DNA of 58,903 nt. Origin: a virus. Lineage: Duplodnaviria; Caudoviricetes. A program made the position numbers and the translations under genes. The notes beneath the pieces were generated by a model. That model had not been told where the DNA came from, ran no database searches, and saw only the letters and a program-made list of their open reading frames with translations. Positions 1 through 58,903 of the stretch are shown here, piece by piece (position 1 is the first letter of the stretch; every line of letters starts with the position of its first letter). The DNA lies in IMG/VR virus record IMGVR_UViG_3300025066_000029, positions 1-58,903 of that record; one strand, 5' to 3'.

Positions 1-8
1 TGTTGTGT

Positions 9-779
9 CTAACATGATGGTAGGTTTCCTGAATCCTGATCTCCACTTTCGGTGTTATTGGGTGTTAAGGTTAGTCCTCCTGTTCCAGTATCATTAACTT
101 GCCCTGTTCCTCCTGTGAAGTCATCTGAAATATGATTAAAAGGCCAATGGTGCGTAGGATTGCCCAATGTGAAATCATTGGCCCAATCGAAGCAAGCAGC
201 CCCGCTATTATAGGCTTCTGCCCTATCCGATGAACCCCAAGTATTTGAAAAGTCAATAACAGGTTCAGCGATATGACCGTCAAAGAATTTACCTGCTGTA
301 CCTCCATTATAATGACAACCAACAGCACCATCTTGTGTGGAAGTATAATCTCCATTTTGTCCTGTTGGATTACCTGCTGTACCTACTGAATTGTTTATGT
401 AAACATTAATACCTGTTGTTGAACTTTCATCAAAAGTGAACATGACATGATACCAAGTACCAGTAGATATTCCACTTTTAGTTCCCTGCTTCCAGTTAGT
501 TCCTGTAGAGTCTCTCATTTGTAGTTTGAGAGTTCCTCCACTATCTATTAAGAATGCCCACCCAGGATTATTACCAACAGAACCACATGACATTATAACA
601 TGATCAGCGGTGATTGTGTCACAATATATCCAAACACTTCCAGAGAAGTTGTTAGATGTAAGCGATAATGAAGATGCTGTATCTCTTAGGTGTTCATTGC
701 TACCATCAGCATCAAAAGAATAGTCTGTTGTATAGCTACTAGCTGCTGCAAACCTATAAGGGTCTATTATAAAACTCAT
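9..779 (-). CDS. LamG/concanavalin A-like lectin domain virion protein (fibre or receptor-binding candidate)
   Basis: 256 aa with LamG3-like motifs FSGSVWI, GTWYHVMFTFD, VYINN and FFDGHIAE; lies in the structural operon. Confidence 0.7.
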   Translation of the reverse strand: MSFIIDPYRFAAASSYTTDYSFDADGSNEHLRDTASSLSLTSNNFSGSVWIYCDTITADHVIMSCGSVGNNPGWAFLIDSGGTLKLQMRDSTGTNWKQGTKSGISTGTWYHVMFTFDESSTTGINVYINNSVGTAGNPTGQNGDYTSTQDGAVGCHYNGGTAGKFFDGHIAEPVIDFSNTWGSSDRAEAYNSGAACFDWANDFTLGNPTHHWPFNHISDDFTGGTGQVNDTGTGGLTLTPNNTESGDQDSGNLPSC

Positions 780-1669
780 TGGTGTCCAATTATATAAACT
801 TTAAGACCTGTTTCATCTGCCCCTCCCGAGATAGCATCTATATCTATAGTGATTTCTGCATCATTTGCGAGAGCACTATCACTTATTACAGCAGCCGTAG
901 CAGCGGTTGTTGAAGTTTTTTCTGTATTATCAATAGTAAGTTTAGTAGATAATATTGTTGTCCCTGTCTCATTAATGTCAATAGTTGTAGTACCAGAAGT
1001 ACTTCCTGCGCCTGTAAGTGATGCTCTTACTGCTGTCACTGTGAATGCATATGGCATTCTAAATGTTACCTTAGCTGTGCCTGTAGTAAGCGCTGTAGTC
1101 TCATCAGAACAAGCTATAACAAAAGATTCTGTCTTATTAGTAACTTCAGTATCTGTATAAGCCTTAATACTCTGTTGAGTGGCAAGAGATGTTGAGGAGT
1201 CTGAAGACATATCATCTTCATCTAAACAGTCAGATATATTAGCAGTACTAGGGAAGTCAATATTGTTTCCATTAAGATCCAAGTCTCCCCCTAATTGTGG
1301 AGTGGTATCATCTACTACATCTGATATTCCAGCATTAGTGTCCACATAAGCTTTGATACTTTGTTGGGTAGCAAGAGCTGTAGCACTATCAGAAGACATA
1401 GTGTCTTCATCCAAACAATCAGAGATGTTTGCTGTAGTGGGAAAGTCTAGCCCCTTACCATTAAGGTCTAGATCACCACCAAGTTGGGGGGTAACATCAT
1501 CAACAATATCAGACAACCCTGTAGCACTTGCATTAAGTGCGGTGATAGTGCCATCTTCATCTATTTGACAATAACTCTTTAGAGCAGTGTCATAGAAGAT
1601 AGTACCATATCCAGCAGCTGGGGTGTCTACTGAGGCAGGTAATCTTCCTTTAGTCTTAATCTGAGCCAT
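776..1669 (-). CDS. tail fibre-like protein with an internal tandem duplication
   Basis: Two ~60-aa copies of SDxVDDxTPQLGGDLDLNG...LATQQSIKAY; C-terminal FRMPYAFTVTAVRASL domain; stop overlaps next start. Confidence 0.65.
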   Translation of the reverse strand: MAQIKTKGRLPASVDTPAAGYGTIFYDTALKSYCQIDEDGTITALNASATGLSDIVDDVTPQLGGDLDLNGKGLDFPTTANISDCLDEDTMSSDSATALATQQSIKAYVDTNAGISDVVDDTTPQLGGDLDLNGNNIDFPSTANISDCLDEDDMSSDSSTSLATQQSIKAYTDTEVTNKTESFVIACSDETTALTTGTAKVTFRMPYAFTVTAVRASLTGAGSTSGTTTIDINETGTTILSTKLTIDNTEKTSTTAATAAVISDSALANDAEITIDIDAISGGADETGLKVYIIGHQ

Positions 1670-1911
1670 TAACAGTCTGGTTTAATAGGTAACTTATATA
1701 TCTTTTGGTATTCTTGATAACGTATATCGTAGGTGGGAAGTTGTTGAATTTGTTCTACTTTGCGCTTTACACTAATGGAATCAACACATACATCATTGAC
1801 AAGTGTCTTAATGTATCCACCTTGTACAATCTTAGTAGTATCAGTAACACTCTGCCCTAAGAATGATAAGCTCAGTAAGATAATGCTCAGTCTTTTCAGA
1901 TAACTTTTCAT
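1669..1911 (-). CDS. small exported protein, possible lysis accessory
   Basis: Likely start MKSYLKRLSIILLSLSFLG at 1911 looks like a signal peptide (ORF track starts at 1956). Confidence 0.45.
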   Translation of the reverse strand: MKSYLKRLSIILLSLSFLGQSVTDTTKIVQGGYIKTLVNDVCVDSISVKRKVEQIQQLPTYDIRYQEYQKIYKLPIKPDC

Positions 1912-2014
1912 TGAGTTTTTCACTTTGTATGTATTCACCATAGAATTTTCCAGCATTAAATGCTAGTCCAAGGATGAAAGTTACCAAGAACCAGTACTTT
2001 TTCAGGCCCTCCAT
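1841..2014 (-). CDS. 57-aa membrane protein (i-spanin-like layout), not in the ORF track
   Basis: MEGLKKYWFLVTFILGLAFNAGKFYGEYIQSEKLNEKLSEK...; ATG overlaps upstream TAA; N-terminal TM helix then charged helix. Confidence 0.5.
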   Translation of the reverse strand: MEGLKKYWFLVTFILGLAFNAGKFYGEYIQSEKLNEKLSEKTEHYLTELIILRAECY

Positions 2015-2250
2015 TATATTTTCTTATTTTCATCATTACTTGTAAAGAAGTTATAAATTTTTACTGCTGTGCCTACTGTAATAGATATCGCAGTCATGAA
2101 GAGAATATATTCTTTTAACCAGAAGTCCATGTTTGATATTGTGAATGCCATGAAGAGCATACATAGTGAAAATATGTCTATACTGAATAGTGCTTTTTGT
2201 ATAGCTGTATTGGGTAATATTCCCTTTAATAATATGATAAACTGTTCCAT
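2014..2250 (-). CDS. putative holin / two-TM membrane protein
   Basis: Start MEQFIILL at 2250 coupled to upstream stop; two hydrophobic segments and a charged C-terminus. Confidence 0.5.
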   Translation of the reverse strand: MEQFIILLKGILPNTAIQKALFSIDIFSLCMLFMAFTISNMDFWLKEYILFMTAISITVGTAVKIYNFFTSNDENKKI

Positions 2251-2687
2251 TATAGTGTTGCTAGTTCTCCTTTGAGTATCAGTGTCCCCTCTATCAGCAT
2301 CGTCCCTTGTACTACCATTAACCGTCTCTGTGGTATAGTTAATGTCTCTGATGATTGTATGCGTATCCATGAAAATTGGTTTCCTTCAGTGTATGAATTA
2401 TTGGTGAGCAGGTCACCAAGATATATGTCCTTATTTGGCATAAAGATTGTCCTAAGAGCTTCTCTTGTGACATCATCAATATTAAGTTTAACCTGTCTCT
2501 GCTTCAGTCTTCCATCTGTAAACTTAACCAGTTTGGTATCCAAGTTAAGTTTAGCCTCTTCAAACTTCTTCCATTTCTTACCATCACTATAATGGAAGCC
2601 TGCTCTGTTGGGAGGTGAAGTAATGTAATATGCTTGACCATCAACATCTTTTGGATTTGGTAGGTCAGTATATTTCATTAGGTACAA
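2250..2687 (-). CDS. putative structural protein
   Basis: 145 aa; beta-rich C-terminus ETLTIPQRRLMVVQGTMLIEGTLILKGEL; translationally coupled. Confidence 0.5.
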   Translation of the reverse strand: MYLMKYTDLPNPKDVDGQAYYITSPPNRAGFHYSDGKKWKKFEEAKLNLDTKLVKFTDGRLKQRQVKLNIDDVTREALRTIFMPNKDIYLGDLLTNNSYTEGNQFSWIRIQSSETLTIPQRRLMVVQGTMLIEGTLILKGELATL

Positions 2688-2938
2688 GGTCTTTTAGCAA
2701 GTTCATACATATAAGCCATGATATCACAAATTTCATCTTCAGTCAGACATTCAGTAGCAAGATGTTCAGGATCTACACATGCCATACGAGATACCATAAC
2801 CTGTAAGAGAGCAGCTTCTATAAGACAACAGTCATAGTCAGCACCCACTTTCATGAGGTTTACAATAGTATTTGCTCTATCTCCTAAGGCACAGGCATCA
2901 AATTGCAAATTGGTTATGTAACAGTCTAAACAAATCAT
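2678..2938 (-). CDS. Cys-rich small structural protein (tail hub/adaptor candidate)
   Basis: 86 aa with many Cys; coupled within the operon. Confidence 0.5.
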   Translation of the reverse strand: MICLDCYITNLQFDACALGDRANTIVNLMKVGADYDCCLIEAALLQVMVSRMACVDPEHLATECLTEDEICDIMAYMYELAKRPCT

Positions 2939-4059
2939 TATGATTCTTTTACAACACTCCAGCCTTCAAAGACAATGTCATTAGCAGCTGCAGTACCATT
3001 AGTACCAGTGATTTTTAAAACCATATCTGCTGTGAAATCTTCAGTATCTGTGAAAAGATCAATTTCTGTATCTTCAGCTCCAGCCCCTCCTTCAAAAGTC
3101 CATTTAACATATCCTTTTTGAGCAGCAGAACCTGTTCTAATCAACCATACTTCACATGTCCAAGGTAAATTATTTGGTGCTGTAATACCAGAATTTTGTC
3201 CTTGAGCTGTTGCTCCAATATACAATTTAAGTGTTTTAGTATTAGCTGTAGCACCTGTGTCACCATATGCTTTAATGTAAATACATTGACCATCAGTGTT
3301 TATAGTATCTGCTGGCATCGTGTAAGATACAAGATCTGTTTCAGTTGTTGAAGCTGGTGTACCAGCTGTTGTGCCTGAAGTATTAAGAGTACGTGATCCT
3401 ACAAGATTTGCAAGAGCCACTTCTTTTAAGTTACCAGAATCTGAGGTGTCAGAAACTAATACTGTATCTGTAGCTTGAGTAGAAGTTATTGCTGTCTTAC
3501 CAGTTATAGCTGTACTTGAAAGTGTTAAAGCACCTACAGCAGAAATTGTACCATCTCCTGACATACTCACCCACACAGGAATTGGAGTTGCATTCATTAC
3601 CAGTATTTGTCCTGAAGTACCAGCTGCAAGTTCTGTAGGAACACCCTCACCATTCATGTAGTACATTGAACCTGCAGTAAGATGTGCAAGTTTTGCAAGA
3701 GTGATTGCATTGTCTTCAATCATCTCTTCCTCAATAGTACTAGTATCAATGTTAGACGCTACACTGACATGCCAAGATCCAGCATTAGCATCATAGACTG
3801 CGAAGGCAAGAAAGGTTGAGTCTATTACTTGCTGGCTGATTGTAGTGCCCATAAAACTATAAGTAAATCCTCCTAGTGATACATTTCCTGTAGAGAGGAT
3901 AGGAATAGTCATTCCATGAACAGGAGTAAGACCAGCATCAATAATCAGGGTAAGATTGCTTACCAGTGTTTGTGTACCAGTAAGTACATTAATTCCTCCG
4001 GGAATTAATTCTATATTACCACCTGTTGTGTATGCTTGTTGTGTTGTACCTGCAATCAT
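2938..4059 (-). CDS. tail fibre/spike-like structural protein
   Basis: Thr/Gly/Ala-rich; fibre-type segments IEDNAITLAKLAH and GTSGQILVMN. Confidence 0.6.
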   Translation of the reverse strand: MIAGTTQQAYTTGGNIELIPGGINVLTGTQTLVSNLTLIIDAGLTPVHGMTIPILSTGNVSLGGFTYSFMGTTISQQVIDSTFLAFAVYDANAGSWHVSVASNIDTSTIEEEMIEDNAITLAKLAHLTAGSMYYMNGEGVPTELAAGTSGQILVMNATPIPVWVSMSGDGTISAVGALTLSSTAITGKTAITSTQATDTVLVSDTSDSGNLKEVALANLVGSRTLNTSGTTAGTPASTTETDLVSYTMPADTINTDGQCIYIKAYGDTGATANTKTLKLYIGATAQGQNSGITAPNNLPWTCEVWLIRTGSAAQKGYVKWTFEGGAGAEDTEIDLFTDTEDFTADMVLKITGTNGTAAANDIVFEGWSVVKES

Positions 4060-4790
4060 TATTGTGCTCGTTTAATGTGTTCTGCGTAAAGTAGTTTTCC
4101 TTTCAAATTTCCAAAAGCAGTAGAGGATGTTTCAAAGTATACTTTTATTTTGTGTGTTACTGGCCAATCAATAGAAACAAGTGCATCTCCATGAGATTGT
4201 CTATAAAAGATGTCATCAGTTATATTGATACTGCCTGCTCCTCCACTTGTACTAGAATTTCTATACCCATGAATGAGTGCACCAGTCGTTTGTCCTGTCC
4301 CCCTCTTATATAATTCTATGTCAAGATTACAGTAGTTTCTTGTTGTTTGCAGACATTGCATGTCCCATTGTGCAATAAGAACTTCAGTAGTACTTGGTAA
4401 ATCTTCTACAGCATATACATATGCTTTAAGCTCCTGACAAGAACTACCTGCGTTATCAAATACCCATCCAACCTTCACACGTAGTACATCATCTTGTTGT
4501 GACATTGCATCTACAGATGTTATTGTAGACCAATCTATTGCAAAAGCATTTCCAGTACCGTTTGCAAGAGGAACTTGTTTTGTATCATTAGCCATTAGGA
4601 ATTCCCCAATACCAAGTTCTAATATGTTGGCACCATCTTGCCCATCTGCACCATCAGCGCCTGTTGGGCCTTGTGGACCTGCAGGACCTGCGGTTCCAGC
4701 ATTACCAGTTGGGCCTTGTGGTCCAGTTGGACCACCGGGGACAGTGGTATCTAAACATGTTAAGTCATTTTGTCCGCATAAGCATCCCAT
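4059..4790 (-). CDS. collagen-like (Gly-X-Y) fibre protein
   Basis: GPTGPQGPTGNAGTAGPAGPQGPTGADGADGQDG repeat near the N-terminus after a CxC motif. Confidence 0.75.
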   Translation of the reverse strand: MGCLCGQNDLTCLDTTVPGGPTGPQGPTGNAGTAGPAGPQGPTGADGADGQDGANILELGIGEFLMANDTKQVPLANGTGNAFAIDWSTITSVDAMSQQDDVLRVKVGWVFDNAGSSCQELKAYVYAVEDLPSTTEVLIAQWDMQCLQTTRNYCNLDIELYKRGTGQTTGALIHGYRNSSTSGGAGSINITDDIFYRQSHGDALVSIDWPVTHKIKVYFETSSTAFGNLKGKLLYAEHIKRAQ

Positions 4791-4793
4791 AGT

Positions 4794-6008
4794 TTAACAA
4801 TTTTTACAGTCTGTGTTTGCCATTAGGTCTTCAACCTTGGCAAGTATATTATTGAATTCAGTTGTTTTATTACAACCTGCAGCTCTTAATGCTGCTCTTA
4901 GCAACGTGTCTGCAGTTATTAATCGCCATGTTTTTGAATTACACCAATCCTCACATTTACAATTCTCACTAATCACATCATGCATCAATCTGGCAATCTT
5001 ACAATCTATAGTACAGACAATTGGTTTTTCAACATAGGCTATAAAAGAGAGAGTATTACCACTTTGTGAGGTTGTCACTGTGGCTGTTATTTTCCACATA
5101 CCATCATCTAAACTTCCAATGTTTGTGAAGGTATAGTTATTTGATGTAGAATCAAAGTCTATGATAACAGGGTTTACTTCATCAGTAAAGTCTGCTACTG
5201 TGATATCAATAGTATCACTTGTCCCTGAGGGATCTTCTATATGGTATTGTATTGTTGCAATTTCTGCTTCTACAAGTTCTTCAGAACAATCTGTTTGTGT
5301 AAACAGAAATGCAATTGTACTATTTACAGTACCACTTCCAAGGTATGCATAGTCATACCTGAATTTGAAGAATTGTGTACTTGTGGTAAGCGGGTCACTT
5401 GATAATCCGGGTGCAGATGTTGTAGACATATCATATGTCACTGCATAAGGTGTACTTTGAGTGTTAGCTGTATCCAGTGTATATAGATAGTATTCTTCAT
5501 TTGCTATATTATAGATATTATGCATTGTGAGAACATCACTTGTGAATGTAGCTTCTGGGGCATCATCTACTGTGATGTCTGTATTAGGTACCCAATAGTC
5601 AAAAAGTTCACCATTAGAGTAAGTCGTGATCAGAAAATTCATACTTGCTGTAGTAAGAGTTCCACCTGAAGGTGAAAACGTTAACTTTACAACAGTTGTA
5701 CCATTCTTCTTTACATTAGTAAGAGTTGTGGTTGCACCAGTAAGTGTTGTTGGTGTACCGTCATGATCAGTATATGTCCACTCATAATCTGTACTTGCAA
5801 AAGTGAAGTTAGAAGTAGTATTAGCTGTATTAGCTGTAACTTGTATTTCTCCTCTACCATCAGCATCAGGGCCTACGTCTGTAATGTCCTTTACCTGTGG
5901 TGAAATATATTCTATGTCATACTCCAGCCTACAATAATCAGTACAATTCCAAATCTTCAGAGAATTGCAATCAGCTGAATTTCTTACTGTGAGATTAAGT
6001 TTTGACAT
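4794..6008 (-). CDS. tail-associated structural protein with beta-sandwich region and Cys-rich C-terminus
   Basis: 404 aa, Thr-rich; ends CTIDCKIA...NCKCEDWC...DCKNC. Confidence 0.55.
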   Translation of the reverse strand: MSKLNLTVRNSADCNSLKIWNCTDYCRLEYDIEYISPQVKDITDVGPDADGRGEIQVTANTANTTSNFTFASTDYEWTYTDHDGTPTTLTGATTTLTNVKKNGTTVVKLTFSPSGGTLTTASMNFLITTYSNGELFDYWVPNTDITVDDAPEATFTSDVLTMHNIYNIANEEYYLYTLDTANTQSTPYAVTYDMSTTSAPGLSSDPLTTSTQFFKFRYDYAYLGSGTVNSTIAFLFTQTDCSEELVEAEIATIQYHIEDPSGTSDTIDITVADFTDEVNPVIIDFDSTSNNYTFTNIGSLDDGMWKITATVTTSQSGNTLSFIAYVEKPIVCTIDCKIARLMHDVISENCKCEDWCNSKTWRLITADTLLRAALRAAGCNKTTEFNNILAKVEDLMANTDCKNC

Positions 6009-6376
6009 TATGCATGAATTTCTGTAACGAGTGCATTACCAGCATTTGCAGATGCCCAAATAGCACTCACAGGTCCTTTGTAATTATCTATGGTCTTATT
6101 ACCATATTGTGCTAAAGAAAAGGAATAGTTAGCAGTAGTAGCTGTTCCACCACCAAGAAGTACATAACATCTTGCACTATCACTGTTTTCAAACATGATT
6201 GCGCTTCTTGTTAGATTTTCTCCAATAAGAGAAACTGAAGTAGCACTTGCGCCAACAACAGTAACCGTTTCATCTTTACCCTGATGTGCTCGTCTATTTA
6301 CTCCTGTCTTAGTCTGTTGAGCAATCTGCTCACTATTTATAGGACCTATACTTGTATGTTCTGTAAATCTACTCAT
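6008..6376 (-). CDS. putative virion protein
   Basis: 122 aa, beta-rich; TAATG coupling on both sides. Confidence 0.55.
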   Translation of the reverse strand: MSRFTEHTSIGPINSEQIAQQTKTGVNRRAHQGKDETVTVVGASATSVSLIGENLTRSAIMFENSDSARCYVLLGGGTATTANYSFSLAQYGNKTIDNYKGPVSAIWASANAGNALVTEIHA

Positions 6377-6960
6377 TATGCTACTGTTGGGCCTGCATCT
6401 CCTGTGGCCATGTTACCTCTTTCTATATAATACCACTCACTACCTAACCACATAAGAATCACATAATCTCCTACATCATAAAAAGTGACTGTAGAGTATG
6501 TGTTAAAATTAGCAGGGGTGAGAGTTCCATTTCCACCATCAACTACAAAGACAATCTTTTTCAATTGTCCTATATCATTACCATCTGCAAGTGTTCCTGC
6601 ATCAGCACCAGTTGTTGTCCACTGGGTGAGGTAAGATGTTACATTAAGTGCTCCTGCTCCTGAAAGGGCTTGTGGAACTGTTGTTGTTAGAAATGGGGCT
6701 GTAGTGGAGTTTGCTCCTGAGATCTTAGAACTTGCCTGAACTTGAAAATCATTAACAGCAAATTTAAAGTCTATACTACCTGCAACTTTGACATCAATGA
6801 CATCATCAGTATTTGCAGATAAGGTTGTATCTCCATCTTTATCTAATATAAATCCATCGGAAGTACCATTAACATCAACAGTACCATTATCAAGTTTTAC
6901 ATTAGAAAATATTAGTCCATTCCCATCATCATTAAACTGTGTTAATGTTAGTATAATCAT
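6376..6960 (-). CDS. putative virion/fibre protein
   Basis: 194 aa; C-terminal TLADG...GDYVILMWLGSEWYYI pattern typical of phage structural domains. Confidence 0.55.
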   Translation of the reverse strand: MIILTLTQFNDDGNGLIFSNVKLDNGTVDVNGTSDGFILDKDGDTTLSANTDDVIDVKVAGSIDFKFAVNDFQVQASSKISGANSTTAPFLTTTVPQALSGAGALNVTSYLTQWTTTGADAGTLADGNDIGQLKKIVFVVDGGNGTLTPANFNTYSTVTFYDVGDYVILMWLGSEWYYIERGNMATGDAGPTVA

Positions 6961-7133
6961 TGTGTGTCAGTTTCTGTGGGTTCATCTTCCACTACAGGGG
7001 TATCAATGATCTTTAACCAATGGTTACAATCATTGATAATCCCAATAGATTGGAAGTATTCTGAGTGAGCTTTGTCTCTTGAATTTTCAGCAAGAGCTTT
7101 GCGCTCAAGAATTTGTTGTTTGGTAATTTCCAT
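6957..7133 (-). CDS. 58-aa hypothetical protein, not in the ORF track
   Basis: MEITKQQILERKALAENSRDKAHSEYFQSIG...; ATG overlaps upstream TAA and its TGA overlaps the next ATG. Confidence 0.6.
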   Translation of the reverse strand: MEITKQQILERKALAENSRDKAHSEYFQSIGIINDCNHWLKIIDTPVVEDEPTETDTQ

Positions 7134-7789
7134 TATGCTTTCGCACCTTTGATAACTGCAAAGTTCATTGTCAGTGTGTTATCAAGAGCGGCAGCAGCTA
7201 AATTGGAAATGGTAACATCAAAGCTTCCAACAGCGACTGCGGAAACATATAGCACAGGAAGTCCTGCAGATGATGTTGATTGCATTGAAAGTACTATAGT
7301 ATCCTGTAAACCAACAGCAGAATTAGTAACTGTGAAGGTTGCTTCTGCATTTTCAGCTAAAGTTGAAGCAACAGTCTTGATTTCTCCTGCGGCAGCATTG
7401 ATTGTCACACCAGTTGTAATAGATGTAATTTGTGTTACAGTACTTCCAGCGCCTGTTGCATATCCAATACCTGCAGTAGCATCTGTGGATTTAACTCCAC
7501 CTGCAACTGTAAAACTATTAGCGTTTAAGGTTGCTAATGAAGTGCCTGCAATTGCTAATCCAAGTGTACCTGTAGAGGAAAGGAATAGTCCAGTATCGAC
7601 ATCACTATCAAAGAACAACGAGGGGGCAGCGGCAGTACCATCTGCTAATGCAAATGTATTACCCAAACCATCTGTATCATTTACGACATCCAGAATGTAT
7701 GTTTTAAGGTTAAAAGAATTATCCAAACCTAGTTTGCTAACTCCACCTCCAACAAGCAACCTGTTATCAAGATATTTTGTTTTTGCCAT
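7133..7789 (-). CDS. head/tail fibre-like structural protein
   Basis: DGTAAAPSLFFDSDVDTGLF fibre motif and TVTQITSITTGVTINAAAGEI C-terminal domain. Confidence 0.6.
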   Translation of the reverse strand: MAKTKYLDNRLLVGGGVSKLGLDNSFNLKTYILDVVNDTDGLGNTFALADGTAAAPSLFFDSDVDTGLFLSSTGTLGLAIAGTSLATLNANSFTVAGGVKSTDATAGIGYATGAGSTVTQITSITTGVTINAAAGEIKTVASTLAENAEATFTVTNSAVGLQDTIVLSMQSTSSAGLPVLYVSAVAVGSFDVTISNLAAAALDNTLTMNFAVIKGAKA

Positions 7790-7807
7790 TATTTATGTGT
7801 TTAAACT

Positions 7808-7845
7808 AAAAAGGGCAAGCAAGCAATGGGCCTACTTGCCTTTTA
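7808..7845. terminator. putative intrinsic terminator hairpin
   Basis: AAAAGGGCAAG...CTTGCCTTTT inverted repeat in an intergenic gap. Confidence 0.5.
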
Positions 7846-7866
7846 AGATTGTTTATGTAATTTTAA

Positions 7867-8226
7867 TTACCCTAATAGATAATGTACAAAGATTTCCCAT
7901 TCAGCGCTTGCGCCTGTCAGAGTACTTCCTTCATTATCAAGTTGAATATCAGCAGCAGTTGTAATAACCAAAGGAACAAGAGTTCCCGGTCCTGTACTTA
8001 CTCCTGAATCAGCACCTGTAAGATCAATGTCTGTACAGATTACTTGAGAGCCAACTTTAATATCAACGTTATCTGCACCACCTACTGCACTAACTTCATT
8101 ACTTGAAACTCCAACAATAATTGCACCAGCAGGTATTGAAGTAGTCTCTGCTAATGAAATATCACCAGCAGCAGTACCATCAGATAGTACGTAGATTGCT
8201 TTTGCAACTTTTACGTCTTGTGTCAT
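7867..8226 (-). CDS. small capsid-associated protein
   Basis: 119 aa; IPAGAIIVGV motif typical of capsid decoration/spike-base proteins. Confidence 0.5.
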   Translation of the reverse strand: MTQDVKVAKAIYVLSDGTAAGDISLAETTSIPAGAIIVGVSSNEVSAVGGADNVDIKVGSQVICTDIDLTGADSGVSTGPGTLVPLVITTAADIQLDNEGSTLTGASAEWEIFVHYLLG

Positions 8227-8237
8227 GATTATGTTAT

Positions 8238-9611
8238 TTATAAGGTTACAGCGCTAAATGCTCGTGGGCAAGAAGCCAACCATACATTCATTAAGGCTTC
8301 AAAATCAGCTGTAGTAGCAGTATCTCCGGGTTCAATTGCTACATAAGTAGAAAATTGATCCTCACTTGGGAGTCCATTACTAGCAGTGGTTTTAAGTCCG
8401 CTGAAAATTGTGTAAGTATCGTAGGTTGCAGTACTGTCTACAGGAGAAGTATAAGAATATACATAAGATCCGGGAGCTTGAGAATTATCAAATTTTCTCA
8501 ATTCATCAGAACTCTCATAAAAGAGTGCTGTTTGTCTTCCAGTTCCAATTCCCTCACCTGCACGAGTTTGTCGTGTAAGTGCAGTTGTACTTGAAAAGCC
8601 AGCTGATAGTCCTAAGTTAAGAGTAGTCTTAACTTGTGGGATTCTATCAAAGAAGGCAGTAGCTTGATCAATTGCAATCACAAGGATTACATCAGCATTT
8701 GCAGTAACTCCTGCAACAGCGGCTGTGCCTGCTGTAACTGCAGTAGCAGCATCAGTACCAGCATCATATGCTTTAATCATAAATGGTACAATGTCAGAAG
8801 TTGAAGCTAAATCAGTATGATTTGAAATTGCAGAAGTAATTGCAGCAGCTTCAGCAGCAGTAAGTGTCTTAGTAATAGCTGCACCAGTTTCATCATAACC
8901 AATTGTAATGGTTGCTCCAGAAGTAGCTGCGGCTAAGGTGACACCTGCACTCAATGTTAAATTTGTACTGTCAATAGCAATTGCCATATAGTTTCCACCA
9001 CCCTGGCGTGTACCTGACCATACTGTTGAATCTCTATTGATCCAGTAAGCAAGATTCTGTACTAAGTCATCGCGTTGGAGAACTTCAGTTGTAGGCCCAT
9101 CAACACTATAATCAGGAGTAGTAAACTCAGGATATACAGCAGTTTTGTTCCTACCATTAAGCATGAATGTGCGTCTGCCTTGTGCGGCAATTGTTAGTTG
9201 GTAGCGAGTTTCATCTGCTACTGTAATTTCACCTGCTGCTCCATTCACGGCCCCTAAGGTCCAAGATGAGCAAGTAGGTGCGGTGTAGGAGACTCCCGTC
9301 CAAGCGGTAATAAGTGCTCCATCAATATCCTGACTGCGTTCTACAGGCCGTAAAGGCAAGGGATTATTAGGTGTTTGTCCAAGATCACTTGAAGTGCTTG
9401 TTCCCTGAGCAATATAAATTACTGGGAAATCAGCGAAAGTGTCACCGGGAGATAGTGCTACATCAGTAACAGCATCAAATACTCCTAATTGTCCATCAGC
9501 AAGGTTAATGTCATTGTTAGTAGTGTCTACTAACGCTGTACCACCAGTTGCCAAGGCTGCATCATCTTTAGCTACGAGGATTTTGTCTACGCGAACTTTT
9601 TGATTGTTCAT
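8238..9611 (-). CDS. crAss-like auxiliary capsid/structural protein
   Basis: 457 aa, Ala/Thr-rich; GEGIGTGRQ and VDSTATYDTYTI segments; position in the conserved block after the major capsid gene. Confidence 0.55.
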   Translation of the reverse strand: MNNQKVRVDKILVAKDDAALATGGTALVDTTNNDINLADGQLGVFDAVTDVALSPGDTFADFPVIYIAQGTSTSSDLGQTPNNPLPLRPVERSQDIDGALITAWTGVSYTAPTCSSWTLGAVNGAAGEITVADETRYQLTIAAQGRRTFMLNGRNKTAVYPEFTTPDYSVDGPTTEVLQRDDLVQNLAYWINRDSTVWSGTRQGGGNYMAIAIDSTNLTLSAGVTLAAATSGATITIGYDETGAAITKTLTAAEAAAITSAISNHTDLASTSDIVPFMIKAYDAGTDAATAVTAGTAAVAGVTANADVILVIAIDQATAFFDRIPQVKTTLNLGLSAGFSSTTALTRQTRAGEGIGTGRQTALFYESSDELRKFDNSQAPGSYVYSYTSPVDSTATYDTYTIFSGLKTTASNGLPSEDQFSTYVAIEPGDTATTADFEALMNVWLASCPRAFSAVTL

Positions 9612-9612
9612 A

Positions 9613-10377
9613 TTAAAAATCTAATTGTGTACGAATTTGTTTTAATTGTGTTCCTTGTACATCAGTAAGATCACTTCTGATCTCTTGTGCTGCCAAGGAT
9701 ATTATTTCATGATGAAAGGCTTCATCTATATCACAGTCTACTGTGTTATTTCCAAATTGAGTTCCTGAACTTGTGAGTTGTCCATCGGGGTATGTGATGT
9801 GTGTGTAACCATCACTGTATACTACTGCGGGTTTCTTGATATAATCTACCCAAACCTTTTCAACGCTAAATTGTGAGTTAGTTTCAAAATACAGTGAGTC
9901 CGCAGTAGCTGTTTGTGAGCTTCTGCCAAACCTTACTGGCACTCTTGACCACTTGAGAGAGGGTTTTGTATAACTATTGAAGTTATCATCAGTCTGAATA
10001 GGCTTCAGATTATCAGTAGTCTTAGTGCAGCTTCCACTTTTAATCTCTGCTCTTACCCTTGTAAGAAAGAGATACTCATGTAAAAGGTTAGTAGTTGTAG
10101 TGAGTTCTACTTCATATATTCCAGTAGCTGGTGAAGTAGGTACTATCACAGTCTGGAGTTCAGGACTCTTTATGTGTAATTTTGAGAGATTGGAAACACG
10201 CTCTTGATCAGTTTCAAATCCACGTTCTTTGTGGACTCCGTATCTTGACTTTAACCATATTTGAATTGCACGTTGAATGTATGAATCTTTCTGTGCAGGT
10301 AAGATATCAGGTCTGTCTTCAGATGATATCTTGTTAATTTCCTGCTCTAATTCATAGTGCATTTCTTTTATGGTCAT
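9613..10377 (-). CDS. crAss-like head-tail adaptor/ring protein
   Basis: MTIKEMHYEL...KDSYIQRA...GFETDQ start and YIKKP...CDIDEAFHHEIISLA end, the ring-protein pattern. Confidence 0.65.
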   Translation of the reverse strand: MTIKEMHYELEQEINKISSEDRPDILPAQKDSYIQRAIQIWLKSRYGVHKERGFETDQERVSNLSKLHIKSPELQTVIVPTSPATGIYEVELTTTTNLLHEYLFLTRVRAEIKSGSCTKTTDNLKPIQTDDNFNSYTKPSLKWSRVPVRFGRSSQTATADSLYFETNSQFSVEKVWVDYIKKPAVVYSDGYTHITYPDGQLTSSGTQFGNNTVDCDIDEAFHHEIISLAAQEIRSDLTDVQGTQLKQIRTQLDF

Positions 10378-11474
10378 AATCTAAGCTTTGCCTTTAACTG
10401 GTCTTCCAGATCTTTTTGCTCTGGTTGGTATTTTGGATTTGAAAGGAAATCAAGGATTTCATCAAATCTATTCCAAGTGACTACATCTGGTGTGGAGCCA
10501 TCTTCTCTCATAGGAGGAACCCATGTAAACTCTGCACCTCTGTTATAGATTATACTATACTGCAAGTAGTCATGTAATTGTGCTCTTGCTTCAAAAGTAG
10601 GTCTTGTTTCTGTCTTGCTATATGTATTATATGCATGATTGAACTCACTAATTTGCTGTTTACCTTTTCGTATAAAGCTATCTAAGAGGTTATATGCGGC
10701 TGTGCGTGCTATTGTCTTAACATTCTGGAAATGTGGATCATTGATTGCTTTCACAAATTTGATAATAGTATCATCACCAAGATCATTAATCTTCTCCAGA
10801 CGTGAAATAGCCTGATTCATTGCTTGTTTTTTCTGCTGTTTAACTTCAGCTTCTTCTTCTTCCCTTGTAATATACCACTTTGCTTTTGGTGTTACTGCAA
10901 TTTCCTGATAGGAATTAGCAATGTCATCTCTTGCAATAGCAATGTAGTAGAGGATTTCATGCTGTGGATTCTGCATATTCAGAACTGTAGCTCCATCATT
11001 CATTTCCATTTGAGCTTCTGCTCTCTGGAAATATGGAACACTGTCAACAGCATCACCTTTAAGAACTCTCCTATATCCCATAGGATCTGTCTGATTGGTG
11101 TAATAACCATAAAGACGGTTATGTTTGTATTCAAGAACATGTTGTCTAAGAACTTGTTCCTTTCCACTGAATACTTCCCCCCATTGTCTATCTCTCCATT
11201 TAGGTTGTTTCTTATCCTTTGTATAAGTAGGGTCTCCTTCAAGATATGGATTATCAATAAGTATGTCTAATCCAGTGTTTAGAGCACCACCACGAGAAGT
11301 AGATGGGTTAGCACATAAGGTTACGCGAGTGCCGGGGGCGCGTGTAAGGTTTCTTTCTTGTACACTTGATTCATAAAACTGTCCATCATTTCCTTTCTGA
11401 CGATCAGTGATTCTGTCATACCTAGTAACTGGTTGTCTACCGGGCACAGGCATAATAATTGCTTTAGCAGTCAT
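10374..11474 (-). CDS. conserved crAss-like virion protein following the major capsid gene
   Basis: 366 aa; LNTGLD and LNMQNPQHEILY segments; synteny. Confidence 0.55.
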   Translation of the reverse strand: MTAKAIIMPVPGRQPVTRYDRITDRQKGNDGQFYESSVQERNLTRAPGTRVTLCANPSTSRGGALNTGLDILIDNPYLEGDPTYTKDKKQPKWRDRQWGEVFSGKEQVLRQHVLEYKHNRLYGYYTNQTDPMGYRRVLKGDAVDSVPYFQRAEAQMEMNDGATVLNMQNPQHEILYYIAIARDDIANSYQEIAVTPKAKWYITREEEEAEVKQQKKQAMNQAISRLEKINDLGDDTIIKFVKAINDPHFQNVKTIARTAAYNLLDSFIRKGKQQISEFNHAYNTYSKTETRPTFEARAQLHDYLQYSIIYNRGAEFTWVPPMREDGSTPDVVTWNRFDEILDFLSNPKYQPEQKDLEDQLKAKLRL

Positions 11475-11490
11475 TCTTTTGTTTTTTTGT

Positions 11491-11530
11491 AAAAACTCCC
11501 TCCAGCTTGTTCTTAAGAAGCCAGAGGGAG
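11491..11530 (-). terminator. intrinsic terminator downstream of the major capsid gene
   Basis: CTCCCTC...GAGGGAG stem followed by a U-run on the minus strand. Confidence 0.65.
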
Positions 11531-11543
11531 GTTGTTGTTTATC

Positions 11544-13064
11544 TTAATTATCGTATTGCAAGATTACAGCACCACAACGGGTAATGTCTCTTACCATAAG
11601 ACCAAAGGATTTCTCAACTTTGATACCATATCCACCAACACCACCAGCTAATCCCGGTGAACCATCGTTGATAGGCATTCCTGATTTAGGATCCCATTTA
11701 CCAGTACTACAGAAGTAGTAATCAGCAAATTCTTCACAGACCATAGAAATATTATCCATGCCTGCTTTAGATTGATCACCAGTGTATCCAAAGTCAATGA
11801 TATCCATTCTGTAGCTATCAATTGTCTTATCTGGATAGAGAGGATGTGTCTTCCTTGCCATATCAGGATTGTCTTTTGAAGGATCAATCATAACTGAGAT
11901 GTCTAAACCATTCTTACCCACGTAGTGAGTAAACTGTAAGCCATAGGACATATGACGGAAGTCTTTACCACGGATATAATGACTATCAGTAGTGAAGAAT
12001 TGTGAAGCATCAGATGCTACCATGTTGTGGAACATGATTGCTCCTTGTTCACCAGTGGAGAGAACCAAACGCCTGTTAGCAGGTGTTGCATCTTTCCTTC
12101 CAGTGAAGATACTTGAAATCCAATCATCTAAACGAGCGAGTGTCAAGTTTCCATTGTGATAGAGGACGTTACCATCTTCTTGTTGCTCACGAAATCCGGG
12201 ACCTGTACGCTTAAGGTAACCTTGTGGTCCTACCCTTGTACTCTTACGTCCATATTGCAGACCCCACTCACAATCTTCATAGATACCATTCCATACTTCA
12301 GCTTCAGCCATAGGCATAAAGTTGTAGTAGGTTTTACCCTTGTTATCCAAGAATGGTACTCGCCAATGTGCAAGTTTCTGTACTTTGTTACCAGAATTTT
12401 TGTCTACACGCAATGCTTTATCACTGAAATTTACTTCTTCAGCAACGTTTCCAGTTTGTGAACGTAGTTCAAACACACTGTTAAACTGCATGGTTCCATA
12501 GTCCTGATTCATTTCATCAGCTATAGAAGTTCCATTTTTATGGAATTCCTGTCCAACTTGGATAAGAGCATCTGGGAATGTCAAGTTATTGTTGTCTGTC
12601 TGCAGACGAAGAGTATATTTCCAACCAATAGTAGAGTATGGAGAAGGTTCTCCTACTACTTCAACTGGATAATCCTCATCCTGTCCAACAAGTACATCTG
12701 GATACTTATACCAAGGAAGATCTAAGACTACATCAAAGGTTCTTTTACCAAGTCCATGTGTGGTTCCTGTCTCAACAACAGCAACTACCCTTGCTTTTTG
12801 TTTTTGATGTCCTCGTAGTTTCCATGAATACTGGTTACTAGACAAGTAAATCTTTTTACCTTTAGCTTCTGTCATAGCAATCCAAGGCTTATCCTGATAT
12901 TTATCAGTAGCCGAGAACAACTCTGCCATATTAGTAGCATTAGCTGAAAGGTCGTGGGTCTTATCCACACCATAAGTGCGTACTAGGTGGGTGCTATTAA
13001 AAGTATTGCCACCAAGACCATCTGTGATAGTTGTGAGCTTAAGCCCACCCGTATTTACAATCAT
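11544..13064 (-). CDS. major capsid protein (crAss-like, HK97 fold)
   Basis: 506 aa; YSWKL, YTLRL, TGPGFREQ, LSTGEQGAIMF segments; follows scaffold-like gene and precedes a terminator. Confidence 0.8.
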   Translation of the reverse strand: MIVNTGGLKLTTITDGLGGNTFNSTHLVRTYGVDKTHDLSANATNMAELFSATDKYQDKPWIAMTEAKGKKIYLSSNQYSWKLRGHQKQKARVVAVVETGTTHGLGKRTFDVVLDLPWYKYPDVLVGQDEDYPVEVVGEPSPYSTIGWKYTLRLQTDNNNLTFPDALIQVGQEFHKNGTSIADEMNQDYGTMQFNSVFELRSQTGNVAEEVNFSDKALRVDKNSGNKVQKLAHWRVPFLDNKGKTYYNFMPMAEAEVWNGIYEDCEWGLQYGRKSTRVGPQGYLKRTGPGFREQQEDGNVLYHNGNLTLARLDDWISSIFTGRKDATPANRRLVLSTGEQGAIMFHNMVASDASQFFTTDSHYIRGKDFRHMSYGLQFTHYVGKNGLDISVMIDPSKDNPDMARKTHPLYPDKTIDSYRMDIIDFGYTGDQSKAGMDNISMVCEEFADYYFCSTGKWDPKSGMPINDGSPGLAGGVGGYGIKVEKSFGLMVRDITRCGAVILQYDN

Positions 13065-13080
13065 AGGTTGTTATGAATTT

Positions 13081-14250
13081 TTATAATTTTGATATTCGTG
13101 AATCAACTGGATTCCTTGGGGGAGTATATGCATTACCTTGCTGTCCTACTCTACCACCACCAGCTGTTCGCTTTTTCAGTTTGTTAAATACTGTTTCATT
13201 CTGTTCATCCTTTTCAACCCTTTTCTTATTTTCTGGTAATGTAAACCCTGTTTTAGGATCATAACCAGCGAGTAGGTCTAGGAATTGAATGAAATGCTCA
13301 GGATTGCTTTGAATAGCCTGAGTCTTATATTGGTACTCTGGCATTGTAGCACCATTCTGCAACTGCACATGTTGGAAACTATTTAGTATTTCCTGTTGTT
13401 TAGTTGCTGCATAATTAGTATCTTTCAGACTCTTCATGAAGTTTTGCTTATAATTAGCCTGATAGTCTTGTTCTGCTTTGCGTTGTACTTTAGCCTGCTT
13501 TTCCATTTCACCTATATACTCCGCATTCTGTGCTTTGACATTTTGAGCATATTCCTTTGCAACATCTTCAAGCCCTCTATTATCCTTATCATCTTCAACA
13601 AGTTGTTGAACTTTATGATCAGGAAGATTGGTAGTATTCTTGTAATACTGTGTTACAAAGTTTTCAGCCACTCTATCATCTGAGAAATCCATACTATCAA
13701 GATTAGCAGTGGCTGAATGAGTAGAGATATAATTCTGGAGATCTCCATACTTCCCATCTTCAAGGCCAAACTTGATAATGGATTGTAGGACAGGATCATT
13801 GATTGAGTTTAGAAATTCAGTCTGTACTTGTTCTGTTTGTCTGCCTTTGTGATAGTCAATCAGCTCATTAAGCTTCTCTTCACTACCATCAAATTCAAAC
13901 TCTTCTGGAGCCTGTATGAGACCTAATTCAATCATGCCTGCTACATAATCAGTCATCTGCTCTTCAGCAACAGGTTCTTGATAAGTAGGTTCTTCGTCCT
14001 CATCTTCCTCCGTTACATATGCAGGTTCTTCTGACTCCTCATTTTCAAGAGCTTCTAAAGGCTTATACTTGTTGTCACCATCAAGGGTTATTGAAGTAGC
14101 GTCTTCATCATCCTTAACTGGTTCTTCTACAGTTACCTTCGGCTCCTCAATAGTTTCCTTATCATCTTTCTCTTTAGTTTTTTCTTGTATAAGATCCTCA
14201 AGAGGTGTGAAAGTCTGGAAACTGTCGTCTAAGTTAATTGTTTGTTCCAT
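13081..14250 (-). CDS. acidic scaffold-like capsid assembly protein
   Basis: Highly acidic N-terminus and helical C-terminus; directly upstream of the capsid gene. Confidence 0.6.
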   Translation of the reverse strand: MEQTINLDDSFQTFTPLEDLIQEKTKEKDDKETIEEPKVTVEEPVKDDEDATSITLDGDNKYKPLEALENEESEEPAYVTEEDEDEEPTYQEPVAEEQMTDYVAGMIELGLIQAPEEFEFDGSEEKLNELIDYHKGRQTEQVQTEFLNSINDPVLQSIIKFGLEDGKYGDLQNYISTHSATANLDSMDFSDDRVAENFVTQYYKNTTNLPDHKVQQLVEDDKDNRGLEDVAKEYAQNVKAQNAEYIGEMEKQAKVQRKAEQDYQANYKQNFMKSLKDTNYAATKQQEILNSFQHVQLQNGATMPEYQYKTQAIQSNPEHFIQFLDLLAGYDPKTGFTLPENKKRVEKDEQNETVFNKLKKRTAGGGRVGQQGNAYTPPRNPVDSRISKL

Positions 14251-14261
14251 TGTTCAGTGTG

Positions 14262-14269
14262 CAAATTTA
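14262..14269 (-). promoter_or_regulatory. Bacteroidota-type -7 promoter element
   Basis: TAAATTTG (TAnnTTTG) 11 nt before the scaffold ATG. Confidence 0.55.
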
Positions 14270-14338
14270 GTTATTGTTTTTAGATTAAATCAGAGCTAAT
14301 TACATATGGTTTGTATCATATAGCCCTTTGTTAAAATT

Positions 14339-17300
14339 TTAGTATATTGAGTAGTCAAATTCTCTACCACTATGCTTTGATATCCGCTTTGTGGGACCCC
14401 CACTTTGTCTATTTGTTGGAGTAATAGTCGTTTGCGTTTTCATCATTGTTGTTGGACTCTTATCAATAGACCATCCACTTGCTTCTGGTTTCATTGACCA
14501 TATTGCAGGATCCTGTTGTTGACTACGTGCAGTTACCTCTGGATATTTTACAGGTTTAATAACAGCTCCTTTTGGTGTAAAGTCTTTGGGATCAAAATAA
14601 GGGGCTGTTGTAATGTCTCCACGCTTCTCTCCAATATTTATATTACCCCATGGTTGCATACCTGAAGGAATCATACCTTTTGGTATAACAGTACCTATAG
14701 CCTTGTTTACAGTTCCTGGCTCTCCTAATTCAGGATAAAATGTAGCATTACCAATTGGATTGGAGAAAGGAACCTTAGCGCGTGTTGTTGGAGAAAGCTT
14801 AAAATTATTATTTTGGTCAGGGTTTGCAAGTATAACTTGAGCATTAGGGTTTCTATTCCATGCCTCTTCCCTTTTCTTTATAGTGTCAGGGTCAAAACTT
14901 TGAACTGGTCCTGTTCTTTTATACCCAAGCTTACTTCTTCTCTCATCTAAGTAAGCCTGATGTTGTAATACATCAATACTATCTTGTCTTGTGGGCACAT
15001 ATTCATTTCTACCACCATCTTGGAATTGCTTATTCCCAGGTCTTTGGATATCATAATACTTGGTTTTTTCATCTGCAGCAACCATTGCAAGCTTGCTTTT
15101 CTCTTCTGGTGACATGTTTTCAAACAAATCAGGGTTATACATGATGTTATCATACCCATCTCCTTTAGCACGAGGATCCATAAACTTGATATGTGTTGCT
15201 CTTTTAGCAAGATCTTCCTGTGTACTTTTTGGTAGGTTGTGAACGTTGGGTAATTCAATAGCACGAGTTTGCATTTGATTTCCAATCCACTCTGCCTTCT
15301 TTCCTACCTGTATATCCTCATTTGGTTGATTACCAAAAGCAGGAGTTTGTACTCTTGAAGAAGATGCTCTAAATCTTGGATCTAGCATCCCATATCCAGT
15401 ACTACTACCATCTTGCATCATAGGTATACTACTGAATTTAGGGTTCAATGGAATTTCAGGTTTAGGTTCTGGTATTGGTGTAGAAATATTCTTGTTATAT
15501 TTTTCAAGATACTGAGAAGGTGTTTTATTAGCTTGTTTAGCATTAGGACCATAGATATTAGGAAGAGCTTCTGCTAAAGGTTTTTTATCTCTTAAATGAT
15601 AACCAAGATAATTTCTTGTACCCTGTCTTCCCAAAAGGTTAGCCATTGCTGCAATTTGATCTTTAGTAAAGTTAAATCCCGGAATTTGTGGTTTATACTC
15701 TGCATATAAATCATCTGCTGTTTTCTTTAATCCCGGTATTCCTTTAAGTTTACCATCATACTGCATTCTAAACATCTTGTTTTGCAAGTCTGTATCTCCT
15801 GCAAGATCATCTCTTGTTACCCCTTCCATTTCTGGATAATCTTTTATTTGATTATACAACATCTGATATTGTCCAGTAGCTGAAGACTGAGGATTCTTAA
15901 CATGTGGTCTACCATCTGTTTCTGTCATGTAGATTGCATTCTTAAACTTTTGGTAATCAATAGTATCATTCTTCATCCCTAAACCATTTTGTGCTTTTGG
16001 AATAGGGCCACCATCTTGTTTTAAGGGAATTTCTTCATAACCTTTTAACCCATTATCCTCATGTATATCTTCAAGTGCATCTAGCTGATTTAATCTTTTT
16101 TGCCAAGGAAAATATCTTGCCTTAGATTTCGTCAAATTAATACCCTTTGCAAGCATAGGATTTTTAAAATTTTTGATATACTTTATCTTTCCCAGTTTGC
16201 CAAGAAGAGGAATAGCCCCAAACATATCAATTCCTGCGTCTACAGTAGGGTATTTTTTTCCAGATGTTTTCCAAGAATTATATGCTCTTCTGGCATCATT
16301 CCAAGACATTATTCCGCTAGGATCAAAAAATTCAATCAAATTTTCAGCAAAACTATCCTTATCTGCTAGCATCCAGTCTTTATATATATTTTGAATACTT
16401 GGGGGTTGTGGACTTATAAAACCAGCCTTATAAAGTTCATGAAAAGATGGTTGCTGCCAAGAAGGTAAACTAGTAGTTTCAGTATATTCTTTTGCTGGAT
16501 TTGTTACAGGATATGATTTTGGAGAATCAGAAGAACTCCATTCATATCCATGACCGCGTCCATCTTGTATTGCTTCTACTGGAAAATATTCTGCTCTACC
16601 ACTGGATAGATTATTAGGGTCAACCGTCATAAACTTTCTCACCATTGTTTCATCAAAGACTTCTTGCTTAGTTGGTTCAATAGTTGAATTTTTTAATCCA
16701 TAGTTAGTTTGAGGATTATTTGACCATTGTAATGGATATCCATCTTGTGCAATAGGAACTTCAAGAACATTTTTAGAGTTAGGGAAAATATGTCTTTGTC
16801 CCGGATTCATGATCATTGGTGGGTCCCCATCAGGATATACTGCTAATGTTTTACCAGTATTTGTATTGTCAATGTTTCCACTTGAAATAATATTGTAAGG
16901 ATTATTAGCTGTTTGAGTTCCTCTTGTATAACCAGTTTTGTTTACAAATCCACCATCTTGAAATTGTGCACGAATACTTTCCCCTATACTTATTTTAGGA
17001 AGCTGTGCTTCATATTCTTTTTGTGTGTAAAATCCTTTGGTAGGAGTTTGTTTTGCAAGTACAAAGGGACCAGTCTTCATTCCATTGTATTCTCCTTGTC
17101 CAGCTTTTACCATCAACTCTCTTTGTGCTTTTTCAAAGTCTGTTTTAAGGTTTTGTCTTTTTGTATAATTACCCTTATACTCATCACCAAAATCCCATAT
17201 ATCCTGTGTGGTTGTTGTTAGATTCCCTTTTGGATCATAGTGGAGATAATTCATATAGCCGCCAATATCATCTGCACTTTTTGAAGCAGTTGTATTTGTA

Positions 17301-19990
17301 CTTTCAAGTGGCATGTAAGGGTGTGTGGTGAGGTAGTTACCCACCCTTGTTTTGAATTCCTCTATATTTTTAGGTTTCTCTTTCCATAATGCTTCTTTAG
17401 AACTTGATGCAAGATCATACAAATGTTGTATATCTAACGTATCCGGTTTACCTTCATAATATGAGGCTGGCGTATTAAGCATTTCATATGTTCTTCCTTG
17501 ATAGTTTTCCTGCTCGGGTATATTATATAGTTGGCCTGTATAAGGTTTAAATCCAGTTGTGTCTCCATAAATGTAATTTTTTAATAGATCCCTCTTTGGA
17601 ATTGCATCAGGATTAAATAAAGGGTGTTTCTTAGGACTGGGAAGGAAGCCATAGTCGTCAGTCTTTAAATCTCCAACTGCCCCAGTATATTTTCCAACTC
17701 CTGGAAAATGGGGTTTATAATCATTGGTTGACATTCTAACGGGACTTCTATATACTCCCTTTTTTGCTGCTGTCTGATTACTTGCATATTTATATGCTTG
17801 ATGTTTTAGTTCATCTCTGGCTCCGGGGAGGTTCCACATAGCATCTGGAACACTATTAATTCCCAGAACTAATCCTTCATATTGTGAAGGATGAAGTGTA
17901 CCTGCTTTTAATGCATCAACTTGTTCTTTTATTTGACCAAAACCTCCAATATCGGGAAAAGTTAGTGTTCCTATTCCATTTTGTGCTTTGGGTATAAACC
18001 CACCATCTTGACGTATAGGTATGTTTCTGTGTGCTCTTTTTTCAGCACTTGGTTTAAGAGGTGGGTTAAAATCGTAGGTACCATCTGTATTCATAGTGTA
18101 ATGAATTCTTCCCTTAATATCAAATGGTCTCCCAGCAAGTTTTTCTCCTTTGACAGTTGTCTTTCCTAAAGGAATGTCAAAGTCATATTCATCACTATAG
18201 TCAAAGTAGTTGAGTTGATTTTCTTTATCAAAACCCTTATCTACCCTATAGTTCTTCAATACAAAGCCACCTGTGGCAGAATCCTTGATGTAGTCTGTAT
18301 TGTTAGGTGAATTCAGAACACCTCTTTCTACAACATCATCTATAATGTCATCCTCATTATTGAACCTATAAGTATTAGTTGCAGTCTTTGAAAAGGTATT
18401 ATTCTTCTGCCCCTGATTAAGATATATTCCCCAAGCATCCATAGAAGCATCCTTAGCATATTGCCCATAATATCCCATTTCTCCTGTCTGTGGATGTTTC
18501 CATCTTTCCATATCTTGAAAAGTATCCCAATGAGTATCTTTTCCATCCCATTTAAATGGTAATCGTTTTCCTTGAACGTATTCATTAAGAGCATGTTTAG
18601 CATCATAACCAATAGGTGTTACAGAGTTATACAATCTTTTCTCCCGTTTTTCTCTATTTGTAAAAGAAGATAAGAGACCACCATCTCGAAATTTCCAATT
18701 AACTTTACCTCTTGGTCCTAATGATCCTGTACCTGCATTATAATCTATACCCGCTCCAACATTAAGTCGCTTATTCACATCATAGTTAGTATCAAATGCA
18801 TAACTTCCTGCATTATGTAAATATCTTCCATCAAGTTTGTGATTCTTCAAATAAGGTACTGTAAATTCCCCGCCTATAGCTACAGGTCCTTTCTTCATCC
18901 CACCTTGTGTAATTTGTAGGTTTACATGTGGATTACCAAAATCTACAGGTTGTGTATTCCCTCCCCACATAACACCATTATATGGTTGATGTTTTGGTAA
19001 GTTTAAGTTTATGTCACCACCAGGTTGAAATTGTGCTGGTTGTTGTTGTGGATTTTGAAGTGTTGGAAAAGTTTGTGGAATTGGTTTTGGATCTAATTCC
19101 CCTCTTTTATAAAACCCCTTTGTAGGAGTATCTCTTGCAAGTATAAAAGGCCCTGTTCCTTCTCCTTTTCCTGCTTTATCCATAAGACTTGCCTGAGCTT
19201 GTGTAAAAGTTTCCATTGTGATATCTGCATTTCCCCAATATTTTCCGTAATCATTTCCTTTTTTACCCGAAACAAAATCCCATATATCCTGATCTTTTTT
19301 AACTACATTACCATCCTTATCATAGTAATAATACCCCATAGACCTTCCTATATCATCTGTTGAGTTATTTTCAAAAGTACCTGTACTTAAAGTATGTGTA
19401 AAGGGTAAAAATGGCTTAGTTTTAAGATGATCATAGACTTTCTGTTTTATATCATTCGTATATTTTATAGAATCTTGCTTAGAAAACCCTTCTATACTCC
19501 CTTCAGCTGTTTCAAGGAAATCCTTCCAAAGTGGAGTATCTTCCCAAGCAACTTCTCCTAAAATTCCCTCTGGTGTTGCAGTATCCTTTTTAACAGTATG
19601 TGTGGCACTCTTGGCCATTTCATAAGTTCTTCCTTTATAATCCTGAGAATTTGGAACATTAAATATTTCTCCTTCATATGGTTTAAATCCCTGAGTATCT
19701 CCATAAAGATAATTTTTCAGAAGATCCCGGTCTTTTTCAAAGACATTACCACTATAATCTCCCCCTTTAGACGGAGTTATTTCTTCACTGTGTAAATATC
19801 CTTTACCGGATGCCTCAGTTTGTGAACCAAATTTATAAGCATATTCTTTTAGCAAATCTCTGGCTCCCGGCATATCCCATACAAAATCAGGAAGTTTATC
19901 TGCAGCTATTACTAAGGATTTCACTTCTGTAGATGAAAGTTCTCCTTTCTTAAATTTTTCAAGTTGGGCTTTTATTTCTTGAATACTCAT
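14339..19990 (-). CDS. 1883-aa modular virion cargo-like polyprotein with QDGG linkers, a duplicated domain and a lytic transglycosylase-like domain
   Basis: Recurrent (F/K/R)QDGG-type motifs; ~300-aa internal duplication; AIYMTETDG...SSATGQYQM lysozyme-like motif. Confidence 0.75.
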   Translation of the reverse strand: MSIQEIKAQLEKFKKGELSSTEVKSLVIAADKLPDFVWDMPGARDLLKEYAYKFGSQTEASGKGYLHSEEITPSKGGDYSGNVFEKDRDLLKNYLYGDTQGFKPYEGEIFNVPNSQDYKGRTYEMAKSATHTVKKDTATPEGILGEVAWEDTPLWKDFLETAEGSIEGFSKQDSIKYTNDIKQKVYDHLKTKPFLPFTHTLSTGTFENNSTDDIGRSMGYYYYDKDGNVVKKDQDIWDFVSGKKGNDYGKYWGNADITMETFTQAQASLMDKAGKGEGTGPFILARDTPTKGFYKRGELDPKPIPQTFPTLQNPQQQPAQFQPGGDINLNLPKHQPYNGVMWGGNTQPVDFGNPHVNLQITQGGMKKGPVAIGGEFTVPYLKNHKLDGRYLHNAGSYAFDTNYDVNKRLNVGAGIDYNAGTGSLGPRGKVNWKFRDGGLLSSFTNREKREKRLYNSVTPIGYDAKHALNEYVQGKRLPFKWDGKDTHWDTFQDMERWKHPQTGEMGYYGQYAKDASMDAWGIYLNQGQKNNTFSKTATNTYRFNNEDDIIDDVVERGVLNSPNNTDYIKDSATGGFVLKNYRVDKGFDKENQLNYFDYSDEYDFDIPLGKTTVKGEKLAGRPFDIKGRIHYTMNTDGTYDFNPPLKPSAEKRAHRNIPIRQDGGFIPKAQNGIGTLTFPDIGGFGQIKEQVDALKAGTLHPSQYEGLVLGINSVPDAMWNLPGARDELKHQAYKYASNQTAAKKGVYRSPVRMSTNDYKPHFPGVGKYTGAVGDLKTDDYGFLPSPKKHPLFNPDAIPKRDLLKNYIYGDTTGFKPYTGQLYNIPEQENYQGRTYEMLNTPASYYEGKPDTLDIQHLYDLASSSKEALWKEKPKNIEEFKTRVGNYLTTHPYMPLESTNTTASKSADDIGGYMNYLHYDPKGNLTTTTQDIWDFGDEYKGNYTKRQNLKTDFEKAQRELMVKAGQGEYNGMKTGPFVLAKQTPTKGFYTQKEYEAQLPKISIGESIRAQFQDGGFVNKTGYTRGTQTANNPYNIISSGNIDNTNTGKTLAVYPDGDPPMIMNPGQRHIFPNSKNVLEVPIAQDGYPLQWSNNPQTNYGLKNSTIEPTKQEVFDETMVRKFMTVDPNNLSSGRAEYFPVEAIQDGRGHGYEWSSSDSPKSYPVTNPAKEYTETTSLPSWQQPSFHELYKAGFISPQPPSIQNIYKDWMLADKDSFAENLIEFFDPSGIMSWNDARRAYNSWKTSGKKYPTVDAGIDMFGAIPLLGKLGKIKYIKNFKNPMLAKGINLTKSKARYFPWQKRLNQLDALEDIHEDNGLKGYEEIPLKQDGGPIPKAQNGLGMKNDTIDYQKFKNAIYMTETDGRPHVKNPQSSATGQYQMLYNQIKDYPEMEGVTRDDLAGDTDLQNKMFRMQYDGKLKGIPGLKKTADDLYAEYKPQIPGFNFTKDQIAAMANLLGRQGTRNYLGYHLRDKKPLAEALPNIYGPNAKQANKTPSQYLEKYNKNISTPIPEPKPEIPLNPKFSSIPMMQDGSSTGYGMLDPRFRASSSRVQTPAFGNQPNEDIQVGKKAEWIGNQMQTRAIELPNVHNLPKSTQEDLAKRATHIKFMDPRAKGDGYDNIMYNPDLFENMSPEEKSKLAMVAADEKTKYYDIQRPGNKQFQDGGRNEYVPTRQDSIDVLQHQAYLDERRSKLGYKRTGPVQSFDPDTIKKREEAWNRNPNAQVILANPDQNNNFKLSPTTRAKVPFSNPIGNATFYPELGEPGTVNKAIGTVIPKGMIPSGMQPWGNINIGEKRGDITTAPYFDPKDFTPKGAVIKPVKYPEVTARSQQQDPAIWSMKPEASGWSIDKSPTTMMKTQTTITPTNRQSGGPTKRISKHSGREFDYSIY

Positions 19991-20388
19991 TGTACTTGAT
20001 ATTTTTTAGTTTCCTGACCAAGATAGTTGTACGGTAACTTGTACGGTAACTTGTGCGGTGCTATTTCAGGTGTGTGTATTGATGTGGGAGATTGTGGACA
20101 GAATACTGAATCAGACTCTGTGTAGAGTTCTGTTCCATATGCATCATAGGATGCCATGTAGTTTCCGAAGGAGTATTGATAGGCTTGTATCTGTCCATCC
20201 AAAGTCTGCCTACTAGTATCAATGCTATAATAATGAGAGCACGTACTATCATTGTAGAGAGTATGTCCTTGTTCTGGGATTCCGTTGTATGAAAAGTCAT
20301 TGCAAAGTTTATGAACAACAATCAGGAAGTGATCCTGAATGTTAAGTATTTCATAGTGTTTATTTTTTTGGTGAAGGTTTTGGTGGCT
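19987..20388 (-). CDS. open frame between portal and polyprotein; start codon uncertain
   Basis: 133 stop-free codons ending YNYLGQETKKYQVQ; stop overlaps the polyprotein ATG; no early ATG. Confidence 0.35.
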   Translation of the reverse strand, partial: SHQNLHQKNKHYEILNIQDHFLIVVHKLCNDFSYNGIPEQGHTLYNDSTCSHYYSIDTSRQTLDGQIQAYQYSFGNYMASYDAYGTELYTESDSVFCPQSPTSIHTPEIAPHKLPYKLPYNYLGQETKKYQVQ

Positions 20389-22897
20389 TCATGCGTGCAA
20401 TTTTTTCTTGAGACTGAATCTTCTCTCTTTCAACTTCTCTATCCTTCTCTTCCTGTCCTACTTTAGCATCAAGTTCCCTATCCTTCTGTGCAAGCTTCTT
20501 ATCTTCAATAGTCAGTTTGGCAGCATCAGAATGTGCATTAGCAATAATACCTGAGTGATCAGGTGCCTGTTGATTGAGTGCAGCCTTAACTTTTTCTACT
20601 TCAAGCTTCCCTTGAATTATCATTCTTTCCTTTTCAATCTCATGTTGTTGCTCATCCTCACGATTATCAATCTGTAGTTGCTGCATTTTCTCCTGACTCT
20701 GACTTTGCTGCATACCAAGTGCTTGCTTATCCTTCTGGATCTGTGCTTCTATATCATCTACATATTCACGGAATTCAGTGAGGGATTCTGCAGGCATAAG
20801 GCGTGTAAGTTTAGAAAGTGCCCTTTCCTCATTCTGCAGTACTGCATGTGCTTGTTGTTTGAGGGCTTCAAGGTTTCTATGAGTTTTAGCATTATCCTCA
20901 AGAATAGCTGCCATATCAATATCAGATAGGTCTAAGTCTCTTGTCTTAATAGTATATAGTTCCCTATCCGATAGCCAGTATCTCAGGTATTCAGGATCTG
21001 TTTCTACTATTTCCTGTTGAAGGAGTTTCAGATAACCATTAAGTACTTCTCCCCAAAGGAGATCATGAAGTGCAAACTTGGTTTCAGTGATTACTGCTGA
21101 TTGTGCAACATCCCTTAGGTTATCTGATACATTAGTATTAGAAATTGTCCTAGCTTCTCTTTGTGGTGCAATACCCGCAGCCATCCCTATTTGTTGTTCT
21201 ACAAATCTAAGAATCTCAGCGTAGTGTGCAATCTTGTCTGTATTAGACATATCCACAGATTCAGCAACTTTAAGAGTATTCATCATTCCAGCCGTTTCCT
21301 TATTCTGTAGTGGATTGTAGGGTATGATTCCTGAGTCTTCAGCATACTTCTGCACCATCTCTACACCAATATCCTTATCTACCATCAAGACATTCAGGAA
21401 TGTTAAGCGTCCCTTATCTAATCCAATAAGTTTGAGAAACTTGGACATAATCACAAGGTAGAGTTTTTGCCAAGGCATCATCCTCCCCATTGTACTCATC
21501 ATTGGTGCATTAGCTGCAGAGAAGACAGCACCATAAATAGGTAATTTTACATCATAAGGATCGCTAGTTGTTTGATAAGCATATGGGTATGGTTCTATCT
21601 GGCAGAATATGTCATCATTAATTCTGGTTCCCCACCATATTTCAGGTGCCCATTCCCATTGTAATTCATGTTGCAAACCCTCTTCTACCCAAGTATAGAT
21701 CTTCTTAGTAACTCCAAATTGCTTTTCAGATCTTGTTCTATGCTCATCTGGAAGTTCAAACTCCTCACTTACGATATCTGTGTGCTTCTTATGATATTCA
21801 TCATACCATGTTATGAAGCCCATCAAACGCTGTGATTTCCAGAAGCCTGTATAGACAGTATGGTAGTCATCTTGTGAACCTGTAGATTGTCCATATTGCC
21901 CACTGTGTAATATATCTCCTGATGAAGGAGTTCCATCGTTGTTAGATTTGTATCTTATGTTCTCCCAGTGACTGGGGGAATAGCCATCTTTTGAGTATAG
22001 TTTAGCATCTAAGCCATAGACATTACCTGAATAATCATCAAGGCGCTTAAGGTCCTTCTTCTTCATCAGGTGGCCATAATTATCAAGAACATCTCCAGTA
22101 GTCATCTCTCGCTTGTATACTACGTAATCACCATCTTGTGTGAATTGTTCTTCAGGACTCTTATGGTAGGCAACACCTAAGGGATTGATTACCTCAAGGT
22201 GTGGTTTACCATTCTTCATCCAAACGCCTACATATTCAAGGCCACTAATATTACTATTGAACCATGATTGAGTCTTCTTATGCTTAAGGTGCTCCTTAAT
22301 GGTAGCCCTCTTCATTATCTTCTCAAGAGCTTGTTCTTCAGCTGTTTTAAATGATTCATACTTCTGCTCTATAAGTTCAGGTGTGAGTATGAATTCCATC
22401 TCTTTCTGAATCTGTTGCTCAAGTTGTTTCTTAGCTTCTTCCTGCTGTTCAGGTGGTACACCTTGAAGTTGCATCATACCTTCTTGCTGTGCAAGTTGTG
22501 CCTCCTTATTAAGAGCTGCATTAATGAATTTCCTATAATCACCCTCTCTCTGCCTTAGAATCTTATTAGTAGTATTAGGTGCTAAGGACACTACATGGTA
22601 ATTCCAAGGTCTCTTTTCCTCTTCACCAGATAGTACATCAATCTTATTGTGCACATGGTTAAAGGCTTGTACATAATCCTTACCTGTACCTATATCTAAA
22701 CCCAAAGGGTCACAGAATTTCTGGAAGTCATCTTGGTCATAATCTGCATTATATGCACGATAGTTCTTCCACATGGTTTCCCAATTAGCATAGAAGAATT
22801 CGTCTGCCTGACTACACAGATAATTCATACTGTCCACTCGCCATTGTTTGTTTTTGCTCGTGAACTTCAGTTGTTGTTTTGGTTTTCGATATAGCAT
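20360..22897 (-). CDS. portal protein (crAss-like)
   Basis: 845 aa directly after TerL; NKIDVLSGEEEKRP, IWWGTRI, KLPIYG, AGIAPQRE segments; coiled-coil C-terminus. Confidence 0.85.
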   Translation of the reverse strand: MLYRKPKQQLKFTSKNKQWRVDSMNYLCSQADEFFYANWETMWKNYRAYNADYDQDDFQKFCDPLGLDIGTGKDYVQAFNHVHNKIDVLSGEEEKRPWNYHVVSLAPNTTNKILRQREGDYRKFINAALNKEAQLAQQEGMMQLQGVPPEQQEEAKKQLEQQIQKEMEFILTPELIEQKYESFKTAEEQALEKIMKRATIKEHLKHKKTQSWFNSNISGLEYVGVWMKNGKPHLEVINPLGVAYHKSPEEQFTQDGDYVVYKREMTTGDVLDNYGHLMKKKDLKRLDDYSGNVYGLDAKLYSKDGYSPSHWENIRYKSNNDGTPSSGDILHSGQYGQSTGSQDDYHTVYTGFWKSQRLMGFITWYDEYHKKHTDIVSEEFELPDEHRTRSEKQFGVTKKIYTWVEEGLQHELQWEWAPEIWWGTRINDDIFCQIEPYPYAYQTTSDPYDVKLPIYGAVFSAANAPMMSTMGRMMPWQKLYLVIMSKFLKLIGLDKGRLTFLNVLMVDKDIGVEMVQKYAEDSGIIPYNPLQNKETAGMMNTLKVAESVDMSNTDKIAHYAEILRFVEQQIGMAAGIAPQREARTISNTNVSDNLRDVAQSAVITETKFALHDLLWGEVLNGYLKLLQQEIVETDPEYLRYWLSDRELYTIKTRDLDLSDIDMAAILEDNAKTHRNLEALKQQAHAVLQNEERALSKLTRLMPAESLTEFREYVDDIEAQIQKDKQALGMQQSQSQEKMQQLQIDNREDEQQHEIEKERMIIQGKLEVEKVKAALNQQAPDHSGIIANAHSDAAKLTIEDKKLAQKDRELDAKVGQEEKDREVEREKIQSQEKIARMKPPKPSPKK

Positions 22898-25154
22898 TTT
22901 TACGATTTCTTATATGCTCAGGCATCTTGGAAATGAAGTAGTCCATCACCTGATCTACGTCTTTAGCCTTTTCAATAAATTCTTTATGATGATTTCTCAT
23001 CTGTATAATACCTCCCATAAGGCTCAGTACCCTATCAAAGTTACCTTTCCGGTTGTATTGTATAAGTTCCTTAATAAGGGGCTTAGAAGAAAGAAGATCT
23101 AGGTTGGTTTCTGTATCTCCTGTATATGGATTCTTTCTCTCCTCCCTAAGCCACTGATTAGTATATATTTCACCCATCTCTTTAAGCTTCTCAGCTCCCA
23201 TAGAGTGACCTGTCTGTCTCTGTAATGTTCTTGATGTTCCCATAAACTGCCCTATGAGGTAGGCAGGTGGTTTCATTAAGCGATGAAATTCATTATGTTT
23301 AATGAAGTATTCCCTTACTGCTTTCCCAGCTCTATCATTCTCATGTGTAGCTTGTGCATTATAGTATCTTGATAGTTTCAGGAGTATATTATGAATGGTG
23401 TCCATAGGATCTAGTTTTGGTCTACCTGTCCATTCAGCTACCACTTCATCATGCCCCATTTCAAATGGGTAATTACAGGATTTTAGCACTAATATTGATG
23501 CAAGTGACTGTCCACCTTCAGCATCTATGCCAATAGGGTCAATGGTAACTATATATGCATCATTAGGAATAAGCCCATGAATTTCAATAGGATGTTCGTA
23601 GATGACAAGAGCACCTTCATGATCATCAGTTTCCTTAAGTGGAAAATTCTGTATAGGTTGAAGCTTTCCCTCTAAATCTGGTTTAAACTTGGTTTCTCCT
23701 TTTACAGTTATCAATTCTCCAACAGTACCAAGAAGTCTGAATTCATTATTAGATGTCAGACGTGAAAGGCGCTGATAGAGTTCTGCAGTAGGGAAGATAT
23801 TCCCTTCTGGTACCAAGAATGCTTCTGAAGGAGTTTTACAATACTGTGTAAGATCTGTGTTATAAGATTTCTTATCCTTTCCCTTTGAAGCTATTCTCTC
23901 AATATTGAGATCAATCTCTGCTACCCAATGACGTGAGTTTCCATTAGCATCCACTGCATCATAAGATGCTCCATCCAGGTTGGTGAATGTTGCACCTTCC
24001 CTGAACCACATATCAGCAATGAACAATCCACATTGTCCTTTAGCACCTGTCTCATAAATATTCTTGTAACCTTTCAGCTTGTACTTAGTAGGTTGATAGA
24101 ACATATCTGCAAAATCCTGAGTAGCACCATCCATGTCACCACCAGTTCCAAAGATAATTGCAATACCTTTCAAGAACTTTCCAGACCTTAGGGTTGGTTC
24201 TGTAAATGCCCAAGCTTCCTTAAGCCGTTTTACTTCTCCTGCTTCCTCAAATATTACTCTTGCACAACCTTTACCAGATGCTGAATGAGGCTTGTTAAAG
24301 AGGGTTACTGTTTCAATAACAGATCTCCTACCTCTTTCTGCACCACTCTTCTTAGCCTTAACACCTGCTTTAATCCCACCTGCCTTTTTGGGTTGGTAAT
24401 TTCTATATATAGTAGGACCACCAAACTCTGTATAATCAGTGAGGAAATCAATATAGGATAGGCACTTTTCAAATGTATCAGCAGACTTTTCACCAGTCTC
24501 TGAAACAATAAGGACTTTAGAATTAGGGACAAAGCTGTATTTCCATACTGCACCTGCTGCATTCTTATAAGACCATCCCTTCCTTCTTGCTTTAGCAAGA
24601 ATGATATGCCCTCTATATTCAGCTGGGAGATTATAACGTTTAGGGTTCTCTCTGGCTTCTAATTCTAAGAACCAGTAATAATCCATTGCACAGAACATTG
24701 GAAAGTCAACAACTTCTGTCTCAAGACCAGTGTTCTCATCAATCCCAACTCTACCTATAGGGCAGAAGTTGAGGTAGAAGTAGTGTTCACCTGATATACG
24801 GATACCACAAGGGTTACCATTAATTTCTGGCTCATATCCGTGAATACACCTCTCACGTTCTTGCTTCCAGAACTCTCTATAAGAGCGCGTACCTTTTAGG
24901 TATGGAGTATATGTTGCTTTCCTACTAGAACCTCTTGCTGCTTCTTTGGATTTCCTATAGGCATCTGCTGCAGGTTGAAAAATACTTGAATCTTTGAAAA
25001 ACAAGTAATCCCATTGCAGATTTGCAACAGGATTTTGGTATACTTGTGGAGAAAGTTTACCATAGAGTTTTTCTTCTTTTTCAAGATGTACCTGAGGAAT
25101 CTCTGATATAAGATCTTCAATCTTCCAAATATGTGCAGCAGCTGGGTCTATCAT
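22812..25154 (-). CDS. terL: terminase large subunit
   Basis: Walker A KARRKGWSY, Walker B VIFEEAG, FGTGG coupling motif, RNase H-like TIDP and GNFDRVLSL. Confidence 0.93.
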   Translation of the reverse strand: MIDPAAAHIWKIEDLISEIPQVHLEKEEKLYGKLSPQVYQNPVANLQWDYLFFKDSSIFQPAADAYRKSKEAARGSSRKATYTPYLKGTRSYREFWKQERERCIHGYEPEINGNPCGIRISGEHYFYLNFCPIGRVGIDENTGLETEVVDFPMFCAMDYYWFLELEARENPKRYNLPAEYRGHIILAKARRKGWSYKNAAGAVWKYSFVPNSKVLIVSETGEKSADTFEKCLSYIDFLTDYTEFGGPTIYRNYQPKKAGGIKAGVKAKKSGAERGRRSVIETVTLFNKPHSASGKGCARVIFEEAGEVKRLKEAWAFTEPTLRSGKFLKGIAIIFGTGGDMDGATQDFADMFYQPTKYKLKGYKNIYETGAKGQCGLFIADMWFREGATFTNLDGASYDAVDANGNSRHWVAEIDLNIERIASKGKDKKSYNTDLTQYCKTPSEAFLVPEGNIFPTAELYQRLSRLTSNNEFRLLGTVGELITVKGETKFKPDLEGKLQPIQNFPLKETDDHEGALVIYEHPIEIHGLIPNDAYIVTIDPIGIDAEGGQSLASILVLKSCNYPFEMGHDEVVAEWTGRPKLDPMDTIHNILLKLSRYYNAQATHENDRAGKAVREYFIKHNEFHRLMKPPAYLIGQFMGTSRTLQRQTGHSMGAEKLKEMGEIYTNQWLREERKNPYTGDTETNLDLLSSKPLIKELIQYNRKGNFDRVLSLMGGIIQMRNHHKEFIEKAKDVDQVMDYFISKMPEHIRNRKNAISKTKTTTEVHEQKQTMASGQYELSV

Positions 25155-25717
25155 ATTGTTTTGTCAAACATGTTTAGTTCCTTATCTCCATAAGTCTCTT
25201 GGGAAAGTTGATCAATATCTTTGGCAACCTCTACCCTAAGCTTTTTCATACTCTTAACAGTAGCTTCAAGTTTCCCTATTGCAGTCATAGCATGATTAGG
25301 ATCATTAACAAGCTTACCCTTATCATCCCTGTCAGTAAAGTCCAAGGTCCTATAATGGGTAGATAGTTTGTCCATAAGTTCTAATCCAGCATCAAGTGCA
25401 CGTATCTCAGGAGTGGTTTGAAACTTCCTATACTTTGTTCTTGCAGCTTTAAGCCATTTAGGCTCTGGCCATGAGGGAACCTTCTTCAGATAATCTTTCT
25501 TACATTCCTTTTCACGCTCTTGTTTATCAAGGTTTGCATATTGGGAATTAAGATTCTCAGTGTGGTATATGTATGCGAAGAAGTTATGGGCTAAATCTTT
25601 TGTCTCTGCTCTATCCCAAACTTCCTTGAATTCATCTACATATAATCCTTCAGGTGTTACTACTGGTTCTTCATTCTGTAGGTCAAAAAACATTATCCAA
25701 GAATAATTGATGTACAT
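25151..25717 (-). CDS. putative terminase small subunit / conserved protein upstream of TerL
   Basis: Helical protein coupled to TerL; likely start MFFDL at 25693. Confidence 0.5.
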   Translation of the reverse strand: MYINYSWIMFFDLQNEEPVVTPEGLYVDEFKEVWDRAETKDLAHNFFAYIYHTENLNSQYANLDKQEREKECKKDYLKKVPSWPEPKWLKAARTKYRKFQTTPEIRALDAGLELMDKLSTHYRTLDFTDRDDKGKLVNDPNHAMTAIGKLEATVKSMKKLRVEVAKDIDQLSQETYGDKELNMFDKTI

Positions 25718-25902
25718 CCCCTAATCATTGGAACCTCAATTCCAACAATCTTCCCTACTTTCTCATCTATCTGTATCTCTGTTTGTGATGCTCTAAGTTT
25801 TCGTAATTCTTCAAAGTCTGTTTTATCATTATCAAGATTGATGACATATGCTGTTCCCCTATTGTTTATGTGGAAATTATCCACTGATTTGAATGTTCTC
25901 AT
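25693..25902 (-). CDS. hypothetical protein
   Basis: 69-aa ORF in operon orientation; stop coupled to the next ATG. Confidence 0.5.
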   Translation of the reverse strand: MRTFKSVDNFHINNRGTAYVINLDNDKTDFEELRKLRASQTEIQIDEKVGKIVGIEVPMIRGCTSIILG

Positions 25903-25937
25903 AGTCTCATTATCGTATATTATTGGATATTATCGTA

Positions 25938-26249
25938 TCATAATGTTCTTGTCCATTTGTTATCTTTTCCATATCCATACTCTTTTTTAAGGGCTGCTCT
26001 TTGTTTATATTGTTCATTAAGTTCTGCTCTAAACTTTTCTGTAACCTTCATACCCAATAGTGGGTCACATGTTTCATCAGGATCCAAGTTAACTTCGTAA
26101 ACAACTTCACTCTTTGGAATTACATAAACACCTGCCATTGGAACACCTATTACCTTGAATTCTTCTGTTTCATCTAATAAGAAATAGGTGATACTATGTT
26201 TTGGATTTTTTATAGCATCAATTACTTGTTCTCGTTGTTCTCCTGTCAT
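25938..26249 (-). CDS. hypothetical protein
   Basis: 103 aa, coupled start. Confidence 0.55.
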   Translation of the reverse strand: MTGEQREQVIDAIKNPKHSITYFLLDETEEFKVIGVPMAGVYVIPKSEVVYEVNLDPDETCDPLLGMKVTEKFRAELNEQYKQRAALKKEYGYGKDNKWTRTL

Positions 26250-26725
26250 AATTGTGGTAAGTTCACAAACTCAATAGTACCACAACCACCATGCTCATTA
26301 GCCCACTTGGTAATTGCTTTCTCAGCAGTACCTTGGATGGTGGTCTCCTCAATATTGTCGTCATCATCATCAGGGTTGTAGTTGTATGCCGCAAGTAGGC
26401 ATCCATGTGAGTGCTCGTGCTTGTTGCCTCCGTGGATTCGGAGCCCTGAAAATGATATACCTTGGGATTCCAGTGTCTTATCTGTGGTGTTGTATATGAG
26501 TATCATGTCTCTCTTAAACCTCGGAGAAGAAGTAACCTCATAACTATATACACCAGCAGGGATAGCAGTATGACCATAAACTTTTATAAAGGGAGGACGT
26601 AGTGTGTCTTCCAGCGAATAACAGTGATACTTATCGCCTAAGTATATCTTGCCTATTGTAGTTTGTTGTGTATACTTAAATCTCTCAATCTTTATGTGAG
26701 CCATGTTCAATGTATATGAGTTCAT
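26246..26725 (-). CDS. DUF5675 family protein (L,D-transpeptidase-like putative cell-wall enzyme)
   Basis: TIGKIY...CYSLED...TAIPAGVY...RIHGGN...SHGCLL signature. Confidence 0.75.
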   Translation of the reverse strand: MNSYTLNMAHIKIERFKYTQQTTIGKIYLGDKYHCYSLEDTLRPPFIKVYGHTAIPAGVYSYEVTSSPRFKRDMILIYNTTDKTLESQGISFSGLRIHGGNKHEHSHGCLLAAYNYNPDDDDDNIEETTIQGTAEKAITKWANEHGGCGTIEFVNLPQL

Positions 26726-26767
26726 GAGTGTGTTTTTTCCACACCCATGAATACTCTGGTTTACTTA

Positions 26768-27028
26768 TTATACTGGCCACTTTGCTGCAGGGCACTCGCT
26801 GCTTGGGGATAGAGTCTTTGCAGCTATGTTGCATCCGCATCCCCCTACAAGTTGTCCTGTCTTTCTGTGTATTGTCTGTTTCTTTGTACTGCATGAATTC
26901 TTTATTCTCACTTTACATGTATTGCATACTTCAAGGCGTTGTCTTGCCATCCTTTTTGTATCCTCATCCAAGAGGTTAAATTCATCAAGGATCTTATTAC
27001 CCCAACCTTCAAGTATCTGCTTAAACAT
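26768..27028 (-). CDS. Cys-rich putative zinc-binding protein
   Basis: RLEVCNTC...C...GCGC...K...ECPAAKW pattern. Confidence 0.6.
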   Translation of the reverse strand: MFKQILEGWGNKILDEFNLLDEDTKRMARQRLEVCNTCKVRIKNSCSTKKQTIHRKTGQLVGGCGCNIAAKTLSPSSECPAAKWPV

Positions 27029-27614
27029 TTACACTCTCTATTGTTGCTACATGAACCTTTGAATAACCCTCATAGTTGGGGAAGAGACTACTGCTTTCCG
27101 TGAGATACTCAATAGACTGGTTACCCATAACATCTACTTTAGTCTTATCCAGATAGAACCTCTGGGCCTGAAGATCAAACCATGAAAGATTTACAGTATC
27201 TCCTACCTTAAGGTTTGCATATCCGGGTGTCTGTGTCACTGTGTTTCCAAGTGCACAAATAACACCAGTGAAGTAGTATGGAAGTGGGTTATCAATCTCT
27301 GTTGTGTTTCCCCTTTCAGTTGTAATTGGAATCTTATTATAAGATTGTGTTCCCTCTAAGAAGGAGCTTCCTGTGTCTTTTCTAACGTAGTCCTCCTTTT
27401 GTAAGCGGACAATAACATGTGCCCCCAAGAGTTTAATTTTCTTAAACTGCTTATCAATCTTGTTAAGGTTCTTGTTATAATCCTCAACATCTTGTTGAAT
27501 CTTTTCTGCGCGCTCTGCAAGTTCTTTAGCAAGCTTATCTTCCTGTAATCCTACAGGTAGTACTAAGTCACTACTTGCTGCTGAAATGTCATCTACTTTT
27601 CCTATTCCTTTCAT
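27021..27614 (-). CDS. GroES-like co-chaperonin
   Basis: IKLLGAHVIVR...GVICALG...LKVGDTV matches the Cpn10 strand pattern. Confidence 0.55.
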   Translation of the reverse strand: MKGIGKVDDISAASSDLVLPVGLQEDKLAKELAERAEKIQQDVEDYNKNLNKIDKQFKKIKLLGAHVIVRLQKEDYVRKDTGSSFLEGTQSYNKIPITTERGNTTEIDNPLPYYFTGVICALGNTVTQTPGYANLKVGDTVNLSWFDLQAQRFYLDKTKVDVMGNQSIEYLTESSSLFPNYEGYSKVHVATIESVNV

Positions 27615-27919
27615 TTTTTAATTATTTTGTTCTTTTTGTAATTGTTGTTTGCTTGTTTGAGGTCTTTATAAACCTCTAATCTAATCTTGGAAGACTCCCT
27701 GTAAGGGTGCCTTTCTATGTATTTCTCATACCTGTCTATGATGTCATTTAGTTTACTATCCATCACAGAGAAGGTACCTAACTTATTTACGAGTATTGCT
27801 GGATTATTTGGAAAGCGCAGGTTGTCCCACACAAAGTTCCACTGGTGTTTCCAACAATGTTCCACCTGCTCAGGCGTAACTTGGAACTCTTCCGCTACTT
27901 GTTGGTATATATCCTTCAC
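27611..27919 (-). CDS. IHF/HU-like DNA-binding protein
   Basis: IYQQVAEEFQVT...ILVNKLGTFSV, HU-like helices plus GTF turn. Confidence 0.6.
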   Translation of the reverse strand: MKDIYQQVAEEFQVTPEQVEHCWKHQWNFVWDNLRFPNNPAILVNKLGTFSVMDSKLNDIIDRYEKYIERHPYRESSKIRLEVYKDLKQANNNYKKNKIIKK

Positions 27920-28115
27920 AGTATATCCTATCCAAATTTACTGGATCTATAAGTATTGGTATTCCGCAATACTGCCCTAATGGTAAGTATGCTGGTATTG
28001 ATAATGCTTCTCTAAGATCATTATACTTGTCAGTACCAAGAATCATTCTTGTGGGTTGGAGAAATCTATCATAAACTCCATCAACTGCTCTTTCAAACTC
28101 CTTAATTATTGTCAT
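27870..28115 (-). CDS. hypothetical protein
   Basis: 81 aa, overlapping neighbours in operon orientation. Confidence 0.4.
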   Translation of the reverse strand: MTIIKEFERAVDGVYDRFLQPTRMILGTDKYNDLREALSIPAYLPLGQYCGIPILIDPVNLDRIYCEGYIPTSSGRVPSYA

Positions 28116-28512
28116 CTATGTTCATTCTTATTGTGTAATTAACAGTTACAGGATTATCTACTGTATTCTTAATATTCTTGATTGCTGGGTGAACATCTAT
28201 GAAGTCGTCTTCATCTCTTCTTAGAATGCCCTTATCCTCAAGTGTCTGTAGAATCTTGTATATTCCTGTTGCTGTTACACCAAGGTCCTCCGATAGTTGG
28301 TACTTCTTAGACCTACCATCCTGACTCTTCTTAGTATCGAGAACATAGTTCTTAGGCTTGGTACAGATTATTGCTGCTAATTGTATTTCTCTTGTTGTTA
28401 ACTTCTGGTTCTTTGGTATTTGCAAATTCCTTAGTTGGAAGTAGAACTCAAAGAATTCCTTCCTGCTAAATTCCTTCTTTACCAGAGTTGCCACTGTTGT
28501 TCTTTCTGTCAT
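28102..28512 (-). CDS. winged helix-turn-helix protein
   Basis: LTTREIQL...QLSEDLGVTATGIYKILQTLEDKGIL. Confidence 0.7.
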   Translation of the reverse strand: MTERTTVATLVKKEFSRKEFFEFYFQLRNLQIPKNQKLTTREIQLAAIICTKPKNYVLDTKKSQDGRSKKYQLSEDLGVTATGIYKILQTLEDKGILRRDEDDFIDVHPAIKNIKNTVDNPVTVNYTIRMNIDDNN

Positions 28513-28517
28513 TTCTG

Positions 28518-28525
28518 CAAAGATA
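28518..28525 (-). promoter_or_regulatory. Bacteroidota-type -7 promoter element
   Basis: TATCTTTG 5 nt before the wHTH ATG. Confidence 0.55.
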
Positions 28526-28560
28526 GTTAAAAATATTTACAAAATCAGTACATTTATGGA

Positions 28561-28728
28561 TTAAAAGTGAATCTCACCCATTCCATACTGTTCTGCAAAC
28601 CGTGTAATTGGTATTTCTTCTCCAGTTTCGTTGTCTAATACAATGTCATCTCCTGCTTCATAAAAGAACTGTGTCCCTTCTGAATCATTAATGAATTGTA
28701 CTAGAGCTGCGGTATCTTCTATTGTCAT
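28561..28728 (-). CDS. 55-aa acidic hypothetical protein, not in the ORF track
   Basis: MTIEDTAALVQFINDSEGTQFFYEAGDD...; ATGA overlap with the upstream gene. Confidence 0.55.
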   Translation of the reverse strand: MTIEDTAALVQFINDSEGTQFFYEAGDDIVLDNETGEEIPITRFAEQYGMGEIHF

Positions 28729-29087
28729 ATGAATGTTAATTGATCAACATACACATCATAGTGTTGTTGTAAGTTATTGTCTGAGGCATCATCTTCAGAT
28801 AATGCTGTAATCTTCACACGCTTACCTGTAAAACCTGTATAGGTGTTTGCGCCTGTTTTATGGTCACCTATATATTCGGTGATCTTATAGTTAATTGGAA
28901 ATCCCCTATAAGACACTACTAACCCTATTTGAGAAGTATGATTTGTGGTATCAGTCTTTAATACCTGTATTTTGGTATCATAATAGGAGAGGTAGTAATA
29001 ATCATTATCCTGATCTACTACCTGTCCTATTGTATTGACGGGGATCCTGTTATCTCTTGTCTTTGTAATCTTTTTCCAAGCACTCAT
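28725..29087 (-). CDS. hypothetical protein
   Basis: 120-aa ORF. Confidence 0.55.
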   Translation of the reverse strand: MSAWKKITKTRDNRIPVNTIGQVVDQDNDYYYLSYYDTKIQVLKTDTTNHTSQIGLVVSYRGFPINYKITEYIGDHKTGANTYTGFTGKRVKITALSEDDASDNNLQQHYDVYVDQLTFI

Positions 29088-29216
29088 TAGTCCATATCTG
29101 AATGATCAAATAGATCAAGTTGTGTGCCTTGTATGGGGAGTTGTTGTGTGGAGGTGCTCACATAAGGTTTTCCATAAGGTGAATCACTTTTTTGACATTG
29201 ACACTCCTCTTGACAA

Positions 29217-29591
29217 TCACATTGAGGGTCTTGATTTTGTGTAGGCATGGTCTGCATTTTTAATTAGTGTATTAACTTTATGTGTCTCAAGATTATCATG
29301 GTCAGCAAAGCGTTGTACACCTGCTTCTGTAATCCAGTGCCCTTGTGCACCACTTTTAGTTTCCAGTGGGTGTGTTTCTGGATCTATAATGTTGAGTATT
29401 TTAGGAACATCCAATATTCCTTCAAATAGTATTTCATCTTCACCAAGTCCAGCAATGTATGCTACCCTTTGTGTAAATCGGATATAATTGTTTCCCTTAT
29501 CCTTCAGGCAGAGTATTCCTGCATCCACAGGTAGTACCCAAAAATCATCACCAGCTTCTTTAAAGCCAGCCTCTTGTAATTGTTCTGTCAT
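29217..29591 (-). CDS. hypothetical protein
   Basis: 124-aa ORF. Confidence 0.55.
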   Translation of the reverse strand: MTEQLQEAGFKEAGDDFWVLPVDAGILCLKDKGNNYIRFTQRVAYIAGLGEDEILFEGILDVPKILNIIDPETHPLETKSGAQGHWITEAGVQRFADHDNLETHKVNTLIKNADHAYTKSRPSM

Positions 29592-29594
29592 TCT

Positions 29595-29873
29595 TTAAAT
29601 GTCTTTAAATTTAATTATCGTTCTATTCTTTGTGGAAACCCAGATGAAAGATACTATCTTCATAGTCAGGAAGAATCCATGAACTGGATAATGTATCCAC
29701 AGTGTATTTGTTAACATACCCAATAAGAAGATCAGTGGAAGGAATGCGATTAAGGGCACATCCCACTTGTCTATGTAGGTTGTTGGGTTATTAGTTGTGT
29801 TTGGTTTGTAAAGGTATTTCGTGTATCTCCATAGTTTTTGTATACCGTTCAGTAGTTTGGTAACCATCTTCAT
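29595..29873 (-). CDS. two-TM membrane protein
   Basis: Hydrophobic segments VPLIAFLPLIFLLGML and FFLTMKIVSFIWV. Confidence 0.45.
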   Translation of the reverse strand: MKMVTKLLNGIQKLWRYTKYLYKPNTTNNPTTYIDKWDVPLIAFLPLIFLLGMLTNTLWIHYPVHGFFLTMKIVSFIWVSTKNRTIIKFKDI

Positions 29874-30588
29874 AGGTTGTAATTTTTATAATAAGTCCTG
29901 TATAATTAATTGGATCAATAACCTGTCCAAGGTAGTTAATATATTGGGTTCCATGAATAGGACTCCTTGAAGAATCCTGCATAGAAGAAAGTGGTGGTGA
30001 TAGTTTTAGTGGGTTTCCTGGTGTTTGAATGTCAATGTAGATGTAGACGGTGTCTGGGAAATTGTAGAAATTACTAAATGTGATGTCAAATTTTTGTCCG
30101 GGAAATGTAGGAAGTGGTGTTGAAATAGCTTTTCCCCAATATGCTTCCCAATCATTATTTGTCATAGAAGGGTGCTCCCACATTCCTGTAACTGCTAACC
30201 ATGTATTTCTGGGTTTGTGAGGTTTTATCCTTATTGAGTAATTACATCTTCGTGCTATAAAGGGATGATTACAACTTTGTGCAGTGTAAATTGACCAATC
30301 ATAATCCCGTCTAATGATTGTATAAGGGTTGTTACTACCACAAGGGTAAGCAATGAGCATTCTAAACATACCAGTACTATTGGAAGTGAATCCAAAATGT
30401 TCTGTGTATTCCATTGGTTGTGCACAATTATTATAATCTGTATAGTTAATTGTTGTATCAGGTACTATAATATTGATTCCTTCCTTAAGCTTTGTTCTTG
30501 AAGTTTCACAAGTGATTGTCTGTGCAGAAACTAGGGAACCAAAGATTACCAACGCAAATAATAGTGCTAATTTTTTCAAGTATTTCAT
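29791..30588 (-). CDS. secreted protein with a T9SS-CTD-like C-terminus
   Basis: Signal peptide MKYLKKLALLFALVIFGSLVSA-Q; C-terminal YINYLGQVI...GLIIKITTYEDG. Confidence 0.55.
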   Translation of the reverse strand: MKYLKKLALLFALVIFGSLVSAQTITCETSRTKLKEGINIIVPDTTINYTDYNNCAQPMEYTEHFGFTSNSTGMFRMLIAYPCGSNNPYTIIRRDYDWSIYTAQSCNHPFIARRCNYSIRIKPHKPRNTWLAVTGMWEHPSMTNNDWEAYWGKAISTPLPTFPGQKFDITFSNFYNFPDTVYIYIDIQTPGNPLKLSPPLSSMQDSSRSPIHGTQYINYLGQVIDPINYTGLIIKITTYEDGYQTTERYTKTMEIHEIPLQTKHN

Positions 30589-31095
30589 GTTTCAGTTTTT
30601 GAATGTGTGCGTATATATAAATAACTACAAAGGTTGTTGTCATGCCAGCGGACCTCCACCACTCCACACTAATTGTTAAGTATGTTATGAAGAATAATAG
30701 AATTGTTATGATTATAAATATTATCCATTTAGACATAAAAAGATTTCCCCCGCAAAATTTTAGGCTTTGCAAGCTAACCAATATTCTATCACTAAACTTC
30801 CAGAAGTGTACGTCAGTAAGAGGTATCAGTTTTATTTCCTCATTACCTACACCATAGAGGGACGTCTATATCAACCCTTAGTCTTTACCCTCTTCTTCTT
30901 TTATATTGTGATCAGGTTCTTCATTGTTATTTTGAGACTTTACCAAATAATGTTTTAAAAACTCCTCCATAGTGATATCACCGTGTTGGACCATATAAGC
31001 TAAATCATCTAATGTCATCTCTGCAAGTTTATTACCTGTTTGTTTCCTAAGGTATCCTTGTAAATCAAACTAACCAAGGGCTTAGGTGTTATTTG

Positions 31096-31281
31096 TTAAT
31101 ACTTTCTTTTTCTACTTGATTTTCCCAGTGGGCTTTTTTTAATCCTCACATTTGCACCACCTTTGTTTAATCTTCCAGCATTACATCTGCCACCACTTGT
31201 AACTCTTACACCACCTCTTCTTGTTGTGGTTCTTTTTCCCCGTTTTCCCCGTCTTCCTCCGGGACCAGTACTTGTTGCCAT
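31096..31281 (-). CDS. small Arg/Lys/Gly-rich basic protein
   Basis: 61 aa with no acidic residues; A-rich leader. Confidence 0.6.
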   Translation of the reverse strand: MATSTGPGGRRGKRGKRTTTRRGGVRVTSGGRCNAGRLNKGGANVRIKKSPLGKSSRKRKY

Positions 31282-31663
31282 TTGTTTTTATTTTTTAGTT
31301 TTTAATATAATAATCTGTATCCGTAGTCACCACACTTCTTACACTTCACATCCTTCTGTGTTCCTGCAAAAAGTCTATGCCACATCATTTGTATTTGGTC
31401 TAACCTTTGTACCAATGATGTATTGTTCTTTATCACACTCCTAATTGTTCTGCTATTATTTGTGCATCATATGTAGGACCATCAATTTCACCATTAAGGA
31501 ATAGTTCATCAAGTGTTGGAACCTCTATTCCAAAATATTCCAAGTCCTCTTCTAAAGTGTATTGTTTTATCTTATTGTTCATCTTCAATTTCTTTATAAG
31601 CCACATACTTACCTCTTGCAAATCCTATTAAGAAAACAAGTAGGAGGAGTATGGCTGTTAATA

Positions 31664-32029
31664 TCATTGCAGCATTGTTTTAAAAGCTTTTACCCATTTT
31701 TTATAAACATCTATCTGGTGCTTCTTGTAATCTCTCTCCTTTTCTTCCTGGATATGTGTAATCTTCATCATCAATGTTTGTGCTTCTACGGGTGTCATTT
31801 CAATCATTTCAGTACCAAATTCTCCAGAGGAGAATGCCTGATAATAGAATCCACTCTTATTTTCGTCTGTATTAATATTGGAAAATGCTCCTGACCTTAA
31901 GACTTTAGTAATAATTGTATTTTCCTCTTCATCTTCTACATATTTTACTTCCTGCTCTTCTGGAGAATATGGATGTAGTTCCTGAAACCATTCTGGAATT
32001 TCTGGTAATGCTATTTGTATGTTGTTCAT
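31664..32029 (-). CDS. hypothetical acidic protein
   Basis: Likely start MNNIQIAL at 32029, 5 nt after TACCTTTG (32035-32042). Confidence 0.55.
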   Translation of the reverse strand: MNNIQIALPEIPEWFQELHPYSPEEQEVKYVEDEEENTIITKVLRSGAFSNINTDENKSGFYYQAFSSGEFGTEMIEMTPVEAQTLMMKITHIQEEKERDYKKHQIDVYKKWVKAFKTMLQ

Positions 32030-32094
32030 TGGTGCAAAGGTAAACAATCTTTTCCACTTATTAGGGTGAAGTTGCAAAAAAGTTTGAAATTTGT

Positions 32095-32390
32095 TTGTAA
32101 CTCCTTGATAATCAGGGAGAAAAATTTCAATATCGTAAATCACGAAGTGCAATATGTTGTACTTTTTTGGTGAAAAATAGTTGCTGGAGGTGAAAAACAG
32201 GTGCAAAGTGCACTATGTTGTACTTTTTGTGTGCTAATTTTATACCCTATCAGGTATCAAGGACATTATCATGGACATTGTGTCCTTGATGAATGATATA
32301 TCCTCCACTAAGTGCTTATCAAGGACATAATGATGGATAACTCATTCATGTCTAACATAAGACACCATGTCCCCTTTAGTGTCCTTTATT
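32095..32390. repeat. direct and inverted repeat cluster at the strand-divergence point
   Basis: GTGCAmTATGTTGTACTTTTT twice (~32147, ~32208); ATCAAGGACA...TGTCCTTGAT inverted repeat (32256-32290); further AAGGACA/TGTCC copies. Confidence 0.7.
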
Positions 32391-32623
32391 AGATAGTACT
32401 ACCTTTTGGGGTAACACATAAGGGAGTGCTGCATAAGAGAATGGCGGATAATTAGTGTGTGAAAAATTTGGTAAAAAAAAATAGTAAAAATAAAAAATGG
32501 TATAAGTTTAAGTTGAGGGATACCACTCTTCTGAAGCACCCCACCTTAATTTGGCGGACGAGCACACCCGACTTCGTTTGCAGCGTTTTTAATATTTTCT
32601 CATCGGGTTTAAACTTAAAACAA

Positions 32624-33007
32624 ATGAAGAATTTGATCGTAATGCCTATCGTTGTTGCTTCTGTGAATTCCTATTTCAATAAGGATAAGGAAATCCAACA
32701 TTGTGCCACTGTTCAAGGTTCGGAAGAAGAAATTGCCGAATACGTGAATAGTCAATCGGAACAGTACCAAGACAAGTACATTGTTGACAGCACACATTCC
32801 TTGTTCTGGACTCAACGTCCTATTAGCAAGGGAGATGTGGTTACGTGCACTTCTAATGGTAAGTGGGTAACTGGTGACCTCATGGAAACTGCATTGGCCA
32901 TTGAGTCTGCAAAGAACACCTTCATCGGTAGAGTTAAGGGCGCAGCTATCTTGTTGGGTAAAGACAAGAAAGCGGTTGTCAAGTCAATCTTCGCAGTTGA
33001 AGAGTAG
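32624..33007 (+). CDS. hypothetical early protein
   Basis: Likely start MKNLIVMP after an A-rich leader; first plus-strand gene. Confidence 0.6.
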   Translation: MKNLIVMPIVVASVNSYFNKDKEIQHCATVQGSEEEIAEYVNSQSEQYQDKYIVDSTHSLFWTQRPISKGDVVTCTSNGKWVTGDLMETALAIESAKNTFIGRVKGAAILLGKDKKAVVKSIFAVEE

Positions 33008-33010
33008 GCG

Positions 33011-33101
33011 TAACAACTAAGAACTAAGAACTCAGGGGCTAACGCCTCTGGGTTTTTATATCCTAAGTTCTATATTCTAAGTTCTTAGTTCTAAGTTGTT
33101 A
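33011..33101. repeat. long inverted repeat built from CTAAGAA/TTCTTAG-type heptamers
   Basis: TAACAACTAAGAACTAAGAACT and AGTTCTTAGTTCTAAGTTGTTA are reverse complements at 21/22 positions, flanking an inner hairpin. Confidence 0.75.
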
Positions 33102-33471
33102 GTCTTGTTCAATGTGTGAAGTGTAAACCTTTCTGTTTACAGGTTATATCAGTTAACCTATTGATAATCAACTGATTCAGCTTACCAAAACTAACTAACA
33201 TGAAAAGTGTTTTAGTTATGTCTCCAAGTGGGACTTTGTGCTCTCCTGAAGAGTATGAATGGGACTGTCGTTAGACGGTGAACTACTCATTCCTTATCTC
33301 AGTTATGCTTCTGAGTGATGTCAAAAAGCAGCCTTCCAATCTTGGTATACTATAGCCAATGCAATGTATCCTACATTTGCACAAATATAGTAAAGTACAA
33401 TGGTTTTATAGTATATTGCCTTAAAAATACTATCTTAGAAACGAATTTATTCATCATTAAAATTGATAATC

Positions 33472-33945
33472 ATGCGTTTAGGATACCAACACCACAACGA
33501 TTTATGCAAACTTACAGCTTATCTTTCTGAACACATGAGAACAGCTGTTATACCATATTGCTTTAGTCCCATTAGTATTAAAGTAGATGGTGAAGAATAC
33601 AATGTAATGGGAGTCACTATTAATACTGATTGTGACTTAAATTATTTAGAAGGAATAGTTAGTCAACTTCGCTATGTCTTCATGAATAAGGCATCTGTTC
33701 AACCTGCCTCCACTTTAGGCGAGGCATTGATGGTGTCCAGTTCACAAGAGAAATGCCTTCTTGTTGCTGAAAATGAAGAGGTTATTCAAGCTTATTATAC
33801 TCGTAAGTTTGAATCAGAAGTAGCAGATAGAGTCTGCAGAAAGTTCAACTTCTTCAGAGATGGAGAAGGAAAGAATGAAGAGCAGATTGCTCGTTATGAA
33901 GAGCAAATGAGAGAAGAGTTAGCACACTTGCACCATATGGTGTAA
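33472..33945 (+). CDS. hypothetical protein
   Basis: ~157 aa; TACATTTG at 33372-33379 upstream. Confidence 0.55.
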   Translation: MRLGYQHHNDLCKLTAYLSEHMRTAVIPYCFSPISIKVDGEEYNVMGVTINTDCDLNYLEGIVSQLRYVFMNKASVQPASTLGEALMVSSSQEKCLLVAENEEVIQAYYTRKFESEVADRVCRKFNFFRDGEGKNEEQIARYEEQMREELAHLHHMV

Positions 33946-34220
33946 GTTGTGCTCAAAGTATACACTTAATGATTAATAGTATTCATGCAAGGTTGACAAC
34001 TTGCCCCAAAAGTCCAACAGTAACCCTTTAATAAGAGTTGTCAACTCTTTAGGGAAGGCTGGTAAATATCCATCGTTAAACTTAAGGCTGGTGGAGGGAG
34101 GAATACTATTATTAATACCATAGCAAGATTTGCACCTTAGGGTGTAAGTCTTGTTTTTAGGTTTTCCCAATATCGCCTTAAATATTGGTAGTCAGAAGAA
34201 TAACCAATTAATATACCATT

Positions 34221-34505
34221 ATGATTCTTTTAAACAAGTTGGTTGTTAAGAATGGTGTTATGATTTCCACCCCAATAAAAAGGATAAGGTGGGATGGGCG
34301 CTATAAAACCCTAAAGGAAATCATTTCCGCGAATTTCTTAGTAGGGAAGAAATTACAACCTTTCACCATTAAAAATGGTGAAAATGTATTAGTGTTTAGT
34401 AAAACATTAACACATACACAATGTGACAAAAGTCACATGTTCTTTGTTTTCAAAGAACAAAAATTAGTAAGAAGTGCAAACAATTTATCTGGATTGTTTG
34501 CATAA
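34221..34505 (+). CDS. hypothetical protein
   Basis: 94-aa basic ORF. Confidence 0.4.
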   Translation: MILLNKLVVKNGVMISTPIKRIRWDGRYKTLKEIISANFLVGKKLQPFTIKNGENVLVFSKTLTHTQCDKSHMFFVFKEQKLVRSANNLSGLFA

Positions 34506-34662
34506 AGCATTTTGATAATTGGATTCCATAATCACATACTTGCCAATAGGTGGCTTGAGGGGGAGATAAAGGAATTGAGCTTTGAAAAGTGGGCTTTGAG
34601 TTTGGTCTTGTGATTAACCATCACATACCATTCTCTAAACCACCAATAATAAAACAAAATAC

Positions 34663-34727
34663 TCCTATCCAAGGACTGTAAAGACGACCGCTATTACACA
34701 GCTTGTCTTTGCCCTTCTTGGATAGGA
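34663..34727 (+). ncRNA. unnamed structured RNA, possible pseudoknot
   Basis: TCCTATCCAAGGA/TTCTTGGATAGGA 13-bp closing stem; crossing inner pairings CTGT/ACAG and AAAGACGA/TTGTCTTT. Confidence 0.5.
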
Positions 34728-34747
34728 TTTTCCAATTTTTCAAATAT

Positions 34748-41617: not shown

Positions 41618-42196
41618 TTGAAAAATTTGAAAAACGTTCAATTAGCATCCAAGGATGGTGTTGTTGGACATTTTCCCGTTAATGGTGGGAGAGTTAAGGA
41701 AGTAGTTGCAGGCTTCTTAAAACAACTTGCAGCAGAATTAGGAGAGCATTCTCCTGTTCGTAATATTATTAACCAATATGCTGCTAATCATAAGTCATTG
41801 GTTTTTGGTAAGTATGTTGAAAGTATTTACAAAACTGGTGGTGAAGTAGCAGTGATTGAAAAGCATCCGGGAACTAAAGATCTTCAAGATTTTGAGTTGA
41901 AGATGTTAGAGAGTTTGCCAGTAGCCAACTTTACAAGAACTGAATATCATGATGTAAATTGGTATCGTAGACTGAAGAAGGCTCATAAAAGAAATGGTCA
42001 ACTTGGTGTTGTTGAGTACTTAATTGTACTTGCAAGACGGTTTTCACTTCCAAACGAGGATACCCTTGAGTACAAAAATCTTACTGCTGAAAAGATTGAG
42101 GAGTATAAGAGAGTTGCTCATTATTTTAATGGGCTCATTAGTTTGGTTACTAATGGTATGTTACCTGTCAGAGATGGAAGTAGCGGAGATAATTAA
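41618..42196 (+). CDS. hypothetical protein
   Basis: 192 aa, TTG start; VNWYRRLKKAHKRNG segment. Confidence 0.6.
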   Translation: MKNLKNVQLASKDGVVGHFPVNGGRVKEVVAGFLKQLAAELGEHSPVRNIINQYAANHKSLVFGKYVESIYKTGGEVAVIEKHPGTKDLQDFELKMLESLPVANFTRTEYHDVNWYRRLKKAHKRNGQLGVVEYLIVLARRFSLPNEDTLEYKNLTAEKIEEYKRVAHYFNGLISLVTNGMLPVRDGSSGDN

Positions 42197-42383
42197 GAAG
42201 GAGACAGTAACAGAAGAGGAATGTATATTCCTGATACAGGAGTACATTTATGAAAAGAAGGGGGAGAGGATAGAAATTATGCCAATTGAAGTTCAACGTA
42301 TGGGGCAACATTCTCCTATAGTTTTACAACAATTGTTGCATAATTTCTATCTTACTGCATTAAATCATTTTTTAACGAAATAA
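42174..42383 (+). CDS. hypothetical protein
   Basis: Likely start MEVAEIIK. Confidence 0.45.
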   Translation: MEVAEIIKKETVTEEECIFLIQEYIYEKKGERIEIMPIEVQRMGQHSPIVLQQLLHNFYLTALNHFLTK

Positions 42384-42387
42384 TATT

Positions 42388-42633
42388 ATGAACAATAAAA
42401 CAAACAAGAAGAAATATTACCCACCACGTCAGATTCATTTTGGTGATCTCTGGATGGGAGGTAATGGTTGTAAAGTTGTTGAGAATCTTATTGACAGGCT
42501 TACTCGCTTGTCATATAAGCCAGTGACTAAGACCAAAAAGGGTGATATTAAAGTATCGCTCGGAAGGAATATTTACATTTATCAGGGTTCTGCCCACAAA
42601 GAAGAATTTGAACAATGGTTATCGGAGAGTTAA
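42388..42633 (+). CDS. hypothetical protein
   Basis: 81-aa ORF. Confidence 0.5.
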   Translation: MNNKTNKKKYYPPRQIHFGDLWMGGNGCKVVENLIDRLTRLSYKPVTKTKKGDIKVSLGRNIYIYQGSAHKEEFEQWLSES

Positions 42634-42926
42634 AAATATTCCATGAATCTGGAATTCATAACAATGAGTGTATGGCTCCAAGGAATACATACAACAAGCA
42701 GTTTCAATCCAAACTTGGAAAGAAGGCAAATCTTCAAAACAATAAGAAAGTTGTACAGGTTATACCTATAAACCGTGACTTCTTTTGTAATGAAGATGGA
42801 TCCTTATATTCTAAGAGGGATTATGACAATTATTGTGCAGACTTAGTTTGTACAGTATTAGGTGTAGCTTGGTCTAAGGACTTTGAAGCTCCACCATATA
42901 AAGATTATGTACGTAAAGCATACTAA
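42615..42926 (+). CDS. hypothetical protein
   Basis: 103-aa ORF. Confidence 0.5.
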   Translation: MVIGELKIFHESGIHNNECMAPRNTYNKQFQSKLGKKANLQNNKKVVQVIPINRDFFCNEDGSLYSKRDYDNYCADLVCTVLGVAWSKDFEAPPYKDYVRKAY

Positions 42927-42941
42927 ATACAACGAAACAAG

Positions 42942-43418
42942 ATGGACAAACAATTTGCTATTTCGATTGCGCAATCACGCGCTATTTGCACTGAACTCGG
43001 TAATTACTACCAAGTGAAAGTGACTACTGATCCACATTTTTATGAAGATGATAATGGTGGACGTTATATTATTAATTTTGCAGCAATGACTGGCCAACAG
43101 GCTACAGAGTTGCAAAGTTTCTTTACAAGTAATCCAAATCCGACATCAGATGATCTGACGGATGCACTTAATGCATCTCAACTCACTTTCAGTATCTGGG
43201 TTAATTCCGAGACTGGAGAAGTTGGTTGGAAACCAAGTAAAGGAGAGATTGTTAAAATTTCTCTAGATTATGTACAAAACCGTGAAGGTGATTCAGTATT
43301 ACGGATTAAGAGCTGTGCTCCGCTACCAGTATCTACTGCACGTACTTTTACATTAAATGCTGCTGAGGAAATTCCTCAGTCTGCAGAATCACACCTTCAA
43401 GAAACTGAAGGTAATTAA
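42942..43418 (+). CDS. possible OB-fold ssDNA-binding protein
   Basis: Beta-rich with an acidic tail; followed by a terminator. Confidence 0.4.
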   Translation: MDKQFAISIAQSRAICTELGNYYQVKVTTDPHFYEDDNGGRYIINFAAMTGQQATELQSFFTSNPNPTSDDLTDALNASQLTFSIWVNSETGEVGWKPSKGEIVKISLDYVQNREGDSVLRIKSCAPLPVSTARTFTLNAAEEIPQSAESHLQETEGN

Positions 43419-43436
43419 CAAACTTGCTTTACGTAC

Positions 43437-43476
43437 ATCAGAGTTCTGGGGAGAAATCCTCAGAACTCTGTTTTTT
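43437..43476 (+). terminator. intrinsic terminator
   Basis: CAGAGTTCTGGGGA...TCCTCAGAACTCTG followed by a T-run. Confidence 0.75.
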
Positions 43477-43489
43477 AAAAAAACTACTT

Positions 43490-43873
43490 ATGAAACAATA
43501 CATTTATAAGGATTGGAAAAACGAAAATGATTATGAAGGTACTGCGGAGTTGTTAGAATTTGATAAGGATAGTCTTACATTCTTTTGTGATAATAATGTA
43601 GAGGAAGTTGAATCTTATAACCGTTGGGTGCGAGATACTAATCTTGCAACAGGTAAGGAGAATACTAAGAGAAAGAAGTTAGGATTGAAGAGATTACCTC
43701 TTAAGAGATTTGTACAACCAGATATCTTTCAAGGAGAACGTTGGTTAGTGGAATTTGAAGATGGTTTTAGGGCATACAGGTGGATAAGAGTAATGGTTAC
43801 AAGTTCTAATTCACTTGAAAAAATGAGTGAATGTACGAGTTATGATGATAAATCCGAAGATAGAGAAAATTAG
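43490..43873 (+). CDS. hypothetical protein
   Basis: Likely start MKQYIY after the terminator. Confidence 0.55.
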   Translation: MKQYIYKDWKNENDYEGTAELLEFDKDSLTFFCDNNVEEVESYNRWVRDTNLATGKENTKRKKLGLKRLPLKRFVQPDIFQGERWLVEFEDGFRAYRWIRVMVTSSNSLEKMSECTSYDDKSEDREN

Positions 43874-45881
43874 GATAGAGGATATAATGGCTATTGATAC
43901 TGAGTATAATAGTCCAATACCTCTTGAGGCACAGGTGCTTGCTATTGCATTATCTAATAGTAATGAGACTTATGTACTTGAATGTAGAAGATATGCTCAT
44001 GCAGATATTGTAGGGCTTTTAAAACAGTTGCAAGATTGTAAACAATTGATTGCACACAATGCTAAGGCGGATGCACTTGTTATTCGTAGTAATTACAATG
44101 TACGCATGGATAATTGGTGTTGTACTATGCTTGCAAGTCAAGTTATTGACAATGGTAATATCCTTTCTGTGAAGGGTGGATATAGAACTAATAAGATGGT
44201 GGGTAATATTCCAGTTATGGAAAAACCTCATAGTCTTGCAGGGTGTTTACAAAGATATCTTGGAATAGAACTGTCAAAAGAGCAACAGGCATCATTTCTA
44301 CGTCACCCATTTTCTAAACTTCTAAGTGAGGAACAGCTGATATATGCAGGAGGTGATACACACTATCTACTTTCTTTGTATGCAGAACAACGTAAGTACT
44401 TGATATCCAGAGAGTTAACAAATATTACAGATTATGTGGAATATCCACTAATCAGTGTACTTACAGATATGGAACTGATAGGTTGTAAAGTAGATGCTGA
44501 AGCTCATCTTGCTAACATAGCAAAGTGGAACTTGGAACTCAAGGACATGGAGAGAAGGTTGGATGAACTTGCAGGAATTGTGAGAACAGAAGTGGGTGTT
44601 AGAGTAGGAAGAAGAACAGATTGGTTGTATGAAGTAGACTTGTGGAATAGAACTACTAAGGTATTCAAAAATAGGAAACCAGAGTATAAGGATTGGGGAA
44701 GTAGATTATTAATGTTACATCAATTTGAAGTACGTGGAGAACCACTACCTGTAGATCAGGAAAATGCTCAAAAGACATCTGTTAGTCAGAATAATCTTGA
44801 GTATTACTTAATTAATAATCCGGGAAGTCCTTTAGAACCAGTGATTACATTATTCATAGAGCGTGTAAAACTTAAAAAGAAGATTAGTACTTATGGAAGA
44901 TCTATTATTAATGCTCTTGATGCTGATGGAAGAATGCGCACCTCTTATGGACAGTGTTTTGCAGAAACTGGTAGACTTACCAGTAGTGCCGTATGTACCA
45001 CTAAGAGGGGTAGATGGCATAGAAACTCAGGATTAAATCTTGCAAATATACCTAAAGATAATGCACTTCGTAACTTATTTATTACTGATGATAACTATTC
45101 TTTTGTTGATTCTGATTTTGAAGGTCAGGAAGTATTTATTGCAACAGACTATTCTCAAGAACCACTTCTTATTAATGCCTTGGAAAATGGATTTGACCAC
45201 CATAGTTTTTTGGCTTCTGATAGTTTTAGTATTATTTTTGGAAGGAAAGTAACTATTGAGAATGAGGACAAGGTACTAATTATTGATGGCCAGAGTTATA
45301 ATATGAAGAAGGAACTTAGACAAGAACATAAAAATTGTCTCTTCAGCCTCTTTTACGGAGGAGGGCCTAAGAGAGTTTTTGAGTATCTTGGAAAGTTTAT
45401 CATGAAACATAATCCACCTGAACAAGGTTTAGAAATTGCTTCTAAAGTCTCTAAGAAGATGAAGACTAATCTACCTGTTCTTGTGAAATATCTTGATAAG
45501 CAGGTAGGAATAGTAAAGAAACAAGGTTTTCTTGTATCTTCTAAACTTGGCAGAAGAAGATATTTCTATGATACTGATTCTGCATTTGGAGATGCAATGA
45601 ATTATGGTATTCAGGGGAGTGGTGGGGAATCAATGAAGTTTGCACTTATTAAGATTGATAAATGGATTAGAAAGAGAGCAAACGAACTTGGATATAGTGA
45701 TTACAAGCAATTTGGTTGGATAACTTTTACAGTATATGATCAAGTTGTAGTTTCATTACATGATGATCATCTTGATGAAGCTGAAATGATTCCTACTCTT
45801 ATGAAGGAGTCTCTTGATTTTTTCTTAACAACTCTTCCAGCTGGAAGTGATTTAAACATAACTAAAAAATGGCAGAAATGA
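43827..45881 (+). CDS. polA: family A DNA polymerase with 3'-5' exonuclease
   Basis: Exo motifs AIDTE, AHNAKAD, YAGGD; ETGRLTS; NLANIP; motif A DFEGQE; motif B KNCLFSLFYG; NYGIQG; motif C VYDQ. Confidence 0.92.
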   Translation: MNVRVMMINPKIEKIRIEDIMAIDTEYNSPIPLEAQVLAIALSNSNETYVLECRRYAHADIVGLLKQLQDCKQLIAHNAKADALVIRSNYNVRMDNWCCTMLASQVIDNGNILSVKGGYRTNKMVGNIPVMEKPHSLAGCLQRYLGIELSKEQQASFLRHPFSKLLSEEQLIYAGGDTHYLLSLYAEQRKYLISRELTNITDYVEYPLISVLTDMELIGCKVDAEAHLANIAKWNLELKDMERRLDELAGIVRTEVGVRVGRRTDWLYEVDLWNRTTKVFKNRKPEYKDWGSRLLMLHQFEVRGEPLPVDQENAQKTSVSQNNLEYYLINNPGSPLEPVITLFIERVKLKKKISTYGRSIINALDADGRMRTSYGQCFAETGRLTSSAVCTTKRGRWHRNSGLNLANIPKDNALRNLFITDDNYSFVDSDFEGQEVFIATDYSQEPLLINALENGFDHHSFLASDSFSIIFGRKVTIENEDKVLIIDGQSYNMKKELRQEHKNCLFSLFYGGGPKRVFEYLGKFIMKHNPPEQGLEIASKVSKKMKTNLPVLVKYLDKQVGIVKKQGFLVSSKLGRRRYFYDTDSAFGDAMNYGIQGSGGESMKFALIKIDKWIRKRANELGYSDYKQFGWITFTVYDQVVVSLHDDHLDEAEMIPTLMKESLDFFLTTLPAGSDLNITKKWQK

Positions 45882-45882
45882 G

Positions 45883-47031
45883 ATGGAAATTGACATTGGA
45901 AGGTTAACAAGACAGGAACAAGTAGTGGATAAGATGATGAAAGTTGATGGTGGTACTTTAGAGGCAGCTACAGGTTTTGGAAAGTCGTATACTGGAATCT
46001 TATTGATACAGAGAATGATGTGTGAAGGGTTTACAGCATTGGTTGTAGTGCCTACACGTCCTTTGAAGAAACAATGGAAAGAGCTTCTTAAGTCATTCAA
46101 GCTTGATGTGGAGGTTGAGGTTATTAATACTGCATACAAGAATAAGTATGATGTGGATCTTGTAATCTTTGATGAAGCACACAGAATTCCAGCACCTGAA
46201 TTTTCAAAGGTTCTTGATACTGTAAAGTATAAGAAGGTATTTGGACTTACAGCTACTGTTATAAGATCAGATGGTGAAGAATGGAAACTACTTGAAGTTG
46301 CACCCATTATTGATACTATCAGTGTTCGTGAATGTGTGAAAAATGGTTGGATATCAGAGTTTACTATTTATAATCTTGCAGTTCCTTTTACAAGTTTAGA
46401 ATTGAAAGCTTACAAGAAAGTTAATAGCTCTTTTAAGTTTGCAAGCTTGAAATGTGGGTATGGTGGTGCTGCTTTTTCTAATGCAATGTCATGGTTGAAA
46501 AATGGTAGTAGAGAGCAGAAGAAGTGGGCGGGGATTTACATGGGCAGTGTGAGCAAGAGAAAGAAACTTCTTCAGGGAAATGATAATAAGGTTAAGTATG
46601 CAAAGAAGATTGTAGATCATCTATCAGATAGGAAGGGATTAATCTTTTCTGAAACTGTAGAGACTGCAAAGGATATTACTAATCTTATTGGTAAGGAGTG
46701 TGCTACTTATTATGGTCAATTAGGCAAGAAGGAGCGCATAGCAGTACTTAAAAAGCTTACTGATGGTAGAAGCAAGGTGCGCCTAATATCAGCTGTAAAA
46801 GCACTTAATGAGGGCTTAGATGTGCCTGCATGTTCTCTTGCAATTATTGTTGCAGGTAACAGTATTGAGAGAGATCAGATACAAAGAATGGGAAGAGTTC
46901 TTCGTGTATCTGATAAACAATCAATAATTGTAAACTTGTATATACAAGGAACACAAGATGAAGTATGGTTACGAGACAGACTTAGTGGTTTGCCTTGTAA
47001 ATGGATAACAAAGATAGATGAAATCGAGTGA
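45883..47031 (+). CDS. superfamily 2 DExH helicase
   Basis: ATGFGKS, DEAH, GLTAT, LNEGLDVP, QRMGRVLR. Confidence 0.92.
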   Translation: MEIDIGRLTRQEQVVDKMMKVDGGTLEAATGFGKSYTGILLIQRMMCEGFTALVVVPTRPLKKQWKELLKSFKLDVEVEVINTAYKNKYDVDLVIFDEAHRIPAPEFSKVLDTVKYKKVFGLTATVIRSDGEEWKLLEVAPIIDTISVRECVKNGWISEFTIYNLAVPFTSLELKAYKKVNSSFKFASLKCGYGGAAFSNAMSWLKNGSREQKKWAGIYMGSVSKRKKLLQGNDNKVKYAKKIVDHLSDRKGLIFSETVETAKDITNLIGKECATYYGQLGKKERIAVLKKLTDGRSKVRLISAVKALNEGLDVPACSLAIIVAGNSIERDQIQRMGRVLRVSDKQSIIVNLYIQGTQDEVWLRDRLSGLPCKWITKIDEIE

Positions 47032-47374
47032 TAAATTTGACTATATCGTAAGTATGGTCATAGGTTGTGGTACTAAGAGAAGTAGAAGGTTTGAAGATTG
47101 GTATAAACTACACATAAAGAAGTTTGTCTTCTTTGAGTATAGATCTGGTTTTCAATCCCTTCTCTTGTGCCGAGGTTCAGGTGAATACACACATGAAGGT
47201 GGATATGAGGGTGATACTGTTGATTATCTTGGTGACAGGGTACTCTTTCACAACATTACTACTCCACATATTGATATTCACTATCAAAAAATAGTAGAAA
47301 AGTATGATACAGGTACAGGAGAAGAACCTCCTAATAATGGTAAGCAAGGAACAGTTACAACAACTGGGGGATAA
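47018..47374 (+). CDS. hypothetical protein
   Basis: 118-aa ORF overlapping neighbours. Confidence 0.45.
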   Translation: MKSSDKFDYIVSMVIGCGTKRSRRFEDWYKLHIKKFVFFEYRSGFQSLLLCRGSGEYTHEGGYEGDTVDYLGDRVLFHNITTPHIDIHYQKIVEKYDTGTGEEPPNNGKQGTVTTTGG

Positions 47375-47801
47375 AAAAGTTTTAGGAGGTTTTAATGATA
47401 CTCCAGATTTCTTTGAACTTCAGAATTTTAGAGTTATTGTTGGTGACATAGAAAAACACATAGAGAATGTTCCAATTCTTGAACCTTCAAGAGTTCCAGA
47501 ATGGATAGATGAATGGAGACAGTTGTTTCCAAAAGGATTAAATAGTATTAATAGGGCATACAGAGGTGACAGACAAGCCTGTCTTAATAAGATGAAAACG
47601 TTTGTGAAAATACATAGGTATCCAAAAGATATCATAATGAAAGCTACCCAGAAGGCAATTAAGATTGCAGAGCTTAAGAATTTTGAGTATTTTCCACAAG
47701 CACATTATTTTATAGATAAGCATGGACAATCGCAGCTTGCAGGTATTTGTGAGCAATTAGATGACATAACTGATGCACGTTCAAGATTTACAGTATTATG
47801 A
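47304..47801 (+). CDS. replication initiator/helicase-loader-like protein
   Basis: WRQLFPKG...ACLNKMKTF...HYFIDK; lies upstream of DnaB. Confidence 0.5.
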   Translation: MIQVQEKNLLIMVSKEQLQQLGDKKVLGGFNDTPDFFELQNFRVIVGDIEKHIENVPILEPSRVPEWIDEWRQLFPKGLNSINRAYRGDRQACLNKMKTFVKIHRYPKDIIMKATQKAIKIAELKNFEYFPQAHYFIDKHGQSQLAGICEQLDDITDARSRFTVL

Positions 47802-48028
47802 CAAAAGAACAAATTGAATATTATGAAACTTGTAAAAAAGATTTAATACAAAAGAAAATGTATAAAGTTCAATTACCCTTTCATTCAACCCTTCATGGTG
47901 AAGGAAAAAGTAAAACTTATGATCTTTTAGTTGAACTTGAAGCAATACATAAGGAAATGTATGATGAAGTGCGTGATTCAATAGACAAAGCAATTGAAAA
48001 AATTGAGAATAAAATAAATGTATTATGA
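47798..48028 (+). CDS. hypothetical protein
   Basis: 76 aa, ATGA coupling. Confidence 0.55.
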   Translation: MTKEQIEYYETCKKDLIQKKMYKVQLPFHSTLHGEGKSKTYDLLVELEAIHKEMYDEVRDSIDKAIEKIENKINVL

Positions 48029-48240
48029 AGATTAAAGTTGATGTTAAGTTTGGAGAATTTCTTGATAATGCTGCTAAAAAAGTTAGATTAACAAGTGGTG
48101 ACATTTATTATCATCTCCCTTATTGGTATCAAAAAACTGTAGATGGGGAATGGTTTGAACATACATTTGATGGACTTCCAGAAGAGCTTCAACAACATAT
48201 TCTTGATAGTGTTGCTGATGTGATAGATGAAAATTTATGA
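48025..48240 (+). CDS. hypothetical protein
   Basis: 71 aa, ATGA coupling. Confidence 0.55.
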   Translation: MKIKVDVKFGEFLDNAAKKVRLTSGDIYYHLPYWYQKTVDGEWFEHTFDGLPEELQQHILDSVADVIDENL

Positions 48241-49439
48241 GCATATTCAATAATGTACAGGATAATATTGATGATGGTAGAGCTGGAAATACTCTCTGGA
48301 TTCCTATTGGTTTTCCAAAGATAGGAGAACATGTAGGTATAATTCCTAAGACATATACTCTACTTGGTGGTAATAGTGGTACAGGAAAAACAAGTTATTG
48401 TGATCTCTCGTATGTGCTAAACCCATATCAATGGATTCAGGAGAATGGTGAAGATAAGGATGTGAAATTCACAGTACTTTATAAGAGTATGGAAAGACCT
48501 AAAGAGTATAAGATTGCCAAGTGGATATGTATGAAACTTTGGCAAGATCACCAGATTATGTGTGATGTTCCTACTCTTTTTAGGTGGGGAGAGCACAGGA
48601 GTAGAATTCCTGATGATGTATATGCCTTGATAACAGGCTATAGGAAGTACTTTGAAAAAATGGAAGACACTGTAATCATCAATGATGGACCAGAGAATCC
48701 TACTGGAATTTATAGGTGGATGGTGAATAAGATCATGGATAATGGTACTTATGTTACCAGTGATGATAAGGTTATTAAGATCTACAGACAAGGAAAAAGC
48801 CCCTTCAAGGGAGATTGTGAGACTATCAGATTTGGAACTGCAAAAACAATAGAGATAACAATCTATGGTGAAAAAGTGCAGGTTCATAAGATGTTTGCAA
48901 AATTCTTTCCTATTGATAAGCGGCATGTATATCTTTGTGCTATTGATCATATGGGTAAGTGCACACATGAGCAAGGCTTAGATGATAGAGGTACTCTTAA
49001 TAAGATGACAGAGTATGCCAGTGGAAAACTTAGGGATGTATTTGGAGCAAGTATAGTGGCTGTTAGTCAATTTAACAGGGCTACTTCAGATTCACAAAGA
49101 AGGTTTTCTAAAGAAGTGGAGATGGCCCCCATGGAAACAGATTTCAAAGGTAGCGGAAATATGTTTAACGACAGTGATGCCGCAATTGCACTATTTAATC
49201 CTTGGAGATATGGAATGGTTAAGTATCTGGATTATGAAGTGGATAGTTTCGTAAATGCTAAAGGTTATAACAGATTTCGTAGTCTTCATGTTCTGAAGAA
49301 TTCCTATGGAGTTGATGATGTAGCATATGGGCTACACTTTTTAGGAGAGATTGGTGGATTTGCTGAATTACCAGCACCACACACTATTAAAGATTATAAA
49401 CAATACGCAAACCCAAAATTTAAACAACGATTGTGTTAG
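48237..49439 (+). CDS. DnaB-like replicative helicase
   Basis: GGNSGTGKT, SME, AIDH, VSQFNR, DFKGSG...DSD, LKN motifs. Confidence 0.88.
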   Translation: MSIFNNVQDNIDDGRAGNTLWIPIGFPKIGEHVGIIPKTYTLLGGNSGTGKTSYCDLSYVLNPYQWIQENGEDKDVKFTVLYKSMERPKEYKIAKWICMKLWQDHQIMCDVPTLFRWGEHRSRIPDDVYALITGYRKYFEKMEDTVIINDGPENPTGIYRWMVNKIMDNGTYVTSDDKVIKIYRQGKSPFKGDCETIRFGTAKTIEITIYGEKVQVHKMFAKFFPIDKRHVYLCAIDHMGKCTHEQGLDDRGTLNKMTEYASGKLRDVFGASIVAVSQFNRATSDSQRRFSKEVEMAPMETDFKGSGNMFNDSDAAIALFNPWRYGMVKYLDYEVDSFVNAKGYNRFRSLHVLKNSYGVDDVAYGLHFLGEIGGFAELPAPHTIKDYKQYANPKFKQRLC

Positions 49440-50239
49440 AAATGACAGATTTATTACCAAAAGAGATTATTAAATCAGACTTGCATAATCCTAAGAATTT
49501 GATAATATTCAGTAAACCAAAGTCTGGAAAGACTACCTTGGTTTCAATGTTACCAAATTGCCTTCTTCTTGATTTTGAAGAAGGTAGTGATTATGTAGAT
49601 GCACTCAAGATTAAGATTGATTGTCTTAAGGTGAGTGATAAAAAGAATGAAGATGATGTTTCCTATCAGGAAGTAGCAAATAGCATTCTTGGACAGAAGA
49701 AGGAAACAGGAAAGTATCCTTATACATATGTTGCAATAGACACAATTACTGCTATAGAGGATATGTGTGAGTGGGATGCTACTGAAGCCTATATGAATTC
49801 AAATATTGGAAAGAGTTTCAATAGACAAGGTGGACAGTTCTTGCCTAAGAGTAAGTGGGAATCAGTTCTTACATTACCTAATGGTGCTGGATATTTCTGG
49901 TTAAGAGAGTCTTTTAAGAAGTGGATGAAAATAACTGATAGATTAGCACCTAATGTGATTCTCCTTGGACACCTGAAGGATAAGTATATCACTTCAGAAG
50001 GTAAGGAGATTATTACAGGAGGTCTGGATTTAACAGGCAAGATTAGTAGAATTACATCAGCTAATAGTGATGCTATTGGTTATTTGTATAGAAATAAAGA
50101 TAAGACAATGTTATCCTTTAAAGGACGTGGAGTTGAGTGTGAAGCAAGACCAGCACACCTTACTGGACAAGACCTTGTTATTATGGAAAAAGTAGATGAC
50201 AAATTAGTCTCATATTGGGACAAAGTTTATAAATTATGA
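49433..50239 (+). CDS. AAA_24/Sak4-like ATPase
   Basis: KPKSGKTT, LLDFEEGS, VAIDTIT, GAGY, LLGH, DAIGYL. Confidence 0.8.
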   Translation: MLEMTDLLPKEIIKSDLHNPKNLIIFSKPKSGKTTLVSMLPNCLLLDFEEGSDYVDALKIKIDCLKVSDKKNEDDVSYQEVANSILGQKKETGKYPYTYVAIDTITAIEDMCEWDATEAYMNSNIGKSFNRQGGQFLPKSKWESVLTLPNGAGYFWLRESFKKWMKITDRLAPNVILLGHLKDKYITSEGKEIITGGLDLTGKISRITSANSDAIGYLYRNKDKTMLSFKGRGVECEARPAHLTGQDLVIMEKVDDKLVSYWDKVYKL

Positions 50240-50841
50240 TAGAGTTTTCATTTGGAAAAAGAAGTATCAGGAATCAACGTCAGCCTAAAGCTGAAGTATT
50301 TCCTGATAAGCTTGTCATGAGTCTCATGCCCTTAAGCAGGGATGAGAATGACGAGGTTGTAAGAAGCGCAAAGCGCAAAATTGTGTTTAACATGTTAGCC
50401 CAAACAACATTGGAGTTATTCAATAATGTAGGGTCTAATGATGAACCTGTATTTGAGAATACAGAGATTGTGCATTGGGTACAAGGAGTAGATAACTACA
50501 TCTTTGTGGTTGGTGATAATACCAAGGTAATTAATACTCAGGGAGAAGAGGTTTCAATTCCAGCGACTATTTTGGTGAAGAAAACAAGTATGGGTGTGAA
50601 TAACAAGAGTCTTTATGACAATCTTGTAGCACAGTATAACTTGGATACTACACAGGAGAATCATTTGGAATTGACAATTGTTGAACAACAACAGGTAAAC
50701 AGCGATGTTTACAGTATTGCACCTATTACTCAGGAAGAGGCTGTGGTAGAACCAACAGCAGAAGAAATAGTTGAAGACATAGAGAATATGTCAATGACAG
50801 AAGAAATTGAACTTGAAGAAGCTACAAACAATAGTTATTAG
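50236..50841 (+). CDS. hypothetical protein with acidic tail
   Basis: 201 aa, coupled start. Confidence 0.6.
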   Translation: MIEFSFGKRSIRNQRQPKAEVFPDKLVMSLMPLSRDENDEVVRSAKRKIVFNMLAQTTLELFNNVGSNDEPVFENTEIVHWVQGVDNYIFVVGDNTKVINTQGEEVSIPATILVKKTSMGVNNKSLYDNLVAQYNLDTTQENHLELTIVEQQQVNSDVYSIAPITQEEAVVEPTAEEIVEDIENMSMTEEIELEEATNNSY

Positions 50842-50844
50842 AAT

Positions 50845-51636
50845 ATGGCATTAAGAGGAGATACAATTGAATTTAAAGAGCGCAAGTTATATACAGGACT
50901 TGTGGATTTTGATATTGTAGGCATTAATCCTACAGCTCAGGAACTTTCTGAGTTGCAAGGACGTGATGTTGATGATATCACAGAACCAGTGTATACTACC
51001 GTTGATGATGATGGTGAAAAGCTTAGGCTTGAGATTTGGTTAAGGAATGAAGAACTTGATCTTCTAACCAAAACTACATTCTGGTTGGAAAACAATGAAC
51101 GCTTTAATCGTGATGGTAATAAGCAAGAGTTTATTAATAATGTAGGGAATACTGCATGGGCAGCTGATGAAGCAGGATTGTCTGCTTATGAGTGGTTTAA
51201 CACTGATGGTGTGAGACCAGCAATGGTAGGTGAAGGCAATCTTTATAGCTTTCTACAGATATGGAGTAAGATTGATGTTCGTAAAGAAGGTACAGAATTT
51301 ATTCTGGATACTTCTTGGGCAGATCTTATTGCAGGAGATGTTGATGAACTCAATGAGTATGTAGGCGCATTCAGTACACATCAAGTACGTATGTTGTGTG
51401 GAGTTACAGAGAACAATCAGAAGTTTTATCAAGCAGTGTATAACAATGTTGTACTTCGTGGTGGTAGTAACTATGTGAAGTATCTCCGTAAAGCTTTGGA
51501 TAACTACGCTTGGAAAGGTGATTATCAGGAGAGTTTTGATCTTCAGGTATATACGCCTACTCCAGCAAGTGAGCAACCTGCAGAAACAATGGCTCAAGCA
51601 TCTACTGCTGACATTCAGGATGTATTAGACGACTAA
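50845..51636 (+). CDS. putative ssDNA-binding/recombination protein
   Basis: YTGL...VGINPT...RPAMVGEGNL; acidic tail; located between ATPase and primase. Confidence 0.5.
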   Translation: MALRGDTIEFKERKLYTGLVDFDIVGINPTAQELSELQGRDVDDITEPVYTTVDDDGEKLRLEIWLRNEELDLLTKTTFWLENNERFNRDGNKQEFINNVGNTAWAADEAGLSAYEWFNTDGVRPAMVGEGNLYSFLQIWSKIDVRKEGTEFILDTSWADLIAGDVDELNEYVGAFSTHQVRMLCGVTENNQKFYQAVYNNVVLRGGSNYVKYLRKALDNYAWKGDYQESFDLQVYTPTPASEQPAETMAQASTADIQDVLDD

Positions 51637-51647
51637 GTTATTATAAT

Positions 51648-51678
51648 GGGACTCCTCTATTTATGGGGGAGTCCCTTT
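51648..51678 (+). terminator. intrinsic terminator-like hairpin
   Basis: GGGACTCCTC...GGGGAGTCCC-TTT. Confidence 0.6.
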
Positions 51679-51691
51679 ACAATCTAAATGT

Positions 51692-52669
51692 ATGCGTGAG
51701 GAGTTAAATAAAGAATCACTTCTCAAACATGTTAGTCAGGAAGATATATTTCAAAAGTACATGAAACACAGGCCAGAAATTGGAAATTATTACTGTAACC
51801 CACTTAGAGAGGACAGTAATCCCGGTTGTTGGTATTGGTATAATGGTTATGGAACACTGTTTTTTATAGATAATACCAAGAGGAGAGAGTTTGGTGGTGA
51901 TTGTTTTGAAATGGTAGGAAAGATATGTGAGGTTGAAAATTTCTATGAAATACTTCGTAGGATTAATTATGACTTTCGCATAGGACTTGATGATGGATAT
52001 CTTCAGGATTATAAACCAGTGGTAAGAAGTGCTGATGCAAGAAGGAGTGGAAGGACTATACGATCAAAAATTAAGTTTACCTACATGCCCTTCTTGAAGA
52101 AGGATATAAAGTGGTGGGAACAATTTTGTGCTACTGAATACCTTTTAAATAAGAATGAGATTTATTGTTGCCATAAGGTATGGATTAATGGTAATCTTTT
52201 TCACACATATAAATACGATGATCCAGTTTATGCTTATAAATTTGATGATCGTTGTAAGATTTATCGTCCGTTTGCAGAGAGGAAGAAGAAATGGAGATCT
52301 AACTGTAAGAATACGGATATTAATGGTTATAAACAACTACCAGAAACTGGAGAGTTATTAATAATAACCAAAGCTATGAAAGATGTGTTAACTTTAACAT
52401 CTATGGACTACAACGTAATTTCACCACAAGCAGAATACCCAGTATTACCAGAAAAACTTGTGAAAGAATTGAAAGAGAGATTTACACGTATTGTCGTTTT
52501 CTATGATAATGATGAAGCAGGTGTGCAAAACTCTATAAGATTAACAACAGATATTGAGGCAGATTACGTAAATATACCACAGGGAATGCCTAAGGATCCA
52601 AGTGACTATGTAAAGAAATATAGTTGTGAGGCTCTTACGGAATACCTTCATAGTAAGAACATAAAATAA
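51692..52669 (+). CDS. DNA primase (TOPRIM)
   Basis: NPLREDSNPGC N-terminal region, GDCF, KIYRP, ITKAMKD, YDNDEAG, KDPSDY. Confidence 0.88.
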   Translation: MREELNKESLLKHVSQEDIFQKYMKHRPEIGNYYCNPLREDSNPGCWYWYNGYGTLFFIDNTKRREFGGDCFEMVGKICEVENFYEILRRINYDFRIGLDDGYLQDYKPVVRSADARRSGRTIRSKIKFTYMPFLKKDIKWWEQFCATEYLLNKNEIYCCHKVWINGNLFHTYKYDDPVYAYKFDDRCKIYRPFAERKKKWRSNCKNTDINGYKQLPETGELLIITKAMKDVLTLTSMDYNVISPQAEYPVLPEKLVKELKERFTRIVVFYDNDEAGVQNSIRLTTDIEADYVNIPQGMPKDPSDYVKKYSCEALTEYLHSKNIK

Positions 52670-52673
52670 TTGT

Positions 52674-53417
52674 ATGGCAAAGATACTATATATTGACATT
52701 GAAACATCCCCCAACAAGGGGTACTTTTGGAGATCAGGTACTAAGATATTTGTACCACCAGAAGCAATACTTGAGGAAAGGAAGATTGTTTGTATTTGTT
52801 ACAAATGGAGTGATGAAGATACGGTACATTTTTTAAAATGGACAGCAGATCAGTGTGATAAAAAGATGTTACAGAAGATTAGTAAAATTCTTTTACAAGC
52901 TGACAGTATTGTTGGACATAATAGTGACAGATTTGATATTCCTTGGATAATGGGAAGATTGTTCTTTCATAAATTACCACCACTTGGTGACTTACCTAAA
53001 GAAGATACCTATAAACAAGCAAGAAAAGTCTTTAATACTAACAGTGGAAAGCTTGATTATCTTGCAAAGTATGCAGGAGTTGGTGGAAAGGTTAGTACAG
53101 GTGGTCTTCCACTTTGGATTGATGTATGTCATCATAATGATAGGCAAGCTTTAAAGAAGATGATTGATTATTGTAAAAATGATGTAATTATTCTTCAAGG
53201 ACTACATGAAGAAATGCTTCCGTATATAACACCCAGACAACATATGGGCATAATGCAGGGAGGAGATAGAAGTGATTGTCCATCATGTGGAAGTATTCAT
53301 AAACAAAAACGTGGAACTTATATAACAAGGGTAGCTGAATACCAGCGCTATAGTTGTAATGACTGTGGACATCGTTGGAGAGACACTCGAATGAAAAAGA
53401 CAACAGACAAATTATAA
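52674..53417 (+). CDS. RNase H-like (DEDD) exonuclease with C-terminal zinc ribbon
   Basis: IDIET, GHNSDRFD, YCKND; CPSC...CNDC. Confidence 0.82.
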   Translation: MAKILYIDIETSPNKGYFWRSGTKIFVPPEAILEERKIVCICYKWSDEDTVHFLKWTADQCDKKMLQKISKILLQADSIVGHNSDRFDIPWIMGRLFFHKLPPLGDLPKEDTYKQARKVFNTNSGKLDYLAKYAGVGGKVSTGGLPLWIDVCHHNDRQALKKMIDYCKNDVIILQGLHEEMLPYITPRQHMGIMQGGDRSDCPSCGSIHKQKRGTYITRVAEYQRYSCNDCGHRWRDTRMKKTTDKL

Positions 53418-53534
53418 TATTATGATACCAGCCTTTATACTGTGTAGTTGCCTAAGTACGGGTAAACCTGTATAAGGGCTGGGTCTTTAAAACAATTTAA
53501 AATGGGATATGATATACAGTTTGATAATTAAATT

Positions 53535-56057
53535 ATGGCTATACAACAGATAGAAATTAGTAATACACAGGGAACTAAGGGTATTGAAAAAGAGATTAGT
53601 AAAGGTGCTAAGAAAATGGTACTGGATACTTTGCAGATTAATCAATATACTAAACCTGTAGAAAGTACTGTAAGGGAGCTTGCTTCCAATGCAGTAGACG
53701 CGCAATTAGAAAAAAGAATTGCAAAAGAAATCTTAAGTGGAGAGGCTCAAGTAGAAGATTATTTCATTAGTAGAACTGGTGAAAAGTACGAGGATAGTAA
53801 TTGGAAACCTGATTACTATGACCTTACATGGTTAAGTGATGACGACAATGTGTACCTTAATTATTATGAAGGCTCAGGTGGTGGATTTTGTGATACCTTT
53901 GAGGTTATTGATCATGGTGTAGGAGTAGGAGAATCAAGGTTATATGGATACTTTCAACTTGGTTATAGTACTAAAAGGAATAGTGCTTCAGCACTTGGAG
54001 CATGGGGATTTGGTAATAAGGTTGCATTAAGTACAAGGTGTAAGTATTATACTGTTGAGACAGCATACAATGGTAAGCTGTTTAAGTTCAACTGTTATGC
54101 TTATAAAATTGATAGTTTGGTTCCTAAGTTTGATCTTGAGACAGAAGAAGAGAACAACTTTGTAGAATGGGATAATGGTGCAAAGATCTATTATCAGGCA
54201 ACTGATAGTAAGAATTATACCAAGATTAATGTTCCTGTTAAACGTCATAATAGACGCTCTTTTGAGGATGCAGTATCTTCACAACTATTGTACTTTGAGA
54301 ATATCCTGTTTAAGACAATTGAGGAAGATGGATATGAACGTCCGCATGAATTTCGTGCAAGTCTTGCTTATGAATCTGATAATATCATAATCAGTGATAG
54401 TTATCATTATGGTAAACCACATGTTCTTGTGTGTAAGCCAGATTCTAATATTGGAGTATGTTATGGTGTTATTGATTTCAAAGAACTTGAGCTTGAGGAT
54501 ATTTATGCAAATGTTGCTATTAAGTGTCCTATAAGATCAGTAATTGAGGACGAAGCTACGGGTGAAGATATTGTACTTAATGAGGGTGTTGAAGTTACCA
54601 GTTCTAGAGAGTCTATAGTGTGGAGTGACCATACTAAGAATTTCATTTTGAAGAAGATTCAGGATGTTAGAGATGAAGCAGAAGAACTTGTAAAAGAGGA
54701 ATTGAAATTAGATGATTTTCCTACTTGGGTTAACACATGTGTAAGCCTTATCACAAATGCTGAAAGTACATCTGTAATAGGAAGGATTGGAAAATTTGTG
54801 TCACTTAATAGTCTTAAACCTGCTTTTCCCGGTAATAAGAAATTGAGATATAGTACGTTTGAAAAATTCTTTAAGGGTTTGAATGTTAGACTTGTGAGTT
54901 ATAATGGTAAAAAGATTAATAGAGAAGACTGTCTTTCATGGTATACATATATTAATCGTCCTATTTATGTAGGAACTATAAGCGCTGTTAATAATCGTGA
55001 TTACTATATCACACAGGCACAGGAGAAAGGATCATTTATTCTTATAACACCTGATAATAAGACACCTGATATATTGGAATTAGAACGTTATAGGGAGCAT
55101 CAAGAGCTTCTGTGGAGTGTTCTTGAAGATAGTTATATCAACTATGATGAAATTGAGGTTTCTGAAGATTATAAGAAGTCCTATGAGAGACTTGAACAAC
55201 ATGATATTCTTAATCGTACACTTACACCAGAAGAATGGAGAGTTCAGAATCAAATGATCACTATTAGATCTTATGATAGTACTCGTAAAAGTTATGATTA
55301 TACATATAATGAGTATAGCTTATCTCTACAGAACCATGAAGAACGTCTTGCAGATCTTGTAAACTACAGTGGTAATTTATATTATGGATTTACAGAGGAT
55401 AAGGAAAAACTTAGGTTTGCAAGTAAGATATTGAAGAATGAGTATAATTTTCATTTATACAATGATGAGTGTGTAATTCTAATTGCAAAAAAGTATGAGA
55501 AGTATTTCAAACATCATAAGTACATTGATGAATTTTTTGAAACAGTAGAAGATGGTGTTTTAACAGCACACTCAAGAATGATTCACGGTTATACAATTTA
55601 TAAATTGCAAAAGGAAGATCATGAAATGTGTCAAAGAGTTATAAGACACAAGCAATGTTGGTATTTTATGGATAGAAGTGCACAAGCGGCAAAAGATTTA
55701 TTTGAGAATTATTATAGGAGTTGTCCTAATTATCTTAATGGTAATATTAAGGTAGATATATTTGAACACTATAATAAGCTTGTTGAAATTCAAGATGCAT
55801 TTGAGAGTGGTGATGAAGATATGATTGCTGAAGTACAAAAACAATACAATCTTCCTGAAGAGGTTAAGGATTGTAAAATTTATGATGTTATGCAAACACA
55901 AGTTGCTTATGACATCAATGATATTTATACCCAATATTTACATATGTTAGATTGTGATCTTAATATAGATGATCGCACATCTGAAGTTAGCGAGTATTTT
56001 AAGTTTAAAAACTATATTGATTATAAAAATGATGATTACATTAAACAAGACAAGTAA
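53535..56057 (+). CDS. rIIA: rIIA-like protein (GHKL ATPase N-terminus)
   Basis: RELASNAVDA, DHGVG, STKR, GAWGFGNK; paired with rIIB. Confidence 0.8.
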   Translation: MAIQQIEISNTQGTKGIEKEISKGAKKMVLDTLQINQYTKPVESTVRELASNAVDAQLEKRIAKEILSGEAQVEDYFISRTGEKYEDSNWKPDYYDLTWLSDDDNVYLNYYEGSGGGFCDTFEVIDHGVGVGESRLYGYFQLGYSTKRNSASALGAWGFGNKVALSTRCKYYTVETAYNGKLFKFNCYAYKIDSLVPKFDLETEEENNFVEWDNGAKIYYQATDSKNYTKINVPVKRHNRRSFEDAVSSQLLYFENILFKTIEEDGYERPHEFRASLAYESDNIIISDSYHYGKPHVLVCKPDSNIGVCYGVIDFKELELEDIYANVAIKCPIRSVIEDEATGEDIVLNEGVEVTSSRESIVWSDHTKNFILKKIQDVRDEAEELVKEELKLDDFPTWVNTCVSLITNAESTSVIGRIGKFVSLNSLKPAFPGNKKLRYSTFEKFFKGLNVRLVSYNGKKINREDCLSWYTYINRPIYVGTISAVNNRDYYITQAQEKGSFILITPDNKTPDILELERYREHQELLWSVLEDSYINYDEIEVSEDYKKSYERLEQHDILNRTLTPEEWRVQNQMITIRSYDSTRKSYDYTYNEYSLSLQNHEERLADLVNYSGNLYYGFTEDKEKLRFASKILKNEYNFHLYNDECVILIAKKYEKYFKHHKYIDEFFETVEDGVLTAHSRMIHGYTIYKLQKEDHEMCQRVIRHKQCWYFMDRSAQAAKDLFENYYRSCPNYLNGNIKVDIFEHYNKLVEIQDAFESGDEDMIAEVQKQYNLPEEVKDCKIYDVMQTQVAYDINDIYTQYLHMLDCDLNIDDRTSEVSEYFKFKNYIDYKNDDYIKQDK

Positions 56058-57210
56058 TTCAATTACAGGCTCAGTTAATAATGAGCAATTTGGCATTCCT
56101 TTTTCGCAAGAAAGGTGGAATGAAATGGTTAAGCTGCAGGAAGCTGCAGAGAATGCAAGCACTATTGAGGAACTCAAGTCAATTATTGCTGATTTTCTAC
56201 CACTTACAGTTATTACTGATAAGGAGTATGTAGAAAGTAAGTGTCCTAATATCTTAGTTTCTAACAGGGGAACATTTCATCTTAATGTGGATGGACATCC
56301 AAGTAGGATTGCAATGCCTAAACAACTTGTAGACAATATCTTAGAGAGTCTTGATGCAGATATTTCTGCTGATCCACTTATTAAGTTATGGACAAGATGG
56401 TTAAGGAATCCAATTCTTCGTGGTTATTCTGATGAAGAAGCTTCTAATTTTTCAGAAAGGTTCTTTACTTACATCAATGCTGTATATGTTAGCCCTGAAA
56501 AGGTAAGTGAGTGTATAGAGGATGGTTTTACAGAAGAACGTGCACAAGAACTTTCAACAGTAAATCAAGTGCAAGTTACTAAAGAGGGACTTCTTGCTAC
56601 TTATAAAGTCTCTCAGGAGATTATGACTAAGTTTGATACTGAAAGTGGTGAACAGGTTTCTCGTTATAAGTATGAGTATGATGAAAATACTGGAATTAAA
56701 AAGAGGGTAGAGGCTGATATTGAGAATGAAGATAGACTCTTTCAACCAGTGATGATGGGAACAAGTGGAGATGCGTTCTTCTGTGAAGGAGATAATGGGT
56801 TTGTAGACTCGGGGCACTTTATACGTGTAGGTTGTGTACATAGACTTCCTTCATGGAGTTATGTGAATACAGATAATCATCGCTCTTGTGTAAAAGGTTT
56901 ACATCTTGGTGGTCTTAACTACATACGTGGTTATCAAAGGGATACTACAGCTACTCATAATTGTTTAGTGGATCCTACACATATAGGGGCTATTCCTTGT
57001 GCTAGTCATGAAGGTGATGGTGCTATTCGTGTACTTCAGTATTTTGTACTTGATGAATTTTCTGGAACTAATGGTAGCTTATATCATAGTTCTGATTATG
57101 CAGCTAAGACTGATACTGAATGGGGAATTGAGAGAGCAGAGATTCTTAAAGAATTTGGTGAACTTCAAGAAGAGGCAGATGCTGAAAAGCAAGAGATATT
57201 GAATATCTGA
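56029..57210 (+). CDS. rIIB: rIIB-like protein
   Basis: LWTRWLRNP, VTKEGLLATYK, SCVKGLHLG, VDPTHI, GAIRV. Confidence 0.8.
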   Translation: MMITLNKTSNSITGSVNNEQFGIPFSQERWNEMVKLQEAAENASTIEELKSIIADFLPLTVITDKEYVESKCPNILVSNRGTFHLNVDGHPSRIAMPKQLVDNILESLDADISADPLIKLWTRWLRNPILRGYSDEEASNFSERFFTYINAVYVSPEKVSECIEDGFTEERAQELSTVNQVQVTKEGLLATYKVSQEIMTKFDTESGEQVSRYKYEYDENTGIKKRVEADIENEDRLFQPVMMGTSGDAFFCEGDNGFVDSGHFIRVGCVHRLPSWSYVNTDNHRSCVKGLHLGGLNYIRGYQRDTTATHNCLVDPTHIGAIPCASHEGDGAIRVLQYFVLDEFSGTNGSLYHSSDYAAKTDTEWGIERAEILKEFGELQEEADAEKQEILNI

Positions 57211-57584
57211 TGGGAGGTAAGCGCAATAGAAGTGTAGGACATCGCTGGGAAAGAGATTGCGCAAGGGCTTATAGAGAGTGTGGTCATCCTCATGTGGTGA
57301 CCACGCGCTCAGAGTCCAAAGCCAGAGATGATACTGGTATTGACTTAATGAATAAGGATGAATTTAAGAATGGATTATTGAGGGATGCTCCTCAATGTAA
57401 GTGCACTCTTAAGAATCCTGATTATCACAAGTTAATTACAGAACTTCCAGAGGAATTAGGTATGCCTGTTGTTCTTCATAGAAAGACAGAGAAACAAGGA
57501 AAGATTTTCCGTGTTGTGGGGGAATATGCAATAATAAGAGTAGAGGATTTTTTTAAATTAATTAGTAATGGTAAGCTTGATTGA
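57210..57584 (+). CDS. Holliday junction resolvase-like PD-(D/E)xK nuclease
   Basis: GHRWERDCA...GIDL...QCK. Confidence 0.6.
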   Translation: MGGKRNRSVGHRWERDCARAYRECGHPHVVTTRSESKARDDTGIDLMNKDEFKNGLLRDAPQCKCTLKNPDYHKLITELPEELGMPVVLHRKTEKQGKIFRVVGEYAIIRVEDFFKLISNGKLD

Positions 57585-58242
57585 TGCAGATATTCTTCCC
57601 TATTCAGTATGTTTTAAGGGAATGAAAGAAGGATGGAGTTATGACAAACTCAAAGAAGTTATTGATGAATGGTTTATCGCTATAGTTACAGGTTGTAATA
57701 CAACACAATATATTGCCTATTTATCGGGTGATAACAATTTTCGGAGTAGAATATATCCAGAGTATAAAGCTAACAGAAAACAACCTAAACCAGACTATTT
57801 TTATGAACTTAGACGATATCTTAGAGAACGTTGGAAATGTGTAACTATTGATGGTGCTGAAGCAGATGATGCATTAGCAATGTCACAAGTGAAACTTGAC
57901 TTTATGAGTGCAATATGTAGTACTGATAAGGACTTAAAACAGATTCCGGGTTATCATTACAATATAAAAGAGCATTATCTCTCAACTATTGGCATAGAAG
58001 AAGCATATAGAAACTTATGGATGCAGGTATTAACAGGTGATAGCACAGATAATATCAAAGGAATTTCAAGAATAGGGCCTAAAAAGGCTGCTGAAATTGT
58101 TGATAATGTACTATTTACTACTGTACCTGAAGCTGTAAGAAGGATGTATAATGATGATGACGAGTTCATTCTCAACTATAGGCTTGTAAGTCTTATACAA
58201 GAGAACAGCAACTTCCATCTGCCAAAAATTAGGGAGTTATGA
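57568..58242 (+). CDS. 5'-3' exonuclease (T7 gp6/FEN-like)
   Basis: LIDAD, NFR, YKANR, EADD, DKDL, GDSTDNIKGI. Confidence 0.92.
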   Translation: MVSLIDADILPYSVCFKGMKEGWSYDKLKEVIDEWFIAIVTGCNTTQYIAYLSGDNNFRSRIYPEYKANRKQPKPDYFYELRRYLRERWKCVTIDGAEADDALAMSQVKLDFMSAICSTDKDLKQIPGYHYNIKEHYLSTIGIEEAYRNLWMQVLTGDSTDNIKGISRIGPKKAAEIVDNVLFTTVPEAVRRMYNDDDEFILNYRLVSLIQENSNFHLPKIREL

Positions 58243-58769
58243 CTAAAACGTATAAGTACCTGTATCCAGCATTTCACCTGTCTTGTAGTACAATGGTAAG
58301 AGCAATGTTGGGGGATCTTATGAGAATGGAGAAATTGGTAGACGTATATCTTTATGATAACAGTCATGTATATGAGGATCCAATGATATTTCTTCTCTTA
58401 AGACTTTCCCAAGGTTCTTTAGATGTCTTGGATAAATTCAGGACATTAAATACATATATAGATGATTACAGTGTTGACAACAATATGTTTATGGTTGTTG
58501 TAAGTATTTCAGATATGAGAGCATATAATAACTTTTTGGAGTCTAAATACTCTAAGATGTATAGCTCTGTATTTCTTGAAAGGGCATTTAAGAAGTCTGA
58601 TGGAGAATATCTATCTGTATATAATGTGTTTGCAAAGACAGTAAAGAGGAAGATGGAATTGATTGAAGATTACAATCTTCCTGATGAATTTGATTTTGAG
58701 GATGCGGAACTTGAAGGAATTATGAATATTGAAGAAGAAACATTTAAACACAAAAAGGAGGGAGCATGA
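58239..58769 (+). CDS. conserved hypothetical protein
   Basis: 176 aa; FLESKYSKMYS segment; coupled start. Confidence 0.6.
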   Translation: MTKTYKYLYPAFHLSCSTMVRAMLGDLMRMEKLVDVYLYDNSHVYEDPMIFLLLRLSQGSLDVLDKFRTLNTYIDDYSVDNNMFMVVVSISDMRAYNNFLESKYSKMYSSVFLERAFKKSDGEYLSVYNVFAKTVKRKMELIEDYNLPDEFDFEDAELEGIMNIEEETFKHKKEGA

Positions 58770-58903
58770 TTATTGGAATAAGCGGAGAAATAAATAGTGG
58801 AAAGGATACTGTTGGTAAGATGATACAAGGTCTAACTTCAGATAATATAACTGATGGAGAAATTGTAGATTATTCACTAACGGAAAGGATACAAGCTGTA
58901 ACC
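58766..58903 (+). CDS. deoxynucleoside monophosphate kinase-like protein, truncated by the window end
   Basis: MIIGISGEINSGKDTVGKMI P-loop start. Confidence 0.7.
   Translation, partial: MIIGISGEINSGKDTVGKMIQGLTSDNITDGEIVDYSLTERIQAVT

What the first reader, a model, noticed from the sequence alone, without database searches (positions are those of the whole stretch)
14339..19990. QDGG-punctuated polyprotein: candidate protease-processed cassette of virion-delivered effectors
Seen: the protein is divided into modules by a recurring linker. FQPGG (~19016-19030), FRDGG (~18677-18691), RQDGGFIPKAQNG (~17975-18013), FQDGG (~16949-16963), AQDG (~16740), KQDGGPIPKAQNG (~15983-16021), MQDG (~15410), FQDGG (~15011-15025) and RQSGG near the C-terminus. 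Several follow Pro-rich spacers and fall at apparent domain boundaries. The gene sits between portal and scaffold/capsid. Inference: the motif is a cleavage or capsid-packaging signal, so one ORF yields about 8 separate cargo proteins loaded into the head, with modules exchanged by recombination at the conserved linker DNA (CAAGATGGTGG). Similar GG-ending motifs may occur in other crAss-like cargo proteins, so novelty lies in the processing logic and cargo set.
Basis: partly seen in the sequence, partly recalled or inferred. Interest (0 to 1): 0.87.

Follow-up and report, generated by a model that had tools for sequence, protein, structure and literature searches.

The report
Junction-tagged mosaic phage virion protein
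A 1,883-residue protein encoded next to the portal gene of an uncultured crAss-like phage is a string of modules joined by one short recurring peptide, and a nearly identical phage has swapped modules exactly at those joints; whether the joints are also cut by a protease is still unknown.

Summary
Observation confirmed. The ORF 14339-19990 (-) encodes 1,883 aa. QDGG occurs 4 times against 0.05 expected. It occurs in no other ORF of the window.

The motif is a local form of a family-wide joint peptide, roughly aromatic/basic-x-GG-S-L-P-K-A-Q-x-G. It recurs in giant proteins of uncultured phages.

A relative, L001, is 97-99.7% identical on both sides of the gene, yet its copy is mosaic. Shared blocks start and stop at the motifs. 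Across 151 family proteins, GG is the dipeptide most enriched at block ends, 33% against 5%.

AlphaFold puts five of the motif sites in low-confidence coil next to two folded modules. One module resembles a lytic transglycosylase, weakly. The other is a small beta domain also found in Cellulophaga phage phi4:1 gp040, annotated from MS/MS as a virion protein.

Cleavage into about 8 cargo proteins is not shown. The protein has no Cys and no HExxH, and I found no peptidase family in the window.

This scan noted the same joint peptide on three other genomes. I found no paper that describes it. Closest known kind: polyvalent phage proteins.

The parts
14339..19990 (-). Whole gene, 1,883 aa (P0001): a mosaic multi-module protein
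   Evidence: No Pfam, PHROG or NCBIfam hit.
19013..19990 (-). Module M1 (aa 1-326), paralog of M4, ends in AQFQPGG. The first ~48 aa are shared with the relative P0003.
   Evidence: 35% identity to M4, E 3e-59
19016..19030 (-). Joint FQPGG (aa 321-325) after a Pro/Gln-rich spacer
18692..19015 (-). Module M2 (aa 326-433), Gly/Asn-rich, ends GKVNWKF. No homolog among the 154 family proteins.
18677..18691 (-). Joint FRDGG (aa 434-438)
   Evidence: Lines up with LPKAQDG or FKEGG ahead of the same module in P0004 and P0005.
18041..18676 (-). Module M3 (aa 439-650), found in 17 of 154 family proteins. In P0004-P0007 it lies directly ahead of the M7-type module.
17969..18028 (-). Full double joint IPIRQDGGFIPKAQNGIG (aa 655-674)
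16964..17965 (-). Module M4 (aa 676-1009), second copy of the M1-type domain
16949..16963 (-). Joint FQDGG (aa 1010-1014). Two blocks shared with L001 meet here.
   Evidence: Model coil, block pLDDT 59.
16739..16948 (-). Module M5 (aa 1015-1084), a small beta domain. In 37 of the 50 family proteins that carry it, it starts within the first 35 residues. It ends in VLEVPIAQDG.
16037..16738 (-). Module M6 (aa 1085-1318), absent from L001, which joins M5 directly to M7. No homolog in the set.
15977..16036 (-). Full double joint EIPLKQDGGPIPKAQNGLG (aa 1319-1338)
   Evidence: Coil, pLDDT 44-54.
15461..15976 (-). Module M7 (aa 1339-1510), helical, resembles a lytic transglycosylase. Glu1357-Thr1358 sit at the conserved E-S/T position.
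15404..15460 (-). Pro-rich spacer and joint IPMMQDG (aa 1511-1529)
   Evidence: pLDDT about 50-60.
15026..15403 (-). Module M8 (aa 1530-1655), replaced by other sequence in L001. No homolog in the set.
15011..15025 (-). Joint FQDGG (aa 1656-1660). The 97% identity to L001 resumes 5 aa before it.
14411..15010 (-). Module M9 (aa 1661-1860), shared with L001 (224 of 230 identical over aa 1654-1883)
14342..14410 (-). C-terminal RQSGG plus an 18-residue basic/aromatic tail
20360..22897 (-). Portal gene upstream (context)
   Evidence: phrog_6547, E 4e-75; synteny
11544..13064 (-). Major head protein gene downstream (context)
   Evidence: phrog_11589, E 2.6e-45

Best explanation
The gene encodes one long mosaic protein that the phage most likely carries in its particle. 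It has about nine modules.

Two modules form the recurrent core of a large family of uncultured-phage proteins. M5 is a ~70-aa beta domain that lies within the first 35 residues in 37 of the 50 family proteins that carry it. M7 resembles a lytic transglycosylase, which would open the cell wall at entry. The other modules are lineage-specific and of unknown function.

The modules are joined by a short conserved joint peptide. Here it reads [F/K/R]-Q-[D/P/S]-G-G, twice extended to IPxxQDGG-xIPKAQNG. This is a local form of the family-wide x-GG-S-L-P-K-A-Q-x-G.

Shown here: the joints are real and specific to this gene. They lie in predicted flexible segments next to folded domains. They are the places where modules are inserted, lost and replaced.

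Inferred: the protein is packaged and ejected. The peptide itself has a function beyond being a spacer, because it is conserved while its codons vary. Candidate functions are a hinge, a docking tag or a cutting site.

My working mechanism is a beads-on-a-string cargo protein whose joints keep the modules independently foldable and exchangeable. I put cutting at the joints at about one in four.
For: - Motif enrichment and exclusivity.
- L001 shares 99.7% nucleotide identity upstream (terminase, portal) and 97% downstream, but within the gene only blocks are shared: window 17008-16950, 16960-16740, 16003-15400 (70% identity) and 15037 onward.
- Of the 8 internal block ends, 7 lie within 6 aa of a motif in one of the two proteins. 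The eighth lies 16 aa from one.
- M6, together with the full joint that follows it (aa 1085-1336), is missing from L001, which joins M5 directly to M7. The junction falls in the AQDG/AQNG match.
- Family-wide: LPKAQ is the only multi-copy 5-mer among 154 proteins, 53 copies in 27 proteins.
- Homology blocks span motif sites at a ratio of 0.23, against 0.59 for random sites (71 sites against 1,420 controls).
- 91 of 354 ends of blocks with 70% identity or more lie within 2 aa of a GG, against 3.7% expected.
- After removing duplicates, GG ranks first of the 400 dipeptides scored (those at 8 or more boundaries), 95 of 286 boundaries against a 5.2% background. AQ is second and PK fifth.
- Structure: the M7 core (aa 1340-1510) has pLDDT above 90. 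The joints at aa 1319-1338 and 1525-1529 are coil with pLDDT 44-54 and about 50. The M5 core has pLDDT 84-93. QDGG sits just before its first strand, LEVPIA is its last strand, and QDG is the exit.
- Virion link: in all 14 of the 77 loci that hold a portal homolog, the portal gene lies immediately upstream on the same strand. In the 10 of them that also hold a head-protein homolog, that gene lies about 1.2 kb downstream.
- M5 matches Cellulophaga phage phi4:1 gp040 by fold (E 1e-5). An M5 fragment of the relative P0108 matches it by tblastn (39% identity, E 9e-4). The record says the gp040 annotation rests on MS/MS proteomics. gp040 carries NFQAGG, SYQNGG, TFQIGG and KFQSGG.
- The top Foldseek hits for M7 are lytic transglycosylases. 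Glu1357 is conserved in 62 of 63 aligned sequences.
Against: - Nothing here is experimental.
- The transglycosylase match is weak: best E 1.3e-3, TM about 0.34, RMSD about 7 A. Pfam and a PDB sequence-profile search find nothing.
- Only two of the nine modules were folded. M2, M6 and M8 have no homolog in the set, so their limits rest on the motif and on the comparison with L001.
- IQDG at aa 1141-1144 lies inside M6, with no sign of a boundary.
- BLAST block ends tend to stop at any conserved island, so part of the GG enrichment could reflect the motif's conservation and not exchange. Related sequences are also not independent counts.
- Virion location is inferred from synteny and from one shared small domain.
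- Only 58.9 kb is held here. The identical protein is on record on a 96.6-kb contig, so genes outside the window, a protease included, were not seen.
Confidence: 0.7

Rival explanations
1. Processed polyprotein. A phage, host or built-in protease cuts at or beside the GG joints during head maturation or after ejection, so one ORF gives about 8-9 separate proteins.
For: - The joints are accessible coil between folded domains.
- The peptide is conserved independently of codons.
- A short extension after a final GG is seen in 76 of 231 proteins, against 23% expected. From recall, this resembles ubiquitin-like precursors and the GG-X sites of African swine fever virus and adenovirus.
- M2 ends in GKVNWKF just before RDGG. 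That would make sense if a free C-terminal aromatic residue had to be exposed.
- Several syntenic relatives carry HExxH strings.
Against: - P0001 has no Cys and no HExxH.
- No peptidase family was found in P0001 or in the 40 other window proteins scanned. PHROGs gave none for the 16 proteins scanned there.
- Some relatives would release peptides of only 2-11 residues, or tiny pieces between two GG sites.
- P0012 carries the motif at residues 11-18 of the protein.
- The passages of the crAss001 virion paper that I searched hold none of the words protease, proteoly- or cleav-.
Confidence: 0.25
2. Docking tag. The joint peptides and the GG-aromatic-basic tails are short binding motifs that hold each module to a partner. 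The partner could be the portal, the inner capsid face, packaged DNA, the cell wall, or an M5-type domain by strand addition. In this view the joints are loading or positioning signals and not cutting sites.
For: - The motif occurs at protein ends, where no hinge is needed: residues 11-18 of P0012 and conserved C-terminal tails such as GGYRPRFL, GGWLDKY and GGYKSRYV.
- The hydrophobic-P-x-A-Q-x-G half of the motif is the last beta strand of M5, so isolated copies could act as spare strands.
- In crAss001, segments of cargo protein gp45 bind the portal and the tail barrel (PMC10172136, passages read).
Against: No partner was identified and no complex was predicted or tested. A tag would not by itself explain why module exchange clusters at the joints.
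Confidence: 0.2
3. DNA-level recombination signal. The conserved 11-mer CAAGATGGTGG is kept because it serves as a crossover site, and the peptide has no function.
For: There are four exact copies, all in this gene. The first Gly codon is GGT at all seven GG-type joints that carry QDGG, FRDGG or FQPGG, against 33% GGT in the gene overall. Breakpoints with L001 fall at or next to these copies.
Against: - Eleven bases is very short for homologous exchange.
- CAA and GAT are simply the preferred codons, at 76% and 83%.
- The second Gly codon varies among the copies.
- In relatives the same peptide has 19 distinct DNA versions among 20 instances.
- Distant relatives keep the peptide with different flanking DNA.
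- No recombinase family was found among the 41 window proteins scanned against Pfam.
Confidence: 0.05

Closest known systems
Polyvalent proteins of phages and conjugative elements (Iyer, Burroughs, Anand, de Souza, Aravind 2017, PMC5512222; passages read)
   Same: These are very long phage proteins made of many unrelated domains. They are proposed to be packaged and delivered with the DNA, often carry a cell-wall-cleaving domain, and show extensive mosaicism. Processing by built-in peptidases is proposed for some.
   Different: No conserved joint peptide is described there: the word 'linker' occurs 0 times in the main text. P0001 has no recognisable peptidase module and no Pfam domain at all. 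Its modules are not the ones catalogued in that paper.
The joint tag K-x-GG-x-LPKAQ-x-G noted earlier in this scan on three other genomes (e1-6179362, e1-5949403, e1-5348088)
   Same: It is the same peptide family, found in giant modular proteins of uncultured crAss-like phages. Module swapping occurs at the joints, and the question of docking tag against cutting site was left open there too.
   Different: Here most joints keep only the Q-D-G-G half. This window also adds a near-identical sister genome that shows recent swaps, the link of the P-x-A-Q-x-G half to the last strand of the M5 domain, and a cultured phage with the same domain and similar joints.
Cellulophaga phage phi4:1 gp040 (YP_008240628.1), a virion structural protein annotated from MS/MS
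   Same: It has an M5-type domain at its N-terminus that ends in LEVPNFQAGG. Further [F/Y]-Q-x-G-G sites follow, and it ends in WGGKKR.
   Different: It is 895 aa and has no M7 module. The neighbouring gp041 carries the Phage_lysozyme2 domain instead. The phage is of a different type, with a 145-kb genome.
Virion-borne lytic transglycosylases: phiKZ gp144 (PDB 3bkh) and the T7 core protein (PDB 9jyy chain I)
   Same: M7's best structural matches are lytic transglycosylases, with phiKZ gp144 first. The conserved Glu-Ser/Thr sits early in the domain. It is a cell-wall enzyme carried as part of a large internal or ejected protein.
   Different: The matches are weak (E 1.3e-3 at best; the T7 chain ranks 41st). 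There is no Pfam SLT hit and no PDB sequence match.
GG-X polyprotein processing in African swine fever virus (pp220, pp62 with protease pS273R) and adenovirus protease sites
   Same: One long virion precursor with repeated Gly-Gly sites between the mature parts.
   Different: No matching cysteine protease was found here, P0001 has no Cys, and cleavage has not been observed. The host range and virus lineage are unrelated.
Cargo proteins of Bacteroides phage crAss001 (gp45, gp46; PMC10172136, passages read)
   Same: A crAss-like phage that stores large proteins in the head and tail for ejection.
   Different: tblastn of P0001 against 50,697 phage records found no match. The passages I searched do not mention processing.

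Membership tests
Polyvalent proteins (Iyer et al. 2017) | Many unrelated domains (2-15) in one phage-encoded polypeptide | tested here: met
   About nine modules by joints and homology. Two were folded as separate domains.
Polyvalent proteins (Iyer et al. 2017) | Packaged in the particle and delivered with the DNA | not testable with these tools
   Indirect only: head-module synteny and an M5 homolog in an MS/MS-annotated virion protein.
Polyvalent proteins (Iyer et al. 2017) | Carries catalogued conflict or processing domains such as the zincin-like MPTase | tested here: not met
   No HExxH and 0 Cys. 0 Pfam families at E up to 1. Some relatives have HExxH strings, but Pfam names none.
Family-1 lytic transglycosylase (SLT domain) | Match to the sequence family model | tested here: not met
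   Pfam 0 hits. A PDB profile search found only a chance hit at E 0.56.
Family-1 lytic transglycosylase (SLT domain) | Lysozyme-like fold | tested here: inconclusive
   The top Foldseek hits are lytic transglycosylases (the first 10 listed, and 31 of the first 34), but weak: best E 1.3e-3, TM 0.30-0.35. The second-look aligner was not available.
Family-1 lytic transglycosylase (SLT domain) | Catalytic Glu followed by Ser (the motif is recalled) | tested here: met
   Glu1357 is conserved in 62 of 63 aligned residues, and Ser/Thr follows in 61 of 63.
Protease-processed virion polyprotein | Repeated consensus site between the mature parts | tested here: met
Protease-processed virion polyprotein | A cognate protease encoded by the virus or within the protein | tested here: not met
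   No peptidase family in P0001 or in 40 other window proteins or in the PHROG scans. The window is only part of the genome.
Protease-processed virion polyprotein | Mature fragments observed | not testable with these tools
   No proteomic data are held for this phage.
GG-x-LPKAQ-x-G joint-tag proteins (this scan's earlier notes) | Recurring joint peptide between modules of a giant phage protein | tested here: met
   Two full copies (aa 660-672 and 1324-1336) and seven partial ones.
GG-x-LPKAQ-x-G joint-tag proteins (this scan's earlier notes) | Relatives swap modules at the joints | tested here: met
crAss001 cargo proteins gp45/gp46 | Sequence homology | tested here: not met
   tblastn of P0001 against 50,697 phage records: no match.

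The most novel reading that the evidence does not exclude
The joints are cutting sites of a protease class not yet recognised in tailed phages, or of a host envelope protease met during ejection. One gene would then deliver about nine separately acting proteins. One of them is M2, which ends in GKVNWKF. That looks like the terminal signal of an outer-membrane barrel and would be exposed only by the cut. This would be GG-directed polyprotein processing of virion cargo in a bacteriophage, a logic known so far from large eukaryotic DNA viruses.
Probability: 0.2. Interest if true: 0.85.

Novelty: new variant of a known kind. Interest (0 to 1): 0.6.

Why it matters
Giant multi-domain proteins of uncultured phages are mostly dark matter. 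This one has no hit in Pfam, PHROGs or NCBIfam.

A short conserved joint peptide that marks where modules begin and end gives a simple rule for cutting such proteins into units. Those units can then be folded, expressed and assayed one at a time.

The pair of nearly identical genomes shows that this gene is the fast-changing part of an otherwise stable head-gene block. That pattern is expected for proteins that meet the host first.

The link to Cellulophaga phage phi4:1 gp040 makes the open question testable in a cultured system: hinge, docking tag or cutting site.

If the joints are cut, this would be a new processing system in tailed phages. If they are tags, it would be a new way of loading cargo.

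Tried and rejected
- Sequence families: Pfam, PHROGs and NCBIfam gave nothing for P0001. Pfam gave nothing for relatives P0003, P0005 and P0007 or for the syntenic proteins of L051 and L056. It gave DUF192 for L048 and Phage_lysozyme2 for phi4:1 gp041.
- Cultured phages: tblastn of P0001 and of the stand-alone M7 protein P0019 against 50,697 phage records found no match. Only the M5 fragment found the Cellulophaga phages.
- The search for related loci with whole P0001 in viral contigs confirmed no relative.
- The PDB sequence-profile search with the M7 alignment gave only a chance hit.
- Foldseek of M5 against the PDB gave nothing below E 0.2; the hits were weak partial cupin-like matches.
- The protein atlas gave no usable lead for M3 (best score 0.85, unnamed viral clusters) or for M1.
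- A first boundary test that used all HSP ends gave only a two-fold enrichment, because ends of the shared M7 domain dominated it. I replaced it with the spanning test and the high-identity test.
- A combined alignment for folding aa 1000-1545 (A2) spread the M5 fragments across the long gap. I dropped it and folded two separate segments instead (A3, A4).
- Rows left out of those alignments: P0038, one of the 30 short proteins, and five of the 35 non-redundant M5 fragments (P0009, P0038, P0050, P0071, P0087). Of 75 M7 stretches in the loci, the 40 kept after a redundancy filter were all used.
- Chance or low complexity as an explanation of the motif is rejected by the shuffles and by its exclusivity to this ORF.
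- A transmembrane segment is unlikely: the highest 19-residue Kyte-Doolittle mean is 0.95.
- I sent no complex prediction. I claim no binding pair, and no protease candidate exists to test.
- Papers: the Holmfeldt et al. paper behind the phi4:1 proteomics was not among the 10 papers listed. Supplements were not opened.
- 'Not in print' rests on two full-text searches, for the strings LPKAQ, IPKAQNG, SLPKAQ and PKAQDG (9 papers listed, none with a phage or virus title or abstract) and for GGWLDKY, WLDKY, FQDGG, GGSLPK and KQDGG (26 papers, 15 listed, none with a phage or virus title or abstract). The other 11 were not seen.
Full report
**What is there.** The stretch holds one ORF, 14339-19990 on the minus strand, of 1,883 aa. 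Upstream on the same strand lie the large terminase (22812-25154) and the portal (20360-22897). Downstream lie a 389-aa acidic protein with no family hit (13081-14250) and the major head protein (11544-13064). The head protein's nearest cultured relatives are Flavobacterium phages such as FpV4, at 26.6% identity. Bacteroides crAss-type phages are also among its 116 matching records. The phage is therefore a distant crAss-like one. In FpV4 the order is terminase, portal, a 382-aa protein, head protein, with no giant gene.

- QDGG occurs 4 times against 0.054 expected, and QDG 7 times against 0.63. None of 5,000 shuffles reaches either count.
- In a six-frame scan of the window, all QDGG, Q[DNPS]GG, PKAQ and [ILV]PxxQ[DN]G matches lie in this ORF.
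- The 11-mer CAAGATGGTGG occurs four times, only here.
- Two sites carry a longer, nearly identical peptide: IPIRQDGGFIPKAQNGIG and IPLKQDGGPIPKAQNGLG.

**The motif is a dialect of a family-wide joint peptide.** A database search found seven homologs. The distant ones, P0004-P0007 (1,067-2,854 aa), are punctuated by GGSLPKAQ.

A profile of the most widespread module, M7 (aa 1336-1512), found 404 representative proteins at E up to 0.001. In the best 150 plus the earlier hits (154 proteins, 145,495 aa), every frequent 5-mer belongs to M7 and occurs once per protein, with three overlapping exceptions: LPKAQ (53 copies in 27 proteins), GGSLP (34 copies in 20 proteins) and SLPKA (30 copies in 18 proteins). 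The instances line up as aromatic/basic-x-GG-[S/Q]-L-P-K-A-Q-x-G.

An exact DNA pattern for GGSLPKAQ found 35 stretches in the viral contig collection. All 39 matches are in frame inside long ORFs, with a median of 1,294 aa, many cut by the end of the locus. In the loci held here, 20 instances are written in 19 distinct DNA versions. So it is the peptide that is conserved, not the DNA.

**Modules are exchanged at the joints.** L001, a metagenome contig, is 99.7% identical to the window over 8.6 kb upstream and 97% identical over 6.9 kb downstream. Inside the gene only blocks are shared:

| Window coordinates | Identity | Where the block starts or ends |
|---|---|---|
| 20344-19845 | 92% | covers the first ~48 aa of the protein |
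| 17008-16950 | 93% | ends in QDGG |
| 16960-16740 | 97.7% | starts at the CAA of QDGG (aa 1011), ends in AQDG |
| 16003-15400 | 70% | the M7 module, from PKAQNG to MMQDG |
| 15037 onward | 97% | starts 5 aa before FQDGG |

- Of the eight internal block ends, seven lie within 6 aa of a motif in one of the two proteins. The eighth lies 16 aa from one.
- M6, together with the full joint that follows it (aa 1085-1336), is absent from L001. L001 reads IPIAQDG-LGMKND, so the junction lies in the AQDG/AQNG match.
- P0001 also holds an internal duplication. M1 (aa 1-326) and M4 (aa 676-1014) are 35% identical (E 3e-59), and both end in AQFQ[P/D]GG.

**The same rule holds family-wide.**
- Homology blocks span motif sites far less often than random sites: ratio 0.23 against 0.59, from 71 sites and 1,420 controls.
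- Among 151 proteins of 400 aa or more, 91 of 354 internal ends of blocks with 70% identity or more lie within 2 aa of a GG, against 3.7% for random positions.
- After collapsing similar contexts, GG ranks first of the 400 dipeptides scored (those at 8 or more boundaries), 95 of 286 against a 5.2% background. AQ is second and PK fifth.
- Two caveats apply. Block ends tend to stop at any conserved island, and related proteins are not independent counts.

**Where the joints sit in the fold.** Two segments were folded with alignments.
- M7 segment (aa 1300-1545; 70 sequences; mean pLDDT 81, pTM 0.72). It has a helical core at aa 1340-1510 with pLDDT above 90. The joint at aa 1319-1338 is coil with block pLDDT 44-54. 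The Pro-rich spacer with MMQDG is at about 50.
- M5 segment (aa 985-1110; 41 sequences; mean pLDDT 71). It has a small beta domain at aa 1015-1082 with pLDDT 84-93. QDGG lies just before the first strand. The last strand is LEVPIA, and QDG is the exit into a low-confidence stretch.
- The alignment shows V, E and P of V-x-E-x-P-[L/M]-A-Q-x-G as invariant. The P-x-A-Q-x-G half of the joint is therefore the conserved end of the M5 domain.
- So five motif sites were checked and none lies inside a folded core. The other modules were not folded.

**What the modules are.**
- M7's Foldseek hits in the PDB are lytic transglycosylases: phiKZ gp144 at E 1.3e-3, then MltE, MltF, Cj0843c and Slt. TM is only about 0.34. 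Glu1357 followed by Ser/Thr is conserved in 62 and 61 of 63 aligned sequences. I read M7 as working like a lytic transglycosylase. Membership is not shown, since Pfam and PDB sequence searches are empty.
- M5 occurs in 50 of the 154 proteins. In 37 of them it starts within the first 35 residues. In P0001 it is internal.
- M5 has no PDB match. In the viral structure library its best match is a structural protein of Cellulophaga phage phi4:1 (E 1e-5). tblastn with an M5 stretch of the relative P0108 finds the same gene in phi4:1 and phi17:2 (7 records, 39% identity, E 9e-4).
- That gene, gp040, is annotated as a virion structural protein 'based on experimental MS/MS proteomics analysis'. It carries NFQAGG, SYQNGG, TFQIGG and KFQSGG and ends in WGGKKR.
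- M3 occurs in 17 proteins. In P0004-P0007 it lies directly ahead of the M7-type module.
- M1/M4 and M9 are found only in P0001 and P0003. M2, M6 and M8 are found only in P0001.
- The smallest family members are M5-joint-M7 proteins of about 250-300 aa, such as P0086 and the L070 ORF. The giant forms look like expansions at the joints.

**Position in the genome.** Of 77 viral loci with an M7 homolog, 14 hold a portal homolog. In all 14 it lies directly upstream on the same strand. In the 10 of them that also hold a head-protein homolog, that gene lies about 1.2 kb downstream. The gene is therefore a regular member of the head block in this phage group, at 519-974 aa in most of these loci, and is much enlarged here. 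These syntenic relatives use [K/Q]-x-GG-[F/Y] joints and end in tails such as GGYRPRFL.

**Is it cut?** Nothing here shows it.
- P0001 has no Cys and no HExxH.
- No peptidase family was found in P0001 or in 40 other window proteins scanned with Pfam, or in the 16 scanned with PHROGs.
- Only 58.9 kb is held, while the identical protein is on record on a 96.6-kb contig. A protease could lie outside the window.
- Against cutting: many relatives end 2-11 residues after the last GG, some carry a 7-9-residue piece between two GGs, and one carries the motif at residues 11-18.
- For cutting: the joints are exposed coil, and short extensions after a final GG are typical of precursors trimmed at GG (recalled). 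M2 also ends in GKVNWKF right before RDGG.
- My odds: about 0.25 for cutting, about 0.2 for a docking tag, and the remainder for a conserved hinge. These are not exclusive.

**Comparison with what is known.** The closest described kind is the polyvalent protein of phages and conjugative elements (PMC5512222). The passages I read describe many-domain proteins that are packaged and delivered, with lysozyme domains and proposed self-processing by built-in peptidases. No joint peptide is mentioned. The crAss001 virion paper (PMC10172136, passages read) describes cargo proteins stored in the head and tail, and none of the words for proteolysis occurs in its main text.

Two full-text searches for nine motif strings found no paper with a phage or virus title or abstract among those listed. 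This scan had already noted the same joint peptide on three other genomes, with the same open question. My calls reached the same reading independently before I looked those notes up.

**What this window adds.**
- The Q-D-G-G dialect of the joint.
- A sister genome that shows recent swaps at the joints.
- The origin of half the motif in the last strand of M5.
- A cultured phage in which the question can be tested.

**Verdict.** This is a new variant of a known kind. Interest is 0.6.

Noticed in passing
window 18692-19015 (aa 326-433, module M2): A Gly/Asn-rich stretch that looks all-beta by eye and ends in GKVNWKF immediately before RDGG. That ending resembles the C-terminal signal of outer-membrane barrels.
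   Followed up: no
L001 8604-9749, compared with window 20061-20359: The near-identical relative has an extra ORF of about 380 aa between the portal and the giant gene. It starts with a signal-peptide-like MKFLTILLVLLFSL. The window has only an 86-aa ORF with no family hit at that place.
   Followed up: partly
window 15400-16003: The M7 module is only 70% identical in DNA between two genomes that are 97-99.7% identical on either side. This looks like replacement by a divergent allele with both ends in the joints.
   Followed up: partly
L005 15707-19114; L008 16644-20468; L011 15837-17330; L019 15617-20248; L032 12839-15448: Second large ORFs in the same loci, without the M7 module, also carry LPKAQ (for example LSNLLPKAQFG). 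The joint peptide is therefore not confined to one protein per phage.
   Followed up: no
C-termini of family proteins: Recurrent short tails follow the last GG: GGYRPRFL, GGYKSRYV, GGWLDKY(N) and GGFKKKCKYGCW. 76 of 231 proteins have a GG in their last 32 residues, against 23% expected.
   Followed up: partly
window 16500-16600 (aa ~1245-1270 in M6): The segment DAGIDMFGAIPLLGKLGK looks by eye like the G-x-x-I-D-A...A-G-F-x-L-P-F segments that precede unknown C-terminal domains in the syntenic proteins of L048, L053 and L062. The similarity was not tested.
   Followed up: no
window 26246-26725, 9-779, 4059-4790: Pfam hits elsewhere in the late region: DUF5675 (E 3e-18), a Laminin_G_3 lectin-like domain (E 1.5e-15) and a short collagen-like repeat below the family cut-off.
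   Followed up: no
The identical protein is on record on a contig of 96,572 bases, so the phage genome is not complete here.
   Followed up: no
L080 6749-8968 (Cellulophaga phage phi4:1 gp041): The gene next to gp040 is a 739-aa tail protein with a Phage_lysozyme2 domain (E 5e-32) and two HExxH strings. Modules that are fused in the giant proteins are split between neighbouring genes there.
   Followed up: partly
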